Assembly (NCBI GenBank): GCA_024281375.1
Contig: JAJSAD010000044.1
Span: 5,614 to 69,613, forward strand
Length of the DNA stretch: 64,000 nt
Direction of reading: 5' to 3'
Source of the DNA: Alphaproteobacteria bacterium
Lineage (GTDB): Bacteria > Pseudomonadota > Alphaproteobacteria > Caedimonadales > UBA9215
Part shown: positions 1 to 64,000 of the stretch, piece by piece
Numbering within the stretch: position 1 is the stretch's first letter
Layout of the letters: the number at the start of each line of letters is the position of its first letter
Program-made: the position numbers and the translations under genes
The notes under the pieces: model-generated
The model's input: the letters and a program-made list of their open reading frames with translations, nothing else
What the model was told of the DNA's origin: nothing
Database searches by the model: none

Positions 1-242
1 AGGTCACCTTCTTCCCCAGAAGTTTCTTGAGAGTGACTTTGATAATAAAGACGTCTTTCCCCCTCTGTCTCCGTTTCAGAACCACTAGAGGAATCCTTAT
101 TTTCGTAACAAGGCCTTTGAGCCGTCGGGTGCCGGTGTAAATCTTCGGGGGCAGAGCGCTTTAAAGTTGCAGAAGCATCCCCCATCAGAGTGAGGCTCAA
201 AAAAGCAGCGGAAACAGCCGTCAAAGAAATTGGCTTAAACAT
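1..242 (-). CDS. hypothetical secreted protein, N-terminal part (gene runs off the left edge)
   Basis: ATG at 242 (minus) opens a stop-free frame to position 1. The translation MFKPISLTAVSAAFLSLTLMGDASATLKR... has a signal-peptide-like N-terminus followed by a Ser/Glu/Thr-rich region. Absent from the ORF track because it is partial. Confidence 0.35.
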   Translation of the reverse strand, partial: MFKPISLTAVSAAFLSLTLMGDASATLKRSAPEDLHRHPTAQRPCYENKDSSSGSETETEGERRLYYQSHSQETSGEEGD

Positions 243-322
243 AATATGACATAGTCCTTGGTTCAAAATAATCATTAAAACAAAAGTAATGTATTGTAAA
301 AAAATATAAAGTCAAGAAAATA

Positions 323-1786
323 GTGTCTTTTTTTTTGAAATATTTGCTTTTATTAGAGAAACTCTGTCATGATTCTTCTTGTGGCACGGATTTGTGTACA
401 AAAACAGGGAGGTATGTGTTCGTGTTAGAGCAAAACCAGTCAGATGAAACACCGGAAAGTGTTAATGAGCTGCAGAAAAAAGCACTTTACGGGCGTCTTT
501 ATGTGGCCTTAAAAGCCTTGCTAAGAAAACATCAACAGAAAGAAGCTCAATACCATTGGGATAGGCACGCGCGCGCAAAACAACGGGTTCCTAAGGGTCA
601 GTGGCGGACTTGGTTAATCTTAGCAGGGCGCGGTTTTGGAAAAACACTAACAGGTGCTGAAACATTGCGCAAATGGGTGCACACAGGGAAGGCGCGCCGT
701 ATCGCTCTGATTGGAGCAACGGAAAGCGAAGTCCGAGATGTCATGGTCGAGGGGGATAGTGGTTTGCTAGCGGTCCATCCCCCCGATTTGCGACCTCAGT
801 ACGAACCGTCTAAACGGCGTATAACGTGGACAAATGGGGCTGTTGCAACGATTTTTAGTGCGGAGAACTATGAGCAATTGCGGGGGCCTCAATTCGATAC
901 GGCTTGGGTGGATGAACTCTGCAAATTTCGATCCGATCGAGAAGTGTGGGATCAGTTGAATTTTGCGTTAAGGCTTGGAAAATACCCCCGAGTGATTATC
1001 ACGACGACACCAAGGCCTACACCTCTTTTAAAAGAACTTCTTCAGGGAGAAAAGGCAGGAGAAGTCCATGTGACAACGGGAACAACCTATGAAAATTTGA
1101 AAAATCTTTCCCGCCATTTCATCCACTTTATGAGTCAGAAATACGGTGGAACAACCCTGGGTAAACAAGAGCTCGAAGGACGTATTTTAAAAGACGTTCA
1201 CGGGGCTTTGTGGACCAATGAGCTTATTGCCTCAAGCGTTATGCGACGAGAAAATATGCCGGAATTCACGCGTATTGTTGTGGCGGTTGATCCCGCTGTG
1301 ACGTGTCATGGAAAAAGCGATGAAACAGGCATTATTGTTGCGGCAAAAGATGCGGAAAATCGGGGCTATATCCTTCATGATTACAGTGGCAAATATACCC
1401 CCCATGGCTGGGCGAAAAAAGCCATTGAGGCTTTTCATCGCTTTAAGGCTGATTGTGTTGTGGCCGAAGTCAATCAAGGCGGCGATATGGTTGAAAGCAT
1501 CGTGAGAAGTGTTGAGCCTTCGACACCTTTTAAGGCGGTTCATGCGAGTCGCGGCAAGGCTTTACGGGCTGAACCTGTTCTGGCTCTTTATGAACAGGGG
1601 CGTGTGTTTCATGTCAAAGGAGGGCACCTCACAAAGCTCGAAAGCCAAATGGTGGAATATGTACCCGGTCTTTCAAAAAAGTCCCCTGATCGTTTGGATG
1701 CCCTTGTGTGGGCGTTAACGGAATTGCTCCTACCAAAGGACCTTAGTGTGACGCCAAAACTTCATGGTATCTTTGAAAAAAATTAA
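323..1786 (+). CDS. phage/GTA-type terminase large subunit (orphan)
   Basis: 487-aa ORF with a Walker-A-like LILAGRGFGKTLTGAE and overall layout of alphaproteobacterial GTA/phage large terminases (WVDELCKF, VAVDPAV...ETGIIV nuclease half). The true start is uncertain. An in-frame GTG at 422 follows a GGGAGG. Confidence 0.8.
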   Translation: MSFFLKYLLLLEKLCHDSSCGTDLCTKTGRYVFVLEQNQSDETPESVNELQKKALYGRLYVALKALLRKHQQKEAQYHWDRHARAKQRVPKGQWRTWLILAGRGFGKTLTGAETLRKWVHTGKARRIALIGATESEVRDVMVEGDSGLLAVHPPDLRPQYEPSKRRITWTNGAVATIFSAENYEQLRGPQFDTAWVDELCKFRSDREVWDQLNFALRLGKYPRVIITTTPRPTPLLKELLQGEKAGEVHVTTGTTYENLKNLSRHFIHFMSQKYGGTTLGKQELEGRILKDVHGALWTNELIASSVMRRENMPEFTRIVVAVDPAVTCHGKSDETGIIVAAKDAENRGYILHDYSGKYTPHGWAKKAIEAFHRFKADCVVAEVNQGGDMVESIVRSVEPSTPFKAVHASRGKALRAEPVLALYEQGRVFHVKGGHLTKLESQMVEYVPGLSKKSPDRLDALVWALTELLLPKDLSVTPKLHGIFEKN

Positions 1787-1827
1787 CTTTAGAAATTCCA
1801 TTAATATCTTGGAAAAATAACTTACAG

Positions 1828-2691
1828 GTGGCATCATTTTTAGGTAGCTTTATTTTAGGAAATCCTCTCATGGTGAGTGCCTCTACAACACCCATTGATC
1901 AATTTCAGGTCACTCTGAGTGATGTTGAAGAATTAAAAACGGATAACTGTTCATTGCGGAAACCTCAAGCCGTTATTGTACATTATACAGCAGGCGGTGA
2001 TAAAAGTTCCCAAGATTGGCTCACAACAGGACCTGTTAGTGCAAACTACCTCGTTAAGGGAGATGCAACAATTGCTCAAATAGTTCCCGATGGAAAGAGA
2101 GCTTGGCATTCTGGTCGTGCGTCTTGGCGAGGTTTCCCGGATTTAAATTCTGTATCTTTAGGGGTTGAAATCACAGGATATGGTTATAAAGGGCCCCATG
2201 TACCAGAGGACGTTGACCTTAGTCAATGTGTTGTGATTCCAGGATCGGATCATAGCTGGTTTCCTTTTCCCGAAGAGCAATTTCAATCCGTTTCCAAATT
2301 GTTGTTGGATTTTAGAGATCGTTGGAAAATTAAGCCCCCGCTTTTTGTTGGTCATAGTGATGTGGCTCCGGGTCGTAAGGTTGATCCCGGTCCGTTATTC
2401 CCTTGGGAGCGGCTCCATAAAGAATTTGGTATTGGGGCCTGGCCTGACCTTGAAAAAGACCTTCAACATATTGAGATGCCTTCTGCTGAGAAAGAGCTTA
2501 AATGGACTCAACTGCGCTTGCGGGATTATGGTTATGATTGCCCTTTAACGGGGGTTTTAGAGGGGGGAACAACCTCTGCGATTCAAGCTTTTCAAATGCA
2601 CTTTAGGCCTAAATTAATTGATGGAAAATCTGATGCCGAGACGCGCTTAATTCTAGCGCATCTCGTTGATCAATATCATTATGAGGATTAG
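1828..2691 (+). CDS. N-acetylmuramoyl-L-alanine amidase (Amidase_2, AmpD/AmiD-like) with C-terminal peptidoglycan-binding domain
   Basis: Motifs IVHYTAG, AWHSG, GVEI and GHSDVAPGRKVDPGPLFPW. The C-terminal LRLRDYGYDCPLTGVLEGGTTSAIQAFQMHF resembles PG_binding_1. The start is uncertain (GTG 1828 or ATG 1870). Confidence 0.85.
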   Translation: MASFLGSFILGNPLMVSASTTPIDQFQVTLSDVEELKTDNCSLRKPQAVIVHYTAGGDKSSQDWLTTGPVSANYLVKGDATIAQIVPDGKRAWHSGRASWRGFPDLNSVSLGVEITGYGYKGPHVPEDVDLSQCVVIPGSDHSWFPFPEEQFQSVSKLLLDFRDRWKIKPPLFVGHSDVAPGRKVDPGPLFPWERLHKEFGIGAWPDLEKDLQHIEMPSAEKELKWTQLRLRDYGYDCPLTGVLEGGTTSAIQAFQMHFRPKLIDGKSDAETRLILAHLVDQYHYED

Positions 2692-2713
2692 GATAAGTGC
2701 GTAATTGGAGGGC

Positions 2714-3976
2714 TTATAGACTCCAATACTGGCGTTGGTCTTCTAGGGTAATGCCGCGCCACAGGGCTTTGAGGTCTGCAATGCACCCGTCTTTTGTCGT
2801 GAGATTTTGCAACTGATCTTGACTGAGATTTTTGTAGTCGTGGTGAGGAACGCAACCTAAAAGCATGTCATAAGGCTCTAAACCATCAAGGGTCGTGAGG
2901 AGATCAATATCATAGAACTGTTTGGCTTCCTTTGGATCGGCATAAGGGTCATGGACTGAGACATTGAATCCGAGTTTTTTAAGCTCATCAATCAAGTCAA
3001 CAACCTTTGTATTGCGAAGATCAGGAACGTTTTCCTTAAAGGTTAGGCCTAAAATAAGAAGGCGTTTTTTGTTATTATCAGTCAAATTACTTAGCCTTTT
3101 GGCGATAAATTTTGCCATCCCTTCGTTGGTTTCTCGACCGGAAAGAATGACTTCTGGCTCATGGTTGAGTTCTTTTGAGAGATGGGCAAGGTAGTAGGGA
3201 TCAACACCAATACAGTGTCCTCCCACAAGACCAGGCTCAAAGGGAAGGAAGTTCCACTTGGTTTTAGCAGCCTCCAGCACATCATAAACAGAGAGGCCCA
3301 TTTGATTAAAGATCGAAGCAATTTCATTCACAAAAGCGATGTTAATGTCACGCTGGGCATTTTCAATAACTTTGGCGGCTTCGGCTGTTTTGATGTTGGC
3401 AGCCTGAAAGATATTGTTATTATTCATGGTGCCATACATTTCAGATAAAAGTGTTGTAACACCAGGAGTTTCCCCCGCAACAATCTTTGTGATTTTATCA
3501 ACGGTGTGGACTTTGTCGCCAGGGTTAATGCGCTCGGGAGAATAGCCTAGAAAGAAATCGGCCCCTTGTTTAAGACCTGAATGCTTTTCTAAAAGGGGTC
3601 CGCAAATATCTTCGGTCACGCCAGGGTAAACGGTGCTCTCAAAAACAATGATAGCCCCTTTCGAGATGACTTTTCCAAGGGTTTCGCAGGATTTCTCCAG
3701 GGGGGTGAGATCTGGCTTGTTGTCTTTTGTAATGGGCGTTGGGACCGTGACAATATAGATGTCTTTTTCATGAATTTTATTGTGGTCGGTTGTAACATGA
3801 AGAGAGGTTGTCTTTAGAGTGCTTTCATCAATTTCCGCCGTACGATCATAACCGTTTTGAAGTTATTGAATACGGTTTGCATTGATATCAAACCCAATGA
3901 CGCTATAATGCTTAGCCAAGGCGACAGCCAAGGGCAATCCAACATAGCCTAAGCCAACAACGCAAATTTTCTTCAT
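2714..3976 (-). pseudogene. nucleotide-sugar 6-dehydrogenase (UDP-glucose/GDP-mannose dehydrogenase family, TviB/WbpO-like) interrupted by an in-frame TAA
   Basis: ATG at 3976 gives MKKICVVGLGYVGLPLAVALAKHYSVIGFDINANRIQ (Rossmann GxGxxG), followed by a TAA at 3865-3863. The same frame then continues LQNGYDRTAEIDESTL...FESTVYPGVTEDICGPLLEKH into the 301-aa track ORF (2714-3619). The total is 421 codons, normal for the family. The track ORF 3616-3798 is an out-of-frame artefact. Confidence 0.8.
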
Positions 3977-4219
3977 AATACTTACTCTCTTTTAACCTGT
4001 GAATCTCAAATCTGCGGGACATCGTTTTCCTCACTTACAAAACGGTAAGCTCCGGGAACGCTGCCCTGGTTTTAAGACCCACAGATTAAAATATAGTTAG
4101 GTATTACCTAAAGGCTCTTTTAACCTATGGTTCTCAAACGAGATTCTCGCCTTGACAGGGGCTTTTGTCAAGACGACTATAGGGAAGAATTGATATTGAG
4201 AGAAAGAAATATAAAAAAT

Positions 4220-6154
4220 ATGTGTGGTATTACGGGCTTTTGGAATCATAATAAGACGCGATCAGAAGAGGAGCTGCGGTTCATTGTCAAAACAATGGCC
4301 GAGCAAATTCGCCCCCGTGGTCCCGATGATTGTGGGGAGTGGGTCGAGAGTGAACAAGGTCTGGCCTTGGGACATCGTCGCTTGTCTATTGTAGATTTAT
4401 CCCCCGCAGGACACCAACCCATGACCTCAGCGTGCGGGCGATATATCATCATTTATAATGGTGAGATTTATAATGCGCCCGATATAAAAGCGGAGATTTT
4501 AAAAGAGCATTCTCTTTCTTTTCAAGGCACCTCAGATACGGAAGCCCTCCTTGAGGGCTGTGCTCTTTGGGGGGTAAAGGCAACGGTCTCAAAATGTATT
4601 GGTATGTTTGGTTTTGCCCTTTGGGATCGGCGCGACAAAGTCCTGACCCTTGTTAGAGACCGTATGGGTATTAAGCCTCTTTATTGGGGATGGCAAGGAG
4701 AGGGCGCGTCCAAGACCTTCTTTTTTGGATCACAACTCAAGAGTTTTAAACCTCACCCTAGATGGAACCCCCAGATTGATCAAACCATTGTGACATCTTA
4801 TTTACGCTATGGTTATGTACCAGCCCCTCGGAGTATTTATCAGAATATTCATCAACTGGACCCTGGTCATATCTTGACCGTTAACGAATCAGGAACGATA
4901 AATGATGAGGCCTATTGGCGCCTTGAGGACCATGTCACAACCGCGCCCGTGCATAACGACCCAACACAGGCCCTTGATCAACTAGAAGACCTTTTAAAGG
5001 ATGCTGTGGGGCGTCGTATGGTCGCTGATGTGCCCTTGGGGGCTTTCCTATCAGGGGGTATTGATAGCTCCCTTGTGGTGTCCTTGATGCAAGCGCAATC
5101 AACGCGCCCTGTGAAGACTTTTTCCATTGGGTTTGATCAACCAGAATATAATGAGGCTCCCTATGCCAAAGCCATTGCACAGCACTTGGGGACAGATCAC
5201 ACAGAGATGTATGTCCCCGTTGAAGAGGCCGCCGATGTCATTCCTCAAATCCCTGAATTTTATGATGAGCCTTTTGCGGACTCCTCTCAAATTCCAACCT
5301 ATTTAGTCTCGAAAATGGCCCGAGAACATGTCACCGTTTCCTTATCAGGAGATGGGGGTGATGAGTTATTTACGGGCTATAATCGATATTTTTATACGCA
5401 GCAATTATGGGGAAAATTTTCCTGGATGCCAGCACCTTTAAGAAAAGCGATGGCCGCAGGAATTACAACCCTTTCCGAAGAAAGTTGGGACACCCTTGGA
5501 CGCCTGATTCCTGAAAAGCTTCGCCCGAAATACGTGGGGCAAAAAGCCCATAAGGTTGCAAAAATTATGCAACGCCCAACGGAAGAAGGGCTGTACCAAT
5601 CCCTTATTAGTCAGGCTCATACCCCGGAAAAATATTCTCTATCAGCCCAAGAAAACCCTGATTGGGAACACCTCTTAAAGCGAGATGACTTTCCTGGATT
5701 GATCGAGTATATGCAGTACCTCGATATGAAGACCTATTTGCCCAATGACATCCTCACCAAGGTGGATCGGGCGAGCATGGCCGTGAGTCTTGAGGCCCGT
5801 GTTCCTTTACTGGATCACCGTGTTGTTGAGTTCGCAGCAGCCATGCCCTTGAACCTCAAAATCAAGGACAACAAAGCGAAATGGCCCCTGCGTCAGATTT
5901 TAAATCGCTATGTTCCCTCGGAAATGGTTGAGCGTCCTAAGACAGGATTTGGGATTCCCATCCATAATTGGTTGCGAGGGCGCTTAAAAAACTGGGGGGA
6001 AGAGCTGCTGAGTGAGACGTCGTTGCGGGATACTCAAATGCTGAATCCTCATACGGTTCGGTCGTTATGGGAAGGGTATCAAAAGGGTGAAAACCAAGAA
6101 GCCTACAGCCTCTGGACCATGCTTATGCTCCAAGCGTGGCACCGGACAGTCTAG
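4220..6154 (+). CDS. asnB: asparagine synthetase (glutamine-hydrolysing), AsnB/WbpS-like amidotransferase
   Basis: MCGITGFW (Cys2 is the Ntn nucleophile, so the start is ATG 4220, not 4127). HRRLSIVDLS and the PP-loop FLSGGIDSSLVV are present. Confidence 0.9.
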   Translation: MCGITGFWNHNKTRSEEELRFIVKTMAEQIRPRGPDDCGEWVESEQGLALGHRRLSIVDLSPAGHQPMTSACGRYIIIYNGEIYNAPDIKAEILKEHSLSFQGTSDTEALLEGCALWGVKATVSKCIGMFGFALWDRRDKVLTLVRDRMGIKPLYWGWQGEGASKTFFFGSQLKSFKPHPRWNPQIDQTIVTSYLRYGYVPAPRSIYQNIHQLDPGHILTVNESGTINDEAYWRLEDHVTTAPVHNDPTQALDQLEDLLKDAVGRRMVADVPLGAFLSGGIDSSLVVSLMQAQSTRPVKTFSIGFDQPEYNEAPYAKAIAQHLGTDHTEMYVPVEEAADVIPQIPEFYDEPFADSSQIPTYLVSKMAREHVTVSLSGDGGDELFTGYNRYFYTQQLWGKFSWMPAPLRKAMAAGITTLSEESWDTLGRLIPEKLRPKYVGQKAHKVAKIMQRPTEEGLYQSLISQAHTPEKYSLSAQENPDWEHLLKRDDFPGLIEYMQYLDMKTYLPNDILTKVDRASMAVSLEARVPLLDHRVVEFAAAMPLNLKIKDNKAKWPLRQILNRYVPSEMVERPKTGFGIPIHNWLRGRLKNWGEELLSETSLRDTQMLNPHTVRSLWEGYQKGENQEAYSLWTMLMLQAWHRTV

Positions 6155-6253
6155 AGTCATTCCAAAAAATCCCAGACGTCGTCAATCGTTCCTAGATTAT
6201 AAGAGATAGTCGTCGTCCCCTCTTTCCTAGACTGGAACCTTTTTGAATTGACT
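6155..6253 (+). repeat. palindromic MITE/RPE-like element, complete copy a
   Basis: AGTCATTCCAAAAAATCCCAGACGTCGTCAATCGTTCCTAG...CCTAGACTGGAACCTTTTTGAATTGACT. The ends are imperfect inverted repeats. The copy fills the whole gap between the asnB stop (6152-6154) and the convergent dsbA-like stop (6254-6256). Related copies lie at 18481, 19018, 27397 and 27869. Confidence 0.85.
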
Positions 6254-6922
6254 CTAAGTAGAAATCTTATCAGCGATTTTTAAGATCTCATCAAGTTTTT
6301 TTGTGAGGTCTTTTGGCGTGATGCCTTTGTTAATGAGGAGGTTTTTCTCAACGCCGTTAACCTTATAAAAAAGATGAAAGGTTGGGGTGGCTTCGATATC
6401 GATGACTTGTTCGGCATTAAAGCGTTTGGCCATGATAAGCTCTTTTGTATGTTCGCAGGCTCGGGCCGCTTTGCAATCTTCGGGTGAGATACCCAGGATT
6501 TTTGCTAATGTTTCAGGAGGTTTTCCAATCCATTCTTCTTGACGTTCATAAGCAATATCCAAAAGCCCCATCCATTTATCATGGGGTTGTTTAGCCACAA
6601 GGCTCATGTATTCAACGGCTTGATAATCCAAGGGAAAGTGCTTGAAAACCATCTGCACTTTTTTAGTATCAATGTATTTTTCTTTCAGGTTTTGAAAAGC
6701 TTTGTGGTGGAAATTTGCGCAATGAGTACAGTTAATAGACGAGTACTCTACCAACATAATAGGGGCCTCATCGGTGCCTAAAACAATGTCGTCTAGCTCT
6801 GAATAAACCTGGATTTCCTCTATTTTTTGTTCAGAAACGGGTTGCTTTTCCTGTGCGGCATGAAGCGCAAAAGAAGAGAGTGACAGAGTCAGCGCAAGGA
6901 GGAGGGGACGCAATAATATCAT
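6254..6922 (-). CDS. periplasmic DsbA-family thiol:disulfide oxidoreductase
   Basis: Signal peptide MILLRPLLLALTLSLSSFALHA and the thioredoxin CxxC motif SINCTHCANFH. Confidence 0.8.
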   Translation of the reverse strand: MILLRPLLLALTLSLSSFALHAAQEKQPVSEQKIEEIQVYSELDDIVLGTDEAPIMLVEYSSINCTHCANFHHKAFQNLKEKYIDTKKVQMVFKHFPLDYQAVEYMSLVAKQPHDKWMGLLDIAYERQEEWIGKPPETLAKILGISPEDCKAARACEHTKELIMAKRFNAEQVIDIEATPTFHLFYKVNGVEKNLLINKGITPKDLTKKLDEILKIADKIST

Positions 6923-6985
6923 TATATGTAACCAATTTATAAATCATCTTTTAGTATAGGAAAAAGAGCTGTTAAAAATCAACCT

Positions 6986-7525
6986 TTATTTCCCATTGAG
7001 CATACGCTTTAAGACATTATCCTTTAAAATAAGGTGATGGTGTAAGGCCCCTAGAATATGAAGAGAAACGGAAATAGCGATAGCCCAGGCAAATCCCAGA
7101 TGAAGTTGATGACTTATGGCTGCAAATTCATGTTTTTCAAAGAAAGGGGTAATGGTGAAAAGACCGAAAAAAGAGATAGGATGCCCACCAAAACTAGACA
7201 TAATAAAGCCTGAAAAAGGCATTAAGATGATGCAAGTATAAAGAAAAAGGATATTCATATTAGCAAGGCTTGCTTGCCAATTCGGGATACTATCCGGGAG
7301 CTTGGGTTGTTTATTCATCCAGCGCCACATAAGGCGCAGAGGGACGAGGGTCAGGATAATAACGCCAAAGGCTTTGTGTTGGGCGTAGATGAACCACTTT
7401 TGATCCCCATCTTCCATAGATGTCATGATAAAGCCCGCAATAATGATCCCCAGGATAATAATTCCCATCACCCAGTGAAAGTGACGGGTAAGCGATCCAT
7501 ATGAATTTTCAGTATTTTTCAGCAT
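6986..7525 (-). CDS. cytochrome b561 family protein
   Basis: Four predicted TM helices with the conserved His pattern (RHFHWVMG, AQHKAFG, HQLHLGFAW...LHILGALHHH). Confidence 0.8.
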   Translation of the reverse strand: MLKNTENSYGSLTRHFHWVMGIIILGIIIAGFIMTSMEDGDQKWFIYAQHKAFGVIILTLVPLRLMWRWMNKQPKLPDSIPNWQASLANMNILFLYTCIILMPFSGFIMSSFGGHPISFFGLFTITPFFEKHEFAAISHQLHLGFAWAIAISVSLHILGALHHHLILKDNVLKRMLNGK

Positions 7526-7602
7526 GTTTTGAGTCCTGTTTTCTTATTATTTTAAAATAGTTTACTGCAATTATGCTCCTAAGAAAAGGGATGTGGGGTG
7601 AG

Positions 7603-8316
7603 TCATTTTTTTTGTTTTTTCCTCTTGTCATCCCATTTTAAAAATTCCGGATATCGTCGTTCTTTTATGAGAATGTCACGAAATCTTATTAGGGCTCTAG
7701 AGTGCCCTTTCTCGGCGGCAGCTTTAAAGGATTGCTCAGCTTCTTTTGTTGAGTTCTCCTGAGAAAGATAACAACCCAGGGTATATTGTGCCTCTGTGTC
7801 TCCTTGTGCGGCTGATTTTTCAATCCATTTTCTACCTTCTTCCTGTTTTCCTTCTTTAAAAAGAAGACTCGCAAAATTATATTGTGCTCTTGCAATTCCC
7901 TGATGGGCCGCTTTTTCGATGTGATCTCGTGCACCTTTTCGATCTCCTTCCTTGTATAAGATAAGAGCTAAATTATAGTGCGCCCTTGGGTCATCATGCT
8001 GAGCGGCGGCTTTAAAGTATTGTTTAGCCTCTAATAATTTCCCTTCCTTGAATAAAAACTCCCCAATTTCGTTTTCGACTTCTACGCGCTGTGAGTCGGG
8101 TAAGGCTTGAAGAATTTCTTTTATCTCTTCTTCTATTTCCTTTACATCCATTGTCGTTATTTCCTTAACATCAACGACATAGTTGCTAGAGGAGACAAAT
8201 TGAGTAGGGTGGTCATCTGGATTTTCATAGAAGTCGTCATAATTTGTACTTAAAACGTGAGGTGAAAAGAGGCTACATACCCCTAATAGCGTGAGAAATT
8301 GACATTTATTTTTCAT
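7603..8316 (-). CDS. secreted Sel1-repeat (TPR-like) protein
   Basis: Four tandem Sel1-type repeats (AAQHDDPRAHYNLALILYKEG, AAHQGIARAQYNFASLLFKEG, AAQGDTEAQYTLGCYL, AAEKGHSRAL). ATG 8316 (MKNKCQFLTLLGVCSLFS signal) is preferred over TTG 8385. Confidence 0.8.
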   Translation of the reverse strand: MKNKCQFLTLLGVCSLFSPHVLSTNYDDFYENPDDHPTQFVSSSNYVVDVKEITTMDVKEIEEEIKEILQALPDSQRVEVENEIGEFLFKEGKLLEAKQYFKAAAQHDDPRAHYNLALILYKEGDRKGARDHIEKAAHQGIARAQYNFASLLFKEGKQEEGRKWIEKSAAQGDTEAQYTLGCYLSQENSTKEAEQSFKAAAEKGHSRALIRFRDILIKERRYPEFLKWDDKRKKQKK

Positions 8317-8406
8317 AAGTAAAGTCCCTTTTTTTGTTGATTCTAGGGGAAAGGATATATGAAAAATAAAAACACTCAATGGCAAATTTTTATCAAAAGA
8401 GATAAT

Positions 8407-8685
8407 TTAAGAACCTTCTGCTCGTAATTCCTCGGCTGAAAAGAGAGAAATGCCCAGGATGAATTGTGTTATCCCTTCTGGGGTGACGGCTCTGATAAGG
8501 CCATCGTTTCCGATAAATTGACCGATAATATTCTCGGGCCTTGGGATAATATAGGCCGTTGTTGGAGGGGTATTGTGGGGTGTTTCAAAAGAGTCTTCGT
8601 GATTTTCGCCGTCTCTTTGAAAACTAAAGGCAACTAAATCACTGAAAAATAACAAAGAAAAACAAATAGATAGAATGTATTTCAT
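8407..8685 (-). CDS. small secreted hypothetical protein
   Basis: 92-aa ORF with the signal peptide MKYILSICFSLLFFSDLVA. No recognisable domain. Confidence 0.45.
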   Translation of the reverse strand: MKYILSICFSLLFFSDLVAFSFQRDGENHEDSFETPHNTPPTTAYIIPRPENIIGQFIGNDGLIRAVTPEGITQFILGISLFSAEELRAEGS

Positions 8686-8814
8686 AATAACATAACCTCT
8701 TTGTCGTTATTATTTATTGTAGACATGAAATTTGACAATTGTGAAGTTTTTTATTTTTATATTGTTTTTTGACAGATTTGATGTTATGAAGACTGAAAAA
8801 GAGTGGGTATTGTT

Positions 8815-9354
8815 ATGAATTTTTCTTTAAAGAAAACTAAATCTATTTTGTTTGCAATCATATGTTGTTCTTGTTTTACTGTGAAAGCGAGTTGTTTTGA
8901 GGATCCTTGGATTTATTCATTTTATGAAGATGATGATGAGGTGGTGATAAGGCAAACAGATATTTTCACCCCTGAGGAGAGGGAAGAGACAAGAGTTGCG
9001 GAAAGGGCTGAGAAAGAAGCCCAAGAAAATGAGACTCTAGCTCAGAAAGGTCATGCTTATCGTCTTTTAAAGGCTGGAGATTATGAAAAGGCTATTGTTA
9101 ATTATCGTGAGCTTTTAAAAACGCATCATGTTCGAGGGGAAAGAATTGTGTTCTTAAAGAACTGTGCTTATGCTTGTTTTAGAATGGGACAATTTGATTT
9201 ATCATTTGCTTATTATGGGGAGCTTTTAAATACCATCCCTGAGAAACATGCTGTTTTTTTGGTTTTGTTAGACGGTATAAGAAAAAAGGGTAATTTTAGT
9301 AAAGAAACAGTTTCTGCGGCGTGTAGCCAATACTTTTTCACAGATAATTTTTAA
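8815..9354 (+). CDS. secreted TPR-like hypothetical protein
   Basis: Signal-like MNFSLKKTKSILFAIICCSCFTVKA and TPR-like helices (AYRLLKAGDYEKAIVNYRELLK). ATG 8815 is preferred over GTG 8803. Confidence 0.55.
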   Translation: MNFSLKKTKSILFAIICCSCFTVKASCFEDPWIYSFYEDDDEVVIRQTDIFTPEEREETRVAERAEKEAQENETLAQKGHAYRLLKAGDYEKAIVNYRELLKTHHVRGERIVFLKNCAYACFRMGQFDLSFAYYGELLNTIPEKHAVFLVLLDGIRKKGNFSKETVSAACSQYFFTDNF

Positions 9355-9366
9355 GAGGATTTTGAT

Positions 9367-10038
9367 ATGTTTAAAAATATAACCCTTTCTATTTTGATGA
9401 TTTTGATGTGTTCAGGCAAAGGGCAAGCGACATTTCTGACAACTGAGCAAATGGAAGAAGCAAACAATTTATTACGAACCCTCGATACATTAAGTATTGA
9501 AATGTTGAATATTGATCCCGATGTTCAACGTATTTTAATATTTGGTGACGTTCAAGATCCCTTTCACTTTAATCCAATTTCTCCTAATCCTCTCGAAGAA
9601 ATGAAACGGGATGGATCATATGCTTATCAAATGTTACAAGAAGAACGTTTTGAAGAAGCGGGAAAGTGGTATGAAAAGGCGTTATGTTGGACAGGCGATG
9701 TGCCCGCTTCTTATGGTTACAGTGCAGGATATGTTTTTTTAAAGTTGAGGAATTTCGAGAAGTCTGTTTATTTCTATGACCTCGCGTTCAGAAAAAATCC
9801 TATAAAAGTTGGAAGCGCCCTTACCAATGCGGGTATTGCCTTTTATAACGTGAAAAATTATAAAAAAGCGACCTCCTACTTTCATCAGGCTCTTGTCTTA
9901 AGAGAAAATCTGATCAGGAGAAATACCGCTTATAGAGACAATTTTTTAAAAGCTTTTGGTTTATATCAGGGAAAATCTTATTTAGAGGCCTCAACTCTCT
10001 TTATAAAGATTTTACTTTCTATGGGAGATGATAGCTAA
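9367..10038 (+). CDS. secreted TPR-repeat protein
   Basis: Signal MFKNITLSILMILMCSGKGQA. TPR units YQMLQEERFEEAGKWYEKAL, GYVFLKLRNFEKSVYFYDLAFRKNP and AGIAFYNVKNYKKATSYFHQAL. Confidence 0.65.
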   Translation: MFKNITLSILMILMCSGKGQATFLTTEQMEEANNLLRTLDTLSIEMLNIDPDVQRILIFGDVQDPFHFNPISPNPLEEMKRDGSYAYQMLQEERFEEAGKWYEKALCWTGDVPASYGYSAGYVFLKLRNFEKSVYFYDLAFRKNPIKVGSALTNAGIAFYNVKNYKKATSYFHQALVLRENLIRRNTAYRDNFLKAFGLYQGKSYLEASTLFIKILLSMGDDS

Positions 10039-10111
10039 AAAATGCCCTAGGAGGGCAGGTGAAAAAGCGTTATACTGTCTATAAAATAAGAATAAAGTAG
10101 ATGGGTTGCCC

Positions 10112-10495
10112 ATGGAACCTCTTGAAGGTCCCCTTAGTCTGATTAAGGAATATTTCCCTGTTTTAATGTTTTTGGTTGTGGCCGTTGCTTTGTCCTGTGT
10201 GATGATCCTTATTGGTTTTTTGCGAGGCCCCCATAAGCCTGATGTTGAAAAGCTCTCGGCTTATGAATGCGGGTTTGAGCCCTTTAGCGATGCCCGTATG
10301 AAGTTCGATGTGCGCTTTTATCTGGTTGCTATTCTCTTTATTATTTTCGATCTTGAAATCGCCTTTTTGTTTCCCTGGTCCATTACCTTAGGACAACAAG
10401 GGAATCTTGGGTTTTGGTCTATGATGATCTTCCTGGGAATTCTAACAGTTGGCTTTATTTATGAATGGAAAAAGGGAGCCTTAGAATGGGAATAA
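10112..10495 (+). CDS. nuoA: NADH-quinone oxidoreductase subunit A
   Basis: ND3/NuoA signature [10 protein letters not shown]...[14 protein letters not shown] 10112 is preferred over TTG 10106. Confidence 0.9.
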
Positions 10496-11094
10496 TCAGC
10501 CCTAATAAAAAGCTCCTTTCACAGGAAAATATCCGGCCTATTAAGGCCCATAATCCTTTTGATATTATGTCTAATAAACCCAAAGACATTTCTCCCGAGG
10601 ATGTTACCCAGCACTTGCAACAAGAAACCTCTGATAAAGGCTATATCCTGGCAAAGCTTGATGAGGTAGCGGCTTGGGCTCAGGCAGGGTCTTTGTGGCC
10701 CATGACTTTTGGTCTGGCGTGTTGCGCCGTTGAAATGATGCAAACAGCGGCCAGTCGCTATGACTTAGATCGTATTGGAACGGTGTTTCGACCCAGTCCG
10801 CGTCAATCAGATTTACTCATTGTTGCAGGGACGTTGACCAATAAAATGGCGCCTGCGTTTCGCAAAGTTTATGATCAAATGGCAGAGCCTCGTTATGTGC
10901 TTTCCATGGGTTCCTGTGCCAATGGCGGGGGATACTATCACTATTCCTATGCGGTCACCAGGGGCTGTGATCGCATTGTGCCTGTAGACGTTTATGTCCC
11001 AGGATGTCCGCCAACGGCTGAGGCTCTTTTATATGGCATTATGCTGTTGCAAAAGAAGATTCGCAGCCAAGGCACACGTATGATAACACGATAG
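10486..11094 (+). CDS. nuoB: NADH-quinone oxidoreductase subunit B
   Basis: [20 protein letters not shown] and VPGCPP Fe-S ligand motifs. There is a long N-terminal extension. The start is ATG 10486 or 10465. Confidence 0.9.
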
Positions 11095-11117
11095 AAAAAC
11101 GGTAAAGATTTGAAAAA

Positions 11118-11750
11118 ATGGCAGAATCCTTAGAACAGGTTTATACAAAAATAAAAAAGCACTTTGGGGATGATGTTTTGCGCGTAAATCGCAAGGGGTT
11201 TGAGCTTTCTGTGACCGTTGAGCGTTTGAAAATTGCAGAGGTCTTAGCTTATTTAAGGGATCAAAAAGACCTCGCTTTTAAACAATTAACGGATATTTGT
11301 GGGGTTGATTATTTAGATCGCAAAGAGCGTTTTGAGGTAATCTATCATGTCCTTTCCTATAAATATAATTTACGTCTCCGTCTTAAAATACGGGCCACCG
11401 AGGAGGATTTTGTGCCGTCAATTTCTAAGGTTTTTAGTGCAGCCAATTGGTACGAGCGGGAGATTTGGGATATGTATGGTATCCGATTTGATGGCCATTC
11501 TGATTTGCGCCGCATCCTTACGGATTATGATTTCGATGGCCATCCTTTGCGTAAAGACTTCCCGCTTACGGGCTATGTAGAGCCCCGCTATGATGATGAG
11601 CAAAAACGCGTTGTGTATAATCCCGTAAAGCTTCCTCAAGAATTTAGAAATTTTGATTTCTTGAGTCCTTGGGAAGGCATGACTCCTGAGTTGATGGTTA
11701 CACTTCCAGGAGATGAAAAAGCAACCGCAGATGATAAAAAAACGGCCTAG
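11118..11750 (+). CDS. nuoC: NADH-quinone oxidoreductase subunit C
   Basis: 30-kDa subunit motifs ANWYEREIWDMYGIRFDGH and LRKDFPLTGY. Confidence 0.9.
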   Translation: MAESLEQVYTKIKKHFGDDVLRVNRKGFELSVTVERLKIAEVLAYLRDQKDLAFKQLTDICGVDYLDRKERFEVIYHVLSYKYNLRLRLKIRATEEDFVPSISKVFSAANWYEREIWDMYGIRFDGHSDLRRILTDYDFDGHPLRKDFPLTGYVEPRYDDEQKRVVYNPVKLPQEFRNFDFLSPWEGMTPELMVTLPGDEKATADDKKTA

Positions 11751-11759
11751 ATATATAAA

Positions 11760-12944
11760 ATGAGTGATCTTTCTAAAAGCGAGTCGACCTATCAATTAAA
11801 TTTCGGGCCTCAACATCCTGCGGCCCATGGCGTGTTGCGTCTTATTTTAGAGCTGGATGGCGAGGTGGTTGAGCGAGCTGATCCTCATATCGGATTTTTG
11901 CATCGAGGGACTGAAAAGCTCATCGAACATAAAACCTATATGCAAGCGGTCCCTTATTTTGATCGCTTGGATTATGTAGCTCCTATGTGTCAGGAACATG
12001 CTTTTGCCTTGGCCGTTGAAAAGCTTCTGGGCCTTGAGGTGCCGTTGCGGGCCCAATATATACGGGTACTCTTTTCTGAGATTTCAAGGCTGTTGAATCA
12101 TATCTTAAATCTGACGACCTATGCTCTTGATGTGGGGGCTATGACACCGCTGTTATGGGGGTTTGAAGAACGCGAAAAGCTTATGAGTTTTTACGAGCGC
12201 GTTTCAGGGGCGCGCATGCATGCGAACTACTTCAGGCCTGGGGGTGTGGCCCTGGATCTCCCCATTGGTTTGTTGGAGGATATCCATGCTTTCATAGAAT
12301 ATCACACCGTTTTTATTGATGATATGGAGCGTCTTTTAACGGACAATCGCATTTTTAAGCAACGCACCGTTGATATCGCTATTGTCTCGAAGGACCAAGC
12401 TTATGATTGGGGCTTTACGGGTCCTATGTTGCGTGCTTCTGGTGTGCCCTGGGACTTGCGCCGTTCCCAACCTTATGATGCGTATGACAAGATTGATTTT
12501 AAGGTGCCCACAGGAACCCATGGAGATTGTTATGATCGTTATCTCGTGCGGGTTGAAGAAATGCGCCAGAGCCTCAAAATTATGGATCAATGCTTGAAGG
12601 ATATGCCTGAGGGGCCGCACCGTACCAAAAGTGCAAAGGTTTCTCCGCCGTCACGCCATGATATGAAAAACTCTATGGAAGCGATGATTCATCATTTTAA
12701 GCTCTACACAGAAGGGTATCATGTGCCAGAAGGCGAGACTTACACAGCCGTTGAGGCCCCTAAGGGAGAATTCGGAGTGTACCTGATTTCCGATGGTTCT
12801 AATAAACCTTATCGATGTAAAATCAGAGCCCCCGGATTTGCCTTTTTACAAGGGATGGAGTTTATGGCAAAAGGGCATATGTTGGCGGATATTCCCGCGA
12901 TTATTGGCTCTATGGATATCGTCTTTGGAGAGGTTGATCGATGA
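11760..12944 (+). CDS. nuoD: NADH-quinone oxidoreductase subunit D
   Basis: 49-kDa subunit: [15 protein letters not shown] and the C-terminal GEVDR. Confidence 0.95.
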
Positions 12945-13531
12945 AACGCAATACGCTTTTAGCCCAAGAGGCTCCCTTTGTTTTTTCTGCTGAAAACCTC
13001 AAGAAACTCAAAGCTGTTCAGGCCAAATATCCCAAAGAACGACAAGCCAGTGCTGTGATGCCGGCCCTTGAGTTGGCTCAACGTCAAAATGGGGGGTGGA
13101 TTCCAAGAGAAGCCATTGAAACAATTGCAACGCTGCTTGCTATGCCCGCTATAAAAGTGTGGGAAGTGGCCAGTTTTTACACTATGTATAACCTGCAACC
13201 CATTGGGAAACATTTAATTCAAGTCTGTCGTACCACCAGTTGTTGGTTGCGCGGGGCCGATGATGTTTTGAAAGCCTGTAAAAAACACAGCGGGGCTGAT
13301 GTAGACAAAATTTCTGAGGATGGGTGTTTTTCTTTAATGGAAGTTGAATGTTTGGGAGCTTGTGTGAATGCGCCTATGGTTCAAATTAATGATGATTATT
13401 ACGAAGATTTAGACCCTGAGAAAGTGGAAAAAATTATAGAGGATTTGCGGGCCGGCAAGGATATCAAAGCGGGACCTCAGATCGATCGATTGAATTCTGC
13501 CCCCGTTGGTGGCTCTAAGACAGTGACATAA
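12941..13531 (+). CDS. nuoE: NADH-quinone oxidoreductase subunit E
   Basis: 24-kDa subunit with 2Fe-2S cysteines ([22 protein letters not shown]). The start overlaps the nuoD stop (ATGA). Confidence 0.9.
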
Positions 13532-13548
13532 ATAGGTGAACAAGATAA

Positions 13549-14814
13549 ATGCTAGACAATAAAGATCGTATTTTTCAAAACTTATATGGCCAAAATTCTT
13601 GGAGCCTTGGGGCTGCCAAAAAGCGAGGGGACTGGAAAAATACTAAGGACTTTGTCAAAAAAGGGCGGGAATGGATCGTGAATGAAGTCCTCCTTTCTGG
13701 CCTTCGGGGTCGGGGAGGGGCTGGTTTCTCAACAGGTCGTAAATGGTCTTTCATGCCAAAGGAGGCACCACTCCCGTCTTATATAGTGATTAATGCCGAT
13801 GAAAGTGAACCGGGGACTTGCAAAGATCGTGATATTATTCGTCACGAACCCCATAAGATTATCGAGGGCGCTCTTTATGCCGGTGTGGCCATTGGGGCTC
13901 ATGCCGGCTATATCTATATTCGAGGGGAATTTTTTAGGGAAGCTGAGACTTTACAAGCCGCTATTGACGAGGCTTATAAGGATGGACTTCTTGGTAAAAA
14001 TGCCGCAGGTAGTGGCTATGATTTCGACCTTTATCTCCATCGTGGCGCCGGGGCTTATATTTGTGGAGAGGAATCTGCTTTGCTCCAAAGCCTTGAAGGT
14101 AAAAAGGGCATGCCCCGCTTAAAGCCTCCTTTTCCGGCGAACTGTGGTTTATATGGCTGTCCCACAACGGTTAATAATGTTGAAACCATTGCGGTTGTGC
14201 CCACGATTTTGCGCCGCGGAGGCACCTGGTTTGGCGGCTTTGGCCGTCCTGATAATACAGGGACAAAGGTTTTTTGTATTTCAGGGCATGTGAACACTCC
14301 TTGTAATGTGGAAGAAGAAATGGGGATCCCCATGAAAACCCTCATTGAAAAACATGCTGGAGGGGTGCGAGGCGGTTGGGATAACTTATTGGCGGTGATC
14401 CCCGGAGGCTCTTCAACCCCTATGGTGACTCAGGAAATTGCAAGCGATCTTCATATGGATTTTGAAAGCCTAAGTAGAGTCGGGACGGGCCTTGGAACCG
14501 CCTCGCTTATTGTGATGGATAAATCGACGGATATTGTTGAAGCGATTGTGCGCCTCTCGCACTTTTATATGCATGAAAGTTGTGGTCAATGCACCCCATG
14601 CCGCGAAGGAACCGGTTGGGTTTGGCGGCTTTTGAAGAAAATTGGGGATGGGGAGGGGGACCTTGCGGATATCGATAAATTGGAAGAGCTCACCTATCAA
14701 ATTGAGGGTCATACCATTTGTGCGCTAGGAGATGCAGCCGCTTGGCCTGTGCAAGGTTTATTGAAACACTTTAGACCAGAGTTAGAAAGACGCGTTCGCC
14801 TGGTGGCGGCATAG
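13549..14814 (+). CDS. nuoF: NADH-quinone oxidoreductase subunit F
   Basis: [16 protein letters not shown] site, the [13 protein letters not shown] motif and the [12 protein letters not shown] 4Fe-4S site. Confidence 0.95.
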
Positions 14815-14842
14815 AAAATTAAAAAGAATATAGGTATCTTAA

Positions 14843-16933
14843 ATGCCAAAAATTACAATCGATGGACGGGAAATTGAGGTTGAGGCGGGCACAACGGTTT
14901 TGCAAGCTGCGCGTCAACTGAAAACGGAAATTCCTGTTTTTTGTTACCATGAGCGCCTAGATGTCGCGGGGAACTGCCGCATGTGCTTGGTGGAACAAGA
15001 AAATGCGCCAAAACCTATTGCGAGCTGTGCTATGCCGGTGATGGATGGCATGGTGATTCGTACCAACACGGAAAAAGTGCAAAAGGCCCGAGAAGGGGTG
15101 TTAGAATTTTTGCTGATGAACCACCCTTTGGATTGTCCTATTTGCGATCAGGGCGGGGAGTGTGATCTCCAAGACATTACAATGTCTTATGGCCGTGGGG
15201 AAAGCCGTTATGACTGCCATAAACGGGCTGTTCCTGAAAAATATATGGGGCCGTTGATTAAGACTTTTATGACCCGTTGTATTCATTGCACAAGATGCGT
15301 GCGCTTTGCAGATCGTGTGGGAGGCTCCCCAGAACTGGGGGGAGTTGCCCGTGGTGAAAATGCTGAAATCACGACTTATTTAGATGCGTCGATTAAGACA
15401 GAACTCGCCGGGAACTTGGTAGATGTCTGTCCCGTTGGCGCGTTAACATCGCGTCCGTATTCCTATCAAGGGCGTCCTTGGGAATTACGCCGCACGAACT
15501 CCATTGATGTGCATGATGCTGTGGGGAGTAATATTTCCGTGCAGACTTTTGGCATGAAAGTGCGACGGATTCTCCCTCGAGTGCACGAAGGTATTAATGA
15601 AGAATGGATTTCCGACAAAACGCGTCATGCCTGTGATGCCTTGGCTTTACAGCGTTTAGATCAGCCTTATATCAAAGAAAAAGGCAAGTTACGCCCTGCT
15701 ACTTTTGAGGAAGCTTTTTCAAAAATCGCCTCAAAGCTCAAAAAAATTGACGGCAAAAAGGTGGCGGCCCTTGCGGGTGATTTGGCGGACTGTGAATCTA
15801 TGTTGGCCCTTAAAGATTTGATGACTGGATTGGACTCACCCCATCTGGATTGTGTGATTGATAACGCTGCTTTGTCAACAAAAACGAGGGGACAGTATCT
15901 TTGCAATACACCTATTGCCGACCTTGAAAAAGTGGATTTCACGTTGATTATTGGGGCAAATATCCGAGCCGATGCCGCCATGGTTCACACGAGATTGCGC
16001 AAACGTTATCTTCAAGGGGGCTTTAAGGCTGCTTATGTTGGGGGCGCTCTTGATGTGGATCGTGACTTTACTTTTGCTTATGAAAACCTCGGGGATGATC
16101 CTGCTATTTTGGAAACTCTTTTAGCGGGAAAGCATAGTATTTCTAAAAAGCTTAAAGTGGCTAAAAATCCTATCATCATCGTGGGTTATGATGCGTTAAA
16201 ACGCTCCGATGGCAAGGCTATTCTGACAAAGGCCTCTGATATTGCACAGAAATATAAGGTCATCAAGGAAGGATGGAACGGCTTTAATGTGTTGCACAAG
16301 GCTGCATCGAGGGTAGGGGGGCTGGACCTCGGCTTTACGCCTCAGCGCGGTGGTTTTGATAAAATGAAAATCGAAAAAGCCTGTGAAAGCGGCGACATTG
16401 AGTTCCTTTATCTTCTGGGGGTTGATGACGAAATTTGTCCTACAAAAACCAAAAAGGCCTTCAAAGTTTACCAAGGTCATCACGGAGATGTGGGGGCACA
16501 TAATGCGGATGTTGTGTTACCAGGGGCTGCTTATACGGAAAAAAATGCAACTTATGTGAATCTTGAAGGACGTGTTCAGCAAACCTATTTAGCGTTGAAT
16601 TCACCGGGAGAAGCCAAAGAGGATTGGAAGATCTTACGGGCTTTGTCGGCTGTGTTGGAGGCTGCAAAAGTAGGTAAAACCTTACCTTATGAGACGTTGG
16701 AAGACGTGCGGGAGCATTTGATAAAAGTGAATCCTATTTTCAAAACATTGGACGAAATCGTCCCCGCAACGTGGGAACCTCTTGCCTCGAAGACAGCTCT
16801 CAAAAATACGAACTTTCCCCCCTCGCCCTTTGATTTTTATAGGACGAATGTGATTGCAAGGCAGTCGCCAACCATGGCAAAATGTGTGCAAGAACTCTGT
16901 CATCCTGAACCTATGGAGAAAGCCTGTGTTTGA
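14843..16933 (+). CDS. nuoG: NADH-quinone oxidoreductase subunit G
   Basis: 75-kDa subunit: [35 protein letters not shown] and [10 protein letters not shown]. Confidence 0.95.
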
Positions 16934-16934
16934 T

Positions 16935-17948
16935 ATGATTCCAACCATTTGGATAGAAAATCTGCAATATGGGGCCGTGACCTTAGGTTATGTGTTGCTC
17001 ATTGTGCTGCCTCTTATTCTGTCCGTGGCCTATCTGACCTATGCAGAACGTAAAGTCATTGGCTACATGCAACTGCGTAAAGGTCCCAATACCGTTGGTC
17101 CTTTTGGGCTCCTGCAACCCATTGCTGATGCGGTTAAGTTGATGCATAAGGAAATTATTATCCCTAGCCGTGCCAACCCGATTCTCTTTTTGATGGCACC
17201 GGTTATTACCTTTACGCTCTCGCTCATTGCGTGGTCTGTGATTCCCTTTGGGGAAGGGGTGGTGCTCTCGAATATAAACGTGGGCATCTTGTTTTTGTTT
17301 GCGGTTTCTTCCTTGGAAGTTTATGGCGTCATCATTGCGGGGTGGTCCAGTAACTCAAAATACCCCTTCTTGGGCGCTATGCGTTCAGCGGCGCAAATGG
17401 TTTCTTACGAAGTTTCCATGGGCTTTATTATTGTAAGCGTTCTCCTGTGCGTTGGATCTTTAAATATCACGGACATTGTCATGGCTCAAAAAGGGTTCTG
17501 GTTCGCTATTCCGTTATTTCCCTTAATGATTATGTTCTTTATTTCGACCCTTGCGGAAACAAATCGGGCGCCCTTTGATTTGCCCGAAGCCGAGGCTGAA
17601 CTTGTATCAGGCTATAATGTTGAATATTCGTCCATGCCTTTTGCGCTCTTTTTCCTGGGCGAATACGCCAACATGATCTTGATGAGTGCCATGACAACCA
17701 TTCTCTTTCTGGGCGGTTGGTTGCCTCCCTTTGAAATAGCGCCTTTCACTTGGGTTCCGGGATTTGTGTGGTTTGCTTTAAAAATAGCCATGGTGCTCTT
17801 TTGCTTTTTATGGGTCAGAGCGTCGTTGCCGCGTTATCGTTATGATCAATTAATGCGCTTGGGCTGGAAAGTTTTCCTGCCCTTTTCGTTGGGATGGCTC
17901 GTTTTAACGGCAAGCTTTCTTTTTTACACAGATAATTTACCGACTTAA
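16935..17948 (+). CDS. nuoH: NADH-quinone oxidoreductase subunit H
   Basis: ND1 family ([42 protein letters not shown]). The start is moved to ATG 16935, directly after the nuoG stop. The track start 16854 overlaps nuoG by 80 nt. Confidence 0.9.
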
Positions 17949-17986
17949 AGGTCAAATGCAAGACCTGGCTAAAAGGATATAGACAG

Positions 17987-18478
17987 ATGACACGTTTTTT
18001 CTACCGCCTTAAATCATTTGCCTTGCTGGATATCATTGCGGGCATGAGCCTCACCCTGAAGTATTTTTTTAAACCAAAAGTCACCTTAAATTACCCCCAT
18101 GAAAAGGGGCCTTTGAGCCCGCGTTTTCGGGCCGAACATGCATTGCGGCGTTATCCAAATGGCGAGGAACGTTGCATTTCTTGCAAGCTTTGTGAGGCTG
18201 TTTGCCCCGCACAAGCCATTACCATTGAGGCTGCTCCCCGAAAAGAAGACGGGAGTCGTCGCACGGTGCGTTACGATATTGATATGACAAAATGCATCTA
18301 TTGTGGCCTTTGCCAGGAATCCTGTCCTGTAGACTCTATCGTTGAGGGTCCCAATTATGAGTTCTCAACCTTCACAAGAGAAGAGCTCTTTTATACAAAA
18401 GACAAACTTCTCGACAATGGCGATCGCTGGGAAGAACTCCTTGCCGAAAATATCAAACGCGAAGAGCGCTATCATTAA
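17987..18478 (+). CDS. nuoI: NADH-quinone oxidoreductase subunit I
   Basis: Two ferredoxin motifs, [12 protein letters not shown] and [12 protein letters not shown]. Confidence 0.95.
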
Positions 18479-18480
18479 CT

Positions 18481-18584
18481 GTAGCCATTTCCAAAAAGTC
18501 CCCAGACGTCGTTATTGCGCTCCTCACCTATAAAAGATAGACCTCGTCGCTGATGCCTAGACTGGAACCTTTTTGGAAAGACTG
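18481..18584 (+). repeat. palindromic MITE/RPE-like element, complete copy b
   Basis: GTAGCCATTTCCAAAAAGTCCCCAGACGTCGTT...GCCTAGACTGGAACCTTTTTGGAAAGACTG. Begins 2 nt after the nuoI stop and has the same arms as copy a. Confidence 0.85.
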
Positions 18585-18620
18585 TATTTTTTTTTAAAAG
18601 TTAACAGATTAACCATTCTG

Positions 18621-18636
18621 TTAACTTTTTGTTAAC
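18621..18636 (+). promoter_or_regulatory. CtrA-type box TTAA-N7-TTAAC inside a cluster of four TTAAC pentamers (18601-18636)
   Basis: TTAACTTTTTGTTAAC. Further TTAAC pentamers start at 18601 and 18609. GTTAACAG(18600-18607)/CTGTTAAC(18618-18625) also form an 8-bp inverted repeat. Confidence 0.35.
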
Positions 18637-18638
18637 CT

Positions 18639-18995
18639 TTGAGCGATACAAAGGAGAAAGAACAGGTAGGTCCCCGAAAAAACATGACTGACACCCCAGC
18701 AGGAAACAGGAAAAAGATTGCTATAGGTGAGAATGACGTCGCTCTCATCTTTAAAGAAGACGGTCATGTGGACTTATCCTTTCCGGAGATTTCGGATGAA
18801 CATGTTCCAGAGCATGTGATGGCAGCCTTGGCTCTTTCATATGCGGTGGTGGACGAAGAGTTTTTTGCGATTATACAGGATCGCTTTGCTCAGCAAGCTG
18901 CTATGACATTGGAAGAGGAAGCTCGGGAAAGAAATGCAGCAATAAAGAAAGAGGATGGATCGGTTACAACCCCTCATTTGAAAGTTGTTTCATAA
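18639..18995 (+). CDS. hypothetical acidic protein (orphan), bracketed by inverted repeat-element copies
   Basis: 118-aa ORF from TTG 18639. ATG 18684 (MTDTPAGNRKK...) is the more likely start. No recognisable domain. Confidence 0.4.
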   Translation: MSDTKEKEQVGPRKNMTDTPAGNRKKIAIGENDVALIFKEDGHVDLSFPEISDEHVPEHVMAALALSYAVVDEEFFAIIQDRFAQQAAMTLEEEARERNAAIKKEDGSVTTPHLKVVS

Positions 18996-19017
18996 AATAA
19001 TGTTTTTAATTGCACGC

Positions 19018-19081
19018 TAGTCTAGGAAAGAGTGCCGACGACGACCCCCTTGTAGTTTAGGAACGATTGACGACGTCTGAG
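19018..19081 (-). repeat. palindromic MITE/RPE-like element, core-only copy c (inverted orientation)
   Basis: The reverse complement reads CAGACGTCGTCAATCGTTCCTAAACTACAAGGGGGTCGTCGTCGGCACTCTTTCCTAGAC. This matches the core of copy a (CAGACGTCGTCAATCGTTCCTAGATTATAAGAGATAGTCGTCGTCCCCTCTTTCCTAGAC). Confidence 0.8.
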
Positions 19082-19259
19082 GTGCTAGTAAGAACATAGT
19101 ATAAGAATAAACGGCAGGTTACAGGGTACTTACTCAACCTCGAGGGTCTTTATTGAGACCTTACGGGGTTTATTTTTGGCTTTTTGAAATGTCTATAGAT
19201 AAATTCGTGGTATTATTAAAAAGTATATTTTTCTTAAGAAGAGCAGAGTTTAAGTAAGA

Positions 19260-20606
19260 ATGTTAAAACTTTTTTTACAGGCTTCCTTATCAACATTGTG
19301 GGACAGATTGTCTTTGCAAGGTAAATGGCAGCAAGTGGCATCGGCTATTGAGGCGGATGCCCTTATCTGTAAAGACTCCTTAGATGAAGAAACCTTTCTC
19401 CAAAATCCCCTGATGCCTCAAATCATTATAGGGAAAAAAGACTCTGTTTTATCTGAATTCTCGTGTGAGATGTCTACTCTAAATGATATTCCCGTTATTT
19501 TAGAATCTCTTGAGGAGATTATAAGTAAGAGTCAGACCCTCCATAATAAAAAAATTCCCTATAAGAATGATCTTTTCCATACAGTTCTTGCTTTTATTTG
19601 GACAAGAGGGGGATATGTAAAAGCTCATCTTTCTCATACTTTAACATATGGTTATGGCTATCCTTTTATTGAGAAAATTTGTAAAATCATAACGCCGCCG
19701 CCTTGGAAACATCAAAACCAGCAGGCGTCTCCTATCGTCGGTCTTTTGAACCACCTAGAGAAATTGAAGCTTCTTTCATCCCATATCGTGGAAAGGGCAC
19801 ATTCCTGTCCATCTTGCGCAAGTTTGAATATTATCTTGAGAGATGGCTGTTCCCAGTGTCATTCTCCTCATATTAATAAACATAGTATTGTGCATCACTT
19901 CAAGTGTGCCTACCAAGCAGCTCAACATCACTTTATTCGTAATACAGACAAGATCGTTGAGTTTATCTGCCCACACTGTCATGAAGAACTGATTCATTTT
20001 GGTGTTGATTATGATAAACCCGGTGAGGTTTTCTTATGTGAAAACTGTCATTACGAAAGTTCTGATACCGTTGTGGTTGGCAGGTGCTTGAATTGCCAGT
20101 TTAGCTTTCGCTCAAATGAGACAGCTCAATGTGTGATCAAAGATTATATTTTGACGGCCCTTGGTCATCGGGCTGTGTTGAGTTTAAGTTCAGATATTTT
20201 TTCACAGATTGAAGAGCTCGCCGATGAAAAAGACCTCATTTCTTATGCTGAATTCTTGCGACATACAAAGCACTTGTCATCTTATAAAGAACGTTATGGT
20301 CTGGAAGGTTTAATCCTTTCTATACAGATTTCTCAGACCCAAGATGAGGGGCAAACATTAGAAGACGAAACTCTGCTTCGTACCATTGGAAAGACTATTT
20401 TAAGGGATACGCGCGAGGGAGATTTGATCAGTGTGCATGACGGTCATATTTTTATTTTGATGATGGGGGCTCAAGAAGACACTAAAGAACAGGCCATTGA
20501 ACATATTCAACAGCTCATTCATGAAACCTTTAATGAAGATATTTCCGATCACATCATCATTGAGGAATATATGTTAGAGAATGTTCTAAAAGATCAGGAG
20601 CATTAA
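19260..20606 (+). CDS. multi-CxxC zinc-ribbon protein with C-terminal degenerate GGDEF-like domain (I-site retained); candidate c-di-GMP receptor
   Basis: Five CxxC pairs between residues 183 and 279 (CPSC, CSQC, CPHC, CENC, CLNC). The C-terminal ~140 aa align by eye to GGDEF domains (DYILTALGHRAVL ~ D.LTGL.NRR.F). The motif TREGDLISVHDGHIFILM corresponds to RxxD-N5-GGDEF, with RxxD intact and GGDEF replaced by DGHIF. Confidence 0.6.
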   Translation: MLKLFLQASLSTLWDRLSLQGKWQQVASAIEADALICKDSLDEETFLQNPLMPQIIIGKKDSVLSEFSCEMSTLNDIPVILESLEEIISKSQTLHNKKIPYKNDLFHTVLAFIWTRGGYVKAHLSHTLTYGYGYPFIEKICKIITPPPWKHQNQQASPIVGLLNHLEKLKLLSSHIVERAHSCPSCASLNIILRDGCSQCHSPHINKHSIVHHFKCAYQAAQHHFIRNTDKIVEFICPHCHEELIHFGVDYDKPGEVFLCENCHYESSDTVVVGRCLNCQFSFRSNETAQCVIKDYILTALGHRAVLSLSSDIFSQIEELADEKDLISYAEFLRHTKHLSSYKERYGLEGLILSIQISQTQDEGQTLEDETLLRTIGKTILRDTREGDLISVHDGHIFILMMGAQEDTKEQAIEHIQQLIHETFNEDISDHIIIEEYMLENVLKDQEH

Positions 20607-21898
20607 TGGAAACGGCTTATGATTTTTTTACAAACCAAACCACTGACTCCTTTATTAGAAATTACTGGATTGTGGTTTTTGTGGAGATCCCTCGTTTTTT
20701 TATGGGGGGGCTTCTGGTTATTTTCAGTATTCTCTTTTTTAAAAGCAAAGGTCAGACACCTGAAAGGTTAAACCGGATGGGAGCACAGATATTGAAAAAA
20801 GGCGTTAGTATTATTATTGCCATGCATAACGAAGAAGAAGCCATATGCCGAGCCCTTTCTTCTTTAAATGAACTTTGTACAGAGAATAAAACAATTATCG
20901 TCGTTAATGATGGGTCGACAGATGACTCACACAACGTTTGCTTAAGCCTCAAGAAAAAAGGGTTGATCCAACATTATATTTATAATGAATCCAGAGGCGG
21001 GAAGGCTGCTGCCGTTAATTTAGGCATTAGATATGTGAAAACCGATTTTTTTGTTGTGATGGATGCGGATACTTCCTTTGATCGAGATGCCTTAAATATT
21101 GCAGCCGCTTATTTTGAAGATTCCCACGTAGGGGCCGTCGGGGGAAATTTGGCTGTTCGTAATTATAACGATAATTTAATCACACGAACACAACAAATAA
21201 ATTACCTTCTGTCTATTACGCTTGGAAGAATTGTTCGTGATATGCTTGGGTTTTACTTTGTGGCTTCTGGTGCTTTTAGTATGTATAGAACCACAGCTAT
21301 TCATCAGCTCGGCGGCTGGGGATTTGGTCCCGGTGAAGATGCTGATATTGCCATACGCCTGCGCATTGCAGGGTGGACTGTGAGATTTGCTTTTTTTGCT
21401 ACAGGACAAACGGCTGTTCCTGACAGCGCACCAGGACTCATCAAGCAGAGAATGAGGTGGGATCGATCCCTCATTCGATTAAGATATCGCAAATATCTAG
21501 GGCATGTTTTAAATCCTTTTCGAGCTTCGTTTAAACTTCCTCTGGCCCTCAGTTTTTTCGATATTTATTTCTTTACAGCTCTCCATCCTTTTTTATTCGT
21601 TGGGTTTGTCACGGAAAAAGTTGTCTTGTATGGGCCATCAGCACTCCTATTTATCATCACAACTATGTTTTTATTTTTGATTATAGATACCTTTAAAATC
21701 TTAATGGTTTTTGCGTTATTACGTTCTCAATATCATCAATACTCTTTATTGTTGTACGTTCCTTATTATACATTTTATAATATTTATTTTTTACGTTTCG
21801 TAAGACTATTTGCCGTTTGCCATGAACTTATTTTTAGGGGATCTTACAAGGATGATTATGTGCCTAAAAAAGTTAGAGATAAAATAAAAAGATATTAA
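20606..21898 (+). CDS. processive family-2 glycosyltransferase (PgaC/IcaA/NodC/BcsA-class membrane synthase)
   Basis: VNDGSTDDS, GGKAAAVNLG, the DxD motif VVMDADT, GPGEDADI and the QxxRW motif KQRMRWDRS. One N-terminal and several C-terminal TM segments. The start overlaps the upstream stop (TAATG). Confidence 0.85.
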   Translation: METAYDFFTNQTTDSFIRNYWIVVFVEIPRFFMGGLLVIFSILFFKSKGQTPERLNRMGAQILKKGVSIIIAMHNEEEAICRALSSLNELCTENKTIIVVNDGSTDDSHNVCLSLKKKGLIQHYIYNESRGGKAAAVNLGIRYVKTDFFVVMDADTSFDRDALNIAAAYFEDSHVGAVGGNLAVRNYNDNLITRTQQINYLLSITLGRIVRDMLGFYFVASGAFSMYRTTAIHQLGGWGFGPGEDADIAIRLRIAGWTVRFAFFATGQTAVPDSAPGLIKQRMRWDRSLIRLRYRKYLGHVLNPFRASFKLPLALSFFDIYFFTALHPFLFVGFVTEKVVLYGPSALLFIITTMFLFLIIDTFKILMVFALLRSQYHQYSLLLYVPYYTFYNIYFLRFVRLFAVCHELIFRGSYKDDYVPKKVRDKIKRY

Positions 21899-23062
21899 AT
21901 GAAACAGATAAATAATCAAAAAACAGCCTATAGAATTAAACGTGATAAACGGTCGTTCTCACTAAAATTTGGGCGTTACCTCTATCTCTTTGTTATTGCT
22001 CTTCTTTTTCTGTGGATTTTTCACCTAACCTTTTCCTTTTTATATTTATTAGATGGAGACGGTTTTTTGACGGCAGATAGTGAAATTGTTGCTTTTGAGT
22101 ATGACACTTCTCTGGAAACGATCCTTGTTGAGAATGGAGATGACGTTAAACAGGGGCAAGAACTTTTCAGGTATGATTCGTCTGACTATCGATTGCAGTT
22201 GGTTGATCTTCTTTTTAGACAAGTTAATCTGCTACAAGATTTTTCTGAAACGGGCGTGCATTTAAAGAAAATTGATGCCCAAATAGCCAGTACGAAAAAA
22301 TACTTAGGTGTTGCGAAAGGTATTGTGGATAAAATAAAAAAACTTGAAAAAAGGGAGTTGATATCCAATAGGCGTCGAAGCATAGAATACATGCGCTATT
22401 TTGATGCTCTCAAAGAATTTGAGGATTATACGGCGGAAAAGGGCGGTCTTTCTGCCCAGCACCATCAAATTAAGCAGAAATTACAGATGGTTGCAAAAAA
22501 TGTTACACACTTAGTGGATTCTTTTCATGAGGGGGTGGCCCGAGCCCCCATGGATGGTGTCGTTGGTGACTTAGAATTAGAACCAGGCTCTGTTGTTGAA
22601 AAATCTGAGCCTGTTTTGCGGATATTTTCAAATCTCCGTTACCTTCTTGTTTATTTTAAAAGTTCGTCTGTTTCAACAAAATTGGAGGATATTGTGATTG
22701 TTCATATTCCAGGAAAAGGATTTCATTTTGGAACGGTTGTGGACAGGGATCGTGTTGCCTCTTCAATTCCTGAAGAAATAAAACCAAAATTTCGCCCCGC
22801 AGAACGTCGCCGTGCCATGATCGTGATGATGGACCAAAAGGTTTTACGAGCGTCCCCCCTTATGAAGTCAATTCATGTCTACAAACCCATGGGCTTAGAA
22901 TCCCTTGTTGCTTTGTTTGATATTAAACGGGAGCACCACAAGGAATACAAAGCTTTCTTAAAAGAGCGCAAAAAACGTTTCGAAGATGTTCGCTCTAAAC
23001 ACTCACAATCAATGGCCGCCCTACATGATAAAGCCCGTGCTATAAAAACTTTTTCCGATTAA
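21899..23062 (+). CDS. HlyD-family periplasmic adaptor (membrane fusion protein)
   Basis: N-terminal TM helix YLYLFVIALLFLWIFHLTFSFLYLL. Split barrel-sandwich halves (VENGDDVKQGQELFRYD and RAPMDGVVGDLELEPGSVVEKSEPVLRI) flank a long coiled-coil region. The ATG directly abuts the upstream TAA. Confidence 0.8.
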   Translation: MKQINNQKTAYRIKRDKRSFSLKFGRYLYLFVIALLFLWIFHLTFSFLYLLDGDGFLTADSEIVAFEYDTSLETILVENGDDVKQGQELFRYDSSDYRLQLVDLLFRQVNLLQDFSETGVHLKKIDAQIASTKKYLGVAKGIVDKIKKLEKRELISNRRRSIEYMRYFDALKEFEDYTAEKGGLSAQHHQIKQKLQMVAKNVTHLVDSFHEGVARAPMDGVVGDLELEPGSVVEKSEPVLRIFSNLRYLLVYFKSSSVSTKLEDIVIVHIPGKGFHFGTVVDRDRVASSIPEEIKPKFRPAERRRAMIVMMDQKVLRASPLMKSIHVYKPMGLESLVALFDIKREHHKEYKAFLKERKKRFEDVRSKHSQSMAALHDKARAIKTFSD

Positions 23063-23063
23063 A

Positions 23064-23095
23064 GAATAAAAAAGAGGAGAGGGGGCTCCCTCTCC
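23064..23095 (-). terminator. rho-independent terminator (for the minus-strand gene 23138-23713; possibly bidirectional)
   Basis: Perfect 8-bp stem GGAGAGGG/CCCTCTCC (23076-23083/23088-23095) with a 4-nt loop. The A-run on the plus side is a T-run on the minus strand. Confidence 0.6.
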
Positions 23096-23137
23096 ACATC
23101 TATTTAGAAAATCCTCCGCATAAAAACAGAGAAAGGA

Positions 23138-23713
23138 TTAAGAACCGGCTTCGACTAATTCTAGAGCAGACTCTAATTTTCCGTAATTTTCTTCATTTTG
23201 CATTCTGTCATTAAAGAAGGCTCCCGTTGATTTCGTGTAAAAAACGGGTAATATTTTTGTCAACTCCGACCCTATATTGACTCCAGAGCTTATTTTCTTT
23301 TTTAAGTCTCTGAAATTCATAGGAGCACTTGTAGAACCGTTATTCTGTATCGTAGCAACAATTACTGATTTTGCTGAGCTATGAGAGACAAAGTCTTGAA
23401 TAAGACCTTCAAGGTATGTATCTTCACCAGGATGTAATCTATCTCCCCCTCTTCTTATTTTCAAGATTAAAAATAACTTTTGATTAGAAGCCTTGGCGGC
23501 CGCATCTCCAATATCGTAGGGCCCGTCCATAGTAATCTTACCCTCTTTATTAACGAATTTTGCGAAGCCTTCTTTAAAGGTCTTTACCGCATTATTTTTT
23601 TGGTCATCAAAAAAAATATTTCCAGTATTATCTACAAGCAAAGTTACATCGGGGGCAGCTGACACCGGCACTGACATAGAAAACAGAAAACCAATCAAAA
23701 CGAATAAACGCAT
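23138..23713 (-). CDS. secreted hypothetical protein
   Basis: 191-aa ORF with the signal peptide MRLFVLIGFLFSMSVPVSA. No recognisable domain. Confidence 0.5.
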   Translation of the reverse strand: MRLFVLIGFLFSMSVPVSAAPDVTLLVDNTGNIFFDDQKNNAVKTFKEGFAKFVNKEGKITMDGPYDIGDAAAKASNQKLFLILKIRRGGDRLHPGEDTYLEGLIQDFVSHSSAKSVIVATIQNNGSTSAPMNFRDLKKKISSGVNIGSELTKILPVFYTKSTGAFFNDRMQNEENYGKLESALELVEAGS

Positions 23714-23907
23714 TATTTTAACTCCTTAAGTTATTTAAATAAATTTATAATACACATATCATATTTTACCAATTAAAACCACCTACGTCAATAGGTAAAA
23801 TCACATTTATGAGCACTATATATATAGTGCAAAGGATTTTTTTACTCTTTCATTCGGCTTATTACTTTTTTTCCTCCACTTTATCCTGTATTTTTATACT
23901 TTCAATT

Positions 23908-23922
23908 TTGACAAATAGTCAA
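23908..23922. promoter_or_regulatory. palindrome TTGACAAATAGTCAA (copy 1 of an exact 16-mer)
   Basis: TTGAC-N5-GTCAA inverted repeat. The 16-mer TTGACAAATAGTCAAA is identical to the one at 27929-27944. Confidence 0.4.
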
Positions 23923-24038
23923 AAAAACAGAAGAAAAAACGAAAAGAAAAGAATGTTTCCGGCAGCGAAAAACAGCTTTTTGGGGGCTGACTTTTTGCCT
24001 CAATTCGTTATATTACAGGATATATAAGAGATATGTAT

Positions 24039-24115
24039 GTGCCCGTAGCTCAGTTGGATAGAGCACAGGATTCCTAATCCTGGGGTCGGAAGTTCGAATC
24101 TTCTCGGGCACACCA
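24039..24115 (+). tRNA. tRNA-Arg (anticodon CCT)
   Basis: GTGCCCG/CGGGCAC acceptor stem, D-arm AGCTCAGTTGGATAGAGC, anticodon loop TTCCTAA, T-arm GGAAGTTCGAATCTTCT and an encoded CCA. Confidence 0.9.
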
Positions 24116-24292
24116 CTATTCTCAATAAGTCAAATTCAAAAAAAGGGGCTTTTGCAGCATAAATGAAATATCTAAGACTTTCCTGCCATTTCTGAAGCAT
24201 TACGGGGGTGTCTTTAAAGAAAAACTCACAAATCCCAAAAAAAGGCTTTCCTTTTAAGGCTGTTTTCGCTACAAAGAAGACATCCTAAGAGT

Positions 24293-24367
24293 GGGTGTTT
24301 AGCTCAGCGGGAGAGCATCTCGTTTACACCGAGACGGTCGGGGGTTCAAATCCCTCAACACCCACCA
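24293..24367 (+). tRNA. tRNA-Val (anticodon TAC)
   Basis: GGGTGTT/AACACCC acceptor stem, anticodon loop TTTACAC, T-arm GGGGGTTCAAATCCCTC and an encoded CCA. Confidence 0.9.
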
Positions 24368-24463
24368 TTCTTTTTCTATAAATCCACCTCTATTCCCCCC
24401 GTCGACCTTATCTTAAAAACGTGTATACTTTTCTTATAGTCGTTCCAAAAAGGTTTATGATAT

Positions 24464-25840
24464 ATGCTTCGTGGTCTTTGTGAGGAAATTAGTCGTCTCA
24501 CCCCCGTCCATCCTTTTGGATTTGTGACCTCTATTGTGGGGAGTATCATTGAGGTGAGTGGCCTTCAAAAGATTGTTTCTGTTGGATCGGTATGCCGCCT
24601 TGAAAATCGAGCAGGCATTTCTTTCCCTTGTGAGGTTGTTGGCTTTAAAAACGACCAAACTCTCGTCATGGGATATGATTCTATTGATGGCCTGGGGCCT
24701 GAGTGCAAAGTCACGTATGAAGGTCACCATAATGTGATCTATCCCCATGAAAGCTGGTTAGGACGCACCCTAGATGGCTTTGGCGTGCCTATTGATTCTA
24801 AAGGGCAATTGCCTTCTGGCCCCCAATCTTATGACCTTAATGCTTCTCCTATTCCAGCCCATAAACGTCGCCTTGTGGAAAATCGCATAGACCTTGGGGT
24901 GCGGGCTATGAATACTTTTACAACCTGTTGTGCGGGACAACGCATGGGGATTTTTGCAGGCTCTGGCGTGGGTAAGTCTATCCTTTTATCGATGCTCGCA
25001 AAATTTTCCAAAGCTGAAACCATTGTCATTGGCCTCATTGGAGAGCGGGGACGTGAAGTCAAAGAATTCATTGAAAAGCACCTTGGGGAAGAGGGCATGG
25101 CAAAAAGCGTTGTGGTTGTTGCGACCTCCGATGAGCCCGCTCTCATGCGTCGCCGTGCCGCGTACACAACCCTATCCATTGCGGAATATTTTAGAGATCA
25201 AGGTAAAGAAGTCCTCTGTTTGATGGATAGTGTGACGCGTTTTGCCATGGCGTTGCGAGAAATTGGCCTTTCTATTGGGGAGCCTCCCACAACAAAGGGC
25301 TACACACCCAATGTGTTTGTAGAGCTTCCCCGGCTTCTTGAGCGTAATGGTCCTGGCAGTGATCTCCACAAACAACACCAGGGCAATATCACAGGGCTTT
25401 TCACTGTTTTGGTGGAGGGAGATGATGATAACGAGCCCATTTCTGATACCACTAGAGGCATTCTTGATGGGCATATTATGTTGGATCGTAAGATTGCGGA
25501 GCGGGGCCGTTATCCAGCCATTAATATCTTGCGCAGTATTTCAAGAACCATGCCTGACTGTAATAATGCCGAGGAATCAGAGCTCATCCAACGGGCAAGA
25601 GAGTACCTTTCCACTTACGATGATATGGAAGAACTTATTCGTCTCGGCGCGTATCGCAAGGGCTCTAACCCCAAGGTCGATGAAGCCATTCAATACTATG
25701 AACAACTGGACCCCTTTATCTCCCAAAGCAAAGATAGACAAATCACTTTTGAAGATGGTTTTGAGACTCTTGCAACGATCTTCGGCTGTCAAGAAAAGGA
25801 AAGTGAAACGACTGAAATCGTCAGCGGATTTGAAAGCTAG
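24464..25840 (+). CDS. fliI: flagellum-specific (type III secretion) ATPase FliI
   Basis: Walker A FAGSGVGKSILL, Walker B VLCLMDSVTRFA and the GSITGLFTVLVEGDD-type motif (GNITGLFTVLVEGDDDNEPI). Confidence 0.9.
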   Translation: MLRGLCEEISRLTPVHPFGFVTSIVGSIIEVSGLQKIVSVGSVCRLENRAGISFPCEVVGFKNDQTLVMGYDSIDGLGPECKVTYEGHHNVIYPHESWLGRTLDGFGVPIDSKGQLPSGPQSYDLNASPIPAHKRRLVENRIDLGVRAMNTFTTCCAGQRMGIFAGSGVGKSILLSMLAKFSKAETIVIGLIGERGREVKEFIEKHLGEEGMAKSVVVVATSDEPALMRRRAAYTTLSIAEYFRDQGKEVLCLMDSVTRFAMALREIGLSIGEPPTTKGYTPNVFVELPRLLERNGPGSDLHKQHQGNITGLFTVLVEGDDDNEPISDTTRGILDGHIMLDRKIAERGRYPAINILRSISRTMPDCNNAEESELIQRAREYLSTYDDMEELIRLGAYRKGSNPKVDEAIQYYEQLDPFISQSKDRQITFEDGFETLATIFGCQEKESETTEIVSGFES

Positions 25841-25910
25841 AATTGAATGAGTCATATATTAAAAAAGGGTTTCTTTTTGTTGATATCCTTGGCATAGTAG
25901 AATTGAAGTA

Positions 25911-26545
25911 TTGAGTTATGCGATAGATATGAAAGACGACAGTCCGAGACCGAGCTTGCAAGATGCAAGTACCATGACCTCTTCTCCTATGGTCGATTTT
26001 AGCGACCTCTCTCAACACCACGTTGATATCTTAATCCATGAATCTAAATGGAAAGACGATCTTTCTTTTGATTTTCACTCTGTTATCCATAAGTGTTTTG
26101 CTGTAACCGTGCAAGATATTGTCAAATCTAAGGCTATTTTTGAGTTGAGTATCCTTTTAACAAATGATGCAGAAAGCCAAAAACTAAACCAAGCTTATCG
26201 GCAACAAGATAAACCCACTAATGTACTCTCTTTCGAATCAGGGGAGCCCATTCAACATCTTGCGGCTCAACACCAACAGATCATAGCGGAGGAGGGGGCT
26301 CAAGTGCTTACTCCTAAAGCTATTCCCTTGGGAGATATTGCCCTTTCCTATGAAACGCTTTTGCGGGAATCACAGGAGCAAAACAAAACTTTTGAAGATC
26401 ACTTTACGCATTTGATGATTCATGGGCTTCTTCACCTTTGGGCTTTGACCATACAACGGATCTGGAGGCTGACACCATGGAAGCCCTTGAAATCAACCTT
26501 TTAAAAAAACATTTTCATCTCAATAATCCTTATAGGACACCCTAG
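25911..26545 (+). CDS. ybeY: endoribonuclease YbeY, interrupted by a 1-nt deletion in a T-run inside the catalytic His motif
   Basis: The track ORF reads HLMIHGLLHLWALTIQ... and stops at 26504. Shifting by +1 at TTT 26437-26439 gives [32 protein letters not shown]... (canonical HxxxHxxxxxH). That frame ends at TAG 26543-26545, 4 nt before the next gene. The N-terminal start is uncertain. Confidence 0.75.
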
Positions 26546-26549
26546 GAAC

Positions 26550-27398
26550 ATGGAACAACCCTCTTTATTATCACGCTTTTTGGGGCTTTTTAAAAAGAAA
26601 GAAGACAGCGATGTGCGCGAAGCTATTTCCGAGCTCATTGCCGAGAATGAAACCGATACAGACTCCTCCTTAAATGAAGAAGAAAGAGAACTTTTTAGCA
26701 ATATACTTGCTCTTCAAGAAATGACCGTTGAAGATGTTATGATCCCTCGAGCAGATATGGTGGCACTTCCTCTGGAGGCAACTTATGAGGAAACCGTTGC
26801 TCTTATGCACTCTAAGAATTATTCACGTTTTCCTATTTTTTCTGAAAAAATGGATGATATACGCGGGTTCATCCATATCAAAGACATTTCTAACGCACTT
26901 AATACCAAAGATTTTGATTGCCGTAAAATTCTGTGTCGTATTCTTTTTGTGCCAACATCTATGCCCGTGATGGATTTGCTCAGTAAAATGCGTAAAGAAC
27001 AAATTTCCATTGCTATTGTGGTGGATGAATTTGGAGGGACAGACGGTGTTGTAACGGCATGGGATATTTTGCGGGAAATCTTAGGAGATATGGATATGAC
27101 AGAACATGAAGATGTAAACGCCAAACTTATTCAAGAAGAGGGAGGCTCTTACTTAGCGGATGCGAGATACCCCATTGATGACCTTGAAGAAGAACTTGGA
27201 TTGACCTTAACCGATGCTGAGATGGAAGAAGAAGTTGATACCGTTGGGGGTCTTGTTCTTTACTTAGCGGGTCGCGTCCCTGATCGAAAAGAAGTGATTG
27301 AGCACCCTGCCGGTTTTGAATTCGAAGTCGTTGAGGCAACACCTCGGGCGCTTTTAGAAATCCGTATCTCAAAAAAAGATGCTGGAACATCAATATAG
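26550..27398 (+). CDS. corC: CBS-pair/CorC_HlyC domain protein (CorC/YbeX family)
   Basis: Two CBS domains followed by a transporter-associated C-terminal domain. The position downstream of ybeY is conserved. Confidence 0.8.
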   Translation: MEQPSLLSRFLGLFKKKEDSDVREAISELIAENETDTDSSLNEEERELFSNILALQEMTVEDVMIPRADMVALPLEATYEETVALMHSKNYSRFPIFSEKMDDIRGFIHIKDISNALNTKDFDCRKILCRILFVPTSMPVMDLLSKMRKEQISIAIVVDEFGGTDGVVTAWDILREILGDMDMTEHEDVNAKLIQEEGGSYLADARYPIDDLEEELGLTLTDAEMEEEVDTVGGLVLYLAGRVPDRKEVIEHPAGFEFEVVEATPRALLEIRISKKDAGTSI

Positions 27399-27430
27399 CC
27401 ATTCTCAAAAAGCCCCAGACATCATTCACG
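27397..27430 (+). repeat. MITE/RPE-like element, left-arm-only copy d
   Basis: AGCCATTCTCAAAAAGCCCCAGACATCATT matches the left arms of copies a and b. The corC TAG (27396-27398) sits at the element edge. Confidence 0.7.
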
Positions 27431-27666
27431 TATAAATAAAATTTAGTAACTATAATGTTTTAGTCCAGACCAGAGCTCCCGGAAAATAAACCCAATCGGG
27501 TTGAAAATTAAATTTAGAAGCCGCTAAGAGAAAAAATCAACCCGAAAGGGTTGATTTCAGATTGGAGTCCCGGCCAAGCTAAAACATCCATATCATTTTC
27601 CATAATATATATTATGCGACTTATCTATCTTAAATATGCAACTTTTCAGCACCCTCTTTATAAAGG

Positions 27667-27709
27667 CGGACATTTCCAAATTGCTCAACCGGACATTTCC
27701 AAATTGCTC
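27667..27709 (+). repeat. perfect 20-nt direct repeat, period 23
   Basis: CGGACATTTCCAAATTGCTC at 27667-27686 and again at 27690-27709. Confidence 0.9.
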
Positions 27710-27798
27710 TTACATATCCAAATAAAGTATTGAAACGTTTTTATCCAGAATATTATTCATAATCTTCTGAATGGAAATAAAAAAGTAAGCTGCAGAAG

Positions 27799-27847
27799 TG
27801 GTGTGCTCGAGAAGATTCGAACTTCCGACCCCAGGATTAGAAATCCT
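27799..27847 (-). pseudogene. tRNA-Arg 3' fragment (anticodon stem to CCA; TCT at the anticodon position)
   Basis: The minus strand reads AGGATTTCTAATCCTGGGGTCGGAAGTTCGAATCTTCTCGAGCACACCA. It differs at 2 positions from the same part of tRNA-Arg(CCT) at 24039-24115. No D-arm or 5' acceptor strand lies upstream. Confidence 0.8.
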
Positions 27848-27868
27848 CTTCTCATCACTTCTCTAGTT

Positions 27869-27914
27869 GATTCAAAAGGTTCTAGACGACGTCTGAGACC
27901 TTTTTGAATTGACT
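27869..27914 (+). repeat. MITE/RPE-like element, collapsed copy e (arms only, forms a hairpin)
   Basis: GATTCAAAAGGTTCTAGACGACGTCTGAGACCTTTTTGAATTGACT. The right arm is identical in its last 17 nt to copy a. Confidence 0.75.
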
Positions 27915-27928
27915 ATAAAAGCTTATTA

Positions 27929-27943
27929 TTGACAAATAGTCAA
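27929..27943. promoter_or_regulatory. palindrome TTGACAAATAGTCAA (copy 2), followed directly by TATAAT
   Basis: 53 nt separate the site from the ATG of the secreted protein gene at 27997. A TATAAT lies at 27945-27950. Confidence 0.45.
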
Positions 27944-27996
27944 ATATAATTCAACCTAAAAATAGGGCAACTTGCTCTAAAACAGGGAGATAGACT

Positions 27997-28632
27997 ATGA
28001 AACAAAATCTTTATTATTCAATTATATTTCTACTATCAATATCTTACACTCATTCAAGCGCCTTAAGTGACAGGGAGGCTGCTCAACTTTTAGCCGATGA
28101 AGAACTGGCTCAAAGCCTTGCCCTTGAACACCCCGTTCTTGATGGCGTTTGGATGCCGAAATCTGTTCGAGACTCCTATGCTTCTTATGATAAAGCTGTC
28201 ACAATAGGTGTGAAATTTGATATGAATGTCCATACCTTTAATGCTGTCACAGGACTAAGAACACGCTTGCCTATTCTCATGGCTAACGATATTTTTTCAG
28301 ATGAAACGAGGGGCTTTGCAGAAACACGCGCCGCTATCGAAGCCAGCGATTATTACCAAGATTTTGCAAAAAAAGCCGTGCTTGGCGCAAATCTTGATAG
28401 ATTAGCTGCTCACCTAACAACCTCAAAAATAGAAGCCAGTGAAACAGGAACAGATGTGGAAAAACTTTTGTCAAGGGTTTGGTCCCTGGGGCTTACGAAC
28501 GAAAGCTTCGCCCAACAAATCCTCATCAGTATTTGTGATAATTCTGAAACAGGGGGAGGATGTTACCAAGGACATGCCGGTCGATTAGCTCGCCTTTATG
28601 TCAATTTTTTACGCGCTCAATGGCTTGAGTAA
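27997..28632 (+). CDS. secreted hypothetical protein
   Basis: 211-aa ORF with signal-like MKQNLYYSIIFLLSISYTHSSA. No confident domain. Confidence 0.55.
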   Translation: MKQNLYYSIIFLLSISYTHSSALSDREAAQLLADEELAQSLALEHPVLDGVWMPKSVRDSYASYDKAVTIGVKFDMNVHTFNAVTGLRTRLPILMANDIFSDETRGFAETRAAIEASDYYQDFAKKAVLGANLDRLAAHLTTSKIEASETGTDVEKLLSRVWSLGLTNESFAQQILISICDNSETGGGCYQGHAGRLARLYVNFLRAQWLE

Positions 28633-28791
28633 AGACTTCCAGTACAGAAAAGGCAGGATATTTTAGGGGGGCTTGAAATCACTCACACCACTTGCTCCTT
28701 TTCCTCCCTTGAAAGTTTTGCCCTTTTATGTTTTTTATTCTTCTCCCTCCTTACCCCCCCGTGCCTTTTCCGCGCGATTTTTGACATATCG

Positions 28792-28929
28792 TCATAAATA
28801 TCGATTCGGATTTGGGGAATGTGACTCATCTCCTTCACCAAGGCGATTTTCTTCACCCAAAGAAGCATGATCTGATACAAATATTAATAATATTAAGACA
28901 GTAAAAATCTGAGAATATTTCTTCATCAT
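28792..28929 (-). CDS. possible 45-aa signal-peptide-bearing micro-ORF
   Basis: MMKKYSQIFTVLILLIFVSDHASLGEENRLGEGDESHSPNPNRYL, read by hand. It is below the ORF-track length cut-off, and no RBS was evaluated. Confidence 0.2.
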   Translation of the reverse strand: MMKKYSQIFTVLILLIFVSDHASLGEENRLGEGDESHSPNPNRYL

Positions 28930-29147
28930 AGTCGACCATTTTATTTAACGGAATAAATACTTCAGTATAATGGCATAAAACAAATAATAAATAAAGTTTT
29001 AAAAGAGGAAGTCTCACCTCTCTCCTCGTCTCTTTACATTTTCCAGCATAAAAGGCATTCTATAGACACTTAAATAATAAGAAGTCCCAAAAACAAGAGA
29101 GACCCTTTGTGTTAACATCAAATCATACCTTTCAAAAATCAAAGAAA

Positions 29148-31115
29148 ATGGCCGATGCCATTCGTGTTCTTGCTATGGATGCCGTTGAGCGGGCGCAATC
29201 AGGTCACCCGGGTATGCCCATGGGGATGGCTGATGTGGCAACGGTTTTGTTCTCTGATTTCTTAAAGTTTAACCCCAAAGATCCGACATGGTTTGACCGT
29301 GATCGCTTTATCCTTTCTGCGGGCCATGGCTCTATGTTGCTGTATGCTCTGGGATATTTGACGGGTTATAAAGAAATGACCCTTGATCAACTCAAGAACT
29401 TTCGCCAGCTTCACAGTCTCACCGATGGCCATCCGGAATATCACCCAGAACTTGGCATTGAAATGACAACCGGTCCTTTAGGACAAGGCCTTGCAACATC
29501 TGTTGGTATGGCTCTTGGAGAAGCCATCCTCAACGCGCGCACCCATGATGACCTCGTGGATCATCACACATATGTTGTGGTTGGCGATGGATGTTTGATG
29601 GAAGGCATTTCCCACGAAGCCATTTCCTTGGCAGGACACTTAAAACTGGGCAAACTTATTGTTCTTTTTGATGACAATAGAATCACTATCGATGGTCCGA
29701 CGGACCTGTCTACTAACGACAACACCCTAAAACGGTTTGAGGCTGCGGGCTGGCAAGTTCAACAAATCGACGGCCATGATCACCAAGCTATCTTTGATGC
29801 CATCACGGAAGCCAAAAACGAAGACACGCAACCATCCTTGATTGCGTGCCGTACGACCATTGCTTATGGGTCTCCGAATAAAGGAGGCACCTCAAAAGCC
29901 CATGGGTCTCCTTTAGGGGCCGAAGAAATTAAAGAAGTCCGAGCAGCATTAGGGTGGAATGCGCCAGCTTTTGAGATTCCTGATGACATTTTGGACAAAT
30001 GGCGTTCTGTTGCCGACCGCAACCGCAAGGTCTACAAAAAATGGCAGGAGAGCTATCTCGCCAGTGATTTCGATTTTAAGGCCCTTATCAATGGAGATAT
30101 TCCTGTAAATTGGAAGAGTGAGCTCTTTTCCCTCATTGAAGACTTCACAAAAACACGGCCAAAACTCGCTACCCGTCAATCTTCTGGCAAAGTCCTTGAG
30201 GTCTTAAATGAGCACCTCGATGAAATTATCGGGGGCTCTGCTGATTTATCAGGGTCAAACAATACCAAAACATCTTTTTCGACGAATATTACTCCCGAAG
30301 ATTATAGCGGTAATTATATTAACTATGGTGTTCGAGAACATGCCATGGCAGCGACCATGAATGGCCTCGCTCTTCATGGGGGCTTTATTCCCTATGGGGG
30401 CACCTTCCTGGTTTTCTCTGATTATGCACGCCCTGCTATTCGTCTCTCGGCTCTGATGAAACAACGGGTGATCTATGTGATGACCCATGATTCTATTGGC
30501 CTGGGCGAAGATGGGCCAACCCACCAACCCATCGAACACCTCGCGTCCTTACGGGCCATGCCCAACCTCAACGTCTTTCGTCCCGCTGGTGCCGTCGAAG
30601 TGGCTGAGTGCTGGATGATCGCCCTTGAAACGAAAGACACCCCTTCCCTGCTGGCGTTGTCTCGTCAAAGCGTACCAACCTTGCGCAATAATTATATGTT
30701 TGGAGAGAATCTTTCAAGCCATGGGGCTTACGTCCTTAAAGCTGCGAAAGACGCAAAAGCTTGTGATAGTTGTATCATCGCAACGGGCACAGAAGTCTCC
30801 CTTGCCCTTGAGGTTCAAAAGGTTCTCGAAGCACAAGATATTAACGTGCGCGTTGTGTCTATGCCCTGCCAAGAGCTCTTTAACCAGCAAAGCCAAGACT
30901 ATCAAAGCAAAACCCTCGGAGGCTGTCAGCATACTTTTGTGATAGAGGCTGCTTCTCCTTTTGGATGGGAGAAATATGCGACCTCCTCCCACCATATTTT
31001 TGCCATTGATACCTTTGGCGCTTCAGCCCCAGCGGGTGATCTTTATGCCCATTTTGGCCTCACCCCCGGCACCATTGCCTCAAAAATAACAGACATTCTA
31101 GAACATCCGTCATAG
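29148..31115 (+). CDS. tkt: transketolase
   Basis: SGHPGMPMG, GDGCLMEG and THDSIGLGEDGPTHQP. ATG 29148 (MADAIRVLAMDAV) is preferred over GTG 29109. Confidence 0.95.
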   Translation: MADAIRVLAMDAVERAQSGHPGMPMGMADVATVLFSDFLKFNPKDPTWFDRDRFILSAGHGSMLLYALGYLTGYKEMTLDQLKNFRQLHSLTDGHPEYHPELGIEMTTGPLGQGLATSVGMALGEAILNARTHDDLVDHHTYVVVGDGCLMEGISHEAISLAGHLKLGKLIVLFDDNRITIDGPTDLSTNDNTLKRFEAAGWQVQQIDGHDHQAIFDAITEAKNEDTQPSLIACRTTIAYGSPNKGGTSKAHGSPLGAEEIKEVRAALGWNAPAFEIPDDILDKWRSVADRNRKVYKKWQESYLASDFDFKALINGDIPVNWKSELFSLIEDFTKTRPKLATRQSSGKVLEVLNEHLDEIIGGSADLSGSNNTKTSFSTNITPEDYSGNYINYGVREHAMAATMNGLALHGGFIPYGGTFLVFSDYARPAIRLSALMKQRVIYVMTHDSIGLGEDGPTHQPIEHLASLRAMPNLNVFRPAGAVEVAECWMIALETKDTPSLLALSRQSVPTLRNNYMFGENLSSHGAYVLKAAKDAKACDSCIIATGTEVSLALEVQKVLEAQDINVRVVSMPCQELFNQQSQDYQSKTLGGCQHTFVIEAASPFGWEKYATSSHHIFAIDTFGASAPAGDLYAHFGLTPGTIASKITDILEHPS

Positions 31116-31134
31116 AAATAAGGAAGAGAGTAAC

Positions 31135-32160
31135 ATGACAACACAGCCTTTAAAAATTGCTATCAACGGTTTTGGCCGCATTGGACGCTTAGCCTTGCGA
31201 GCCCTCATGGAAAACAAGGCAACGGATATCCAAGTCGTTGCCATTAATGACCTCTCCCCTCCAAAAACAAATGCACACTTGTTCAAATATGATTCCATCC
31301 ATGGCCTTTTTCCGGGTCCTGTTGTGCTCTGTGCTGAAACGGCGAAAAGCCTTGATGTGGGCAAGGGGGAAATCAAACTCTTTCAAGAACGAGACCCTGC
31401 AAACCTCCCCTGGGGTGATCTTGGCGTGGATATTGTCTTTGAGTGTTCGGGTGCTTTCGCGTCCAAAGACGCTTCTAACGCGCACCTTAACGCAGGGGCC
31501 AAAAAGGTTATCATTTCTGCGCCCGCCCCCGGTGTCGATTTAACCGTTGTCTATGGCGTGAATCACCAAGAACTTGCTGCTGACCATGATATTATCTCCA
31601 ATGCGTCCTGTACGACCAATTGTCTTGCTCCCTTAGCGAAAGTCCTCAATGATTCCTGTGGCATTAAGCACGGCTTTATGACCACCATCCATGGATATAC
31701 AGGAGATCAACGCCTTGTAGATACTCATCATGCGGACCTCCACCGCTCACGGGCTGCGGCGATCTCGATGATTCCGACCTCCACGGGAGCCGCTAGAGCC
31801 GTTGGCCTGGTTCTCCCTGAGCTCAAAGGTAAAATTGATGGCACGGCCATTCGGGTGCCAACGCCTAATGTCTCGGTAGTGGATTTTAAATTCACGGCCA
31901 AGAAATCCACAACCGTCGAAGAAATCAACACCGCTTTAAAAGAAGCCTCCCGTGGCCCTCTCAAGACTGTTCTTGAAACCTGCGACATTCCCCTTGTGTC
32001 CATTGATTTTAACCATAATTCCCACAGCAGCATTGCAGACCTTACCCAAACCCAAGTCGTCGAAGAGACCTTTTGTCGCGTTTTATCATGGTATGATAAC
32101 GAGTGGGGATTTTCAAACCGCATGCTCGACGTAGCACGTGTTATGGGGCAATTCATTTAA
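31135..32160 (+). CDS. gap: glyceraldehyde-3-phosphate dehydrogenase
   Basis: INGFGRIGR Rossmann motif, the active site SNASCTTNCLAP and WYDNEWGFS. Confidence 0.95.
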   Translation: MTTQPLKIAINGFGRIGRLALRALMENKATDIQVVAINDLSPPKTNAHLFKYDSIHGLFPGPVVLCAETAKSLDVGKGEIKLFQERDPANLPWGDLGVDIVFECSGAFASKDASNAHLNAGAKKVIISAPAPGVDLTVVYGVNHQELAADHDIISNASCTTNCLAPLAKVLNDSCGIKHGFMTTIHGYTGDQRLVDTHHADLHRSRAAAISMIPTSTGAARAVGLVLPELKGKIDGTAIRVPTPNVSVVDFKFTAKKSTTVEEINTALKEASRGPLKTVLETCDIPLVSIDFNHNSHSSIADLTQTQVVEETFCRVLSWYDNEWGFSNRMLDVARVMGQFI

Positions 32161-32417
32161 TGGATATCATGAGCGGCATTGTTGTTTTTTTCACCTTGTG
32201 GTGGGTTGTCTTGTTTATGGCACTCCCCTTTGGAGTTCACTCGAGGGGAGCTCACTCAACGGTCACACCAGAATCTGGCCACGACCACGGAGCGCCAGAG
32301 AAATCTTACCTCAAGGTAAAACTCCTCGCAACAACCCTTGTCACGATAATCCTCTGGTTTGGCATTGATTACTTAATTAGCATCAAAATCATAAACTTTA
32401 GAGAACTAGCAGGTTAA
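32160..32417 (+). CDS. small membrane protein (DUF1467-like)
   Basis: MDIMSGIVVFFTLWWVVLFMALPFGV... with two TM helices. The ATG overlaps the gap stop (TAATG). Confidence 0.6.
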   Translation: MDIMSGIVVFFTLWWVVLFMALPFGVHSRGAHSTVTPESGHDHGAPEKSYLKVKLLATTLVTIILWFGIDYLISIKIINFRELAG

Positions 32418-32420
32418 CAG

Positions 32421-32535
32421 AAATTTCAGTCTTCTTGTTTTTCGTGCTCCGCGTCCCCTTGAATCACATAGTGTCCCATGAACCAATTCCCAAGGTCAAC
32501 ATCTTTGCAACGCTTTGAGCAAAACGGCCTAAAAG
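32421..32535 (-). repeat. partial duplicate of the yacG 3' end plus its downstream flank (direct repeat with 33371-33490)
   Basis: ~115 bp nearly identical to 33371-33490 (GTTTTTCGTGCTCCGCGTCCCCTTG[A/G]ATCACATAGTGTCC...CAAGGTCAACATCTTTGCAACGCTTTGAGCAAAA). It would encode ...FCSKRCKDVDLGNWFMGHYVIQGDAEHEKQED but lacks the 5' half of yacG. Confidence 0.9.
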
Positions 32536-32549
32536 AGCTCACAACTTCT

Positions 32550-33356
32550 TTACTTAGCATAAATAATCGGTAAAATATGTTTCAAAGTCTTATAAGTACT
32601 TTTAGTATTTTTTCGATTAAACGTAATTATATTTAAAAGCTCCATATACCCAGGAATACGATCAGAATCTATTTTACCAAGCCGCTCAATCATAAAACCA
32701 GTGCTGAGAGCCGTCATATAATCCTTTTCAAATTCCTTGACCAGAGGAACCAAAGCCTCAACAACGGTTGCTCGTTTTTCAGGGAAAACCTTGGAGAGGT
32801 AGTCAACAACATACTTATAATCCCTAATATACCTATAATCCCCTTCTGTTTCTGTTTTAAAGAGGTCTGTGAGGGGTTTTGCATTATCCACCAATTCTTG
32901 GGCAGCTCTGACAGAGCCTTGTTCCAAGAAAACCCGGAGAAGGTTTAGGGTAGCTTCGGCATCCTTTGGCTCTGGAACAACAGCCCTTAAAACCTTCATA
33001 TACCTAGGGATATCTTCAGCCTCTACTTCCTCAAGTTTCTCAATCATCAAACCAGTGTAGAGAGCCACTAGAGAATCTAATTTAAATCCTGCCTTCAATG
33101 GCACCAAAGCTTCCACAATAGGTAAAAAACAACGGGGCTCTAATTTTTCTAATTTTCTAAAAATCCTTTTTTTATCTCCTTCTTTTTCAAAATTAAAAGC
33201 ACTCATTGCGACTAAGATTTTAAGAGAAGGAGGACTTTTGCTTACCTCTTTATCACCTTCTACTAAAGAAGCCCAACTCTCACAAGAAGATAGAATGAAG
33301 AGAAAAAATAGTCCCCCCACAAGTCCCTTAAACATATTTTTCATCTCCAACATCAT
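32550..33356 (-). CDS. lipoprotein with two internal ~45-aa repeats (orphan cassette gene)
   Basis: Lipobox LFILSSC. Internal repeats IVEALVPLKAGFKLDSLVALYTGLMIEKLEEVEAEDIPRYMKVL and VVEALVPLVKEFEKDYMTALSTGFMIERLGKIDSDRIPGYMELL. Confidence 0.65.
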   Translation of the reverse strand: MMLEMKNMFKGLVGGLFFLFILSSCESWASLVEGDKEVSKSPPSLKILVAMSAFNFEKEGDKKRIFRKLEKLEPRCFLPIVEALVPLKAGFKLDSLVALYTGLMIEKLEEVEAEDIPRYMKVLRAVVPEPKDAEATLNLLRVFLEQGSVRAAQELVDNAKPLTDLFKTETEGDYRYIRDYKYVVDYLSKVFPEKRATVVEALVPLVKEFEKDYMTALSTGFMIERLGKIDSDRIPGYMELLNIITFNRKNTKSTYKTLKHILPIIYAK

Positions 33357-33381
33357 TCTGTCCTCTTCATAAATTTTTCAG

Positions 33382-33531
33382 CTAGTCTTTCTGTTTTTCG
33401 TGCTCCGCGTCCCCTTGGATCACATAGTGTCCTGTGAACCAGTTGCCAAGGTCAACATCTTTGCAACGCTTTGAGCAAAAAGGCCGAAAAACACGCACGG
33501 CTTTCTTTTTATGGCACAAAGCACAGGACAT
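33382..33531 (-). CDS. yacG: DNA gyrase inhibitor YacG (zinc finger)
   Basis: MSCALCHKKKAVRVFRPFCSKRCKDVDLGNWF with the CxxC...CxxxC pattern. ATG 33531 is preferred over 33567. Confidence 0.75.
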   Translation of the reverse strand: MSCALCHKKKAVRVFRPFCSKRCKDVDLGNWFTGHYVIQGDAEHEKQKD

Positions 33532-33566
33532 GTTAAGTTCTTTTTTCTCTGGTGATATTGTCAACA

Positions 33567-34811
33567 TTAATGATCTCCTAGAAGTTGCTTTAAAGATACT
33601 TCATCTTTACGCTTTGTCATCTCTAAAAGTCCTGACTTTGTAAAGCCCAGTACTTGCAAGGTAGAATCCTCATATCCTTTGGCCATTTTTAAAAGGGCTT
33701 TTTGGTGTTTAGCATTAGAAAGTCGGGGTAAATCAATCAAAATAATACCGCCAATTTTGCGTAAATAAAGCTGTCGAATGGATTCATTCAAGGCCATCTG
33801 AGCAAACTCAAAACGATCATTATCTGAGGTGAGCTTAACGGACCTTGTGATCTGAGAATCTCCCGGAGCCGCCGTATTCACATCAATGGCCGTGAGGGTA
33901 TGTCCTTCTTCGACTAGTAAATACCCTCCGCCCTGTAAGGGAACAAGGTCATCAAGAACACTCTCTTTATAAGAAGAAAAATCCTTTTTCCAAGAGGGTT
34001 GAAGAGTGAAGGTGAGACGACTTTTAGAAACGCCCGCTTGCTTCATCACCACAATAAGATCAGCGTTATCCGTAAAAATAGGTTCCTTGTGATTCTCGCT
34101 TAGGTAAAAAAGCCAAGGACGTTGAGGGGTGTAAAGAACTGTCCCAATTTTTTCCACCTTATCATAATGGCTTTGGAGATCAGTCCAACGCTGACGGGTT
34201 TTCTCAAGGTCTTTCAGGATATTTTGAGAACTCTGACTATAAGAACACCCTTTTAACACAAGGCCTTCTCGCTCATCGGCCACACGCCCAAGATGCTCAA
34301 GCATCTCTTTCTTCCACTCTTTATCCCGAATTTGAGCTGAAAAATTGAGGCCTTTCTTACCGGGCGTGTAATAAAGAAAACGTCCTGATAATGAAATAGC
34401 ATCGGATACTTCTGGGTTCTTGAGGATATATTTTTCTAAAAGAGGTGGGCGTTTAAGCTGTACAAAAACCTTTTCACCCTGAGTATAATTGTGACGAGGA
34501 CGCTGCAACAAGGCTGGTTTTTGAAAGCCAATATCTACCCAGAAATTAGGGCCTTCTTTTGCCTGGATGCGCCCTACATATAATGACCCCGCTAAAGGGG
34601 CTCCTTGATCCACCAAAATATGAAGGAGCTCCCCCTCTTGCACATGAAGGAGCGTCAAAGTTTCCCCCTTTTTTTCAAGGTAAATACCGTTATCCATAAA
34701 ACCTATTAGTCTTTGTTCATTAAAACCCCACCCTACAAGAAAATGACTCTTTGATAAATAGAGAATGCCCCTAGGCAAATACCGTTGAATGTTATATAAA
34801 TTATGTATCAA
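33567..34811 (-). CDS. rng: ribonuclease E/G family protein
   Basis: S1-like [21 protein letters not shown] and the catalytic-core motif [12 protein letters not shown]...GGIILIDLP. 414 aa. Confidence 0.7.
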
Positions 34812-34831
34812 AATTAAAAAGGTATTTTCCC

Positions 34832-35314
34832 ATGGCTGGATCTCTTAATAAAGTCACTCTTATTGGTAATTTGGGTCGCGACCCCGAAGTTCGTAATTCT
34901 GCCGATGGCATGAAAATCGTTCAGCTTTCTATTGCAACCTCAGAGAGTTGGAAAGACAAGGTATCTGGTGAGCGCAAGGATAAGACAGAATGGCACCGCG
35001 TTGTTATTTTTAACGAACACTTGGCGGATATTGCGGAGAAATACCTCCGTAAAGGCTCAAAAATTTATATTGAAGGGCAATTGCAAACGCGCAAGTGGAC
35101 AGATCAACAGGGCCAAGAAAAATACACAACAGAAATCGTAATACAGCGTTATCGCGGGGAACTCACCATGCTGGATGCTCGTAACGATAACGCTCCTGGT
35201 GCTGGCTCTTTTAATGCACCATCTGCTGCGGTAGCTTCTACGGGATCAGCGCAGGCAGCTACGGCAACAGCCCCTGCCCTTTCTCAAGAGCTTGAGGATG
35301 ACATTCCTTTTTAA
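34832..35314 (+). CDS. ssb: single-stranded DNA-binding protein
   Basis: OB-fold N-terminus [21 protein letters not shown], a disordered tail and the C-terminal DDIPF. Confidence 0.95.
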
Positions 35315-35381
35315 AGACCGATGAAAAAAGGACAATACCCTTACTTTCTACAAATAATAACAACGCCATAAGAGGCCTCGC

Positions 35382-38095
<2,714 letters not shown>

Positions 38096-38178
38096 TCAAG
38101 GCATAACCTCCCTTTCTTAACCTTTTCTTAACCCTTTTCTTCCTAGGATGACACGATTATAGAATAAGGAAAATTAAC

Positions 38179-38481
38179 ATGAAAAAAACAATTTTATTAA
38201 CAACAGTCTTATTGATGGGATGCTTTACAATGGAAAGCATCGCGGTAGAAGAGAACTATAAAAGAACCTGTAAAAAATGCACGAAAGAGACATCCAAACT
38301 AATGATTGGATACACTCTTCGGTGTAAATGTAAAGATTGGGATGGAAAATATGTTGATGCGGTACTCCCGGTAACTGAAGAGTGCTGGGGTGATGGTGCT
38401 CCTAAGGCAATAAACAATTGTAACGGATACCTTATCTGTACAAAAAAATGCCCAAAAAAGAAATTCTTAGGTATTTTTTAA
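38179..38481 (+). CDS. small cysteine-rich secreted protein
   Basis: 100 aa with signal MKKTILLTTVLLMGCF and 9 Cys in the mature part (CKKC, CKC, CWGD, NNCNGYLICTKKC). Confidence 0.55.
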   Translation: MKKTILLTTVLLMGCFTMESIAVEENYKRTCKKCTKETSKLMIGYTLRCKCKDWDGKYVDAVLPVTEECWGDGAPKAINNCNGYLICTKKCPKKKFLGIF

Positions 38482-38538
38482 AGTACCGCCTTGATATAAA
38501 CTCCCTCATTGGGGTCTAAGAAATTCCCAACACAAAAA

Positions 38539-38559
38539 GTGCCCCTCCTAGAGGGGTGC
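38539..38559 (+). terminator. hairpin downstream of 38179-38481 (weak terminator candidate)
   Basis: GTGCCCCTC-cta-GAGGGGTGC forms a 9-bp stem (two G:U pairs) followed by TTAT. The T-run is poor. Confidence 0.3.
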
Positions 38560-38663
38560 TTATGGCCTTTTATCAATTTCTTGTAGGGTTTGGTGGATGC
38601 GACTTAGAAGTTGTGCATCCTTCTCAAATCCCATATTTTCTTCGTCACAAATCTGTAGTAATA

Positions 38664-39260
38664 TCATATCAAGCACCCAAGCTGAAGTGTGGCCTGATTT
38701 TGACGCCCGTCATAAGCAGAATCTGCGAGAATTGTTTCGACACGAGGACACCATTTTTTCATCTTCTCACCAAGAGGAATCACCATATCTCGATCTTGAA
38801 TGCCTGCTGAAGTCACTTTTGTGGCTAAAATTAATCCAAGAGTATCAACCATAATATGACGCTTGCGCCCATTTATACACTTATAACCATCAAACCCTTT
38901 TGATATTTTTTTTCCAGACCGGCTTTTAACGGATTGACTATCTATAATAGCAACGGAAGGAGAAGAGGTTTTTCTAATGTTTGTGCGAACGTCTTGCCGA
39001 AAAGCAGACATCATTTCCTCTAAGGCACCGCTATTGCGCAATTTTCTTAGATGACCGTAAACCGTTTTCCAGTGAGGAAATTCCTTCGGCGACATCCGCC
39101 AACTACAGCCACTACGTGTCATATAGAGTATTGCATTCCAGTGTTCACGAAGGCGAGCTGAAGGCGGACGACCCTGCTTATTGTACTGATCTTTATAAAA
39201 ATAATGAAGGCGCTCCCACTGAGAATCAGTAAGGTCACTTGGGTATCTTTTTTCTTGCAT
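38664..39260 (-). mobile_element. IS5-family DDE transposase gene, 3'-decayed remnant
   Basis: The N-terminal YPSDLTDSQWERL...GRPP...NAILYMTRSGCSWRMSPKEFPHWKTVYGHLRKL region is DUF4096-like. DDE residues lie in AIIDSQSVK and ILADSAYDG. The frame ends at a TGA. The same frame continues with decayed similarity (RFVTKKIWDLRR) and another stop, and the catalytic E region is not recognisable. Confidence 0.7.
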
Positions 39261-39472
39261 ATCAATAGTTTATGATTATTTTCTATTAAATACAACCTTT
39301 TATAAGACACGTTCTGTAGGGCATCTAAAACTCTTTTTACTTTTATGCGATCATAGTTTATGGATACGGTCAACTCAAAACAAAATTACTAGATTAGTCA
39401 AAAAAATAGTTGGGTGGGGGTGCAAAATAAAGAAGAGAGGAAGTGAGGGCAGGATAAGGCATAAAAGAGAAA

Positions 39473-39547
39473 TGGTGGGTACGGCTGGGATTGAACCAGC
39501 GACCCCCACGATGTCAACGTGGTGCTCTCCCGCTGAGCTACGCACCC
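39473..39547 (-). tRNA. tRNA-Val (anticodon GAC)
   Basis: The minus strand reads GGGTGCGTAGCTCAGCGGGAGAGCACCACGTTGACATCGTGGGGGTCGCTGGTTCAATCCCAGCCGTACCCACCA. Confidence 0.9.
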
Positions 39548-39617
39548 ATTTCTTGATTCAATATATACAATGGGAAGAGATTCAATTCAAGGTGTTGTTT
39601 GAAAAAAATGAGCGTCT

Positions 39618-40604
39618 CTATGCCGTAACAGAGGCCTGAGATTGAAAAGCTGCCTGAGGGGTTGGAGAGACCAAAACAAGAGACTCTGTCTGAGGAACTT
39701 CAAGATCGAGCTCAAGGGGGGCACCAAGGGGAGCTAAGTCCACAAATTCGTAGGCTGATTTATCTTCCAAAAGCTGACGCATCAAACGATTGTTAAATTC
39801 ATGACCAATATTATGGCCCACACAACGCCCTTGAATCAGCGCGCCCGCAAGATAAAAATCTCCCATGGCATCCAGAACTTTATGACGCACCATCTCATTT
39901 TCATAACGCAGACCTTCTTTATTCATCACAGCGCCATCCTTGATCACAACGGCATTGTCCAAAGAAGAGCCCTTGGCAAGACCGGCTGCATAAAGATTTT
40001 GAGCATCCTCATAAAAACCAAAGCTACGGGCTTTTGAAATATCACCCGCAAAAGAATCCGTTGAGAACTCGTAAACATAGCTCTCAGGTTTAAGTCCTTC
40101 ACGGCCATTAAAATCAACACTCAACTCAAAGCCAAAAGTATCCGCTGGTTCAAAGCGCACCCAACGACGTTCTTCTTTAAGCGCCACTGGTTTTAAAATG
40201 CGGATAACCTTACGAGAGTCGCTTTGCTCAACCACACCGACCTGTTGAATAAGATCAACAAAAGCCGTTGCACTGCCATCCATAATAGGCATCTCAGGAC
40301 CGGACACTTTCACAAGGACATTGCTGATTTGACAAGCCGAGAGCGCTGCCATCAAGTGCTCAACCGTACTTAAGGTCACGCCATAGGAATTTCCCAAGGT
40401 TGTTGAAAAGCTTGTATCCACAACGTTTGTAATGCTGGCGATAATTTGATTTTTGTCTTTAAGGTCTGTGCGTTCGAAAATAATACCCATATTCGCCGCA
40501 AGGGGCTCCAGCTCTAAACGGGCTGGCAGACCGCTATGAACGCCAATTCCCTCGATGGAAACCGCGCTTTTCAAAGTCGTTTGGTTAGGGCAAACAGCTT
40601 GCAT
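39618..40604 (-). CDS. lpxC: UDP-3-O-acyl-N-acetylglucosamine deacetylase
   Basis: IEGIGVHSG, TVEHLMAAL, EMPIMDGSA and the HKVLDAMGDFYLAG motif. There is a ~30-aa C-terminal extension. Confidence 0.9.
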   Translation of the reverse strand: MQAVCPNQTTLKSAVSIEGIGVHSGLPARLELEPLAANMGIIFERTDLKDKNQIIASITNVVDTSFSTTLGNSYGVTLSTVEHLMAALSACQISNVLVKVSGPEMPIMDGSATAFVDLIQQVGVVEQSDSRKVIRILKPVALKEERRWVRFEPADTFGFELSVDFNGREGLKPESYVYEFSTDSFAGDISKARSFGFYEDAQNLYAAGLAKGSSLDNAVVIKDGAVMNKEGLRYENEMVRHKVLDAMGDFYLAGALIQGRCVGHNIGHEFNNRLMRQLLEDKSAYEFVDLAPLGAPLELDLEVPQTESLVLVSPTPQAAFQSQASVTA

Positions 40605-40787
40605 AAATAACTTTGCATCATTTTCTTATTCTATTATCACTATAAAACATTTTGCTCACGGCCAGCAAAGGAACAAGTATTACAAAATGTTACCTCATCC
40701 CCCCGAGACCAATACTTTTTTTTCACGTGCAATTTTGTCAAAATATTGCTATAAAGGAACATGGTAACGTGACATTGGACTTTCTTT

Positions 40788-42356
40788 ATGATCATTCAGT
40801 CTGAAACGACTGCACCCTTTACGCCTGCTTTTAGCTCCTTGCGTAAACTCTTTTGGCCCATTCATCGTCGCGAGCTTAAAAAATTCCTCCCTATGACCCT
40901 TATTATGTTTTGCGCGCTTTTCAATTACACGCTCTTGCGTAATATGAAGGATGCGCTCGTCATTACAGCCTCGGGGCCTGAGGTCCTCCCCTTCTTAAAA
41001 GCCTTTGTGATCTTGCCTTTTTCTCTACTCATTGTGGCCGGCTATGCGAAGTTATGTAATGTTTTTGACCGACAAAAAGTCTTCTATATTGTGATTTCAG
41101 TCTTTGTTGGCGTTTATATTTCCTATGCGTTGTTCATTCACCCCAATATTGAATACCTCCACATGGACCCCAAACGCCTTAAAGAGCTCCAGGAAACGTA
41201 CCCTAATTTTCAGCATTTCTTCTCGGTTATTGCCAATTGGAGCAGCAGCCTTTTTTACCTGTTTGCAGAGCTTTGGGGAGCAACGACCATCAGCCTCATG
41301 TTCTGGCAACTGGCCAACGAAATCACCCGGGTCCAAGAAGCCCGGCGTTTTTATACCATGTTCGGATTACTGGGGCACTTTGCGCTAATAGCAGCCGGAA
41401 AACTCGGGAAATCCCTTTGTGATATTCGCCATACCTCCGCGAGTGCTGATGAAGGATGGACCTATTTTATCAACTATAATATCGTGGCTATTGTGATTTC
41501 TGCTGGACTTATTATGCTCATTTATTGGTGGATGAATCACCGCGTTTTAACGGACCCGAAGTACTATGATGAATGCAATAAGATCGCGTCCAACAAAGCC
41601 ATCAAAACAAAGCTTTCCCTCGCGGAAACAATAAAATATGTTAGTCAATCTAAATACTTAGGCTATATTCTTCTTATGGTTATTGGCTATGGCCTTGCTA
41701 TGAATTTGTCAGGTATCTTGTGGAAAAAGCAGGTGCAAATTCTCTATCCCAATCCCCTTGATTATGCCAATTTTCTAGCAGAATTCGCCGTATGGGTTGG
41801 GTTCATTACCATCACCCTCATTTTTTGTCTCAAAGGAATGGTCGAGCGTTTTGGCTGGTATCGAGCCGCCATGGTCACGCCCCTTATTGTCGCGGCAACT
41901 GTCATTCCTTCCTTTATCTTTATGTTCTTTCAAGAGGACATCACTCCTCTTTGTTCCTGGACAGGTTGCACGGCGCTGACCCTTGCCGTTACCATTGGGG
42001 GAGCCCAACAAATCCTGAGCAAAAGTGGCAAATATTCCATGTTCGACCCCACAAAAGAGATGGCCTACATCCCCCTTGATCAAGAGCTCAAAATAAAAGG
42101 AAAAGCTGCTGTTGATGTTTCTGGGTATAGTCTTGCCAAAGCCAGCGGAGGCTATATCGCAGGCGCCCTCCTGGTTATCACAGCCGCAAGCGACTTGATG
42201 GTCATTGCGCCTTACTTAGCAGCCATTGTTATTGCTATTGTTATTGTGTGGATTATCGCCGTTAAGAAACTGAGTTTTCTATACCGTAGCCTTGTTAACA
42301 AAGCCAAACCCCGGGATGTACAGACCTTTACCAATCCAGAGAAAGTTATTAGATAG
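40788..42356 (+). CDS. tlc: ATP/ADP (nucleotide) translocase, Tlc/NTT family
   Basis: 522 aa and 12-TM-like. The N-terminus LRKLFWPIHRRELKKFLPMTLIMFCALFNYTLLRNMKDALVIT is typical of Rickettsia/Chlamydia NTTs. Confidence 0.9.
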   Translation: MIIQSETTAPFTPAFSSLRKLFWPIHRRELKKFLPMTLIMFCALFNYTLLRNMKDALVITASGPEVLPFLKAFVILPFSLLIVAGYAKLCNVFDRQKVFYIVISVFVGVYISYALFIHPNIEYLHMDPKRLKELQETYPNFQHFFSVIANWSSSLFYLFAELWGATTISLMFWQLANEITRVQEARRFYTMFGLLGHFALIAAGKLGKSLCDIRHTSASADEGWTYFINYNIVAIVISAGLIMLIYWWMNHRVLTDPKYYDECNKIASNKAIKTKLSLAETIKYVSQSKYLGYILLMVIGYGLAMNLSGILWKKQVQILYPNPLDYANFLAEFAVWVGFITITLIFCLKGMVERFGWYRAAMVTPLIVAATVIPSFIFMFFQEDITPLCSWTGCTALTLAVTIGGAQQILSKSGKYSMFDPTKEMAYIPLDQELKIKGKAAVDVSGYSLAKASGGYIAGALLVITAASDLMVIAPYLAAIVIAIVIVWIIAVKKLSFLYRSLVNKAKPRDVQTFTNPEKVIR

Positions 42357-42383
42357 TTTTTATGATCTCTACGATGTTACGGT

Positions 42384-42474
42384 GAGAGGTTACCACGACC
42401 CAAATAAAAATCGCTACGGCTGCTTCCTTCCGGATCTGACCGGGTTCACGAGCCATCTGCCCATGGAACCTCTC
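42384..42474 (-). ncRNA. ffs: signal recognition particle RNA (small 4.5S type)
   Basis: The minus strand contains the domain-IV consensus CCCGGTCAGATCCGGAAGGAAGCAGCC with its GGAA tetraloop. It is closed by the terminal helix GAGAGGTT...AACCTCTC. The ends are approximate. Confidence 0.85.
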
Positions 42475-42709
42475 ATTAAGAAAACTAACGATATTTGGGG
42501 GGCAACGCAAGAGGATTCTGTTTTTCTTGACTTAGACGAGGGGATGCCTTAAAAAGGATGTAAGGATTGTTGGTTAGTTTCTTAGTTTAACTCTAACAAT
42601 CTGAAAAAACTGCAAATAATTGCAGAATTAGTGTGTTTTAAAACGGGTGCCAAAAATGGGCTCATTTTAAAACCTTCTTTAGTCTAAAAAGATAGAGGAG
42701 ATAAATCTT

Positions 42710-43000
42710 ATGACATTCAAACCTTTACATGACCGCGTTCTTGTGCGTCGCATTGAGCAAGATTCTAAAACAAGTGGTGGTATTATTATTCCTGACAACG
42801 CCAAAGAAAAGCCTATTGAAGGTGAAGTGATTTCCGTTGGGTCAGGCGCCCGCGATGATTCCGGTAATATTATTGCCTTGGATGTGAAATCCGGTGATAC
42901 TATTGTCTTTGGAAAATGGTCCTGCACAGAAATCAAAGTTGATGGTGAAGACTTACTTATTATGAAAGAGTCTGATATCTTTGGAATCAAAGCCGCTTAG
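42710..43000 (+). CDS. groES: co-chaperonin GroES
   Basis: [29 protein letters not shown]... Confidence 0.95.
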
Positions 43001-43140
43001 GACCCCATCCTTTGGCGCGTGATCTTTGAAATCATCGGGAGCTCATATTCCGCACGTATACAATAGACGTTTACGGATATTTCACCCCTCGTTTTCAAAT
43101 TCACACCCCAAATCATGAAGTCCTTTTAAACAAAATTTAA

Positions 43141-44808
<1,668 letters not shown>

Positions 44809-45097
44809 TCCAACTTTCTTTCGTTTCCACCTTTTTCTTAATACAAAGCCTCGAGGTCACTCGGGGCTTTCCTACTTCAAAAAAAGAACGCGGAGATGAA
44901 GAAATCAGACAGACGCAATTTGCTATAGAGCTGAAAGATAACAAGACAGTAGTAGTAATAATTACTGCTTCCGGCGGTTCTAGCAATCCTTCCTGGCAAA
45001 AATAATAACAGATACATCAATATTTATAAAAATTTTTACCAACTACCTAATGGGTATCCATATAGTAAGAAAAATTTTTTCATATTGAACTTAATAT

Positions 45098-45112
45098 TTG
45101 ACTTATAGTCAT
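45098..45112. promoter_or_regulatory. palindrome TTGACTTATAGTCAT (variant of the TTGAC-N5-GTCAA motif), followed by TAATAT
   Basis: 52 nt separate the site from ATG 45165. The equivalent spacing at 27929/27997 is 53 nt. Confidence 0.4.
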
Positions 45113-45164
45113 TAATATGTTCTTTTATGAGGCGAAAACAACCTTTTTGAAAGATGAAAACAAT

Positions 45165-45680
45165 ATGAACAAAGTAACTTTAGCTATTATGGCTCTTCTC
45201 TTCTCCCCCCTTACAACTCTTAACGCTTCTGATATTGCACTTAAAGAAGAAAAAATTGATAGAACAACACCTCACATTACCTATGATTTTCTAACAAAAA
45301 ATGTAGATATGTCCGCACAGTTTTCCACTCTCATGATCAATGGACAAGAGTGGCATTTTCACTGGCATATGGATATAAAGGCCCCTCTTGAGGACTATTT
45401 TCCTCCGTCAGCATACACCCTCTTTGTTAACGTACATACGCCTCTCCATGCAGATGCCGCAGGAATTTATGCGAGCTATGATATTTTTACAAAGTCTAAG
45501 ATAGCGGGGAAAGTGGAAAATGCTTTGTCTCCTTTTTATCTGACTATCCCAGAAAAATGTGCATTCCCCTCCCACTCAAAGGACAAAATGTATACAACAG
45601 CAGATTTTGGTTTCAATAACCCTTTAAAAGAAAAGGCTACTTTTCCTTTCATCAACCCCAATGATGATGAATCATCTTAG
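45165..45680 (+). CDS. secreted hypothetical protein, paralog A
   Basis: Signal MNKVTLAIMALLFSPLTTLNA (start moved from 45117). Shares GQEWHFHW / P.KC..PSHSKDKMY..ADF motifs with the next gene. Confidence 0.6.
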   Translation: MNKVTLAIMALLFSPLTTLNASDIALKEEKIDRTTPHITYDFLTKNVDMSAQFSTLMINGQEWHFHWHMDIKAPLEDYFPPSAYTLFVNVHTPLHADAAGIYASYDIFTKSKIAGKVENALSPFYLTIPEKCAFPSHSKDKMYTTADFGFNNPLKEKATFPFINPNDDESS

Positions 45681-45703
45681 AACTCTCTCACCTTTTTTAC
45701 ATA

Positions 45704-45733
45704 AACGCCAGAAAAATCACTGGCGTTTTTTCT
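45704..45733 (+). terminator. rho-independent terminator
   Basis: AACGCCAG-aaaaatca-CTGGCGTT followed by TTTTTTC. Confidence 0.8.
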
Positions 45734-45815
45734 TTACTTAATAAAAATAATCTGATAAATACTTACAAAAGTGTTTTTTTGACATTTTTATTTAACTCAA
45801 TTAGGATCCCCTCAT

Positions 45816-46433
45816 ATGATTAAAATATTTACCTTATTATCCATAATAACTTTAACGACCTTCACTAGTTTTTCAGCACAGGCCTCTGCCTCAGCGTCAG
45901 CCCAAGAAGAAGCCTCTGATAGATCTTATGTTCGCCAAGCGCCCTCTATTCAATTTTCTGACCTGAAACCGGCTCATTTAGAATTTAAAGAATCTACCAT
46001 TCATCTTGGGGATCAAACATGGTGCTTGCATTGGGTGGGACAACAATATCAACCCATTACAGCCACTTACCCAGAAGGTCAATATGACATTAGTGTTAGT
46101 CTTGTTGAGGATATCGGCCTTCATTCAGCAACTTCAGGTCCTAAATTTGCGACCTATTCTATTAAAGCCATACCAAAAGATGGGTCTGTTATTAAAAATA
46201 CCTTTTTACACTTTCACTTAATGCTTCCAATGGAATGTTCTGGTCATAGTGCAGCAAAAATGTACGATAACAAAGAATTTGAAGGGTACGATGCAGATTA
46301 TGATACACCTGCTTCTGACTCAGAATCGGAATCTGACTCTAGCTCTGACGATGAAGCCGCCCAAGGTGGATATGTGGATTTCGCGGATTTAAAAAATCGT
46401 CTAAGGGATCATCGCTCTTACCCTCTTGGATGA
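45816..46433 (+). CDS. secreted hypothetical protein, paralog B, with acidic Ser/Asp tail
   Basis: Signal MIKIFTLLSIITLTTFTSFSAQA. Motifs DQTWCLHW and PMECSGHSAAKMYDNKEF, with the tail SDSESESDSSSDDE. A TTGACA-N17-TAGGAT promoter candidate lies at 45778-45806. Confidence 0.6.
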   Translation: MIKIFTLLSIITLTTFTSFSAQASASASAQEEASDRSYVRQAPSIQFSDLKPAHLEFKESTIHLGDQTWCLHWVGQQYQPITATYPEGQYDISVSLVEDIGLHSATSGPKFATYSIKAIPKDGSVIKNTFLHFHLMLPMECSGHSAAKMYDNKEFEGYDADYDTPASDSESESDSSSDDEAAQGGYVDFADLKNRLRDHRSYPLG

Positions 46434-47389
46434 GTTTTTGCATAGACCTTAGCCAAATGGCTAGGGTCTATTTTTGTATAACGCTGAGTTGTGGAGAGTG
46501 AGCTATGCCCTAAGAGTTCTTGAATAGAACGCAAATCCGCCCCTCCTTGCAACAGATGAGTTGCAAAGGAATGACGCAGCGCATGAGGCGTTGCTGTTTC
46601 CGGTAATCCCATACTCAAGCGCAGCCGCTGCAATTGACGTTGAGCAACGGCCGGATTTAAGGGCCCTCCCCGTTTTCCTATAAAAAGGGGAGCACTGGGG
46701 GTGTGTTGCTGGGGATGCAACTGAATATAATCCTCAACTCTCTCTTTTACCTGAGGTAATAAGGGGACAAGACGCTCTTTTTTACCTTTTCCTTTAATGG
46801 TAAGAAAACGCCCCCCCTCTTTCATGCCATTAATATCCAGGGAAAGAGCCTCAGAAATCCGCAATCCACACCCATATAGCAAGGCAAACAAGGCTTGATC
46901 TCGGGCCTCTACCCAAGGTTCCTGTTCCTCCAAAGAGTTTTCAGACGTCAGAGCAATGGCCTCATCTTGATTTAAGGGCCGGGGAAGGCTATCCAAGAAT
47001 TTTGCAGCTTTTAGAATAAGAATAGCTTGGTTTTCAATATTATGATGTTTTTTAAGGTATTTAAAAAAGGTCTTTAAAGATGAAACCGCTCGGGCGTTCG
47101 ATCGATGACTCCCCCCCTCCCCTAAACGATTAGCTAGAAAGCTGCGAAAATCTCGTAGATCAAGTCTCGATAGGTCATTTAGTTTGAGAGCCGTCCCTCG
47201 ATGGTCTCTTTGAAAAACACAAAAACTCTTTAAATCATGGAGGTAATTTTTCACTGTATGGTCTGAAACTCGGCGTTCGAAGACCATATTCTTAATCCAC
47301 AAGGAAATAGCTTCCCTTAAATCAGGAGCCACAAAATCATAAAAAGGAGCAAGAAGTATGTCAATGTTCATAGAAACATTATTCCACAA
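46418..47389 (-). CDS. tyrosine site-specific recombinase, XerC/XerD family
   Basis: ARDQALFALLYGCGLRISE, HALRHSFATHLLQGGADLRSIQELLGHSSLSTTQRYTKI (R-H-R-Y catalytic set). Confidence 0.85.
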   Translation of the reverse strand: MWNNVSMNIDILLAPFYDFVAPDLREAISLWIKNMVFERRVSDHTVKNYLHDLKSFCVFQRDHRGTALKLNDLSRLDLRDFRSFLANRLGEGGSHRSNARAVSSLKTFFKYLKKHHNIENQAILILKAAKFLDSLPRPLNQDEAIALTSENSLEEQEPWVEARDQALFALLYGCGLRISEALSLDINGMKEGGRFLTIKGKGKKERLVPLLPQVKERVEDYIQLHPQQHTPSAPLFIGKRGGPLNPAVAQRQLQRLRLSMGLPETATPHALRHSFATHLLQGGADLRSIQELLGHSSLSTTQRYTKIDPSHLAKVYAKTHPRG

Positions 47390-47457
47390 AAAAATCCCCC
47401 ATCAAATGGAGGATTTTCAATTCTCTGATATAAAATCAAATATATATCTATTCAGTT

Positions 47458-47489
47458 TCAAAGTGTGGGTTTTAAAACCCACAGTTTGA
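47458..47489 (-). terminator. 32-bp near-perfect palindrome after rplT (terminator candidate)
   Basis: TCAAAGTGTGGGTTTTAAAACCCACAGTTTGA has one mismatch. It lies between the rplT stop and the Xer gene start. Confidence 0.5.
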
Positions 47490-47504
47490 AGGAGGATGGG
47501 TATG

Positions 47505-47861
47505 TTATGCAGCAGCCTTTGAAGCTTGATCCACAAGAGCTTTAAAAGCACTGGGATTATGAACTGCTAGGTCAGCCATCACTTTGCGGTCCACATCAAT
47601 GCCGGCTTTTGTCACACCGTCAATGAACTTAGAGTAGGTCAAACCATGCTCACGTACAGCCGCATTAATACGTTGAATCCACAAGGCGCGGAAATTGCGT
47701 TTGCGGGTTTTACGATCACGATACGCATATTGCAAAGCCTTATCAACGGTTTGCTTGGCAACGCGATAACAATTCTTTTTCCGGCCGCTATACCCTTTGG
47801 CTAATTTTAAAACTTTCTTTTGGCGGGCGTGTGTTGCAACACCTCTGGTAGATCTGGTCAT
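47505..47861 (-). CDS. rplT: 50S ribosomal protein L20
   Basis: [30 protein letters not shown]... Confidence 0.95.
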
Positions 47862-47915
47862 TTGTCGTACTCTTTCTTAAAAATATCTCTATATATCTAG
47901 AATTATGGGGACAGC

Positions 47916-48116
47916 TTAGACGCCATAAGGCATAAATTTGCGAATTACTTTTGCGTTGGATTCACACATAATAGTGGTTCCACGAGCTTGACGAATGAAC
48001 TTTTTGCTTCTTTTGATCATTCCGTGACGCTTACCGGTCTGAGCCATTTTCAGCTTTCCCGTTGCCGTCATTTTAAAGCGCTTTTTCACGCTACTTTTTG
48101 TCTTCATCTTGGGCAT
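47916..48116 (-). CDS. rpmI: 50S ribosomal protein L35
   Basis: [31 protein letters not shown]... Confidence 0.95.
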
Positions 48117-48305
48117 TTTATCTCTCTTTCTTATAATCTAGAGTTATCATTTAAGGTGGCAATTAGGCAGCCCGATTTACAGCCATGTACCACATACGTC
48201 CCTCATACTTAACAAACTTGCACCTCAAAATCAAGACCTATTTAAAAATAACCCACAAATCCTTCACACCCATCAGTTTTCTTCTAAGAAGCTATAAGGG
48301 GCTCA

Positions 48306-48340
48306 TTCTTCTCTTCTCTTCTCTTCTCTTCTCTTTTCTC
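48306..48340 (+). repeat. pentanucleotide microsatellite (TTCTC)5 with degenerate flanking units
   Basis: Five perfect TTCTC units at 48309-48333 within a pure-pyrimidine tract. Intergenic between rpmI and the MFS gene. Confidence 0.9.
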
Positions 48341-48553
48341 TCCCTTCAAACCCTTTGTCTTCCCCACGCACTTTTTGACAAAGAGACATTTTTTATCATT
48401 ATTAATGACTATTAGTCAAAAAATTAAGAAACATGGGACGGAAGAAAAAAAAGAAAAAGGTAAAAAGTAGATGGTAAGATTTTCATGAGGTGGCCCCAGC
48501 CACAAATATAAGGGGACTAGATTTTATCTTTTTCTTTTGATAAACTTACAAAC

Positions 48554-49929
48554 ATGACCTATATAAAAAATCAACAAGATGGTACCTCCTCCCATAGTGA
48601 GAAAGCCATTCCGAACACATTAAAACAAACAATTAGGGGCTGGATGGTTGTTGCGTGCGGTGCCTTGTTTTATATGTATCAGTTCATGATTCGCGTTTCT
48701 CCTAATATTATGAATGACGAACTCATGATGACTCTCTCCATTGATGCGGCGGCTCTTGGAGGGATTATGGGCGTTTATTATTGGTCTTATACAGCCATGC
48801 AAATTCCCCTAGGCATAACCATGGATCGCTTAGGTCCCCGATTTTTCTTATGTGGCGCAGCGCTTCTCTGTTCCTTTGCCAGTTATCTTTTCGGCCATAC
48901 AACGGATGCCTTTATTGCCGGCTTTGCTCGTTTTTGATGGGGGCCGGATCGGCTTGTGGGCTTATTGGGGCTATTAAACTCGGAACCATTTGGCTCGAAC
49001 CAAAACATGTGGCTAAGGTCACCGCCATGACGATGCTTTTTGGCACAATCGGAGCGACCCTTGGTGGCGCGCCCCTCAAAATACTTCTCTTAAAAGTTGG
49101 CTTGACTCATATGATGGAAACCCTTTCATTGATTGGTGTTGCCGTTGCCATTATTATCTATTTTGTGGTCAGCAATGGACCCGACCTCGATCACCGAGAT
49201 GAACTCCCTGACCTTTATGCCAATCGAAACCCCCTGATTGATATCGTCAAAATAGTCAAAACACCTCAAGCTTGGGTTGTCGCCATTTACGGCATGATTA
49301 TGTATATCCCTATTACGACAATAGGAGTCGTCTGGGGGGTATCCTACGTCGAACATGCCGTCGAGACATCGGAAACCATTGCGGCTTCCGTGGTATCAGC
49401 CATGTTCTTAGGGGCCGCTGTGGGAAGCCCAGCATTCGCGTTTCTCTCAGATTTCCTAAAAAAACGAAAACTGCCCATGCTCCTTGGAACCATTATCACG
49501 AGCAGTGTGTGGTTCGTAATCTTCTTGGCTGATCTCCCCTTAAGCTGGCTCTATGTCCTCTTTTTTATTGCAGGTTTTGCCTACACAGCTAAGGTCCTCA
49601 CCTTTGCCAGCATTGTTGAAATTATGCCCCTAAAAATGAGCGGTATTTCTTTAGCTTTTGTCAATATGATTGTCATGACGACAGGCATTATCTTTCACCC
49701 CATTATTGGGGCTCTCATTGATTATCATTGGGATGGGCAAATGGCAGCTTCCGGCATTCCAGCCTACACCACCGAAGATTATCAATTCGCGCTTCTCATC
49801 ATTCCTATTTGTCTTATAACCTCTGTGATCGTTCTGTGGTTCATGAAAGAAACCCACCCAGAACGTAAAAAGACAGACCACAGAGTCCCCCAAGAATATG
49901 GTGCCATTATCGACACAGATGTCTTGTAA
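48554..49929 (+). CDS. MFS transporter, split by a 1-nt deletion in a T-run
   Basis: ORF A ends ...FIAGFARF-TGA (48935-48937). The next frame reads ...SFLMGAGSACGLIGAIKLG... through to 49929. One extra T in TTTTT (48931-48935) restores GFARFLMGAGSACG. Confidence 0.8.
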
Positions 49930-49956
49930 GAAGGTCTGGGAGTTTTTTTGAAAGCA

Positions 49957-50598
49957 CTATACTCCCAGGACAATACCAACATCTCGTAAGACAAGATGGC
50001 CGCTATGTTTCTTTCCTTCCTTTTTGTAGTGACCTTTTTTGGGACGATGAAACGTCACCGTGTAATCTGCTTTTATAGCCTCTCCTTTTAGATCGCCTGT
50101 GTCAGCAGAAATACCAGATGGCATATCCAAGGAGACCACTTTGGCGGGGCTATCATTCACTTTTTTAACAACTTTCAGATAAGCGCCTCGTAAATTATCT
50201 TGTAGGCCTGTGCCAAATAAGCCATCAACAATAAGCTCGTAGTGCATATAATCGACATCATTAAAATCATAAACCTTGCCGTGCCAGGCATTTCGCTCTG
50301 CTTGTGCTTCGGGAGATTGAGGCGCATCGCTGGCCGTATCCATGGCAACAGTAACCTCAAAACCAGCCTCATGGAGCAAACGCGCTGTTCCATAAGCATC
50401 ACCGCCATTGTTACCAGGACCGCATAGGACAAGAGTTTTCAGAGGCTTAAACTTATCTTGAATAAAAGCAGCACAATGCTCGGCTGCGCGTTCCATCAGT
50501 TCTAGATAAGTGCCACCGGCCTTGATGTGAACACGCTCCATGGCGCGCATTTGATCTGCTGAGACGGCTTTCTCTTCGAGGTCTTTTTTATCTGACAT
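49957..50598 (-). CDS. NAD(P)H-hydrate epimerase (YjeF N-terminal domain only)
   Basis: VLCGPGNNGGDAYGTARLL, DGLFGTGL and SLDMPSG. Confidence 0.8.
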   Translation of the reverse strand: MSDKKDLEEKAVSADQMRAMERVHIKAGGTYLELMERAAEHCAAFIQDKFKPLKTLVLCGPGNNGGDAYGTARLLHEAGFEVTVAMDTASDAPQSPEAQAERNAWHGKVYDFNDVDYMHYELIVDGLFGTGLQDNLRGAYLKVVKKVNDSPAKVVSLDMPSGISADTGDLKGEAIKADYTVTFHRPKKGHYKKEGKKHSGHLVLRDVGIVLGV

Positions 50599-50687
50599 AT
50601 TAATCTCCCCTCCTTTAATCTTAGAAGAAAAATCTTAATAAAGGATGAAAAAAATTAATAAAAACAAGGAATTCTGAAAAAGTACTC

Positions 50688-52019
50688 TTACGCAGCAGAA
50701 TTTTTCTTAGCAGCCTCTGCTTCTTCAACGATTTCAGAAAGTCTGCGATTTAATTCAATAAAGGCCTCATTAATGTCTTCTGACGTTTTAGAAATTTTTC
50801 CAGAGATTTCTTTTGTTTCCCGCGCTTTTTCATTAATCTGTTCAGCCCTTGATTTACTTTGTTCGGACTCTGCAGAAACACCTTCAATGTGATTCGCAAT
50901 GTCAGACGTTGCCGCATTTTGCTCTTCAACGGCTCCCGAAATAATCGTCGCGATTTCATTCATCTCGTTTACCGTACTATCAACAGACTTAAAAAGTTCA
51001 GCAGTTTCATTAATGTTTCCCTGAATCACTGTCACTTGACTCGTAATTTCTTCTGTTGCTTTTTCCGTTTGGTTCGCAAGATTTTTCACTTCTGAGGCCA
51101 CAACGGCAAAGCCCTTACCGGCCTCCCCTGCCCTCGCAGCTTCAATGGTTGCATTCAAAGCCAACAAGTTAGTTTGAGAGGCAATTTTGTTAATCATTTG
51201 AATGACATCGCCAATGGTTGTGGCACAGGTAACCAAATCATCAATCTTGCCCTGAGCCATTTGAGTCTTATTAACGGCTTCTCCTGTAATACCAGAGGAC
51301 CTGGCAACCTGATCACTGATTTCTTTAATGGCTTCTCCAAGCTCTTGTGAGGTCTCCACAACAGATTTGATCTTTTCTTGGCTCCGCTCAACAGCCTCAA
51401 GGTTTTCTCGGGATAAAGTTTCAATAGATCCGGATATTTTTTGAGACATATCTCCAAGGTCACTTGAGGCCCCTTGAATATTTTCTTTAGCAAAAGTAAA
51501 GGCATCGGTTATTTTAGAACTAATATCATTCAATTGGCGCTGCATGCCTTCTTCTTGACTAGAATCCATATAGGTACTCAATGCCAAATCCATATCAAGG
51601 AGGGCAGCTTTTATGGTTGCTTCAAGGGCAAGTTCTAAGTCTTTTGGATTTTTATTAAGGGCGCCCACAAGAACCTTTGCGATATTACTTAACGCAATGG
51701 CATAGCCTCCGATATACCACTGAGGTTTCAAGTCAACTTGACCATGAACCTTTCCTATTTTTATGATATTTTCAAGGTACGCTTCATTAAACTCTCCAGA
51801 AAAAAGATTAAGCCAATGTCTTCTTTGAGCCGCCTTAGGCTCAACAGTACCATTGGGGAATTTTTCGACCAAATGCTCGTAGGTCGCCACATGAGCATAA
51901 AATCCTTCTAAAATAGGGTCGATATTTTGCTCAAGAGCAGAGGCATTTTTCTTGAGAGTTTCACATAATTTTTCGTCTAGTTGAATAAAATCTAAACGTT
52001 TTTTTAGATCAATTGACAT
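50688..52019 (-). CDS. globin-coupled methyl-accepting chemotaxis protein (HemAT-like)
   Basis: The N-terminal sensor-globin-like region ([33 protein letters not shown]) contains a candidate proximal His. The C-terminal MCP signalling hairpin is [36 protein letters not shown]. Confidence 0.75.
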
Positions 52020-52072
52020 GATATTAAGCCTACATCTATTATAACTTTCCTCACTAGAGTAGGGCTTTAATA

Positions 52073-52088
52073 GTTAATAAAACATTAA
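52073..52088 (-). promoter_or_regulatory. CtrA-type box TTAA-N7-TTAAC upstream of the MCP gene
   Basis: The minus strand reads TTAATGTTTTATTAAC, ~55-70 nt upstream of ATG 52019. Confidence 0.35.
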
Positions 52089-52108
52089 AAATAGGAAGAT
52101 ATTATGAC

Positions 52109-53911
52109 TTAATTAATCGCTGTTTTCTTAATATCTTCTGGAGGGAGCTTCACACGAATATGGAGCTCCTCCAATTGTTCTGTCGACACTTGATTAGGGG
52201 CACTCATCATAAGGTCTTCAGCCTTTTGGTTCATGGGGAAAGCCACGACTTCACGCAAATTAGGCTCATCAGCAAGCAACATCACAATCCGATCCACACC
52301 CGGCGCACTGCCCCCATGGGGAGGTGCCCCATACTTCAAGGCATTAATCATACCAGAGAACTCATTTTCAACGTCTTCTTGGGAATAGCCCGCAATGGAA
52401 AAAGCTTTATACATCACATCGGTAAGGTGGTTTCGAATGGCGCCACTGGAAAGCTCGGTGCCATTGCAAACAATATCATATTGATAGGCCAAGATTTTAA
52501 GGGGATCCATTGTATTTAAGGCTTCTAAACCACCTTGGGGCATGGAAAAAGGATTATGTGAAAAATCGAGACATTGGCGTTCTTCGTCAAATTCAAACAT
52601 GGGAAAATCAACAACCCAACAGAATTTAAAGCAATTTTTCTCAATGAGGTCTAGGGCTTCTGCGATTTTTGTACGCGCCGCACCGGCGAGTTTTGCAGCC
52701 CCTGCTTCTGTATCACACACAAAGAAGACGGCATCTCCCTCCCCCATGCCAGTGATCTTTTGCAACTGAGCGATACGGGCATCATCGAGGAACTTTGCAA
52801 TGGGGCCTTTGGCTTCACCGCCTTCGGCAAAGGTAATATATCCAAGGCCTGGAGCGCCTTCATTTTGTGCCCATTTATTCATTTTATCAAAGAAGCTACG
52901 GGGTTGGGAGGCCGCGCCTTTGGCTTGAATAGCCCGCACAACAGAGCCCTTTTTTATAGCTTTTGCAAAAATAGAGAAGTCTGATCCGTCAAAAACCTCA
53001 CACACATCCTGAATAAGAAGGGGATTCCGCAAATCAGGCTTATCAGATCCATATTTTAACATGGCTTCCGCATAAGGAATCCGGGGGAAAGGTCCTGATG
53101 TCACAGAACGACCGTTGGCAAATTCCTCAAACAGGCCTCGTAACACAGGCTCAAGAGCGTCAAATACATCTTCTTGAGTAACATAGGCCATCTCAAAATC
53201 TAACTGATAGAACTCTCCGGGAGAGCGATCAGCACGGGCATCTTCATCGCGAAAACAAGGGGCGATTTGGAAATATTTATCAAAGCCCCCCATCATGAGG
53301 AGCTGTTTGAACATCTGAGGCGCTTGAGGAAGAGCGTAGAACTTCCCAGGATGCAGGCGACTTGGCACCAGAAAATCACGGGCCCCTTCAGGAGAACTGG
53401 CCGTTAAAATAGGGGTTTGCATCTCAAGAAAGCCTTGGTCCATCATACGTTGGCGCATAGAGCTAATGATCTGTGAGCGTAAAACAATATTTTTATGCAT
53501 TTTTTCACGGCGTAAATCCAAAAAGCGATACCGCAAACGCGTCTCCTCAGGAAACTCTTTGTCGCTATTCACCTGAATGGGAAGCATTTCTGCTGTGGAT
53601 TCTACCTTAACAGAGTCAGCCGCAAGTTCTATTTCTCCAGTCACCATAGCGTTATTAATGGTTTCAGCGCTCCGTTTGACAACCTTTCCGGTTACCGTGA
53701 GAACACTCTCATAACGCGCGCCCTCAGCCACGTTAAAGTCAGCATCATCCACACTCAACACGCATTGTGTTACCCCAAAATGATCCCGAAGATCGATAAA
53801 CAAAAGGTTCCCATGGTCGCGTTTACGATGGACCCAGCCACTTAGGCGGACAGTTTTCCCCTCATGGGAGGCACGAAGTTCAGCACAATTATGTGTACGG
53901 TAAGGATGCAT
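52109..53911 (-). CDS. aspS: aspartate--tRNA ligase
   Basis: 600-aa class II aaRS: [19 protein letters not shown], the GAAPHGG-like [13 protein letters not shown] motif. Confidence 0.95.
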
Positions 53912-53985
53912 GTTTCAACTTTTCTAAATATTTGTTATATTATCGTGAACTATAAATTAATTTGTGTTTAATTACCAGAGTTTCT

Positions 53986-55164
53986 ATGAGCGATCCGTAC
54001 GATTATATTAAGACCCCTAAGGGCTTGGAAGATTTTTGCACCAAAGCTACCTCTTCCCTCTTAGAAGGGGATTTCTTAACTTTCGATACAGAATTTATCC
54101 GTGAACGCACTTATGCCCCCCAGCTTTGCCTGATTCAAATCGCCACAGCCCAACAAGCAGCCATCGTTGATCCTTTAGCAGATGGTATGGATTTGCAACC
54201 TTTGCTCGATATCTTTGCCAACCACGATATAGTCAAGGTATTGCATGCCGGACGTCAAGACATTGAAATCCTTTTAGAATTGATGGAAGAGCTTCCCAAA
54301 AATATTTTTGATACACAAATAGCCGCTATGGTGTGTGGATTCGGAGAAAGTGTTGGCTATGAAACCCTTGTGAAAAAGATCACGAAAAAGGGCCTCGATA
54401 AAACGGCACGTTTTTCTAATTGGGCCCAGCGCCCTTTAAGTAAAAGACAATTAGACTATGCCATTGGTGACGTGACTCACTTGCGTGATATTTATACACA
54501 CCTTCTTAAAAAAATCGAAAAGGCTGATCGATACCACTGGATTGAAGAGGAAATGCAGGCTCTTCTAAATCCAAAGACCTATGAAGTCGACCCTATGCGC
54601 CTTCTTTTTAAATTAAAGCTGCGCACCTCAAAACCCCATGTTCTGGCGAGGGCTTTTCACCTCGTTAAGTGGCGTGAAAATCAAGCCATGGTTGACGATA
54701 AACCACGTCAAAGCATCATCCGAGACGACCTTATTGCAGAACTCGCTACGCAATATCCAAAAACAATTGATGAATTTCGTAAAACCCGTGGCATTCGGGA
54801 TCGTCTTTTGGCCCGTAAAATTGCGGAGGGCATTATAGATGTGTTGACCACAGCAAGTGCCCTTCCTCCCCAAGAGTGCCCAACGTTACCAGCTCCAATT
54901 AACGAAACGGCTATTGATCCCCTCACCCAAGATCTTTTGCGGGTTCTTTTAAAATATATTTCAGAAAAAGAAGAGGTTGCTGAAAGAATTCTTGCTCCCA
55001 GCAAAGACCTGATGGCCTTAATTCGTCACAAAAATAAAGCAGATCTTGCGTGTCTTAAAGGGTGGCGCTATGAGATTTTTGGTAAGCTGGCCCTTGAATT
55101 TATGGATGAAAAAATTGCTCTCTCTGTTAAAGATGGCAAAGTTCTATTAACGAAAAATTCTTAA
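53986..55164 (+). CDS. rnd: ribonuclease D
   Basis: DEDD exonuclease motifs (LTFDTEF, HAGRQDIE, YAIGDVTHL) plus an HRDC-like C-terminus. ATG 53986 is preferred over TTG 53962. Confidence 0.85.
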   Translation: MSDPYDYIKTPKGLEDFCTKATSSLLEGDFLTFDTEFIRERTYAPQLCLIQIATAQQAAIVDPLADGMDLQPLLDIFANHDIVKVLHAGRQDIEILLELMEELPKNIFDTQIAAMVCGFGESVGYETLVKKITKKGLDKTARFSNWAQRPLSKRQLDYAIGDVTHLRDIYTHLLKKIEKADRYHWIEEEMQALLNPKTYEVDPMRLLFKLKLRTSKPHVLARAFHLVKWRENQAMVDDKPRQSIIRDDLIAELATQYPKTIDEFRKTRGIRDRLLARKIAEGIIDVLTTASALPPQECPTLPAPINETAIDPLTQDLLRVLLKYISEKEEVAERILAPSKDLMALIRHKNKADLACLKGWRYEIFGKLALEFMDEKIALSVKDGKVLLTKNS

Positions 55165-55329
55165 AATATACCCATCCTCTTTACCTTTAAGATATTTTTT
55201 TCATTTTTTTTATTTTTTCAGCATTTCATTAATAAACTGGTAACCTTTGGTTTATAGATTAGTAGAGTAATCTTAATTTTTACTAAGCGCGTAACTGCTT
55301 TTAATTTAACCGTCTTATTGGAGGACATC

Positions 55330-55659
55330 ATGGCAAACTCAACCCTGACGCGTAATGAAATTAGCGATAAACTTTCAAGAGAAATTGGCATCCCAAAACA
55401 ACAAGCCAGTAATATTCTCGATACAACTTTAAATGAAATGATTGAAAGCCTTGCGCGGGAAGGGGAGCTAAAATTATCTGCCTTTGGTAGCTTTTCTGTC
55501 CGTCAAAAAAATGACCGTATTGGTCGTAATCCAAAAACTGGGGTTGAAGTGACCATTACCCCACGCAAAGCGATCTCTTTTAAAGCCTCCAATGCTCTTA
55601 AAGGTAAGGTTTGTAACCTTAAAAAAGTAAGAGTTACTGAGTTTAAAAAGGCGAGTTAA
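55330..55659 (+). CDS. ihfA: integration host factor subunit alpha
   Basis: LTRNEISDKLSREIGIPKQQASNILDTTLNEMIESL...GRNPKTGVEVTITPRKAISFKAS. Confidence 0.85.
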   Translation: MANSTLTRNEISDKLSREIGIPKQQASNILDTTLNEMIESLAREGELKLSAFGSFSVRQKNDRIGRNPKTGVEVTITPRKAISFKASNALKGKVCNLKKVRVTEFKKAS

Positions 55660-55663
55660 TTTA

Positions 55664-55993
55664 ATGAAATACGCTTTAAAAAAAGCACTTTTCACAGGCG
55701 TGTTAACAGCCTTATTAGGAGGATTCGCCCAAGCGGATCAGTGCCAATGTCCCGTTTTAAAAATACAGGACGTCAAAGAACTTTATGAATCAGGAAAAAC
55801 CTATGACAGTTACCGAGGCTATATCGTCTACACAAAAAGAAAAGTTACAGAGAAAGCTCGAAAAAGCATTGCAAGTGTCACCCCGCAAAGTGCGACCCGC
55901 AGCGCCGATGGGAGTTGTGTTTGCCAGTATATCGTGCGGGATAGAGCCAACCTTGAGATCGACCAATTGGGCCTTGAAAAGCTCTTGCTCTAA
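55664..55993 (+). CDS. small secreted hypothetical protein
   Basis: 109 aa with signal MKYALKKALFTGVLTALLGGFAQA and four Cys. Confidence 0.45.
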   Translation: MKYALKKALFTGVLTALLGGFAQADQCQCPVLKIQDVKELYESGKTYDSYRGYIVYTKRKVTEKARKSIASVTPQSATRSADGSCVCQYIVRDRANLEIDQLGLEKLLL

Positions 55994-56057
55994 TCAAAAC
56001 AAAGGGCCTGGTCGAGAATTCATTCCAGCCTTAGCTGGACGGAAATGATTTCCTATT

Positions 56058-58436
56058 TTAAGCCCTGATTGAAATAACTTTATTTTTCGAAATAATCTGA
56101 TTTTGCAAGTTTTCGAATATGTTTTTATGGGCCATTTCCTTCGAAATTAAGAGAAGAGTTTCCACCAAAGGAAGAGGCCTGCTGAAATAATAACCTTGGA
56201 TAAGATAACATCCCATTTCATAAAGCATATCCAGTTGCTCTTTATGTTCAATACCTTCGGCAATAACATCGATGTTTTGAGATTTTGACAAAGCAATAAT
56301 GGCCTTGATCAATTCAAGGTTTTTTGAGTCAACGGTCATTTTATCAACAAATATTTTATCAATTTTCAAATAGTCAAAATCAAACTTATTAAGATAGGAA
56401 AGACTTGAGTATCCTGTCCCAAAATCATCAATCAACACTTCTACGCCCATATTTTTTAACTTCATAAATTTGTTATAGGTTTCCTTTGTGGAATCCAATA
56501 ACAAGCTTTCTGTCACCTCTACCTTTAGGGAACTTGTTGGATTTGGTGAATTTTGAATAAGTTTCAGAATAGAGTTAAAATGCTTATCATTATGAAATTG
56601 CTTAACGGACATATTGATAGAAAAAATAGCTCCTGGATAATCAGGAAGCGTTTTTCGCAAATTTTCCATATCTCGCGAACACAACTCAAAACATTTTTTC
56701 CCTAAGTCCAAAATAAGGCCCGATGACTCTGCTAGCTTAATAAAAATCGCCGGGGGGATAGAGCCTAATTCCGGATGGTGCCACCGACACAAAGCTTCAA
56801 AATAAGCAATACGACCAGATTTAATATCAACAATAGGCTGATAATACATTTCAATATCATCTGTTTTGATCGCTTCCTCTAAATCTTTTAACATTTTTAT
56901 TTCAGAATTTATTTTCTCAACAAATTGGGAATCAAAAACACAAATACGTCCTTTACCTAATTTTTTGGCTTTATACATCGCCTTATCAGCTTTGTATAAA
57001 ATATTATCCTCTTGTTCATGGCTACTATCCAACATCAGTAAACCAATGCTTACAGAGTTCTTTACCTCCGTATTTTCAAGGTAAAAAGTCCGACAGCAAT
57101 TCTCTAAGATACGTTCAGCAATTTCATAAGCCTCTCCTTCATCCTCAACGGAATCCAGTAAAACAACAAATTCATCCCCCCCGAATCGTGATACCGTATC
57201 GCTTTGGCGCACACAAGCCGAAATGGACTTTGCGATTATTTTTAAGGTTTCATCACCCAAAGCATGTCCATGTTTATCATTAATATCTTTAAAATCATCC
57301 ACATCCAAGAAAATAACCGACGATTTATCAGAATCAATCCGTGATAAATTTTTCAGATTATGATGAAGGCGATCAACAAATAAATCTCTATTGGCAAGCC
57401 CCGTCAAAGAATCATAAAAAGCGGCATGATGAAGGGACTTAATAAATTTTTCTTGAGTCGTGAATAAATGAAGGCGTTCTAAAACAATAGACAACTGGGA
57501 TGAAAATATTTCTATAGCTTTACGAGATAATAAATGATCTTCAGTCCCTTTAAAGGAAAAAAATTCAATAACAGCAACGAGTTCATTCGAGATTTTTATA
57601 GGTATAAAGAGGCATGTTTTCACGACCTTAAAGAAAGAAGTCAATTTTTTAGATTTCTTTGAAAAATTTTCTTTCCTCAGAAAAAGACATTTACTTTTTT
57701 TACTTTTTAAGTCTTGAATTTTTGGAGAAAAGTCGCCTTCTAAATCCCTCCTATAGGTATAAATAGTATCATTTTCCTCTCCATCACTGTTAACATAGAG
57801 GTCATCCAATTTTTTTAAAAATGCGTCACTCTGTATATTATGGAAATAAGCTGCGTCCATGCCTATATAACGCAATGTTAAAAGCAACATATCAACAATA
57901 GCTTCTTTGAAATCATTATTACGGCTTGAGGCTCTAGACATATGATAAAAATAAGTGGAATGCTTCTCACGTTCATCAATATAAGAAGAAAGAGAAATGC
58001 TAATATCTATTAAAGTGCGATTTGTTATATGATTTAGGATTTTTTCTACACGTTGCGGATCTGTAGAGTGGTCTTCGAAAACTTTATTTTGCAGGTAGGT
58101 AATAATTTTTTTATAACCCAAAATATAAAGCTCTGAAGAAATATTATGCTCATCATGTTTTTGACCAATTTGTATTGATTTTTCTCGAACGACATTGATA
58201 TCAGCACTTAAGAGCAACTCTATCCAATGCTGACTTTGTTTTTGAATAAGGACCTTACGTTTAGCGGCAGAAAAATGAAATATTTTTTGTGTTTCTAAAA
58301 AATCATAAAGCTCGATCAAAGCCCCTTTGATATGTTTTTTTAAAAAATGTTCTAAAATAACATATTCATCTTTATTGCTCTCAAAATAACAAGAGTCAAT
58401 AAAATCATAGAAGCGACTCCGAGTACCGTTATTCAT
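56058..58436 (-). CDS. GGDEF-EAL protein with N-terminal sensor-globin-like and GAF-like regions
   Basis: Intact RQSD-N5-GGDEF (VRQSDTVSRFGGDEFVVLL) and intact EAL signatures (YFEALCRW, DDFGTGYSSLSYL, KIDKIFV, IAEGIE, QGYYFSRP). The N-terminus (QSQHWIELL, IQIGQKHDEHNISSELYILGY) parallels the globin region of the MCP at 50688-52019. Confidence 0.8.
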   Translation of the reverse strand: MNNGTRSRFYDFIDSCYFESNKDEYVILEHFLKKHIKGALIELYDFLETQKIFHFSAAKRKVLIQKQSQHWIELLLSADINVVREKSIQIGQKHDEHNISSELYILGYKKIITYLQNKVFEDHSTDPQRVEKILNHITNRTLIDISISLSSYIDEREKHSTYFYHMSRASSRNNDFKEAIVDMLLLTLRYIGMDAAYFHNIQSDAFLKKLDDLYVNSDGEENDTIYTYRRDLEGDFSPKIQDLKSKKSKCLFLRKENFSKKSKKLTSFFKVVKTCLFIPIKISNELVAVIEFFSFKGTEDHLLSRKAIEIFSSQLSIVLERLHLFTTQEKFIKSLHHAAFYDSLTGLANRDLFVDRLHHNLKNLSRIDSDKSSVIFLDVDDFKDINDKHGHALGDETLKIIAKSISACVRQSDTVSRFGGDEFVVLLDSVEDEGEAYEIAERILENCCRTFYLENTEVKNSVSIGLLMLDSSHEQEDNILYKADKAMYKAKKLGKGRICVFDSQFVEKINSEIKMLKDLEEAIKTDDIEMYYQPIVDIKSGRIAYFEALCRWHHPELGSIPPAIFIKLAESSGLILDLGKKCFELCSRDMENLRKTLPDYPGAIFSINMSVKQFHNDKHFNSILKLIQNSPNPTSSLKVEVTESLLLDSTKETYNKFMKLKNMGVEVLIDDFGTGYSSLSYLNKFDFDYLKIDKIFVDKMTVDSKNLELIKAIIALSKSQNIDVIAEGIEHKEQLDMLYEMGCYLIQGYYFSRPLPLVETLLLISKEMAHKNIFENLQNQIISKNKVISIRA

Positions 58437-58505
58437 TTTCTATCCCGATCAATTTCCTAACGCTACATCGTGCATATCTCCCTTTAATTTATGTCACGAA
58501 ACTCC

Positions 58506-58521
58506 TTAAAAAAGCCTTAAC
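58506..58521 (+). promoter_or_regulatory. CtrA-type box TTAA-N7-TTAAC in the divergent promoter region of the GGDEF-EAL gene
   Basis: TTAAAAAAGCCTTAAC, ~70 nt from ATG 58436 (minus) and ~105 nt from 58626 (plus). Confidence 0.35.
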
Positions 58522-58625
58522 AAATATGATTTCTTTAGAAATTTTTTCCTTAATTTTTAGACAATCCTGAAAAATAAGACTATGATTATTAAAAGCATAT
58601 GCTTTTGTACAAATGATCTTTAACG

Positions 58626-58922
58626 GTGAAGAATAAAAATGATGAAAGCACGCCAATGGGAAAAATAATTAAGATTATCTTGCTCTTTTTAGTTTTCCCC
58701 TTAGCCTATTTTATTTATCAAACGGGCGATACGGCCCTTGGTAAAGTGGGGTTGGGTTATGGCACACCAGAGTACACCTTAATGTTACTAACGGTTTTGC
58801 TCCCTATTCTAGCAGGGCTGCTTATTCTCTTTGGATTGATGAAGAGCATGCTTGTGAAATACATCCCCCCGCTTCTCCTTCTGAATATAGCTGCCATTGC
58901 CTGGCTGAAGATGAGCCTTTAA
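58626..58922 (+). CDS. small membrane protein (3 predicted TM helices)
   Basis: Hydrophobic segments IIKIILLFLVFPLAYFIY, LMLLTVLLPILAGLLILFGL and PPLLLLNIAAIAWL. The start is GTG 58626 or ATG 58656. Confidence 0.45.
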   Translation: MKNKNDESTPMGKIIKIILLFLVFPLAYFIYQTGDTALGKVGLGYGTPEYTLMLLTVLLPILAGLLILFGLMKSMLVKYIPPLLLLNIAAIAWLKMSL

Positions 58923-59185
58923 TGATGATGGTTCTGAATTTGCCTCTGTTCCTGAACGCGATCGCTATCATCCATATTTTTGCCAATATAACCTCCAAGG
59001 GCTGCCCCCCCAAGAACACCTAAACCAACACCAACGAGTCTTCCACTACCGCCACCAATTTGTGAACCAATAAGACCACCGGCAGCAGCCCCTATAAGGG
59101 TTCCCCCCGTTTGTTTGGGACCGCCTGTTTGACACCCTGCTAAGAACGCAACGGAAACAAAAATAGCTAATATCTTTTTCATCAA
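58919..59185 (-). CDS. glycine-zipper lipoprotein (17-kDa surface antigen / SlyB-Pcp family)
   Basis: Lipobox AFLAGC. Glycine zipper GTLIGAAAGGLIGSQIGGGSGRLVGVGLGVLGGAALGGYIG. Confidence 0.8.
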   Translation of the reverse strand: MMKKILAIFVSVAFLAGCQTGGPKQTGGTLIGAAAGGLIGSQIGGGSGRLVGVGLGVLGGAALGGYIGKNMDDSDRVQEQRQIQNHHH

Positions 59186-59246
59186 ATTTTCCTCCTGATA
59201 TAATTATAGTATAACACAATAGTAAAAATGATAATTAATACTTTTG

Positions 59247-59284
59247 ATTATTTGTCAAAATGTTTACAAAAATTGACAAATAAT
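59247..59284. promoter_or_regulatory. perfect 12-bp inverted repeat ATTATTTGTCAA-N14-TTGACAAATAAT
   Basis: Contains the same TTGACAAATA decamer as the 23908 and 27929 palindromes, in everted arrangement. It lies between divergent genes 58919-59185 (-) and 59387-59701 (+). Confidence 0.4.
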
Positions 59285-59386
59285 TTTAATATTTATCTGT
59301 CTTTAAGAATTTTTTTATATTTTTTTAAGAAGGACTCCCATAGTATTATAGAATAAGTTTCAAAAAATCAAAAATAAGGCCTAGAT

Positions 59387-59701
59387 ATGAAAATTAAAAT
59401 TTTACTAAGCGCTCTCCTTCTCACTAGTTTTTGTCAGGCTTCTCTCCCAGAGACAGTAGAAAATGATGTGGACAAACTCCTGCAGAGAAAAACTCTCTTC
59501 ACAGGAACGACCAATATCAAAGATTTGCTAGAGATATGGGCTCAACAGTTGAGGGAGGAAGATCCAGAACTTACGGAGGACGATGCTCTTAAACGTGCTC
59601 AACAACGGTTTGACAATTTAAAAAATATTTCCCCTCGCAATAAAGAACGCAAGCTTCCGAGAAGATTTTCTTCTCCAGCCAAAATTGAAAAAATAAAATA
59701 A
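59387..59701 (+). CDS. small secreted hypothetical protein
   Basis: 104 aa with signal MKIKILLSALLLTSFCQA and a charged helical remainder. Confidence 0.45.
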   Translation: MKIKILLSALLLTSFCQASLPETVENDVDKLLQRKTLFTGTTNIKDLLEIWAQQLREEDPELTEDDALKRAQQRFDNLKNISPRNKERKLPRRFSSPAKIEKIK

Positions 59702-59793
59702 AATAAAAATAATTTTCAAGATTTCATTGTCTTGAATTCGAAAAACCGCTATGAATTAAAGGATTATTTTACCCTTTTTTCATAGGATCGTAC

Positions 59794-61467
59794 ATGGCCG
59801 ACTATATCTATACAATGTCAGGGGTTAGCAAGACCTACCCCGGCGGCAAACAAGTCATTAAAGATATTTCTCTTTCCTTTATTCCAGGTTCCAAAATTGG
59901 GGTCATCGGGGTGAACGGTTCTGGTAAATCAAGTTTTATGAAAATTGTTGCGGGCCTTGATGAGGAATTTGGCGGTGAGGCTTGGGCGGCTGAGGGAACC
60001 ACAATGGGCTACCTTCCCCAAGAACCCGAGCTCAACCCGACGATGACAGTAAAGGAAAATATCCAAGCCGGTATTGGGGAAATCTCAGAAATTTTAAAGC
60101 GCTTTGAAGAGGTCAGCGCCAAATTTGCTGATGAAATGAGCGATGAAGAAATGAATGCTCTTATTGAAGAACAGGGGGAGCTTCAAGAAAAAATCGAGGC
60201 CGTTGAGGGCTGGGACCTCGATCGCCGTATTGAAATTGCCATGGATGCTTTGCGGTGTCCACCGGGTGATAGCTCTGTTGAGAAGCTTTCAGGCGGTGAA
60301 AAGCGCCGTGTTGCATTGTGCCGCCTTTTGATGCAACACCCTGATATTCTTCTTCTTGATGAGCCGACCAACCACTTAGATGCCGAATCTGTTGCGTGGC
60401 TGGATCAGCATCTTCAAGACTATAAGGGCATGGTGTTACTGGTCACCCACGATCGCTATTTCCTCGATAATGTTGTGGATTGGGTCCTTGAATTGGATCG
60501 CGGAGAAGGCATTCCTTTTAAGGGGAACTATTCTTCTTGGCTAGAGCAAAAACACAAACGCCTTATCCAAGAAGAAAAAGAGGAATCCAATCGTCAAAAG
60601 ACTTTGGGGCGCGAACTGGAATGGATTCGCCAATCTCCCAAAGCCCGCCAAGCCAAAAGCAAGGCTCGTATTCAGTCTTATGATCAACTATTAAATCAAG
60701 ACATCACAGAAAAACTTAAGACGGCCCAAATTATGATCCCAGCGGGCCCCCGTCTGGGAAGTAATGTTGTTGAATTTGAAAATGTCAGCAAAGCTTTTGG
60801 GGATAAATTTCTGATTGACGATCTCTCTTTTAAAATGCCTCCAGGAGCCATTGTAGGCGTTATCGGCCCCAATGGAGCGGGTAAAACAACCCTCACAAAG
60901 ATGATGACCGCCAATGATAATCCCGATGAGGGGTCTGTTGAAATTGGCGAGACCGTTAAAATGGCTTATGTTGACCAAGTGCGCGATAACCTTGATGACA
61001 CTAAAACCGTTTGGGAAGAAATTTCCGATGGCTTGGACGAAATTGAACTGGGGAAAGCTAAAATCCAAAGCCGAGCCTATTGTGGCCGCTTTAATTTTAA
61101 GGGGAGTGATCAACAAAAACGCCTCGGGCAACTTTCTGGTGGAGAGCGTAATCGAGTCCATTTGGCCAAAATCCTTAAAAGCGGTGCCAATCTCATTCTG
61201 CTGGACGAGCCAACCAACGATTTAGATGTGGATACCTTGCGAGCTCTGGAAGAAGCTCTTATTAATTTCGCGGGTTGTGCCGTTGTGGTGAGCCACGATC
61301 GCTGGTTTTTGGACCGTGTCGCGACGCACATGCTCGCCTTTGAGGGCGATAGTCATGTTGAATGGTTCGAGGGCAATTACGCCGACTATGAAATCGATCG
61401 CAAACGTCGTCTTGGGGACGACGCTCTCCGTCCAACACGCATTAAATATAAACCTCTAACGAGATAA
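59794..61467 (+). CDS. ettA: ABC-F ATPase, energy-dependent translational throttle EttA
   Basis: Two cassettes: [28 protein letters not shown] and [29 protein letters not shown]. 557 aa. Confidence 0.9.
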
Positions 61468-61471
61468 TAAT

Positions 61472-62182
61472 ATGTTAAAAAAATACGCACTCCCCCTCGC
61501 TCTTGTGTGTCTCTCCTCTTGCGCACAACTGAATTCACCACAACATAAGGCCCTTACGATGACAGCCCCTATCCAAGAAAACCCTGATTACGTTGTGATT
61601 AATAATGAAGAACAATCGGAAGACCAACGCGCCGTTTTAAGAACACCTGCTCAAAAGGTTCGTTTTCCCCTCAATAAGGAGGATAAGAGATTATTGGATA
61701 TTCTCGTTACAAAATATGACGGCGAAGAAAATATTGCGGGCCTGGCTGCCCCCCAAGTGGGTATCCCTAAACAAATGATTGTCTTTGCGGCTCTCGATGA
61801 TCCAGAACTTAAAAAATGGCGACCCGATTTAGTGCAAACCATGGATAAAACCATTTGGATCAACCCAACGTACGACGGTATTGGAGACGATAAACACGAA
61901 GATTACGAAGGATGTTTTTCTGTCCATGATCTTGCGGGCCCCGTGAAACGTTTCACAAAGATTCGCTACGCGGCAACTCTGCCAGATGGCACAAATGTTA
62001 CAGGAGAAGCCGAAGGATTTCTCGCCCGTATCATCCAACATGAAGTTGATCACCTGAATAGTACCCTTTGTATTGACCTTATGCCTAAAGATAAAATCTT
62101 GACCCTTGAGGAGTACCGACAAATGCGGGCTGATCGCGTAGAGGCATCATCTGATGACGACAGTAATCAAGAGCCTTCTTAG
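61472..62182 (+). CDS. def: peptide deformylase with N-terminal lipoprotein-type signal and acidic C-terminal tail
   Basis: PDF motifs GLAAPQVG, EGCFSV and QHEVDHL. The N-terminus MLKKYALPLALVCLSSC matches a lipobox. 236 aa, against the usual ~170. Confidence 0.8.
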   Translation: MLKKYALPLALVCLSSCAQLNSPQHKALTMTAPIQENPDYVVINNEEQSEDQRAVLRTPAQKVRFPLNKEDKRLLDILVTKYDGEENIAGLAAPQVGIPKQMIVFAALDDPELKKWRPDLVQTMDKTIWINPTYDGIGDDKHEDYEGCFSVHDLAGPVKRFTKIRYAATLPDGTNVTGEAEGFLARIIQHEVDHLNSTLCIDLMPKDKILTLEEYRQMRADRVEASSDDDSNQEPS

Positions 62183-62220
62183 ATATCTTTATAACATGAA
62201 CGCGTTCTATAGAGCTCTTT

Positions 62221-63021
62221 CTAAACAGCTTTAGCCTTTGGAGCTTCAGGAGAAAGAGGGGCACCGTCTTTAGGAGAAGACTTTTCAGAAGCAGCCTTTT
62301 CTTTGGCCTTCCCACTAGAAACGGGATTACCAAATTCATCTTCATCGCGGGGTTCGCGCAAGACATAGCCTCGTCCCCAAACGGTTTCGATGTAGTTCTT
62401 TCCATCTAAATAATCGGCCAATTTCTTACGAAGCTTACACACAAATACGTCGATAATTTTGAATTCAGGCTCTTCCATACCACCGTAGAGGTGATTCAAG
62501 AATACTTCTTTGGACAAGGTCGCCCCTTTACGAATGGCAAGAAGTTCAAGGATAGCATACTCACGGCCCGTTAGACGAACTGGTTCTCCTTTAGCTTCAA
62601 CGGTTTTGGTATTGAGATCAATTTTCAGTTCTCCAACGGTAATAAGAGAATTGGAATGCCCTTGGGAACGACGGATGATAGCACGCACACGGGCCACAAC
62701 TTCCTCTTTATTAAAGGGCTTTGTAATATAGTCATCTGCCCCAAAACCAAGGCCTTTAATTTTATCATCAATATCCGCCAAGCCCGATAAAATAAGAACT
62801 GGAGTGGCAACGCGCACAGCCCGCAGACGGCGTAAAATTTCATATCCATCAATATCCGGGAGCATTAAATCAAGAATAATAAGATCATATTCATAGTGAC
62901 GTGCGATTTCTAAACCATCTTCACCGATGGCTGTCGTATCACAAACAAACCCTTCCGACTTTAAAGAAAGCTGAAGAGTTTTTGCTGTTGCTTGATCGTC
63001 TTCAATTACAAGAACACGCAT
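62221..63021 (-). CDS. ctrA: cell-cycle response regulator CtrA (OmpR family) with a Lys/Glu/Pro-rich C-terminal extension
   Basis: MRVLVIEDD...[22 protein letters not shown]...[29 protein letters not shown]. Winged helix [12 protein letters not shown]...[14 protein letters not shown]. ~40 extra C-terminal residues. Confidence 0.85.
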
Positions 63022-63083
63022 ATCGCCACCTATTATTTTTTATTATTTGTAACACTTCCTATAGTATCATAGGTTAATAATTA

Positions 63084-63099
63084 TTAACAATACATTAAC
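63084..63099 (+). promoter_or_regulatory. CtrA-type box TTAA-N7-TTAAC upstream of ctrA
   Basis: TTAACAATACATTAAC, ~65-80 nt upstream of the ctrA ATG (63021, minus). Confidence 0.4.
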
Positions 63100-63267
63100 A
63101 AACATTATATTTTTTGTCTTAATGTCATTAATAGCGCTCTAACACCTTGGTTTTAATGAGTTCAACTTTTAGCAAGAAACAACCACAGTCCTTTCTTCAA
63201 AAATCATTGTCTTTTAATCTGTACTCTATATGATAAGAGCGATCAGGGAAAGGAGGACATAAAGTCT

Positions 63268-63981
63268 ATGTTAAAAACAACATATCATAAAACTCTTAGG
63301 GCTTTTAGCCTTGTTGAGCTCGCCATTGCCCTTGTTATTATCGGCCTCCTCATTGGTGCCGTCCTAAAGGGACAAGAGCTTTTAGCCAGTGCCCGACTTA
63401 AAACCATCATCACTCAGCTCAATCAATATCGTCTCGCCACAAATACCTTTGTGGATCGTTATGGTTCCTTGCCGGGCGACTATGACAAGGCCTCTTCCTA
63501 TATTAAAGAGGACCTGAAAAATGGTAATAATAATGGCATGATTGAGGGATTAGGTTTGTCGGCAGGCGGCGGTAATTTTGATCATGAAGCCACGTCCTTT
63601 TGGGCGCATCTTGCGGCCGCAGAGCTTATCCCAGATCCAGGCACCTCAACCAATAGCGGCAGTACGATCTCTTTTGACGCGGGGGCTCCTGCTACCAAAA
63701 TAGGCGGTGGTATTACAATTGCCCATACACCTCTCAAAGACCTGAATGGTCATTGGTTTATCATCGGCTCTCAAAATGGCACAAGAAATAATGCCGCCCT
63801 TCTGACCCCTCTTGAAACATTGAGTCTTGCCAAGAAAATGGATACGGAAGACCCCTTTTCAGGAAGCGTCCAAATGCGCAATGGTACACAAACAAGCGGA
63901 AATTCTTTGTGTCTTAAAGCCAATAATATTTTAAATACGAGTAATAAAAACCCTGCCTGTGTGATGTATGTCAAACTTTAA
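63268..63981 (+). CDS. prepilin-type N-terminal methylation-domain protein (type IV pilin / pseudopilin-like)
   Basis: KTLRAFSLVELAIALVIIGLLIGAVLKG is a class III signal with Glu at +5 (Ala instead of Gly at -1). 237 aa with a C-terminal Cys pair. Confidence 0.75.
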   Translation: MLKTTYHKTLRAFSLVELAIALVIIGLLIGAVLKGQELLASARLKTIITQLNQYRLATNTFVDRYGSLPGDYDKASSYIKEDLKNGNNNGMIEGLGLSAGGGNFDHEATSFWAHLAAAELIPDPGTSTNSGSTISFDAGAPATKIGGGITIAHTPLKDLNGHWFIIGSQNGTRNNAALLTPLETLSLAKKMDTEDPFSGSVQMRNGTQTSGNSLCLKANNILNTSNKNPACVMYVKL

Positions 63982-64000
63982 GATTTCTTCTTTTCTAACA

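Follow-up and report, generated by a model that had tools for sequence, protein, structure and literature searches.

Repeats of the REP/BIME type, which are mobilized by RAYT, are palindromes of 20–40 bp that make no target duplication and have an associated RAYT gene. Correia elements (CREE/NEMIS) occur in size classes of about 105, 155 and 70 bp. The mechanism and transposase that mobilize them were undetermined as of 2009 (PMC2649163). RUP is a 107-bp MITE of Streptococcus pneumoniae that is mobilized by IS630-Spn1 at TA, whereas for the Rickettsia palindromic elements (RPEs), which insert in frame within genes, no target duplication is established (PMC2229807). In Coxiella burnetii, the QMITEs overlap gene 3' ends by 1–50 bp without materially changing the length of the protein (PMC5896051).

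The repeats described here come from a 64-kb stretch of alphaproteobacterial DNA, the whole of which is referred to as the window. They resemble RUP in having about 107 bp, terminal inverted repeats, insertion at TA, an intergenic location and no coding function. As with RUP (PMC2229807), their termini resemble an IS630-family element of the same host lineage. The TA target here carries a weak CTAG bias, and an IS630-family transposase is present in the host lineage. The sequences are unrelated, however, and the hosts belong to different phyla; and whereas the RUP arms are highly similar to IS630-Spn1 (PMC2229807), here only the first 11–12 nt match IS630-like ends. The likeness to QMITE1 and QMITE2 is that of MITEs in an intracellular bacterium whose insertions affect functional genes at their 3' ends, but sequences and hosts are again unrelated, and in QMITE2 the direct repeats differ from copy to copy where the present family has a fixed TA (PMC5896051). 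RPEs share the endosymbiont type of alphaproteobacterial host, a size of about 100–150 bp and the palindromic design; the present element differs in being frame-shifting, stop-bearing and intergenic. With a unit of about 106 bp, arms of 25 bp and a flanking TA, it does not belong to REP/BIME.

A reading made from the sequence alone had named Correia elements as a precedent, and by design they are a good analogue. Both duplicate TA, both have a TATAG(T) terminus with an A run behind it, and both come in a 106-bp class and in a mini form made of the arms alone (52 nt here and 69–73 bp in Neisseria; PMC2649163); a mobilizing transposase has been demonstrated for neither. The likeness is limited to the termini. 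The arm consensus departs after TATAGT, neither the Correia arm consensus TATAG[CT]GGATTAACAAAAATCAGGAC nor the characteristic core is found here, and the host is an alphaproteobacterium rather than a betaproteobacterium. Aligned with Correia, the whole element scores above shuffles at z = 3.4–6.1 and its interior at z of 2.3 or less. The family profile found no match, even at E up to 10, on 24 CREE-bearing loci (L031–L054), the real CREEs for this comparison being taken from viral contigs, and no 155-bp size class is seen among the family copies. Since similarity is found only at the termini and the profile is blind to CREEs, membership is rejected and Correia is kept as an analogue.

Anatomy and distribution of the family

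The consensus runs from TAGTCATTCCAAAAAGGTCCCAGAC to CTAGACTGGAACCTTTTTGGAAAGACTA over about 102 bp with a TA flanking each side, so that an intact copy reads TATAGTC...GACTATA over about 106 bp; the intact copies measured are 103–109 bp. The terminal inverted repeats are imperfect, 25–27 bp long, and begin with TAGTC. Across 28 copies, 88% of the cells in the 25 arm pairs are able to pair. The core is variable and falls into at least three subtypes. The element lacks coding capacity and is too short for a transposase gene. It has four features that characterize MITEs, namely small size (about 100–400 bp in this class), terminal inverted repeats, a target duplication and dispersed polymorphic copies.

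The copies in the window and their neighboring genes are collected in Table 1, where the E values derive from a profile made from 25 copies. Copies a, b, c and e are tied together by blastn-short, with exact matches of 22 nt between a and c, 20 nt between a and b and 17 nt between a and e; overall identity between a and b is 73%. Two occurrences of the 20-mer CCTAGACTGGAACCTTTTTG are present in the window, where 0.02 are expected. The arm pattern TATAGTCNTTCCAAAAAG, with up to three mismatches allowed, occurs eight times against 0.29 expected, and none of 100 shuffles reached eight.

Table 1. Copies of the repeat, their fragments and the adjoining genes in the window.
Feature	Positions	Strand	Description
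asnB (asparagine synthase)	4217..6154	+	stop TAG 6152-6154 is the left terminus of copy a
Copy a	6152..6256	+	full-length, type-1 core, both flanking TA counted; profile E=1.2e-29
Thioredoxin_4-family gene	6254..6922	-	convergent with asnB; stop from right terminus of copy a
nuoI	17987..18478	+	last nuo gene here; own TAA 18476-18478, then copy b
Copy b	18480..18586	+	full-length, type-2 core; profile E=8.8e-27
Copy c, core	19018..19082	-	type-1, inverted relative to copy b; profile E=5e-12
Insert within copy c	19083..19177	-	95 nt, between core and left arm
Copy c, displaced left arm	19178..19197	-	TATAGACATTTCAAAAAGCC
Fragment f	24435..24454	+	solitary terminal arm TATAGTCGTTCCAAAAAGGT; 0 mismatches to family consensus
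corC (CBS + CorC_HlyC domains)	26550..27398	+	stop TAG 27396-27398 from remnant d
Copy d	27394..27432	+	probable left-arm remnant TATAGCCATTCTCAAAAAGCCCCAGACATCATTCACG; profile E=0.16, weak alone
Copy e	27862..27917	+	mini-element, two arms without core; profile E=4e-5
Fragment g	49932..49961	-	left-arm remnant TATAGTGCTTTCAAAAAAACTCCCAGAC
YjeF_N gene	49957-50598	-	stop TAG 49957-49959 from fragment g

The sequence-only reading listed five related copies, a to e. For a, b, c and e the relationship is clear from both blastn-short and the profile, while copy d, with TATAGCCATTCTCAAAAAGCCCCAGAC where the family consensus has TATAGTCATTCCAAAAAGGTCCCAGAC, is probably a remnant of the left arm. The list was short by three pieces: fragments f and g and the left arm of copy c. 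Copy c had been described as core only, but its left arm is present, 95 nt off the core; its right arm is gone past CCTAGACTAG. The copies lie where that reading had put them, and the flanking TA has to be added to the boundaries of a, b and e, as in Table 1.

With the flanking TA counted, the termini of copy a read TAGAGTC...GACTCTA. Copy b starts 1 nt past the nuoI TAA, is followed by nine T and has a type-2 core in common with loci L004, L009 and L017. The 20 nt of fragment f match the arm exactly, and 9 nt separate them from the downstream fliI/T3SS-ATPase gene, whose start codon is at 24464. Copy e, the arms-only form, is a perfect hairpin (−22.9 kcal/mol, z = −5.2). Fragment g occupies the whole 27-nt spacer between two convergent genes. 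Five of the seven window copies are fragmentary, and the window copies look old. The remnants that are kept are frequently precisely the piece bearing the stop codon of a neighbor. Neither the 95-nt insert of copy c, unique among the sequences compared, nor the stretch 27430–27868, which shares only a 34-nt piece with loci L056/L057 and a tRNA-Arg fragment, qualifies as a further repeat family.

Outside the window, the right-arm 19-mer CTAGACTGGAACCTTTTTG has 30 matches in 185,579 species genomes (596 Gb of species representatives), and all 30 fall in three Holosporales or alphaproteobacterial MAGs. The same organisms account for 15 of the 19 metagenome contigs with matches, and there were no copies in the viral contigs scanned for the 19-mer. 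A profile search of the window and 30 loci gave 42 copies or fragments; because copies were gathered by the exact right-arm 19-mer, copy counts and the invariance of the right arm are biased. The elements had no match in Rfam, either in a scan of the window at the gathering threshold or in a permissive scan of 18400–19300, and no description of the family was found in full-text literature on Holosporales with MITEs or palindromic repeats. The family is restricted to a small group of uncultured Holosporales bacteria. It appears to be undescribed so far; as a kind of element it is ordinary.

Insertion at TA and the probable mobilizing transposase

Comparison among loci shows the repeats to be a non-autonomous transposon (MITE) inserting at TA: orthologous sites are empty in one genome and filled in another, unrelated loci have near-identical copies, and the flanking TA is invariant. 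In 28 copies, the outer TA is present at 25–26 of the left flanks and 27 of the right ones, and the sequence beyond it is unconserved. There is a weak preference for C-TA-G, in that C precedes the TA in 15 of the 28 and G follows in 9, against a background of about 21% for each. Two comparisons of empty and filled sites are available. Locus L028 is filled where L001 is empty at the orthologous site, with flanks 82% identical; and L025 has an element at 5488–5596 that the window lacks at the corresponding site, which is the TAA of the cytochrome b561 gene near 6986. The empty sites are consistent with a single TA. With flanks only about 71–82% identical, a TA junction rather than a longer duplication is the simplest reading but falls short of base-perfect proof.

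In the closest relatives (L055, L079 and L080), corC and asnB are not followed by an element. Within a single MAG, copies from unrelated loci reach 98% identity, which suggests recent movement outside the window. One insertion is shared at the same site by two species (L010 and L015), with the element 87% identical; the conserved block adjoining it has no Rfam match. The proposal that this is a non-autonomous mobile repeat family is thus borne out by the dispersed copies, the empty and filled sites and the flanking TA. In place of a lack of further copies combined with conservation of position, which the sequence-only reading had named as the contrary outcome, there are dozens of dispersed copies and empty sites in relatives. 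We consider that the whole is best explained by a TA-inserting MITE with a transposase supplied in trans, most probably of the IS630/Tc1-mariner type, and with selective survival at gene ends, and we put the probability of this reading at about 0.8.

IS630/Tc1-mariner-type DDE enzymes are the class that duplicates TA, and IS630 is reported to prefer a CTAG target, although TA is also duplicated by other transposase families. The mobilizer, which would act on the element in trans, is most likely a cut-and-paste transposase of this IS630 type. The excess of C before the TA fits the CTAG preference. The IS630-like elements of the same lineage end in TA followed by TAGTCTTTT, and those that share the TATAGTC(T)TTT terminus have HTH_Tnp_IS630 and DDE_3 domains. 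Remnants of DDE_3 transposases occur in the lineage at L028, at a contig end in the MITE-bearing MAG UBA9215, and at L056. A near-complete IS630-like element of 982 bp was found in a metagenome contig (L058); its ends read TA followed by TAGTCTTTTATG and TA followed by TAGTATTTTAGG, and its transposase fragment is 72% identical to that of L028. The first 11–12 nt of this element are identical to the MITE variants at L003 and L009, and it diverges from the MITE after about 12 nt; IS630-like ends share only TATAGTCTTTT(A) with the MITE variants. No autonomous element with full-length matching arms was found by tblastn with IS630-like proteins, by protein search or among metagenome contigs, and there is no IS630 transposase in the 64-kb window. 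The protein search with the L028 transposase tail returned only contig-end fragments, and MAG contigs break at insertion sequences.

Gene ends and stop codons

The stop codons were correctly described at the outset: asnB and corC each end on the TAG noted in Table 1, and nuoI ends on its own TAA with the TAG of copy b behind it, at 18482–18484. It was also correctly noted that copy a fills the entire spacer between asnB and the convergent thioredoxin-like gene. Its terminal CTA at 6254–6256 ends that gene as well. In corC, the flanking TA of copy d lies inside the final sense codon ATA. Beyond the window, one gene in each of loci L005, L006 and L025 reads exactly 27 nt (nine codons) into the element, to the TAG within CCTAG. 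As to a replacement of native ends by the element, the AsnB C-terminus (...QAWHRTV) is of normal length compared with orthologues, the true start of that protein probably being MCGITGF at 4217 and not the ORF start at 4127. The CorC tail past the conserved RISKK is DAGTSI, and the tails of orthologues vary from 3 to 9 aa. As both C-termini are of normal length, no native end of consequence was replaced.

Among 34 copies with two called neighbors, 11 are in convergent, 17 in co-directional and 6 in divergent (promoter-side) spacers. Convergent spacers are over-represented, making up only 35 of 203 background spacers. In a tally of element-to-gene distances with ORFs called by heuristic, 21 of the 45 element ends facing the 3' end of a gene are within 12 nt or overlapping, against 2 of 32 facing a 5' end. 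The association with gene 3' ends is a strong tendency and not a rule. Of the suggestion that the element either targets gene ends or provides them, the first half is not borne out as such: the target is TA, some copies occupy divergent spacers, and fragment f is on the 5' side of fliI. The second half stands for the stops of corC, the YjeF_N gene, asnB, the thioredoxin-like gene and the three genes in related MAGs.

The frequent landing on stop codons, and the supplying of them, would follow from insertion at TA together with a TAG at both ends. The element inserts at a TA dinucleotide and duplicates it, and such targets are offered by TAA and TAG stop codons and by A+T-rich spacers. According to a frame analysis of 28 copies, each arm starts with TAG in such a way that a gene interrupted with the TA at codon positions 2–3 stops immediately, and with the TA at positions 1–2 stops after 9 codons on entry from the right or 14 codons on entry from the left. 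An insertion at or just past a stop codon would then be nearly harmless and would persist in genomes as compact as these, whereas one that falls in a promoter or inside a gene would be purged. We infer that this selective filter explains the position at 3' ends.

Other possible origins and functions, and significance

A different transposase could drive the same MITE. Some members of the IS5 family, such as IS1301, duplicate TA within a YTAG-like target, which would suit the observed C-TA-G bias, and the window has an IS5-family (IS427/IS1301-like) candidate at 38664–39260, a transposase fragment with DUF4096 and DDE_Tnp_1 domains. But the ends of this fragment are not visible, no arm-like sequence lies beside it, and the TATAGTC(T)TTT terminus is seen only on the ends of IS630-like insertion sequences. 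With no arms visible and no link to the element, the fragment is rejected as its partner, and we regard an IS5-family driver in place of the IS630 type as improbable. Readings that dispense with a TA-inserting MITE fare far worse. The RPE precedent would have the element spreading by in-frame insertion into genes, to which it adds peptide segments. The lineage is of the intracellular alphaproteobacterial type, the size of about 100 bp and palindromic design are alike, and about 40% of copies have one frame without a stop from end to end. However, the roughly 104 bp that an insertion adds are not divisible by three, so that the frame is shifted; two of the three frames stop within 0–14 codons at either end; a flanking TA duplication is present; and the copies are intergenic, with none inside a convincing gene except for C-terminal overlaps of up to about 10 codons. 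Two ORFs that span the element, at L010 (105 aa) and L020 (an open frame to the end of the locus), look like artefacts of the ORF heuristic. We give this reading almost no credence. The same can be said of palindromes that serve as terminators or regulatory sites, do not move and are passed on vertically in fixed places. Positional sharing does exist, as the orthologous insertion of L010 and L015 and the remnant that adjoins the thioredoxin-like gene both in the window and in L025 demonstrate, but the dozens of copies dispersed over unrelated loci, the identity of up to 98% between copies at different loci, the orthologous sites filled in one genome and empty in another, the TA flanks and the missing terminator anatomy refute it.

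That anatomy also bears on the suggestion that the element doubles as a terminator, which we could not uphold. None of the copies has a G+C-rich stem leading into a T run, although copy b alone has such a run behind it by chance; terminator consensus scans around copies a, b and c found no terminator-like site coinciding with the elements, and the flanks of 28 copies have no consistent T run. A broader form of the idea is that the hairpin of about 100 nt, whatever its origin, has been exapted and kept for a function of RNA or DNA at gene ends, where it could stabilize mRNA 3' ends, be processed by RNase III, keep convergent transcripts apart or supply outward promoters. Such roles have been reported for Correia, ERIC and related elements, and exaptation would be compatible with a MITE origin. 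The arms are one reason to consider it: 9 of the 25 pairs have changed on both sides, which none of 500 shuffles reached, and pair 8–107 is A-U seven times, G-C seven times and U-A three times. This co-variation exceeds independent decay, and a simple parasite model does not require it. The symmetric variants can nevertheless be explained by subfamily founders and shared ancestry, without selection on RNA. The stability of the hairpin is likewise two-sided. Copy e and the minus strand of copy a (−32 kcal/mol, z = −2.8) fold stably, but the fold of copy b is no more stable than that of shuffled sequence (z = −1.4 and −1.9), and most window copies are cut to one arm, so that a hairpin is impossible. 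The excess of convergent spacers and the retention of the L010/L015 insertion in two species are in favor of a function; the copies in divergent spacers, fragment f at a 5' end and the lack of a terminator-like stem with its T run speak against it, and the empty sites in the closest relatives imply that the neighboring genes do not need the element. As to promoters, the right arm has TAGACT 17 nt before the terminal TATA, which could with a suitable flank form an outward sigma-70-like promoter; a scan with a simple promoter consensus found none in or at copies a, b and c. On balance we think exaptation rather unlikely. More speculative still is the thought that the features shared with Correia, namely the TA duplication, the TATAGT terminus, the 106-bp unit and the mini form, could reflect common descent or a common transposase class rather than convergence, and that, independently, the element was recruited at gene ends. 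The co-varying arms and the stop-bearing arm kept at four window genes could then represent a two-sided "gene-end cassette" of stop and hairpin that arose during genome compaction. We give this only a slim chance. If the link to Correia were true, IS630-like elements that end in TATAGT at their TA junction would indicate the type of enzyme that moves Correia elements.

The TA-inserting MITE reveals no new mechanism, and its wider interest lies only in the unproven link between TATAG-ended MITEs and IS630-like elements. For the annotation of Holosporales genomes it is a practical marker. It accounts for odd gene ends, for several transposon-derived stop codons and for at least one break in synteny, in which the neighbor of the thioredoxin-like gene differs between genomes with the element at the junction in both. 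It illustrates cleanly how a MITE that inserts at TA and has TAG in both termini can sit on stop codons at almost no cost, and it helps to explain the build-up of MITEs at gene 3' ends in compact intracellular genomes.

The repeat family in the window

All five stretches that the sequence-only reading had grouped as related repeats are present as described, and two arm fragments (f and g) and a separated left arm of copy c, which it had missed, are added in the table. When each copy was compared with the window by short-word BLAST, a, b, c and e proved linked to one another, with exact matches of 22 nt between a and c, 20 nt between a and b, and 17 nt between a and e. A right-arm 20-mer occurs twice in the window (0.02 expected), and the generic arm pattern TATAGTCNTTCCAAAAAG, allowing up to three mismatches, occurs eight times (0.29 expected), a count that no shuffle got to. 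Copy d alone scores weakly (profile E=0.16); it is probably an arm remnant, judging from its sequence, TATAGCCATTCTCAAAAAGCCCCAGAC, beside the family consensus, TATAGTCATTCCAAAAAGGTCCCAGAC, and from the close match of an arm at L015, a locus in a related MAG.

Copies and fragments of the element and other features of the window
Feature	Position	Strand	Description
Copy a	6152-6256	+	full element, core type 1
Copy b	18480-18586	+	core type 2
Copy c, core	19018-19082	-	core type 1
Insert within copy c	19083-19177		95 nt, parts core from left arm
Copy c, left arm	19178-19197		
Fragment f	24435-24454		arm, exact to consensus over 20 nt; 9 nt upstream of fliI-type ATPase start codon
Copy d	27394-27432	+	probable arm remnant
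Copy e	27862-27917	+	arms-only 52-nt hairpin
Fragment g	49932-49961	-	arm remnant filling spacer between convergent MFS and YjeF_N genes
tRNA-Arg(CCT), 3' part	24061-24117	+	
Copy of tRNA-Arg(CCT) 3' part	27797-27853	-	57 nt, 93% identity, inverted
34-nt piece	~27595-27628		TTTTCCATAATATATATTATGCGACTTAT...
Apparent tandem pair	~27669-27707		ggacatttccaaattgctc, judged by eye
Palindrome TTGACAAATAGTCAA and variants	23908-23922, 27929-27943, 48405-48419, 45097-45110		15 nt, intergenic; weaker copies near 28775 and 63108
Direct repeats	32428-32547, 33384-33503		120 nt, 88% identity
268-aa ORF	32550-33356	-	bracketed by the direct repeats
Truncated IS5-family transposase	38664-39260	-	DUF4096 and partial DDE_Tnp_1; adjoins tRNA-Val(GAC)

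The family consensus is TA-TAGTCATTCCAAAAAGGTCCCAGACGTCGTCATTCGCTCCTAAACTATAAGAGATAGTCGTCGGTCGCTCTTTCCTAGACTGGAACCTTTTTGGAAAGACTA-TA, and intact copies span 103-109 bp, both TAs counted. The arms pair across 25 positions, with standard pairs in 88% of cells, and the core between them comes in three or more subtypes: copies a and c of the window belong to type 1, copy b to type 2 together with L004, L009 and L017, and the copies of the MAG JAJRPZ01 make up type 3. In L013 and L028b, both arms carry the variant CAATAAA instead of CAAAAAG. Derivatives occur as right halves, left halves and the hairpin of copy e (-22.9 kcal/mol, z=-5.2). The insert of copy c, which apparently contains a short hairpin (GGTCTCAATAAAGACC), occurs once among all the DNA compared.

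The arms co-vary beyond what independent decay predicts. Nine pairs are altered on both sides, a number reached in 0 of 500 shuffles. Either founder subfamilies with symmetric arms or selection on the hairpin may lie behind this. The suggestion that the element doubles as a terminator finds no support in its structure, which has no G+C-rich stem with a T run; only copy b happens to have a T9 behind it. The palindrome TTGACAAATAGTCAA does not belong to the MITE and could be a regulator binding site; L056 has a similar form, TTAACAAATAGTTAA, near 3115.

Distribution and mobility

One scan of 185,579 species-representative genomes (596 Gb) with a right-arm 19-mer gave 30 matches, all within three MAGs labelled Holosporales or Alphaproteobacteria, namely CAXBEY01, DOCA01 (UBA9215) and JAJRPZ01, and none outside them; for a 19-mer in that much DNA, chance would give an estimated ~4 matches over both strands. 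A metagenome scan added 19 contigs, 15 of them from the same organisms with identical flanks and 4 of them bare chance matches; none was found in viral contigs. A profile made from 25 full-length copies recovers 42 copies and fragments in the window and the 30 loci. About 10 of these lack the exact 19-mer, so the copy counts are lower bounds, and the seeming invariance of the right arm is partly an artefact of collecting copies by that 19-mer. The window organism is a further relative: its DNA shares 70-77% identity with CAXBEY01 across syntenic stretches, and its CorC shares 87% identity with the GCA_964351945.1 protein and ~50% with those of Paracaedimonas and Caedimonas. Its own proteins have NCBI matches of 100% identity on a 99-kb contig. 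The family is confined to a small Holosporales clade.

The element is non-coding, has inverted-repeat arms and a flanking TA, and is polymorphic between genomes. Together with near-identical copies at unrelated loci, this bears out its proposed nature as a mobile, non-autonomous element. An outer TA accompanies 25-26 of 28 left and 27 of 28 right ends; the flanks beyond it are unconserved, except that C directly precedes it in 15 of 28 copies (~21% expected). In TATAGTC, position three can be T, G or C but the outer TA is constant; this agrees with a duplicated TA next to an arm starting (T)AGTC. One orthologous site is filled in L028 and empty in L001, with flanks 82% identical. Another, at the stop of a cytochrome b561 gene, is filled in CAXBEY01 (L025 5488-5596) and empty in the window, where it reads AAA-TAA-AGGTTGATT. 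The element is absent after corC in the closest retrievable relative (L055) and after asnB in the closest retrievable relatives (L079 and L080). Identity reaches 98% between copies at unrelated loci inside one MAG and is 73% between a and b; the family was therefore recently active in the lineage of CAXBEY01 and, in the window, has the look of an old, decaying one.

Pointing the other way, two species (L010 and L015) have an insertion in common at the same site. Adjoining it is a noncoding block of ~130 nt (L010 1040-1230, L015 1675-1826), strongly conserved between the two MAGs and above its surroundings, with inverted copies of CTATAGGAACCTCTGCAAAA on both sides; it has no match among Rfam families and could be an undescribed small RNA. 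An element or remnant also adjoins the thioredoxin-like gene in both the window and L025, where the convergent neighbour on the other side is asnB and an ABC1-kinase gene, respectively. Since the junction holds copy a in one genome and a left-half remnant (L025 6317-6368) in the other, this synteny break suggests rearrangement at or through MITE copies. The neighbours of asnB differ again in L079 and L080.

The stretch between d and e (27430-27868) looks like a mobile-DNA graveyard. It contains the apparent tandem pair and the 34-nt piece, which recurs at 97% identity in L056 (2169-2202), where it adjoins an IS630-type DDE_3 remnant, and in L057. It also contains the tRNA-Arg(CCT) fragment, directly beside e and 3.7 kb from the intact gene, with the core genes tRNA-Val, fliI, ybeY and corC between the two; the fragment could be the trace of an old integration or inversion breakpoint.

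Gene ends and stop codons

The sequence-only reading was right about the stops of asnB (TAG, 6152-6154), corC (TAG, 27396-27398) and nuoI (TAA, 18476-18478, with the element TAG 3 nt behind). The stop of the thioredoxin-like gene (6254-6922, minus strand), convergent with asnB, lies in the other terminus of copy a, which accordingly supplies the third base of both stops: the first base of the element proper is G and the last is C, so both TA duplicates became TAG. The empty site as reconstructed reads GTC-TA-AGT, where asnB would stop at TAA and the thioredoxin-like gene at TAG, overlapping by TA. Fragment g provides the TAG stop of the YjeF_N gene.

Genes were called simply, as non-overlapping ORFs of at least 90 aa. 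The 34 copies with two neighbours divide into 11 convergent, 17 co-directional and 6 divergent, against 35, 130 and 38 of 203 background spacers. By a tally of distances, 21 of 45 element ends facing a gene 3' end overlap the gene or lie within 12 nt of it, compared with only 2 of 32 facing a 5' end. The association with gene 3' ends is real, not absolute, the exceptions being fragment f and the copies in divergent spacers. According to the frame analysis, insertion is tolerated at gene ends because of how the element reads. With TA at codon positions 2-3, as in corC and the YjeF_N gene, 23 of 28 copies present the arm TAG as an immediate stop, whichever side reading comes from. With TA at positions 1-2, as when it falls within a TAA or TAG stop, reading enters 9 codons from the right end and ~14 from the left, exactly the pattern of three MAG genes. 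The third frame is open in ~40% of copies, and even there the ~104 bp added by insertion shifts the frame, which contradicts an RPE-like element.

The ends of the AsnB and CorC proteins are normal. AsnB ends ...QAWHRTV, beside ...HRQSI, ...HRHS and ...QRHKSLL in relatives, and its Pfam domain extends to residue 673 of 675; the CorC tail beyond the conserved RISKK is 6 aa long, within the 3-9 aa of orthologues. The element supplies stop codons and replaces no meaningful C-terminus. Of the earlier idea that it targets or provides gene ends, the providing of stops stands, while the targeting is better read as TA targeting plus a built-in TAG plus selection.

Two observations concern the genes themselves. 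The asnB ORF and the NCBI call (675 aa) start 30 codons upstream of the conserved MCGITGF (window 4127-4216), and the AsnB homologues listed with N-termini (638-654 aa) all begin at MCG; by this comparison, the annotated start probably lies too far upstream. The ORFs at 10106-18478 resemble nuoA-nuoI by order and size, the Pfam comparison covering nuoI only. The cluster ends there, and the genes at 18639-23062 are not nuoJ-N; they encode a 118-aa ORF, with copies b and c on either side in opposite orientations, a TackOD1-domain protein, a family-2 glycosyltransferase and an HlyD-like adaptor.

Likely mobiliser and similar elements

TA duplication is a hallmark of the IS630/Tc1-mariner family. 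A transposase of this type, acting in trans, would most likely mobilise the element, given the TA duplication, the RUP precedent, the DDE_3 transposase remnants in the MITE-bearing lineage and IS630-like ends that all start TA-TAGT. These ends (TATAGTCTTTTATGTTATTG and TATAGTATTTTAGGTTATTG in L058, TATAGTAGTTTAGTTTTGG in L028 and L059) are identical to the MITE variants L003 and L009 over their first 11-12 nt and diverge thereafter, so the true parent is not among the elements found. RUP was ascribed to IS630-Spn1 from arm similarity and TA targets (PMC2229807), and ISY100, a Tc1/mariner/IS630-family element, is reported to transpose in vitro, with transposase the sole protein required for excision (PMC2170065). 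An IS5-family transposase is a possible driver instead; the truncated one in the window shows no visible terminal repeats. The repeat-bracketed 268-aa ORF, which has no Pfam or NCBIfam match, may be another mobile or duplicated unit.

Correia elements carry arms of TATAG[CT]GGATTAACAAAAATCAGGAC and a target duplication, and they fall into three size classes, 104-108, 153-157 and 69-73 bp (PMC2649163). In whole-element alignments, our element matches real Correia elements better than shuffles do (z=3.4-6.1), with the signal in the termini (interior z at most 2.3), and the family profile detects no real Correia element at all. Correia membership by sequence was rejected on these grounds; the shared TATAGT terminus and the same 106-bp size give a lead but no test. 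The element is not REP-like either. Coxiella QMITEs likewise run a few bases into gene 3' ends (PMC5896051). Rfam has no match to the element, and full-text searches pairing Holosporales with terms for MITEs or palindromic repeats found no published description. The family is real and apparently undescribed, and the element is of a well-known kind, working like RUP and like Correia elements.

Follow-up and report, generated by a model that had tools for sequence, protein, structure and literature searches.

The locus lies in a window of 64,000 nucleotides (the whole stretch of DNA analyzed here) and comprises three ORFs on the forward strand, encoding proteins of 448 (gene 1, 19260-20606), 430 (gene 2, 20606-21898), and 387 amino acids (gene 3, 21899-23062). 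As the first-pass annotation of this DNA had described, stop and start codons overlap by one base between genes 1 and 2 (TAATG, 20604-20608, forward strand) and follow each other without spacer between genes 2 and 3 (TAA-ATG, 21896-21901, forward strand). A G+C-rich hairpin (GGAGAGGGGGCTCCCTCTCC, 23076-23095, no strand assigned) lies 14 nt past the stop codon of gene 3 and is probably a bidirectional terminator, common to the cassette and to a convergent 191-aa ORF (23138-23713, reverse strand) located between gene 3 and a tRNA-Arg(CCT) gene (24039-24115). Two copies of a dispersed repeat of about 85 nt are found just upstream of the cassette (18520-18586, forward strand, and 19015-19085, reverse strand), in line with the position between a repeat element and tRNA-Arg that had been reported for it. 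The cassette is also more AT-rich than the nuo genes, as previously noted by eye (G+C of 0.377-0.391 vs 0.447-0.486). The low G+C thus holds up but does not set the cassette apart, since at least five other genes of the window have values as low or lower, with a minimum of 0.329. The hint of acquisition drawn from it is therefore weak, although the trio does occur in unrelated contexts in other genomes.

The co-occurrence of the three genes in other genomes, on which the initial reading depended, was indeed observed. Among 85 related loci, which come from different alphaproteobacterial lineages, 72 keep this order, and in 72 the regulator gene (the counterpart of gene 1) directly precedes a GT2 gene of the same orientation, in most cases with a stop codon that overlaps the next start codon. 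An overlap of 1 to 11 nt is possible in 48 of 71 related loci, and the gap between genes 2 and 3 has a median of +2 nt (54 related loci). Same-order trios occur in dozens of genomes and are only 20-60% identical, a recurrence that exceeds what is expected by chance. The flanks of the trio differ among genomes, no conserved fourth gene was found among the 85 related loci, and just 12 of them have genes for GGDEF or EAL proteins close to the cassette.

Gene 1 (19260-20606, forward strand) encodes a predicted cytoplasmic regulator, with no hydrophobic or transmembrane-like segment found along its 448 aa, whose AlphaFold2 model (mean pLDDT 78.8) has three domains. The first is an alpha/beta domain (aa 1-100, 19559 being the last nucleotide of the stretch that starts at 19260, forward strand), delimited by the secondary structure of the model and by family alignments; the latter show that it is common to the relatives containing a receiver domain, where it is placed after the receiver. 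The second is a TackOD1 zinc-ribbon module (Pfam PF18551; aa 102-296, 19563-20147, forward strand), matched with an E-value of 1e-35 and a score of 123.5 bits for a cut-off of 32, which substantiates the zinc ribbon recognized in the first reading. Its motifs are five CxxC and one HxxC, starting at C183, C197, H213, C237, C260, and C276. These motifs match the published TackOD1 signature (PMC5847659), and all 11 cysteines as well as H213 are invariant in an alignment of 22 family members.

The third domain is a degenerate, catalytically dead GGDEF domain (aa 325-448, 20232-20603, forward strand). The sequence of gene 1 on its own matches Pfam GGDEF_2 at an E-value of only 0.014, and the Pfam GGDEF model PF00990 is absent among its matches up to an E-value of 1. 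The GGDEF fold initially suggested was nevertheless recovered by two other approaches: among the 50 best PDB matches of the model in Foldseek, almost all are GGDEF domains, with PelD (4eu0) and BcsE (6tj0) among the structural matches, and a family profile of the domain matched at least 30 GGDEF chains (best DosC, E-value 1.3e-8). The position of the GG(D/E)EF signature reads DGHIF (20439-20453, forward strand), which amounts to a loss of the catalytic motif, and the family shows no conservation there either. Five residues before this former motif is an RxxD of the type found in I-sites (R385-E-G-D388, 20412-20423, forward strand), which the profile alignment places in register with the motif RSSD-x5-GGDEF of DosC.

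The regulator family comprises 2,355 clusters at 50% identity, from which we took 150 representatives at most 50% identical to one another to quantify the conservation of the RxxD. It is the most conserved feature of the C-terminal domain, being present in 127 of 145 representatives: the position of R385 is an arginine in 130 of 145 and that of D388 an aspartate in 137 of 146, while the position of the catalytic motif is unconserved. The arginine of helix alpha-3 is kept in 109 of 143 representatives and is replaced by a histidine in the protein of the window (H415), whose I-site may thus be weaker than the family norm. Considering that the RxxD was conserved in an active site that has otherwise decayed, ligand binding is hard to avoid, and we infer that the RxxD of gene 1 binds c-di-GMP. 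This molecule appears to be made in this organism, as one of the genes of the window (56058-58436) codes for a protoglobin-GGDEF-EAL protein whose GGDEF motif is intact.

The distribution of the RxxD depends on the form of the regulator. Of the short forms that lack a receiver, 16 of 19 have it, compared with 6 of 38 forms with an N-terminal receiver domain (often accompanied by an Hpt gene) and none of the 11 long forms without a receiver. Since most receiver forms keep the C-terminal domain without the RxxD (32 of 38, in addition to all of the long forms), this domain would, judging from these comparisons, also have a role that is independent of c-di-GMP. Likewise, this type of module does not seem to be always tied to c-di-GMP, given the presence of the receiver and the loss of the RxxD in most of these relatives. 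Such losses, the missing secondary arginine at H415, and a tight translational coupling that suggests stoichiometric co-production are what one would expect if the product of gene 1 were a subunit that the synthase strictly needs for its structure or assembly, acting as a co-polymerase or scaffold like PgaD or parts of BcsE, without sensing c-di-GMP here and with an RxxD that is a structural relic or a site for another ligand. We regard this as unlikely, because the R and the D are the two best conserved positions of the domain across 145 diverged sequences in an otherwise decayed active site, and because the RxxD was lost precisely where a receiver domain provides an alternative input.

Even less probable is that gene 1 encodes a transcription factor, whose TackOD1 ribbons would bind DNA and control expression in response to c-di-GMP or phosphorylation, without acting on the synthase protein. 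TackOD1 was defined as an output domain of archaeal response regulators and is similar to a Cys-rich insert in the helicase PriA (PMC5847659), which is found at rank 49 of our Foldseek list; DNA binding is also common among response-regulator output domains. However, the authors who defined the domain called its function "obscure" (PMC5847659), the Pfam scan of gene 1 found neither a helix-turn-helix nor any other DNA-binding family, and the position of the regulator directly before a co-oriented GT2 gene in most loci is what is usually seen for components of a single machine.

Gene 2 (20606-21898, forward strand) encodes an inner-membrane GT2 synthase of the processive type, as first annotated: all the motifs named then are present (DGS at aa 102-104, with D102; DAD within VMDADT at 153-155; GED at 243-245; QRMRW at 281-285), and hydrophobic segments (aa 20-46 and 313-374) flank the glycosyltransferase domain. 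It matches Pfam Glycos_transf_2 (1e-31) and Chitin_synth_2 (28.4 bits for a cut-off of 27). Among curated families, PgaC/IcaA scores highest for gene 2, as it does for all 29 relatives tested (NCBIfam PgaC_IcaA, 5e-43 over aa 30-395 of gene 2), but the score of 147.6 bits, against an equivalog cut-off of 422.3, rules out that gene 2 is a PgaC equivalog. Lesser matches include NodC (9e-20), Glyco_transf_21, and CelA (only 2.9e-5), and 25 of the 29 relatives match HpnI. In alignments of the family profile, the similarity to hyaluronan synthase extends through the C-terminal transmembrane region, and BcsA likewise aligns through the membrane part. Taken together, these matches identify gene 2 as a membrane GT2 resembling PgaC, NodC, and hyaluronan and chitin synthases.

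Gene 3 (21899-23062, forward strand) encodes, by its family resemblance, an EmrA-like membrane-fusion (periplasmic adaptor) protein. A single hydrophobic helix (about aa 26-48, 21974-22042, forward strand) would anchor it in the membrane, and the lipoyl-type matches are split (Biotin_lipoyl at aa 72-93, HlyD_3 at aa 215-253). These two traits of the original description stand, whereas for the long helical hairpin between the lipoyl halves (aa 95-151 and 157-214) the only source is an AlphaFold2 model of low confidence (pLDDT 47). Alone, the protein is under the Pfam gathering score (21.2 vs 22.2) and under the cut-offs of the NCBIfam models RND_mfp (2e-12) and EmrA (2e-11). The family gives a clearer signal: its profile matches EmrA (4tko) at 1.1e-15, and also MexJ, MacA, and HlyD, and 25 of 26 members match both HlyD_3 and HlyD_D23. 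We found no TolC-type or other outer-membrane gene among the scanned ORFs of the window, nor does any such gene recur beside the trio in the other loci. The lack of an outer-membrane component in the cassette, which had been pointed out before, has precedents in BgsBA, which requires a TolC encoded elsewhere (PMC13438883), and in the XcsAB-TolC route proposed from modelling (PMC12430437). While the matches to NodC, HpnI, and Glyco_transf_21, the small-molecule pumps that are the normal partners of EmrA-type adaptors, and a cassette devoid of glycan-modifying or porin genes would suit a GT2 that makes a short oligosaccharide or glycolipid (NodC-like chito-oligosaccharides, or a hopanoid- or ceramide-type glycoconjugate) exported as a small molecule by the adaptor and TolC, we find this improbable since the best and full-length matches are polymer synthases, gene 2 has the QxxRW motif and a C-terminal transmembrane bundle, and the pairs of GT2 and membrane-fusion protein studied so far export polymers.

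Our literature search found no paper describing the trio and no characterized system with such a combination, in agreement with the first-pass annotation, yet several systems share parts of it. In the Pss system of Listeria monocytogenes, the exopolysaccharide operon encodes a dead GGDEF protein, PssE, with an RxxD five residues before the degenerate signature, which is needed to activate the polysaccharide made by the GT2 synthase PssC (PMC4125290). By its published description, PssE is membrane-associated, from a Gram-positive, and lacks a zinc ribbon, with no mention of a membrane-fusion protein; the cassette has a soluble receptor with a TackOD1 module, whose gene opens the operon, whereas the gene for PssE comes last. 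The BgsB/BgsA system for mixed-linkage beta-glucan in Sinorhizobium meliloti is also an alphaproteobacterial pair of membrane GT2 and membrane-fusion protein under c-di-GMP control (PMC13438883; PMC5567048), with no outer-membrane gene in its operon. However, BgsA is cellulose-synthase-like and binds c-di-GMP via its own C-terminal domain, whereas gene 2 ends soon after its last transmembrane segment, its presumed receptor is a separate protein, and the gene order is reversed, with the adaptor last. The proposed XcsA-XcsB(HlyD-like)-TolC route for cyanobacterial cellulose is likewise activated by c-di-GMP (PMC12430437), but XcsA is a BcsA-type synthase with a fused PilZ and has no separate regulator.

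Alg8/Alg44 combine a GT2 with an inner-membrane partner that has a periplasmic part resembling membrane-fusion proteins, and polymerization requires c-di-GMP (PMC4436075). There, a PilZ domain within the adaptor-like protein Alg44 serves as receptor, whereas the Pfam scan of the cassette proteins found no PilZ and the presumed receptor, of the GGDEF type, is a protein of its own; the alginate machinery also needs AlgK, AlgE, AlgX, and others, which are absent from the cassette. The dead GGDEF domains of PelD and BcsE bind c-di-GMP at an RxxD and control a secretion machine, but PelD is a TM-GAF-GGDEF protein whose partner is a GT4, BcsE contains a degenerate receiver along with RecA-like modules, and neither has TackOD1 or is paired with a membrane-fusion protein. 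Finally, the PgaC/IcaA match of gene 2 is collinear across the glycosyltransferase and transmembrane regions, at about one third of the equivalog cut-off, but the cassette lacks PgaD/IcaD, the PgaB deacetylase, and the PgaA porin, and in Escherichia coli c-di-GMP binds PgaC and PgaD directly (PMC4436075).

All the in silico tests named beforehand as potentially refuting gave favorable results, and we consider, with moderate confidence, that the operon is a c-di-GMP-gated and probably TolC-dependent polysaccharide secretion module. The arrangement of receptor, synthase, and adaptor put forward at the outset stands as regards the domains and the trio itself; the binding of c-di-GMP is deduced from conservation, and the relatives with a receiver, mostly devoid of the RxxD, argue against extending it to all of them. 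In the proposed module, the GT2 would polymerize a beta-linked glycan, most likely containing a hexosamine such as GlcNAc given the family resemblance of gene 2, and translocate it across the inner membrane, where the anchored adaptor would probably take it over the periplasm to a TolC-type channel encoded elsewhere. TolC as the channel, the nature of the polymer, and the contact between regulator and synthase are all inferred: the soluble regulator, with its three-zinc TackOD1 and its dead GGDEF domain, would act on the synthase post-translationally. A conserved RxxD beside a decayed catalytic motif has a precedent in PssE, a proven I-site receptor that activates a GT2-dependent exopolysaccharide (PMC4125290). 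The retained RxxD would bind c-di-GMP, such that the polymer would be made only when c-di-GMP is high. In the relatives bearing a receiver, often together with an Hpt gene, the RxxD is mostly lost, and the same machinery would therefore be switched by a phosphorelay instead.

The three genes of the cassette were recovered as plus-strand ORFs of 448, 430 and 387 aa (gene 1, 19260-20606; gene 2, 20606-21898; gene 3, 21899-23062), joined by the fused stop and start codons that the first-pass annotation had described. The stop codon of gene 1 and the ATG of gene 2 overlap by one base on the plus strand (cat-TAA-TGg, 20604-20608), and the TAA of gene 2 directly abuts the ATG of gene 3 (21896-21901). 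The motifs DGS, DAD, GED and QRMRW of gene 2, as well as the hydrophobic segments of genes 2 and 3, also lie where that annotation had placed them. A scan for sigma-70 consensus sequences found no plus-strand site in 18996-19259, and the overall counts were no higher than those of shuffled sequences. After the stop codon of gene 3, a G+C-rich hairpin (23076-23095) faces a convergent ORF of 191 aa (23138-23713, minus strand), which shares it. This ORF has a signal-like hydrophobic N-terminal segment, lacks any family match and is not conserved beside the trio in other genomes.

The soluble regulator encoded by gene 1 matches the Pfam family TackOD1 (PF18551) over aa 102-296 with an E-value of 1e-35 and 123.5 bits, well above the gathering cut-off of 32, which bears out the zinc ribbon proposed earlier. 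The signature is complete, with five CxxC and one HxxC motifs (CPSC183, CSQC197, HFKC213, CPHC237, CENC260 and CLNC276) and 11 conserved cysteines, and the motifs are invariant in 22 relatives. Each monomer is predicted to hold three zinc ions. It agrees with the published description of TackOD1, in which the function of the domain was called obscure (PMC5847659). We found no other account of TackOD1 in the literature searched.

The rest of the protein was analyzed by structure and profile searches. From 22 family sequences, an AF2 model with a mean pLDDT of 78.8 was obtained, in which three domains can be told apart: an N-terminal domain of the alpha/beta type (aa 1-100), then the zinc-ribbon module and finally a C-domain (aa ~325-448) with the topology alpha-beta-alpha-beta-beta-alpha-beta. 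When this model was compared with the PDB using Foldseek, GGDEF domains, including those of PelD (4eu0) and BcsE (6tj0), filled nearly all of the top 50 positions, with marginal E-values (1e-3 to 5e-2), probabilities near 1.0 and target-normalised TM-scores of up to 0.58 on isolated GGDEF domains. Searched alone against Pfam, gene 1 gave a sub-threshold match to GGDEF_2 (aa 368-422, E 0.014). We regard as the decisive test of the predicted GGDEF fold the search of the PDB with a profile of the C-domain built from 23 family members. This profile matches at least 30 GGDEF chains, the best being DosC (E 1.3e-8), and the alignment places 'LRktDlva-kg...' of the family over 'vRSSDyvfrYGGDEF' of DosC. 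Hence, profile and structure searches both support the GGDEF fold that had been claimed for gene 1. The sequence DGHIF aligns where the GG(D/E)EF signature belongs, and the catalytic signature is lost. It is preceded, at a distance of five residues, by R385-E-G-D388, which is the register of an I-site. PssE, whose role as a receptor is proven, is reported to combine this RxxD register with a destroyed signature (PMC4125290).

A word-indexed protein search returned only 9 to 22 relatives of gene 1. The idea that the regulator family is rare was nevertheless rejected, since 1.84 billion representative proteins, searched exhaustively with a profile, yielded 2,355 clusters at E<=1e-3, of which 757 also reach E<=1e-30. 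The 150 top-ranking clusters are all stand-alone proteins, mostly of 420-490 aa, that match nearly the whole profile, and their representatives (pairwise at most 50% identical) were aligned to assess the conservation of the I-site. R385 is kept in 130 of 145 representatives, D388 in 137 of 146 and the complete RxxD in 127 of 145. These two residues are the most conserved positions of the C-domain, and the former GGDEF position has no consensus across the 150 representatives. The RxxD motif of gene 1 thus appears to be under selection. In 109 of 143 representatives there is also a conserved arginine in helix alpha-3, thirty residues past R385, a spacing similar to that of the secondary I-site arginine of PleD. 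Gene 1 of the window has a histidine (His415) at this position, which counts against a fully canonical I-site in this particular protein.

The product of gene 2 carries the GT-A motifs D102, D153AD155, G243ED and Q281RMRW, and has hydrophobic segments on either side of the GT domain (aa 20-46 and 313-374). It matches Glycos_transf_2 (1e-31) in Pfam and lies narrowly above the cut-off of Chitin_synth_2 (28.4 vs 27 bits). Its best curated family in NCBIfam is PgaC/IcaA (TIGR03937, E 5e-43), with which it is collinear over aa 30-395, but its 147.6 bits remain under the equivalog cut-off of 422.3. NodC (9e-20) and CelA (only 2.9e-5) follow, and the 29 relatives of gene 2 that were tested all give the same pattern. 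The family profile aligns with the hyaluronan synthase of a Chlorella virus (7sp7) over positions 124-396, through the C-terminal TM region, with BcsA (4hg6) over positions 25-340, covering GT and TM parts, and also with chitin synthases. Because of these alignments, we class gene 2 as a membrane-embedded, processive-type GT2 of the HexNAc-polymer clade, distinct from PgaC. The previous assignment to processive membrane GT2 enzymes is in agreement with this, on the basis of the motifs, the flanking TM segments and the profile alignments. The TM helices flank the GT domain as they do in translocation-channel synthases, and gene 2 may putatively form such a channel.

The partners of known synthases are missing from the cassette, as the first-pass annotation had indicated for PilZ and for PgaB/PgaA-type proteins. 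BcsA, Alg44 and XcsA have a PilZ domain, whereas the proteins of genes 1-3 have no Pfam match to PilZ at E-values up to 1. PgaC/IcaA systems have PgaD, PgaB and PgaA, whereas none of these (nor IcaD or IcaB) is found in the neighbourhood of the cassette in the window, or is conserved in the other loci. Finally, BgsA is cellulose-synthase-like and has a C-terminal c-di-GMP-binding extension, while gene 2 is far closer to PgaC than to CelA in the above searches (5e-43 vs 2.9e-5) and has no sizeable extension past its last hydrophobic segment.

Gene 3 encodes a protein with a single N-terminal TM anchor (aa 26-48). Taken alone, it is narrowly below the Pfam cut-off of HlyD_3 (21.2 vs 22.2 bits), and its NCBIfam matches to RND_mfp (2e-12) and EmrA (2e-11) are significant yet sub-cut-off. 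The family is clearer: a profile of 26 orthologues matches EmrA (4tko, E 1.1e-15) in two stretches, one with lipoyl and hairpin and one with lipoyl and barrel, and also matches MexJ, MacA and HlyD. HlyD_3 and HlyD_D23 are matched by 25 of these 26 members. Given the single N-terminal anchor and the family matches, gene 3 can be assigned to the EmrA-type adaptors, and its initial description as an MFP holds. The AF2 model of this protein, made from two sequences only (pLDDT 47), is unreliable. We also observed a nearly invariant, family-specific motif, P-E-E-[FI]-x-x-x-F-x-P-x-x-R, at aa 291-303 (window 22769-22807) and in the orthologues. Its residues P291, E293, F298 and R303 fall where the protein aligns with the beta-barrel of MFPs. 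The motif is not known from efflux adaptors, and it might be in contact with the glycan or the synthase.

The first relatives, found by the word-indexed search, lie on contigs with the same trio and different flanks. A scan of one genome per GTDB species identified relatives in 134 species, of which 80 loci were kept. They are nearly all from Alphaproteobacteria, including Thalassospira, Caenispirillum, Breoghania, Roseibium, Bosea, Jannaschia, Hyphomicrobium, Methyloceanibacter and many MAGs, and the exceptions are single MAGs of Legionellales and Glaciecola. The closest locus, in UBA1908, has genes 39%, 59% and 42% identical to genes 1, 2 and 3 of the window. Over the 85 loci compared, the GT2 gene is immediately 3' of the regulator and co-oriented with it in 72, and 5' of it in 2 (Caenispirillum). 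A contig end is too near to decide the order in 5 loci, the MFP is present without GT2 in 4, and both are absent in 2. The MFP gene follows the GT2 gene in at least 54 loci. Co-occurrence of the trio in other genomes, implied by its interpretation as a module, is therefore well established. There is no flank synteny between the window and any related locus, and the receiver-less loci of different genera have nothing in common beyond these three genes. Genes 1 and 2 can be read with a stop/start overlap of 1-11 nt in 48 of 71 loci, and genes 2 and 3 are a median of +2 nt apart, both figures being upper estimates because the choice of start codons favoured short gaps.

Several loci depart from this organization. 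One alphaproteobacterial MAG (locus L012) has two complete regulator-GT2-MFP trios in tandem (2530-6269 and 6451-10190). In four loci (L061, L077, L081 and L085) the MFP comes immediately after a receiver-type regulator and the GT2 is missing (e.g. L077, 6005-14269). In this lineage the cassette either has decayed or is a variant served by a synthase gene at another site. Genes for a porin, GlmU and GlmS come next after the MFP in L061, L077 and L081, and the sequence of L085 ends before that point. UDP-GlcNAc genes beside the cassette were rejected as general evidence for the substrate, since they are confined to this one GT2-less lineage. The Legionellales MAG (L015, 2206-3411) encodes a stand-alone protein with TackOD1 and the C-domain, without RxxD and without adjacent GT2 or MFP, and an MFS transporter is next downstream. 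We also rejected a candidate Rosetta-stone fusion of TackOD1 and GT2, an ORF of 869 aa in a long-read MAG (L030, 6782-9391), because it arises by a frameshift within the C-domain of gene 1. In the normal frame, the stop of gene 1 and the start of gene 2 overlap (ATGA), and what looked like a fusion is due to faulty assembly or to a pseudogene and does not support a joining of the two proteins. Locus L076 is likewise frameshifted.

The regulators fall into three forms that differ in the presence of RxxD. The short, receiver-less form found in the window (~410-520 aa) has the motif in 16 of 19 cases, the form with an N-terminal receiver (~600 aa) in 6 of 38, and a long receiver-less form with a different N-terminal region (~569 aa) in 0 of 11. 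The difference between short and receiver forms has a p-value of 8e-7 (Fisher's exact test), which overstates independence because the sequences are phylogenetically related. In loci of the receiver form, the MFP gene is often followed by an Hpt gene, with histidine kinases encoded in the vicinity. Read most simply, these data suggest that the regulator would take its input from either c-di-GMP or phosphorylation.

The window itself provides some information on the genomic and cellular context. The organism has c-di-GMP turnover, because the window contains a gene for a protoglobin-GGDEF-EAL protein (791 aa, 56058-58436, minus strand) in which the RFGGDEF motif is intact and the I-site reads RQSD. 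This protein, a candidate sensor of oxygen or other gases, may supply the cassette with c-di-GMP or deplete it. Its gene has a G+C content of 0.329, the lowest among the long ORFs of the window. An enrichment of GGDEF/EAL genes next to the cassette was not retained, since they occur in only 12 of 85 loci, mostly of the receiver type, and are suggestive at most. The window also encodes a TLC-family ATP/ADP translocase (40788-42356, plus strand; Pfam 5e-161). Such translocases are typical of obligate intracellular bacteria, and this one points to a host-associated alphaproteobacterium. Other genes encode the flagellar protein FliI (24464-25840), a protoglobin-MCP chemoreceptor (50688-52019, minus strand), LpxC and Nuo proteins. 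No TolC-type gene was found among the window ORFs scanned, which are a part of those in the 64 kb, and none is conserved beside the cassette elsewhere, in line with the earlier remark that the cassette has no outer-membrane component.

The location of the cassette between a repeat element and a tRNA-Arg gene was confirmed. A dispersed repeat of ~85 nt, CCCAGACGTCGTCAATCGTTCCTAGATTATAAGAGATAGTCGTCGTC...CCTAGACTGGAACCTTTTTGAATTGACTCTAA, which may be a REP- or MITE-like element, occurs at 6170-6256 (plus), 18520-18586 (plus), 19015-19085 (minus) and, partially, at 27870-27917 (plus). The second and third copies are inverted and lie upstream of gene 1, flanking an ORF of 118 aa between nuoI and gene 1 (18639-18995) that has no family match. 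On the other side is the gene of tRNA-Arg(CCT) (24039-24115). A 57-nt inverted copy of its 3' part (24061-24117) lies at 27797-27853 on the minus strand, 93% identical, 3.7 kb past the intact tRNA and adjoining a copy of the repeat; it could be a remnant of integration or inversion. An IS4/5-family transposase (DUF4096 and DDE_Tnp_1; 38664-39260, minus strand) adjoins tRNA-Val(GAC) (39473-39547), and a tyrosine recombinase/integrase (Phage_integrase) is encoded at 46418-47371 (minus strand). The cassette is indeed richer in AT than the nuo genes, with a G+C content of 0.377-0.391 (GC3 0.33-0.36) against 0.447-0.486 for nuoE to nuoI upstream. However, this low G+C is real but not distinctive, because other, unrelated genes of the window are as poor or poorer (0.329-0.378). 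Hence, composition was rejected as a sign of horizontal acquisition, and this part of the initial interpretation is weak.

Altogether, the observation is confirmed, and sequence analysis, within its reach, supports the interpretation. The best-supported model is that the cassette would be a minimal synthase-dependent secretion module. The GT2 would polymerise the glycan and translocate it, the EmrA-like adaptor would span the periplasm, probably to an unlinked TolC, and the soluble regulator, on binding c-di-GMP at the I-site, would gate the synthase in the way that PssE gates PssC. A requirement for TolC has been shown genetically for BgsBA (PMC13438883), and a GT2-MFP-TolC arrangement has been proposed for the cyanobacterial XcsAB (PMC12430437). 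PelD, PssE and BcsE are receptors with degenerate GGDEF domains and I-sites, and gene 1 shares with them the fold, the lost signature and RxxD, its binding of c-di-GMP being putative. The components of the cassette are all of known kinds. We found no description of the trio in the literature searched, which did not cover subscription-only papers, and no link there between TackOD1 and any polysaccharide system; the statement that the combination matches no characterised system is consistent with this.

Synthase-dependent exopolysaccharide systems (cellulose, PNAG, alginate, Pel, Pss, MLG) are textbook targets of c-di-GMP, and the receptor solution differs in each of them. The cassette would add another receptor design, in which a soluble protein unites a zinc-ribbon module and a catalytically dead GGDEF domain and is coupled to a synthase and adaptor of minimal composition, and would place TackOD1 in a functional context for the first time. 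Nor is it an oddity, as relatives are present in the genomes of 134 species and the regulator family, large and unstudied, has thousands of clusters. A broader reading, which we put forward tentatively and at somewhat less than an even chance, is that proteins with TackOD1 and a dead GGDEF form a large, unrecognised family of c-di-GMP receptors (at least 757 clusters at E<=1e-30, mostly in Alphaproteobacteria) that dock on and gate a distinct GT2-MFP(-TolC) class, and whose input was repeatedly swapped between a second messenger (I-site kept, no receiver) and a His-Asp phosphorelay (receiver and Hpt, I-site lost). If true, it would provide the first function for the TackOD1 domain and a natural pair of systems in which to study the gating of one synthase by two types of signal. 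The proposed exchange of RxxD for a receiver is testable, as it predicts which orthologues answer to c-di-GMP and which to phosphorylation, and strains of either type are in culture, namely Thalassospira and Caenispirillum for the former and Breoghania and Roseibium for the latter. In the organism of the window, the polymer could matter for a host-associated lifestyle, since the genome carries an ATP/ADP translocase.

Follow-up and report, generated by a model that had tools for sequence, protein, structure and literature searches.

Positions 19260 to 23062 of the window (the whole 64,000-nucleotide stretch of DNA that was analysed, from an Alphaproteobacteria bacterium) hold three genes, encoding a regulator with a degenerate GGDEF domain, a processive membrane GT2 synthase and a periplasmic adaptor of the membrane-fusion-protein (MFP) type. 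The best explanation that we can offer for the locus as a whole, and to which we give an even chance of being right, is that the regulator would be a dead-GGDEF receptor for c-di-GMP that activates the adjacent GT2/MFP exopolysaccharide synthase post-translationally. The initial annotation of this DNA, aligning by eye, had read the first gene product as a non-catalytic c-di-GMP sensor whose cysteine-rich module couples to the downstream synthase; our sequence and model comparisons support this reading.

The regulator and its degenerate GGDEF domain

The regulator gene (19260–20606, plus strand) encodes a protein of 448 amino acids, and both the open reading frame and its translation are as first annotated. 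The protein consists of an N-terminal domain, a TackOD1 domain and a degenerate GGDEF domain; it is cytoplasmic, a search for transmembrane (TM) segments having found none in it, and AlphaFold modelled its full length with a pLDDT of 90.4 and a pTM of 0.78. Residues 1–100 (19260–19559, plus strand) form an alpha/beta domain, recognised by HHalign and by the secondary structure of the model, whose counterpart in relatives fused to a receiver (REC) domain is their middle region, by homology (HHalign probability 98.5%). Its interpretation as a degenerate receiver was ruled out, the HHalign probability to REC being 2%. Likewise, we discarded an RNA element in the intergenic region upstream of the gene, where Rfam and tRNA/tmRNA searches gave no match. 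Blastn comparison of the cassette with plasmids also gave no match.

Residues ca. 300–446 (20157–20597, plus strand) are a non-catalytic descendant of the GGDEF domain of diguanylate cyclases, as seen in structural matches from the PDB, in profile matches and in Pfam assignments of relatives. A GGDEF-like fold had been proposed here by the initial annotation, which suggested a Foldseek comparison of an AlphaFold model as a check; nearly all of the 50 PDB matches listed for the full-length model are GGDEF domains (probability ca. 1.0, target TM 0.5–0.69), among them LapD and PelD (4eu0, 4etz). The fold is further borne out by the confidence of the model and by a profile of 138 family sequences, which matches solved GGDEF domains at ca. 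1e-10 to 1e-11 (domain i-E of 2.8e-11 for DgcR, 8.6e-12 for WspR, 7e-11 for GcbC and 2.4e-10 for DosC). Pfam assigns GGDEF to 16 and GGDEF_2 to 6 of 96 relatives (22/96), with a weak match to PelD_GGDEF in one family member, and the regulator alone gives a sub-threshold match to GGDEF_2 (E=0.014).

The active site (A-site) is lost. DGHIF (20439–20453, plus strand) is the remnant of GG(D/E)EF, with H and I at the catalytic acidic positions, and is not conserved in relatives, where these positions vary; the DxD region is also degenerate, with S/Q at the metal-binding Asp positions of the window protein and variable residues in the family. Both losses had been recognised at first reading, as had the RxxD lying exactly five residues before DGHIF (R385-E-G-D388, LISVH, DGHIF), a spacing that the profile alignment places in the canonical register. 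REGD (20412–20423, plus strand) falls on the I-sites of DgcR and 3ezu (RKSD/RRSD), with DGHIF on GG(D/E)EF, and the RetD of the family profile aligns on the I-site RKSD, followed by five residues and GGEEF. Further upstream, R345 (20292–20294, plus strand) co-occurs with RxxD and is a putative secondary I-site arginine, which by its spacing may be equivalent to R390 of PleD and R198 of WspR.

The I-site is selectively conserved. Conservation within the window's clade reaches 100% at R345, R385 and D388, compared with a median of 32% over the domain, and the positions that once formed the A-site vary; this clade was delimited on the TackOD1 region only, leaving the residues of the degenerate GGDEF domain out of its definition. 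R345 is found in 78 of 85 RxxD-type members (92%), and position 415 is Arg or Lys in 88% of them, whereas it is His in the window protein. Members without RxxD carry E, D or A at positions 345 and 415, and R345 is never their major residue.

The TackOD1 module

Residues 102–296 (19563–20147, plus strand), which are helical in their first part and form a beta-rich Cys/His region thereafter, match TackOD1 (Pfam PF18551) over positions 6–186 of the 188 in the profile (E=1e-35, 123.5 bits versus a cut-off of 32). The comparison with TackOD1 had already been drawn in the initial annotation and is hereby confirmed; the five CxxC pairs on which it was based are all present (CPSC 183–186, CSQC 197–200, CPHC 237–240, CENC 260–263 and CLNC 276–279), and the nucleotide positions given for them (from 19806) and for the stretch from REGD to DGHIF (20412–20453) were correctly calculated. 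Two details needed amendment. The sixth motif of TackOD1 (HxxC), present as an invariant H212-H213-F-x-C216, had been missed, and Cys291, which had been counted with the others, lies outside the conserved set, Arg being the commonest residue at this position among 157 family representatives. The complete cluster (C183/C186, C197/C200, H212-H213-x-x-C216, C237/C240, C260/C263 and C276/C279; 19806–20096, plus strand) is near-invariant, also in the 138-sequence set, and its residues are presumed zinc ligands. Because of the PF18551 match and of the conservation of the ten CxxC cysteines, ca. 97–100% among the 157 representatives, the multi-CxxC pattern is not due to chance.

TackOD1 was described in 2018 as a response-regulator output domain of archaea (TACK), of obscure function and associated with type IV pilus loci, with 11 conserved cysteines arranged as five CxxC and one HxxC (Galperin et al. 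2018, PMC5847659). The regulator contains precisely this set and matches the domain over its full length, and fusion to REC, as in the archaeal proteins, also occurs in a bacterial sister clade (see below). Unlike its archaeal counterparts, the module is here bacterial, fused to a degenerate GGDEF domain and encoded in strict association with a GT2 synthase. It probably binds zinc, and we infer that the 11 conserved cysteines plus the histidine would suffice for about three zinc sites, rather than two. Foldseek comparison of a TackOD1-only model (pLDDT 93.1) retrieved no significant solved structural relative (best E=0.07, TM at most 0.23), and for this reason the role of TackOD1 as the coupling element to the synthase is a conjecture.

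The operon, its family and a possible mechanism

The stop codon of the regulator gene overlaps the start of the GT2 gene (TAATG). Motifs, Pfam matches and TM segments identify the product of the latter (20606–21898, plus strand) as a processive membrane GT2 synthase similar to PgaC, IcaA, NodC and chitin synthases: it has the processive D, DxD, ED, QxxRW signature, as DGSTD, DAD, GED and QRMRW, which is invariant in 11 orthologues, matches Glycos_transf_2 (E=1e-31) and contains at least three hydrophobic/TM segments. Its nearest curated family is PgaC/IcaA (E=5e-43), with 147.6 bits, below the equivalog cut-off of 422.3 for TIGR03937; judging from the resemblance to PgaC, NodC and chitin synthases, the polymer is possibly a beta-linked HexNAc. 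The third gene (21899–23062, plus strand) encodes an HlyD/MFP-like periplasmic adaptor with a single N-terminal TM anchor and weak HlyD and biotin-lipoyl matches, and a GC-rich hairpin, GGAGAGGGGGCTCCCTCTCC (23076–23095), terminator-like on both strands, closes the three-gene operon. Profile searches found no PilZ domain on the GT2 or the MFP, so that a separate receptor would be needed if c-di-GMP controls the system.

In 81 of 84 loci from the family, the immediate neighbour on the same strand is a GT2 orthologue (E 1e-40 to 1e-169), and the contigs of the remaining three end first. These loci span Alpha-, Gamma- and Zetaproteobacteria, Bacteroidota, Caldisericota, KSB1, Clostridia and Desulfobacterota, differ in their flanks and usually include an MFP gene, which lies either downstream or, in the company of an OMP-like gene, upstream. 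As far as gene arrangement can tell, the overlap and the adjacency support the coupling to the downstream synthase that had been proposed at first reading.

Proteins combining TackOD1 with a degenerate GGDEF domain constitute a large and unstudied family of 2,257 clusters (at 50% identity) and at least 593 species genomes; tblastn comparisons with plasmids and chromids located members in Plesiomonas, Photobacterium and Aeromonas, with none from Shewanella among the matches listed. In the sister clade of the window's clade the RxxD is absent, and an N-terminal REC domain is present instead. This complementarity has a Fisher p=3e-19, but in the tree it comes down to essentially a single deep split, so it represents roughly one evolutionary event and we no longer count it as strong statistical evidence.

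Together, these observations are compatible with a mechanism in which the three translationally coupled genes would specify a synthase-dependent exopolysaccharide machine. The GT2 would be the inner-membrane synthase and translocase, served by a cytoplasmic regulator, and the MFP adaptor probably guides the polymer through the periplasm, some relatives encoding also a dedicated outer-membrane protein. Binding of c-di-GMP to R385-x-x-D388 and R345 would alter the conformation or the oligomeric state of the regulator, and the invariant TackOD1, presumably stabilised by zinc, would pass the change on to the GT2 at its cytoplasmic face, through contact with the GT2 itself or with the MFP, and activate polymerisation post-translationally. 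The signal could come, for instance, from a protoglobin-GGDEF-EAL protein encoded elsewhere in the window (56058–58436, minus strand), whose canonical RQSD-x5-GGDEF and EAL motifs are intact and which, by a presumed association, may supply or remove the c-di-GMP that the regulator would sense. The core of TackOD1 and degenerate GGDEF in the sister clade has lost RxxD and gained a receiver, so that its input appears to be phosphorylation instead of c-di-GMP. More broadly, and somewhat short of an even chance, the family (at least 593 species and 2,257 clusters) may be a widespread regulator class dedicated to one orthologous PgaC-like GT2/MFP secretion machine, with a three-zinc TackOD1 as its universal coupling device and an input swapped between c-di-GMP, in the I-site clade, and phosphorylation, in the REC clade.

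Known systems and alternative explanations

Dead GGDEF domains that keep RxxD and bind c-di-GMP at the I-site occur in PelD of Pseudomonas aeruginosa, PssE of Listeria monocytogenes and PopA of Caulobacter, the first two of which are encoded in the biosynthetic operon and act post-translationally to switch on polysaccharide synthesis. The regulator resembles them in its RxxD five residues before the degenerate GGDEF position and differs in its partner domains, which are TM segments and GAF in PelD, TM segments in PssE and REC-REC in PopA, with TackOD1 known from none of them; also, the synthase of the Pel system is a GT4 and not a GT2-MFP pair. BcsE, from the cellulose system of enterobacteria, is cytoplasmic and boosts a GT2 synthase through a GIL domain whose degenerate, GGDEF-derived I-site, RxGD, binds c-di-GMP. 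The REGD motif of the window protein fits RxGD, but the domain architecture of BcsE is another, without a known TackOD1, and the regulator scores a marginal 13.4 bits with the BcsE/GIL model of NCBIfam (TIGR03369), versus a cut-off of 244.65.

Processive GT2 synthases are also paired with MFP-type adaptors in alginate (Alg8/Alg44) and in mixed-linkage beta-glucan (BgsA/BgsB) biosynthesis, the adaptors being Alg44 and BgsB. There, the sensor of c-di-GMP is a PilZ domain of the MFP, in Alg44, or a C-terminal domain of the GT2, in BgsA, and in PNAG synthesis it is the PgaC-PgaD interface, whereas the GT2 and MFP described here have no such domain and are accompanied by a separate protein with TackOD1 and a degenerate GGDEF. 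TolC has been reported to be required for mixed-linkage beta-glucan biosynthesis (2026; PMC13438883).

The closest precedent is the Mxd system (MxdA-MxdB-MxdC(-MxdD)) of Shewanella oneidensis, needed for three-dimensional biofilm, which shares its gene order and parts with 19260–23062, a likeness drawn from its description and not from sequence. The gene for its MxdA protein, which has a degenerate GGDEF domain and is reported to bind c-di-GMP, precedes those for the GT2 MxdB and the efflux-pump-like MxdC, and biofilm formation depends on MxdA (PMC7666153, PMC3691769, PMC3409153). The interaction of MxdA with a receiver protein, CheY3, is reminiscent of the REC fusions of the sister clade; the window differs in having no MxdD-like fourth gene, the terminator-like hairpin following the MFP gene. 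A database of 5.8 billion proteins was searched with a profile built from family members of Alteromonadales type, and the best 120 matches listed include no Shewanella protein; a second profile, built from the GT2 orthologues of loci in which the gene order is the same, likewise has no Shewanella or Xanthomonas protein among the best 120 listed. Exact matching of two native mxd promoter primers (PMC3691769) to metagenome contigs gave 0 matches. Given capped listings and an insensitive word index, these results do not speak against a kinship with the Mxd proteins. On literature grounds, xagABCD of Xanthomonas is a possible relative.

Many homologues are named by NCBI as diguanylate cyclase or diguanylate cyclase domain-containing protein, and Pfam GGDEF matches some family members; nevertheless, an active cyclase is scarcely credible, because DGHIF lacks acidic residues at its positions 3 and 4, S/Q replaces the upstream metal-binding Asp, and the active-site and metal-binding regions are unconserved across the window's clade. 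It is more conceivable, although unlikely, that the degenerate GGDEF serves for structure, dimerisation or scaffolding in a regulator that is a constitutive subunit of the synthase, with RxxD and R345 needed for folding, for an interface or for another ligand. An entire sister clade works without RxxD, and the window protein has no Arg at 415, both of which favour a scaffold. Against this, the three to four residues that map to the I-site are the most conserved positions of a fast-evolving domain, coincide exactly, in the alignment, with the I-site residues of solved cyclases and vanish together in the clade that gained REC input. The Cys/His cluster, for its part, could hold an Fe-S or redox-active metal and make the regulator a redox or metal sensor, alone or besides sensing c-di-GMP; its 11 invariant cysteines and invariant histidine and the oxygen-sensing globin-coupled proteins in the genome neighbourhood would agree with this. 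We regard such a sensor as quite improbable, given that paired CxxC knuckles on beta-hairpins are typical of structural zinc ribbons, that the weak Pfam matches are to DZR and other zinc-ribbon families, with Fe-S families unmatched, and that TackOD1 has been likened to the double zinc ribbon and to the zinc sites of PriA (Galperin et al., PMC5847659).

There is also a small chance that the regulator acts on transcription, as a signal-responsive factor (to c-di-GMP here and to phosphorylation in the REC clade) whose TackOD1 binds DNA and controls its own GT2-MFP operon. Proteins with REC and an output domain are often such factors, nucleic-acid binding is common among zinc ribbons, a REC-wHTH-TackOD1 architecture is listed from archaea (Galperin et al., PMC5847659), and the strict adjacency of the GT2 would equally fit a dedicated factor. 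The helical part of TackOD1 even gives faint Foldseek matches of wHTH type (ORC1 winged helix, probability 0.47; LmrR/MepR, 0.12), but the structural matches of the domain are all non-significant (E=0.07 at best, TM at most 0.23), and DNA-binding Pfam families are unmatched. Moreover, the regulator gene is translationally coupled to, and always co-directional with, the synthase gene, a pattern known for the post-translational activators PelD, PssE, BcsE and Alg44, and the literature treats MxdA as an effector of the Mxd machinery.

A dead-GGDEF receptor activating the adjacent synthase would conform to an established principle, by which I-site receptors with a degenerate GGDEF switch on polysaccharide synthases (PelD, PssE, BcsE and probably MxdA). 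The locus and its relatives give the obscure TackOD1 a testable job, the regulation of a conserved GT2/MFP exopolysaccharide exporter across many bacterial phyla, and correct the diguanylate cyclase label that databases attach to proteins that cannot be cyclases. The two natural versions of the regulator, with c-di-GMP or phosphorylation as the presumed input, offer a comparative system for signal relay to a membrane synthase and, if MxdA proves to be a family member, Shewanella genetics would become applicable to thousands of unannotated operons. Should the family indeed be a regulator class dedicated to this machine, TackOD1, also as the output domain of archaeal response regulators, would for the first time have a functional context, and a probable obligate intracellular alphaproteobacterium would be seen to keep a c-di-GMP-gated polysaccharide.

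A TackOD1 module joined to a degenerate GGDEF domain

Translation of the ORF at 19260-20606 (+) gives the 448-aa protein quoted in the initial annotation, with the same five CxxC pairs (residues 183-186, 197-200, 237-240, 260-263 and 276-279), and the nucleotide positions assigned to the cysteine region (19806-20132, counting Cys291) and to the REGD...DGHIF stretch (20412-20453) are correct. Chance does not explain the cysteine pattern, because residues 102-296 match the Pfam domain TackOD1 (PF18551) with E=1e-35. TackOD1 was originally defined by five CxxC motifs plus an HxxC motif (Galperin et al. 2018, PMC5847659), and the latter corresponds to H212-H213-F-x-C216, which is invariant in relatives and had been overlooked. 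Conversely, Cys291, initially included in the set, is not conserved among relatives, where Arg is the commonest residue. The 11 cysteines and histidine would be enough for three tetrahedral Zn sites.

Modelled by itself, TackOD1 gave a confident prediction (pLDDT 93.1), in which three helices are followed by a beta-rich part containing the Cys and His residues. Foldseek retrieved no significant solved structural relative (best E=0.07, probability 0.38, TM<=0.23), just faint resemblances to small Zn beta-domains and winged helices. The domain has been described as of obscure function and archaeal context (PMC5847659), and we found no other mention of it in the searchable literature. Its core also matches hypothetical proteins of the haloarchaeal megaplasmids NC_013746.1, NC_019976.1, NZ_CP085338.1 and NZ_CP044524.1 (matches H29 and H32-H35), so that its range is wider than the TACK archaea of the original description. 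Residues 1-100 of the regulator make up an alpha/beta domain of their own, for which HHalign indicates homology with the middle part of longer relatives (98.5%); that this domain is a receiver was rejected (HHalign, 2%). No hydrophobic segment was found in the regulator.

By itself, the window sequence yields only sub-threshold matches to GGDEF_2 (Pfam, E=0.014) and BcsE (NCBIfam, E=0.032). Among 96 relatives scanned, Pfam GGDEF was detected in 16 (best 1.4e-7) and GGDEF_2 in six, and one Rheinheimera orthologue scores above the Pfam GGDEF gathering threshold. With a family profile of 138 sequences, E values of about 1e-10 to 1e-11 were obtained for solved cyclases, including DgcR (6zxm, domain i-E 2.8e-11), WspR (3i5a, 8.6e-12), GcbC (5euh, 7e-11) and DosC (4zve, 2.4e-10). 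The family RetD aligns on the RKSD I-site of DgcR, followed by five residues and GGEEF, and the same occurs with 3ezu. Likewise, the full-length AlphaFold2 model built from the family alignment (mean pLDDT 90.4, pTM 0.78) bears out the proposed GGDEF-like fold, since Foldseek listed, with few exceptions, GGDEF domains as its PDB matches (target-normalised TM 0.5-0.69, probability about 1.0), the receptors PelD and LapD among them. In the model, the RxxD is predicted between helix 366-383 and strand 389-393, with DGHIF on the next hairpin, as in the canonical GGDEF topology.

The stretch REGD-LISVH-DGHIF occupies residues 385-398, as first reported, and the A-site is indeed lost: the catalytic acidic residues are absent, with DGHIF in place of GGDEF and S/Q where the upstream Asp residues would be, and the former catalytic positions vary among relatives. 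By comparison with a domain median of 32%, R345, R385 and D388 are 100% conserved in the window clade (22 sequences, delimited by a tree built from TackOD1 alone). Members bearing RxxD (n=85) have R345 in 92% and R/K415 in 88% of cases; those without it (n=63) have E/D/A at positions 345 and 415. The combination of RxxD, R345 and R/K415 is what would be expected, by analogy with PleD, WspR and PelD, of an I-site that binds c-di-GMP with the help of secondary arginines. Three of these four putative signature residues are present in the window protein, position 415 being His. The C-terminal domain (GGDEF*, residues about 300-446) is thus almost certainly GGDEF-derived and catalytically dead.

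Genomic context of the regulator gene

The stop codon of the regulator gene overlaps the start of a GT2 gene (TAATG; 20606-21898), and an MFP gene (21899-23062) begins one base past the GT2 stop. The GT2 product is a 430-aa membrane protein with the processive-synthase signature DGSTD, DAD, GED, QRMRW; its nearest curated family, PgaC/IcaA, falls far short of the equivalog cut-off (147.6 vs 422.3 bits), and PDB entries of chitin synthase and hyaluronan synthase are distant relatives. The MFP resembles HlyD/MFP adaptors and has a single anchor, at the N-terminus; a PilZ domain was not found in it. A GC-rich hairpin (23076-23095), with terminator-like score on both strands, follows. The cassette is flanked by ORFs of 118 aa (18639-18995, +) and 191 aa (23138-23713, -), for which no Pfam or NCBIfam family was found. 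The latter is convergent on the operon, shares the hairpin and has a signal-peptide-like N-terminus; that it encodes a secreted partner comparable to MxdD is pure speculation.

The regulator-GT2-MFP arrangement recurs, with unrelated flanks, in full-length homologues and in relatives fused to receiver (REC) domains. An orthologous GT2 gene (E 1e-40 to 1e-169 with that of the window) adjoins the family gene on the same strand in 81 of 84 loci from many phyla, the contigs of the other three ending before the GT2 position. The regulator is therefore very likely coupled functionally to GT2 and MFP. The MFP gene is downstream in the type represented by Alphaproteobacteria and Plesiomonas. In Rheinheimera maricola (L018, 2549-8281) and Prolixibacter bellariivorans (L038, 2056-8485; weak OEP match in the OMP-like product) it is upstream, encodes an HlyD-like MFP and comes after a large OMP-like gene, with the TackOD1-GGDEF* and GT2 genes next in order. 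With this order, these lineages would possess a complete system for export across the envelope. In Caenispirillum salinarum (L009/L010, 3753-8144) GT2 is upstream and MFP downstream of the TackOD1 gene; the longer GT2 ORF there carries the NCBI name 'bi-functional transferase/deacetylase' (P0349), a hint that the polymer may be a deacetylated HexNAc.

Family members also occur in Plesiomonas shigelloides plasmid p1 (L086, 5491-9191), near N-acetylmannosamine utilisation genes, in Aeromonas caviae pKAM345_3 (L085, 5656-7038) and at two places in Photobacterium sp. DA100 NZ_CP119424.1. Those on plasmids or chromids are annotated 'diguanylate cyclase', probably a misnomer. The HHFxC motif has Cys in place of its second His in Plesiomonas and Aeromonas (LHCFTC).

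About 35 kb from the cassette, the window encodes a 792-aa Protoglobin-GGDEF-EAL protein (56058-58436, -) with canonical RQSD-x5-GGDEF, DxD-FK and EAL/DDFGTGYSS motifs. It is a c-di-GMP cyclase/phosphodiesterase coupled to a globin and possibly sensing O2; the organism is therefore predicted to make and degrade c-di-GMP. A second globin-coupled sensor is a HemAT-like aerotaxis transducer (Protoglobin-MCP, 50688-52019, -). A gene for a TLC-type ATP/ADP translocase, which is characteristic of obligate intracellular bacteria, lies at 40788-42356 (+; PF03219, E=5e-161). Combined with the AT-rich sequence and a split nuo operon, it suggests a Rickettsiales- or Holosporales-like alphaproteobacterium; flagellar, chemotaxis and c-di-GMP genes are retained despite these features. 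The nuo run (10465-18478) extends from the 20-kDa subunit gene through nuoG and nuoH to nuoI, with no nuoJ-N after it in the window; the 118-aa ORF follows and then, at 19260-25840, the cassette, tRNA Arg-cct (24039-24115), tRNA Val-tac (24293-24367) and fliI. Possible prophage or gene-transfer-agent remnants are a phage-type gene for a large terminase, in which the N and C domains are T4-like, with an N-acetylmuramoyl-L-alanine amidase gene behind it (323-2691, +), and elsewhere a tyrosine integrase gene (46418-47389, -).

Family size and two putative input types

When 1.84 billion cluster representatives were searched exhaustively with HMMER, 2,257 relatives were retrieved (709 at E<=1e-30), most spanning TackOD1 and the C-terminal domain, and no fewer than 593 species-representative genomes contain the family. 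The regulator is closest to a protein from 'Alphaproteobacteria bacterium UBA1908' (L005), with 39% identity. Among representatives, RxxD occurs in 84 of 106 short forms vs one of 42 long forms, 35 of which carry a Pfam receiver domain. The distance tree has essentially one deep split, between a short RxxD-positive clade, including the window protein, and a mostly REC-fused clade without RxxD; the pattern thus approximates to one evolutionary event, not many independent correlations. It is coherent all the same, with one TackOD1-GGDEF* core beside the same GT2 and carrying either a putative I-site or a receiver.

GGDEF* in the REC clade (e.g. P0004, P0008, P0013) conserves its own set, Y357, R373, G393 and D397-[F/Y]398 in window numbering, the last pair aligned with EF in GGDEF, and this points to another function or ligand for the domain in that clade. 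Around the REC-clade loci L004 (4459-5574, 12168-13373) and L003 (12207-17845) are genes for PilZ-HisKA, REC-EAL, Hpt, single REC domains and hybrid kinases, suggesting phosphorelay control, at times still tied to c-di-GMP.

Proposed mechanism and known systems

The best-supported mechanism, partly inferred, is that the three genes would encode a synthase-dependent exopolysaccharide machine with the regulator as non-catalytic c-di-GMP receptor. Binding of c-di-GMP at the GGDEF* I-site would change the conformation or oligomerisation of the regulator, the invariant TackOD1 would pass this change on to the cytoplasmic GT2 domain, and the MFP with an outer-membrane partner would carry the polymer outward. 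That the regulator binds c-di-GMP through the putative I-site is probable and, given a dead GGDEF, coupling to GT2/MFP and such binding, it likely acts post-translationally, not on transcription; for the entire chain, the chances are about even.

An active diguanylate cyclase, as NCBI names relatives, is extremely improbable with the catalytic residues gone. A transcription factor working through TackOD1 is unlikely, as is a scaffold independent of any ligand, and a redox or Fe-S sensor, which would give the cysteines another role, is rather less likely. The non-catalytic c-di-GMP sensor with a Zn-ribbon module proposed initially is supported, in agreement with all computational tests available; ligand, metal and partner binding are predicted.

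The principle of a degenerate GGDEF acting as I-site receptor is already known from PelD, PssE, PopA and BcsE, although their partner domains differ, whereas Alg44, BgsA and PgaCD sense c-di-GMP by other devices. By published description, the closest system is mxdABCD of Shewanella oneidensis. There, the membrane GT2 is MxdB, and MxdC resembles an efflux pump (PMC3691769). MxdA, described from 2019 work as cited in PMC7666153 and PMC11395469, has a degenerate GGDEF domain and is reported to bind c-di-GMP. As so described, gene order and parts list are identical to those of the cassette, and the MxdA-CheY3 interaction parallels the REC fusions; the accessible Mxd literature makes no mention of a cysteine-rich or TackOD1 module in MxdA. 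In the literature searched, we found no description of the TackOD1-GGDEF* fusion, of its exclusive linkage to one GT2/MFP machine, of its wide distribution or of the I-site/REC dichotomy. If MxdA were a TackOD1 protein, the window family would join an already known type.

Follow-up and report, generated by a model that had tools for sequence, protein, structure and literature searches.

A lipoprotein gene between two diverged copies of a yacG 3' end: candidate scar of a single-crossover integration in a Holosporales-like bacterium

A direct repeat at the yacG gene

The stretch of DNA that was analyzed (the window, 64 kb) contains one long direct repeat and no other, located on the minus strand and identified by a repeat search together with a reading of positions 31800–34200. 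The automated search placed the two copies at 32428–32547 and 33384–33503, and these bounds were then refined by hand with a pairwise alignment. An earlier note on this DNA had reported direct repeats near the end of yacG; the repeat is indeed seen only twice in the window, and the refined bounds lie within 3 nt of those in the note. The locus comprises the following features.

32160–32417, plus strand: DUF1467 gene (Pfam PF07330, E 6e-21), convergent with yacG'
32418–32534, minus strand: repeat copy A (117 nt), a 5'-truncated yacG 3' end of 35 codons, with the stop codon TGA at 32426–32428 and a further 8 nt
32426–32560, minus strand: yacG', an open reading frame (ORF) of 44 codons that holds copy A and whose ATG overlaps the lpp stop codon (ATGCTAAGTAA)
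32535–33367, minus strand: unique interval between the copies (833 nt), consisting of 11 nt, lpp and 15 nt
32550–33356, minus strand: lpp, putative lipoprotein gene, 268 aa (267 aa in the NCBI call), lipobox L-S-S-C
33368–33490, minus strand: repeat copy B (123 nt), the last 35 codons of the intact yacG, with the stop codon TAG at 33382–33384 and about 14 nt downstream
32490–32524 and 33446–33480, minus strand: block of 35 nt with a 100% match between the copies, candidate crossover segment
33382–33567, minus strand: yacG, intact gyrase-inhibitor gene, 61 aa (Pfam PF03884, E 7e-15; NCBIfam YacG)
33567–34697, minus strand: RNase E/G-family gene (P0003, 376 aa), directly upstream of yacG

The matches to PF03884, the profile positions and the coordinates bear out the earlier description of copy B as part of an intact yacG and of copy A as a 5'-truncated copy abutting the DUF1467 gene, and exactly one gene, lpp, lies between the two. 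The extent of each copy had been put at about 95 nt of yacG plus about 12 nt, and has to be corrected to 105 coding nt, the stop codon and about 9–14 nt downstream (8 nt in copy A). Similarity 5' of the repeat core is at chance level (p 0.2–0.28), so that the 5' boundary of the repeat is sharp; a decayed full-length yacG underlying the 3' end of lpp was rejected on the same grounds. At the other boundary, the stop codon of the DUF1467 gene (32415–32417) abuts the end of the copy A homology at 32418, and this gene would represent the resident flank of an insertion. The block of 35 identical nucleotides occurs twice in the window, compared to 0 matches in 100 shuffles.

The intact YacG retains all four Zn-ligand cysteines and the invariant tryptophan, and its sequence is present in an NCBI-derived protein collection. 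Copy A matches the YacG profile at positions 16–51 only, and the first CxxC pair is therefore missing. The four-Cys treble-clef zinc finger of PF03884 was thus not found in the 44-aa ORF, which retains the tryptophan and the tail. More specifically, yacG' keeps the second Cys pair (two of the four Zn ligands), the Trp of the DLGNW motif and the Ile at +7, the latter two corresponding to Trp40 and Ile47 of E. coli YacG. A single non-conservative change, Thr to Met, is found on the branch of copy A, two residues after the key Trp. No Shine-Dalgarno sequence was found upstream of the yacG' ATG, and the ORF is not among the called genes of the NCBI-derived collection.

A ribosome-binding site (GAGGA, 33361–33365) is located inside the 11-nt stretch next to lpp, and no promoter-like or terminator-like site was found between yacG and lpp. 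As lpp has a ribosome-binding site but no space for a promoter, its expression probably depends on read-through transcription of the RNase G-yacG operon, with the RNase E/G gene as the presumed source. A role of the repeat as a terminator- or promoter-type element was considered and discarded, as no such site was found there. A search for an RNA-level role likewise gave no Rfam family, no fold that beats shuffled sequences and no structure shared between the copies.

The lipoprotein gene and the related genomes

A lipobox was identified with the pattern [LVI][ASTVI][GAS]C in the product of lpp (FLFILSSC), with LFSC and LSSC in the homologues P0002 and P0021, respectively. Based on its signal peptide and lipobox, the product is a putative lipoprotein. 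The protein contains an internal repeat of two modules of approximately 95 aa (residues 54–144 and 166–262, 36% identity), which align with a score of 138 against a maximum of 47 for shuffled sequences. A lipobox protein built from two internal repeats had been recognized before, but with repeats of about 45 aa, half the actual size. An AlphaFold2 model predicts an all-alpha repeat protein with 12 helices after the signal peptide (pLDDT 80), for which no meaningful neighbor was found in the PDB.

We found no Pfam, NCBIfam or PHROGs family for lpp, and to that extent the earlier statement that it has no recognisable homology holds. It does not hold for proteins at large, since among 5.8 billion proteins there is one close homologue (P0002, 47% identity) and an exhaustive profile search yielded five distant ones. 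A phage or plasmid origin was also considered and set aside, as neither PHROGs nor the phage and plasmid collections gave a match. The [G + C] content of lpp (37.4%) is not an outlier with respect to the ORF mean of 43.4 ± 4.2; a foreign composition was therefore rejected, and the gene carries no independent sign of foreign origin in its composition. For one of the distant homologues, P0020, the genomic context was read, and its surroundings are unrelated to yacG. The close homologue P0002 is encoded on an NCBI contig of 77.5 kb (77,549 bp), and no detected RNase G homologue lies on a contig of that size. The lpp homologue P0002 is thus probably not located next to RNaseG-yacG in its own genome.

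The best non-self matches of the RNase E/G protein are at 77% and approximately 65%, one of them from a genome named Holosporales bacterium, and judged from these homologues the lineage of the window is Holosporales-like. In relatives with 65%, 46%, and 43% RNase G identity the gene organization is DUF599 ← infA → RNaseG → yacG, followed by tig-clpP; in one relative, APC_Aq_097 and a SpoIIAA-like gene precede tig-clpP. None of infA, tig, clpP, DUF599 and APC_Aq_097 is present in the window. In the group at 65%, the DUF1467 gene is located elsewhere, with an ankyrin gene between it and the gene gap, and APC_Aq_097 comes after the DUF1467 gene. The loci of all eight relatives that were read contain a single yacG, with no lpp and no second piece of yacG, and differ in the order of the downstream genes. 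This indicates that lpp and the repeat are specific to the lineage of the window. Synteny differs to either side of RNaseG-yacG, and with this degree of rearrangement none of the relatives provides a true empty site. A closer relative is represented by P0150, which shares 93% identity over the last 130 aa of GAPDH and is encoded on a Logan contig of 1,284 bp. Searches of genome contigs with RNase G and with the lpp alignment gave no matches, nor did searches of metagenomes with the lpp alignment and with a degenerate DNA pattern for the yacG motif GNWFxGHYVIQGD.

Divergence of the two yacG ends

Over the 35 shared codons, copies A and B differ at 9 nucleotides (91.4% identity), without an indel or a stop codon and with the stop codon at the same position; in the non-coding tail past the stop, two indels and one substitution are found in approximately 13 nt. 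The coding differences are predominantly synonymous (Sd 6.5, Nd 2.5; dS 0.45, dN 0.03, omega 0.066). Seven codons differ synonymously, and two of the 35 residues are changed (Thr/Met and Lys/Glu), while about a third of the synonymous sites differ between the copies. The description of the copies as near-identical is therefore adequate for the overall identity, but hides a deep synonymous divergence.

We simulated a model of target duplication with a pseudo-copy, in which copy A evolves neutrally and copy B is constrained, given 9 nucleotide differences. The probability of two or fewer amino acid differences was 0.0045 if copy A had been neutral since the duplication, versus 0.69 if both lineages were constrained, suggesting that copy A was mostly under coding selection during the time of divergence. 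If the locus went back to a segmental or tandem duplication, the decaying copy should show changes regardless of codon position, and this is not the pattern observed. Judged by their substitutions, the copies are not fresh duplicates: they are old at neutral sites, with a nearly identical protein. With about a third of the synonymous sites but only 2 of 35 residues differing, the mechanism that duplicates a long target segment, put forward in the earlier note, is left without support. An omega of 0.07 combined with the low probability under neutrality points to either an imported, independently evolved yacG end, or selection on copy A itself.

A comparable pair of gene ends is known from E. 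coli K-12, where the prophage e14, a proven case of integrase-mediated insertion, provides icd with a new 3' end and displaces the native one, which persists as the pseudogene icdC (PMC6379469, PMC13626634). As a benchmark, we computed the divergence of icd and icdC, which is 92.7% identity over 165 nt, with 10 synonymous and 2 Asp-to-Glu differences, a dS of 0.36 and an omega of 0.044. The yacG pair (105 nt) resembles the icd pair in that the differences are mostly synonymous and the homology begins abruptly at its 5' side and extends a few nucleotides beyond the stop codon. The loci of e14 (and of phage 21) at icd resemble the yacG locus in anatomy as well, with a surrogate 3' end that leaves the gene intact and a native end displaced as a truncated direct repeat. 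The benchmark indicates that the low omega of a truncated copy requires no present function, as it can be inherited from alleles that evolved in working genes. The two cases differ in the element itself: e14 measures 15.2 kb and carries intE and xisE, whereas the yacG locus holds 0.83 kb with one lipoprotein gene and no recombinase, in a Holosporales-like endosymbiont host.

To place the differences on the two branches, they were polarized with the yacG genes of six relatives. Copy A is derived at codons 2 and 3, and weakly at codon 15, and copy B at codons 16, 24, and 34, and weakly at codon 33; codon 19 has changed in both copies. Of the six synonymous differences, those at codons 2, 3, and 15 have the genome-preferred codon in copy B, and those at codons 16, 24, and 33 have it in copy A. 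Both mosaic patterns are predicted by a single crossover between resident and imported DNA in the 35-nt identity block (codons 4–14, between codons 3 and 15), and their probabilities by chance are approximately 1/35 and 5/64 (p about 0.03–0.08, for 6–7 sites and two non-independent tests). The mosaics are suggestive of a crossover inside this block.

Origin of the locus

The interval was compared with known classes of mobile elements. As in elements that supply a surrogate 3' end, direct repeats of a gene end flank the insert, yacG is intact, and the copies have diverged as functional alleles. No integrase is present inside the interval, which holds lpp only, and no integrase relics were detected near the site by tblastn; a single tyrosine recombinase gene is found in the whole window, of the Xer type and 13 kb away (46418–47389). 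An integron cassette is not indicated, as no IntI, no Rfam match and no significant fold in either strand of the repeat was found (z -1.8 to +2.0). The same applies to an insertion sequence or transposon: the interval contains no transposase, the repeats measure 117 nt and already differed when they arose, and the one inverted repeat (20 nt, 80%), with its arms close to the two ends of lpp, is not above chance level and falls within coding sequence. The earlier note was thus right in separating this signature from those of insertion sequences and integron cassettes, as transposase, terminal inverted repeats, attC fold and IntI are all absent. For an element of the IMEX type, no dif-like 28-bp site was found in the window or the repeat with an E. 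coli-type consensus, which may not be that of the host.

With moderate confidence, we interpret the locus as the trace of a Campbell-type event, in which incoming DNA that carried lpp and a surrogate yacG tail was integrated at the yacG 3' end by a single crossover. The incoming molecule would have been a small DNA with lpp directly behind its own yacG 3' fragment, originating from a related but distinct lineage at a synonymous divergence of about 0.45, and would have crossed over with the resident yacG, the likely place being the identical block of 35 nt. This would give an intact hybrid yacG, with a resident 5' part and an imported 3' part (copy B), and behind it lpp and then the displaced yacG tail (copy A), composed of an imported 5' stub and the resident 3' part, and still adjoining its original neighbor, the DUF1467 gene. 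The observed order of intact gene, cargo and displaced 3' fragment is the Campbell prediction for a circle with a yacG 3' fragment. The earlier proposal of a Campbell-type crossover therefore agrees with the topology, and the codon mosaic, although suggestive only, fits it too. Next to this topology, the direct observations are the anatomy of the repeat, its coding-type divergence, the match with icd/icdC and, at the loci of the eight relatives, a single yacG without lpp or a further yacG piece. We infer the circular intermediate, the donor lineage and the position of the crossover. The joining may have been carried out by RecA or by a site-specific recombinase acting in trans, and the element may always have been approximately 0.95 kb in size or may be what remains of a larger island. 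Against a single crossover, the interval contains no integrase, excisionase or remnant of these, and neither a yacG-DUF1467 adjacency without lpp nor a donor allele was seen among the relatives that were read. The mosaic comes from 6–7 sites in two non-independent versions, and lpp has neither an outlying composition nor a phage or plasmid homologue.

Several other origins have to be weighed against this. The locus could be the remnant of a larger, integrase-bearing island similar to e14 at the yacG 3' end, of which deletions spared only lpp. Such an island would account for the att-type anatomy and for a substitution signature that is the same as that of e14. Other relics occur in the window as well, namely a half-copy of tRNA-Arg, a fragment of an IS4/5 transposase and a lone terminase, and one relative has an integrase near tRNA genes downstream of clpP. 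The deletions, however, would have had to end within 15 nt of copy A while sparing a non-functional copy of 117 nt, the cargo fills the interval to within 11–15 nt on each side, and no integrase fragment was found by tblastn anywhere near the site; we regard this origin as fairly unlikely. That the repeat reflects a chromosome rearrangement or segmental duplication, in which RNaseG-yacG was separated from infA and tig-clpP, its tail was copied in the process and this non-functional copy A has been decaying since, would be in line with the synteny breakpoints on both sides of the locus relative to all relatives. Neutral decay of copy A is precisely what the simulation argues against (2 amino acid changes in 9 nucleotide differences), and a route through tandem duplication needs a second, precise deletion of a second lpp copy, which makes this origin very unlikely. 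An assembly artefact, or a contig chimeric for a mixed population, could be suspected from the draft or MAG type of the source (a contig of 99 kb, on which gyrA reads as two ORFs). Nevertheless, the copies differ by 8.6% and by indels, unlike collapsed or duplicated reads, and no k-mer of the junction where the lpp 3' flank meets copy A recurs at another place that might have led to a false join, which together render an artefact highly improbable.

A different possibility is that the repeat is an old intragenomic copy kept by selection, either because the 117-nt piece of yacG was copied behind lpp or because lpp was inserted with a true target duplication, and that the 44-codon ORF encodes a gyrase-binding mini-YacG. 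The low omega, the 35 codons free of indels and stops and the unchanged stop position are compatible with this, and translational coupling is conceivable from the overlap of the ATG with the lpp stop codon. In E. coli YacG, the isolated C-terminal peptide (residues 40–65) suffices for weak inhibition of gyrase (PMC4083091), and the equivalents of Trp40 and Ile47 are kept in yacG'. Yet icdC, an annotated pseudogene, has an equally low omega, so that selection on copy A is not needed. The ORF lacks a Shine-Dalgarno sequence and two of the four Zn ligands and is not called as a gene, the change of Thr to Met lies close to the key Trp, and two copies that drift independently should not sort their derived and non-preferred codons into a mosaic. 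On balance, we consider selection on an old copy unlikely. Bolder, and quite unlikely in our view, is a combination in which the yacG 3' fragment and lpp form a self-sufficient, recombinase-free 'portable-homology' cassette, while translation of yacG', in coupling with lpp, yields a mini-YacG whose Trp and tail still dock on gyrase. Recombination between the flanking yacG ends would release such a cassette as a circle of 0.95 kb, which could re-enter at the conserved yacG tail of any related genome by host recombination alone.

The earlier note had implied that a long-repeat signature of this kind is novel, but the same anatomy and the same type of substitutions occur at icd/icdC of e14 (PMC6379469, PMC13626634). 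Islands and prophages at the 3' ends of tRNA and tmRNA genes are also flanked by a direct repeat of the 3' part of their target, the gene being restored by the element, as for DLP12 at argU with a copy of 47 bp (PMC6379469). The yacG locus differs from these in its protein-coding target, the absence of an integrase, and a longer and more diverged repeat. CIMEs (cis-mobilizable elements), such as those located at the fda 3' end in streptococci, are flanked by att sites without encoding recombination functions, and are defined through a cognate ICE whose integrase acts on the same att sites; their repeats measure tens of bp. They share with the yacG locus the position at a housekeeping gene's 3' end, the attL/attR-like flanking repeats and the lack of an integrase of their own, and are unlike it in their short repeats and their cognate ICE; the 64-kb window contains no ICE or integrase partner of this kind. 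Paquin, Laforest and Lang (PNAS, 1994) reportedly described a hybrid mitochondrial atp6 in Allomyces, in which a foreign C-terminal coding end and a mobile ORF precede the native end, now located further downstream. Shared with the yacG locus are the in-frame fusion of an imported 3' coding end, the single ORF behind it and the displaced native 3' end. The cargo in Allomyces, on the other hand, encodes a homing-type endonuclease, which accounts for its mobility, whereas lpp is predicted to encode an exported helical-repeat protein without nuclease features. We know of no report of yacG as an attachment site. The style of insertion is thus known, from e14 at icd and from islands at tRNA ends, and what is unusual is the minimal, recombinase-free cargo of a single gene, and the target gene.

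If the single-crossover interpretation is correct, homology-guided insertion behind a conserved housekeeping gene brought one surface-protein gene into the genome of a reduced intracellular bacterium, without damage to the housekeeping gene and without a recombinase of the element itself. For genome scans, the locus illustrates that a seemingly near-identical repeat of a gene end can consist of two old alleles rather than a fresh duplication. A count of synonymous and non-synonymous differences separates these cases, and icd/icdC can serve as its calibration.

Some further observations concern the surroundings of the locus. The tRNA-Arg relic mentioned above is a copy of the 3' half of the gene, a second relic of a 3' end in the window, and is located 5 kb away with no integrase nearby; the IS4/5 transposase fragment and the lone terminase are likewise found in the window. 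A switch in GC skew occurs at 5–8 kb from the locus. The window also encodes a TLC ATP/ADP translocase, which fits an intracellular lifestyle.

GC skew around the yacG locus

On the plus strand, GC skew changes from positive to negative at about 24000-28000 of the window, and the cumulative skew reaches its maximum there. This switch, together with the cumulative peak, suggests that the window contains a replication terminus, at a distance of 5-8 kb from yacG. A search of the window for a dif site gave no match to the E. coli-type sequence, which may not be the type used by this host.

A partial tRNA gene copy was found by sequence match, and an orphan reading frame adjoins it:

24039-24115 and 27797-27853, in opposite orientation: tRNA-Arg(CCT) and the inverted copy of its 3' half
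27997-28632: orphan ORF with a signal peptide-like start and no Pfam match

The two tRNA-Arg(CCT) segments are 3.7 kb apart and match over ~52 nt with 3 mismatches, the copied part comprising the anticodon stem and all that lies 3' of it. The half-copy has the appearance of an att-site relic from a tRNA-targeting island, with a later inversion; no integrase was found near it.

The yacG locus and the lpp module in relatives

For the relative with the most similar RNase G (77% identity), the available contig (L005, ENA, 1318 bp) carries a yacG gene (1185-1316) that is cut off by the contig end after 44 codons, inside the stretch that is repeated in the window. A repeat could be present there in this relative too, or the break within yacG could have arisen by chance at low coverage.

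The lpp module (about 45-95 aa) is present many times in the protein P0024 (690 aa, secreted), which in turn weakly matches (22-25% identity) a further protein:

L011/L012, 4689-7559: 956-aa protein of the TARA relative, its gene lying upstream of tkt

The recurrence of the module and this weak match point to a wider family of exported helical-repeat proteins within this Holosporales-like clade.

Other features of the window

Further genes were identified as follows:

323-1786: lone phage-type large terminase (Terminase_6N/6C)
1828-2691: N-acetylmuramoyl-L-alanine amidase with a peptidoglycan-binding domain, after the terminase
35382-37586 and 37532-38095: gyrA as two overlapping ORFs (734 and 187 aa)
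38664-39260: truncated IS4/5-family transposase (DUF4096 and a partial DDE_Tnp_1 domain)
40788-42356: TLC ATP/ADP translocase
50688-52019 and 56058-58436: a pair of sensor proteins, each with a protoglobin domain

The DNA_gyraseA_C repeats are carried by the 187-aa gyrA ORF, and the split reading is due to a frameshift or else to an error in sequencing. The split gene encodes the target of YacG. The terminase and amidase pair may be a remnant of a prophage or of a gene-transfer agent. One protoglobin sensor is a fusion with an MCP signalling domain, the other a fusion with GGDEF-EAL; such signalling capacity alongside a TLC ATP/ADP translocase in one genome is unexpected. The truncated transposase is adjoined by tRNA-Val(GAC) at 39473-39547.
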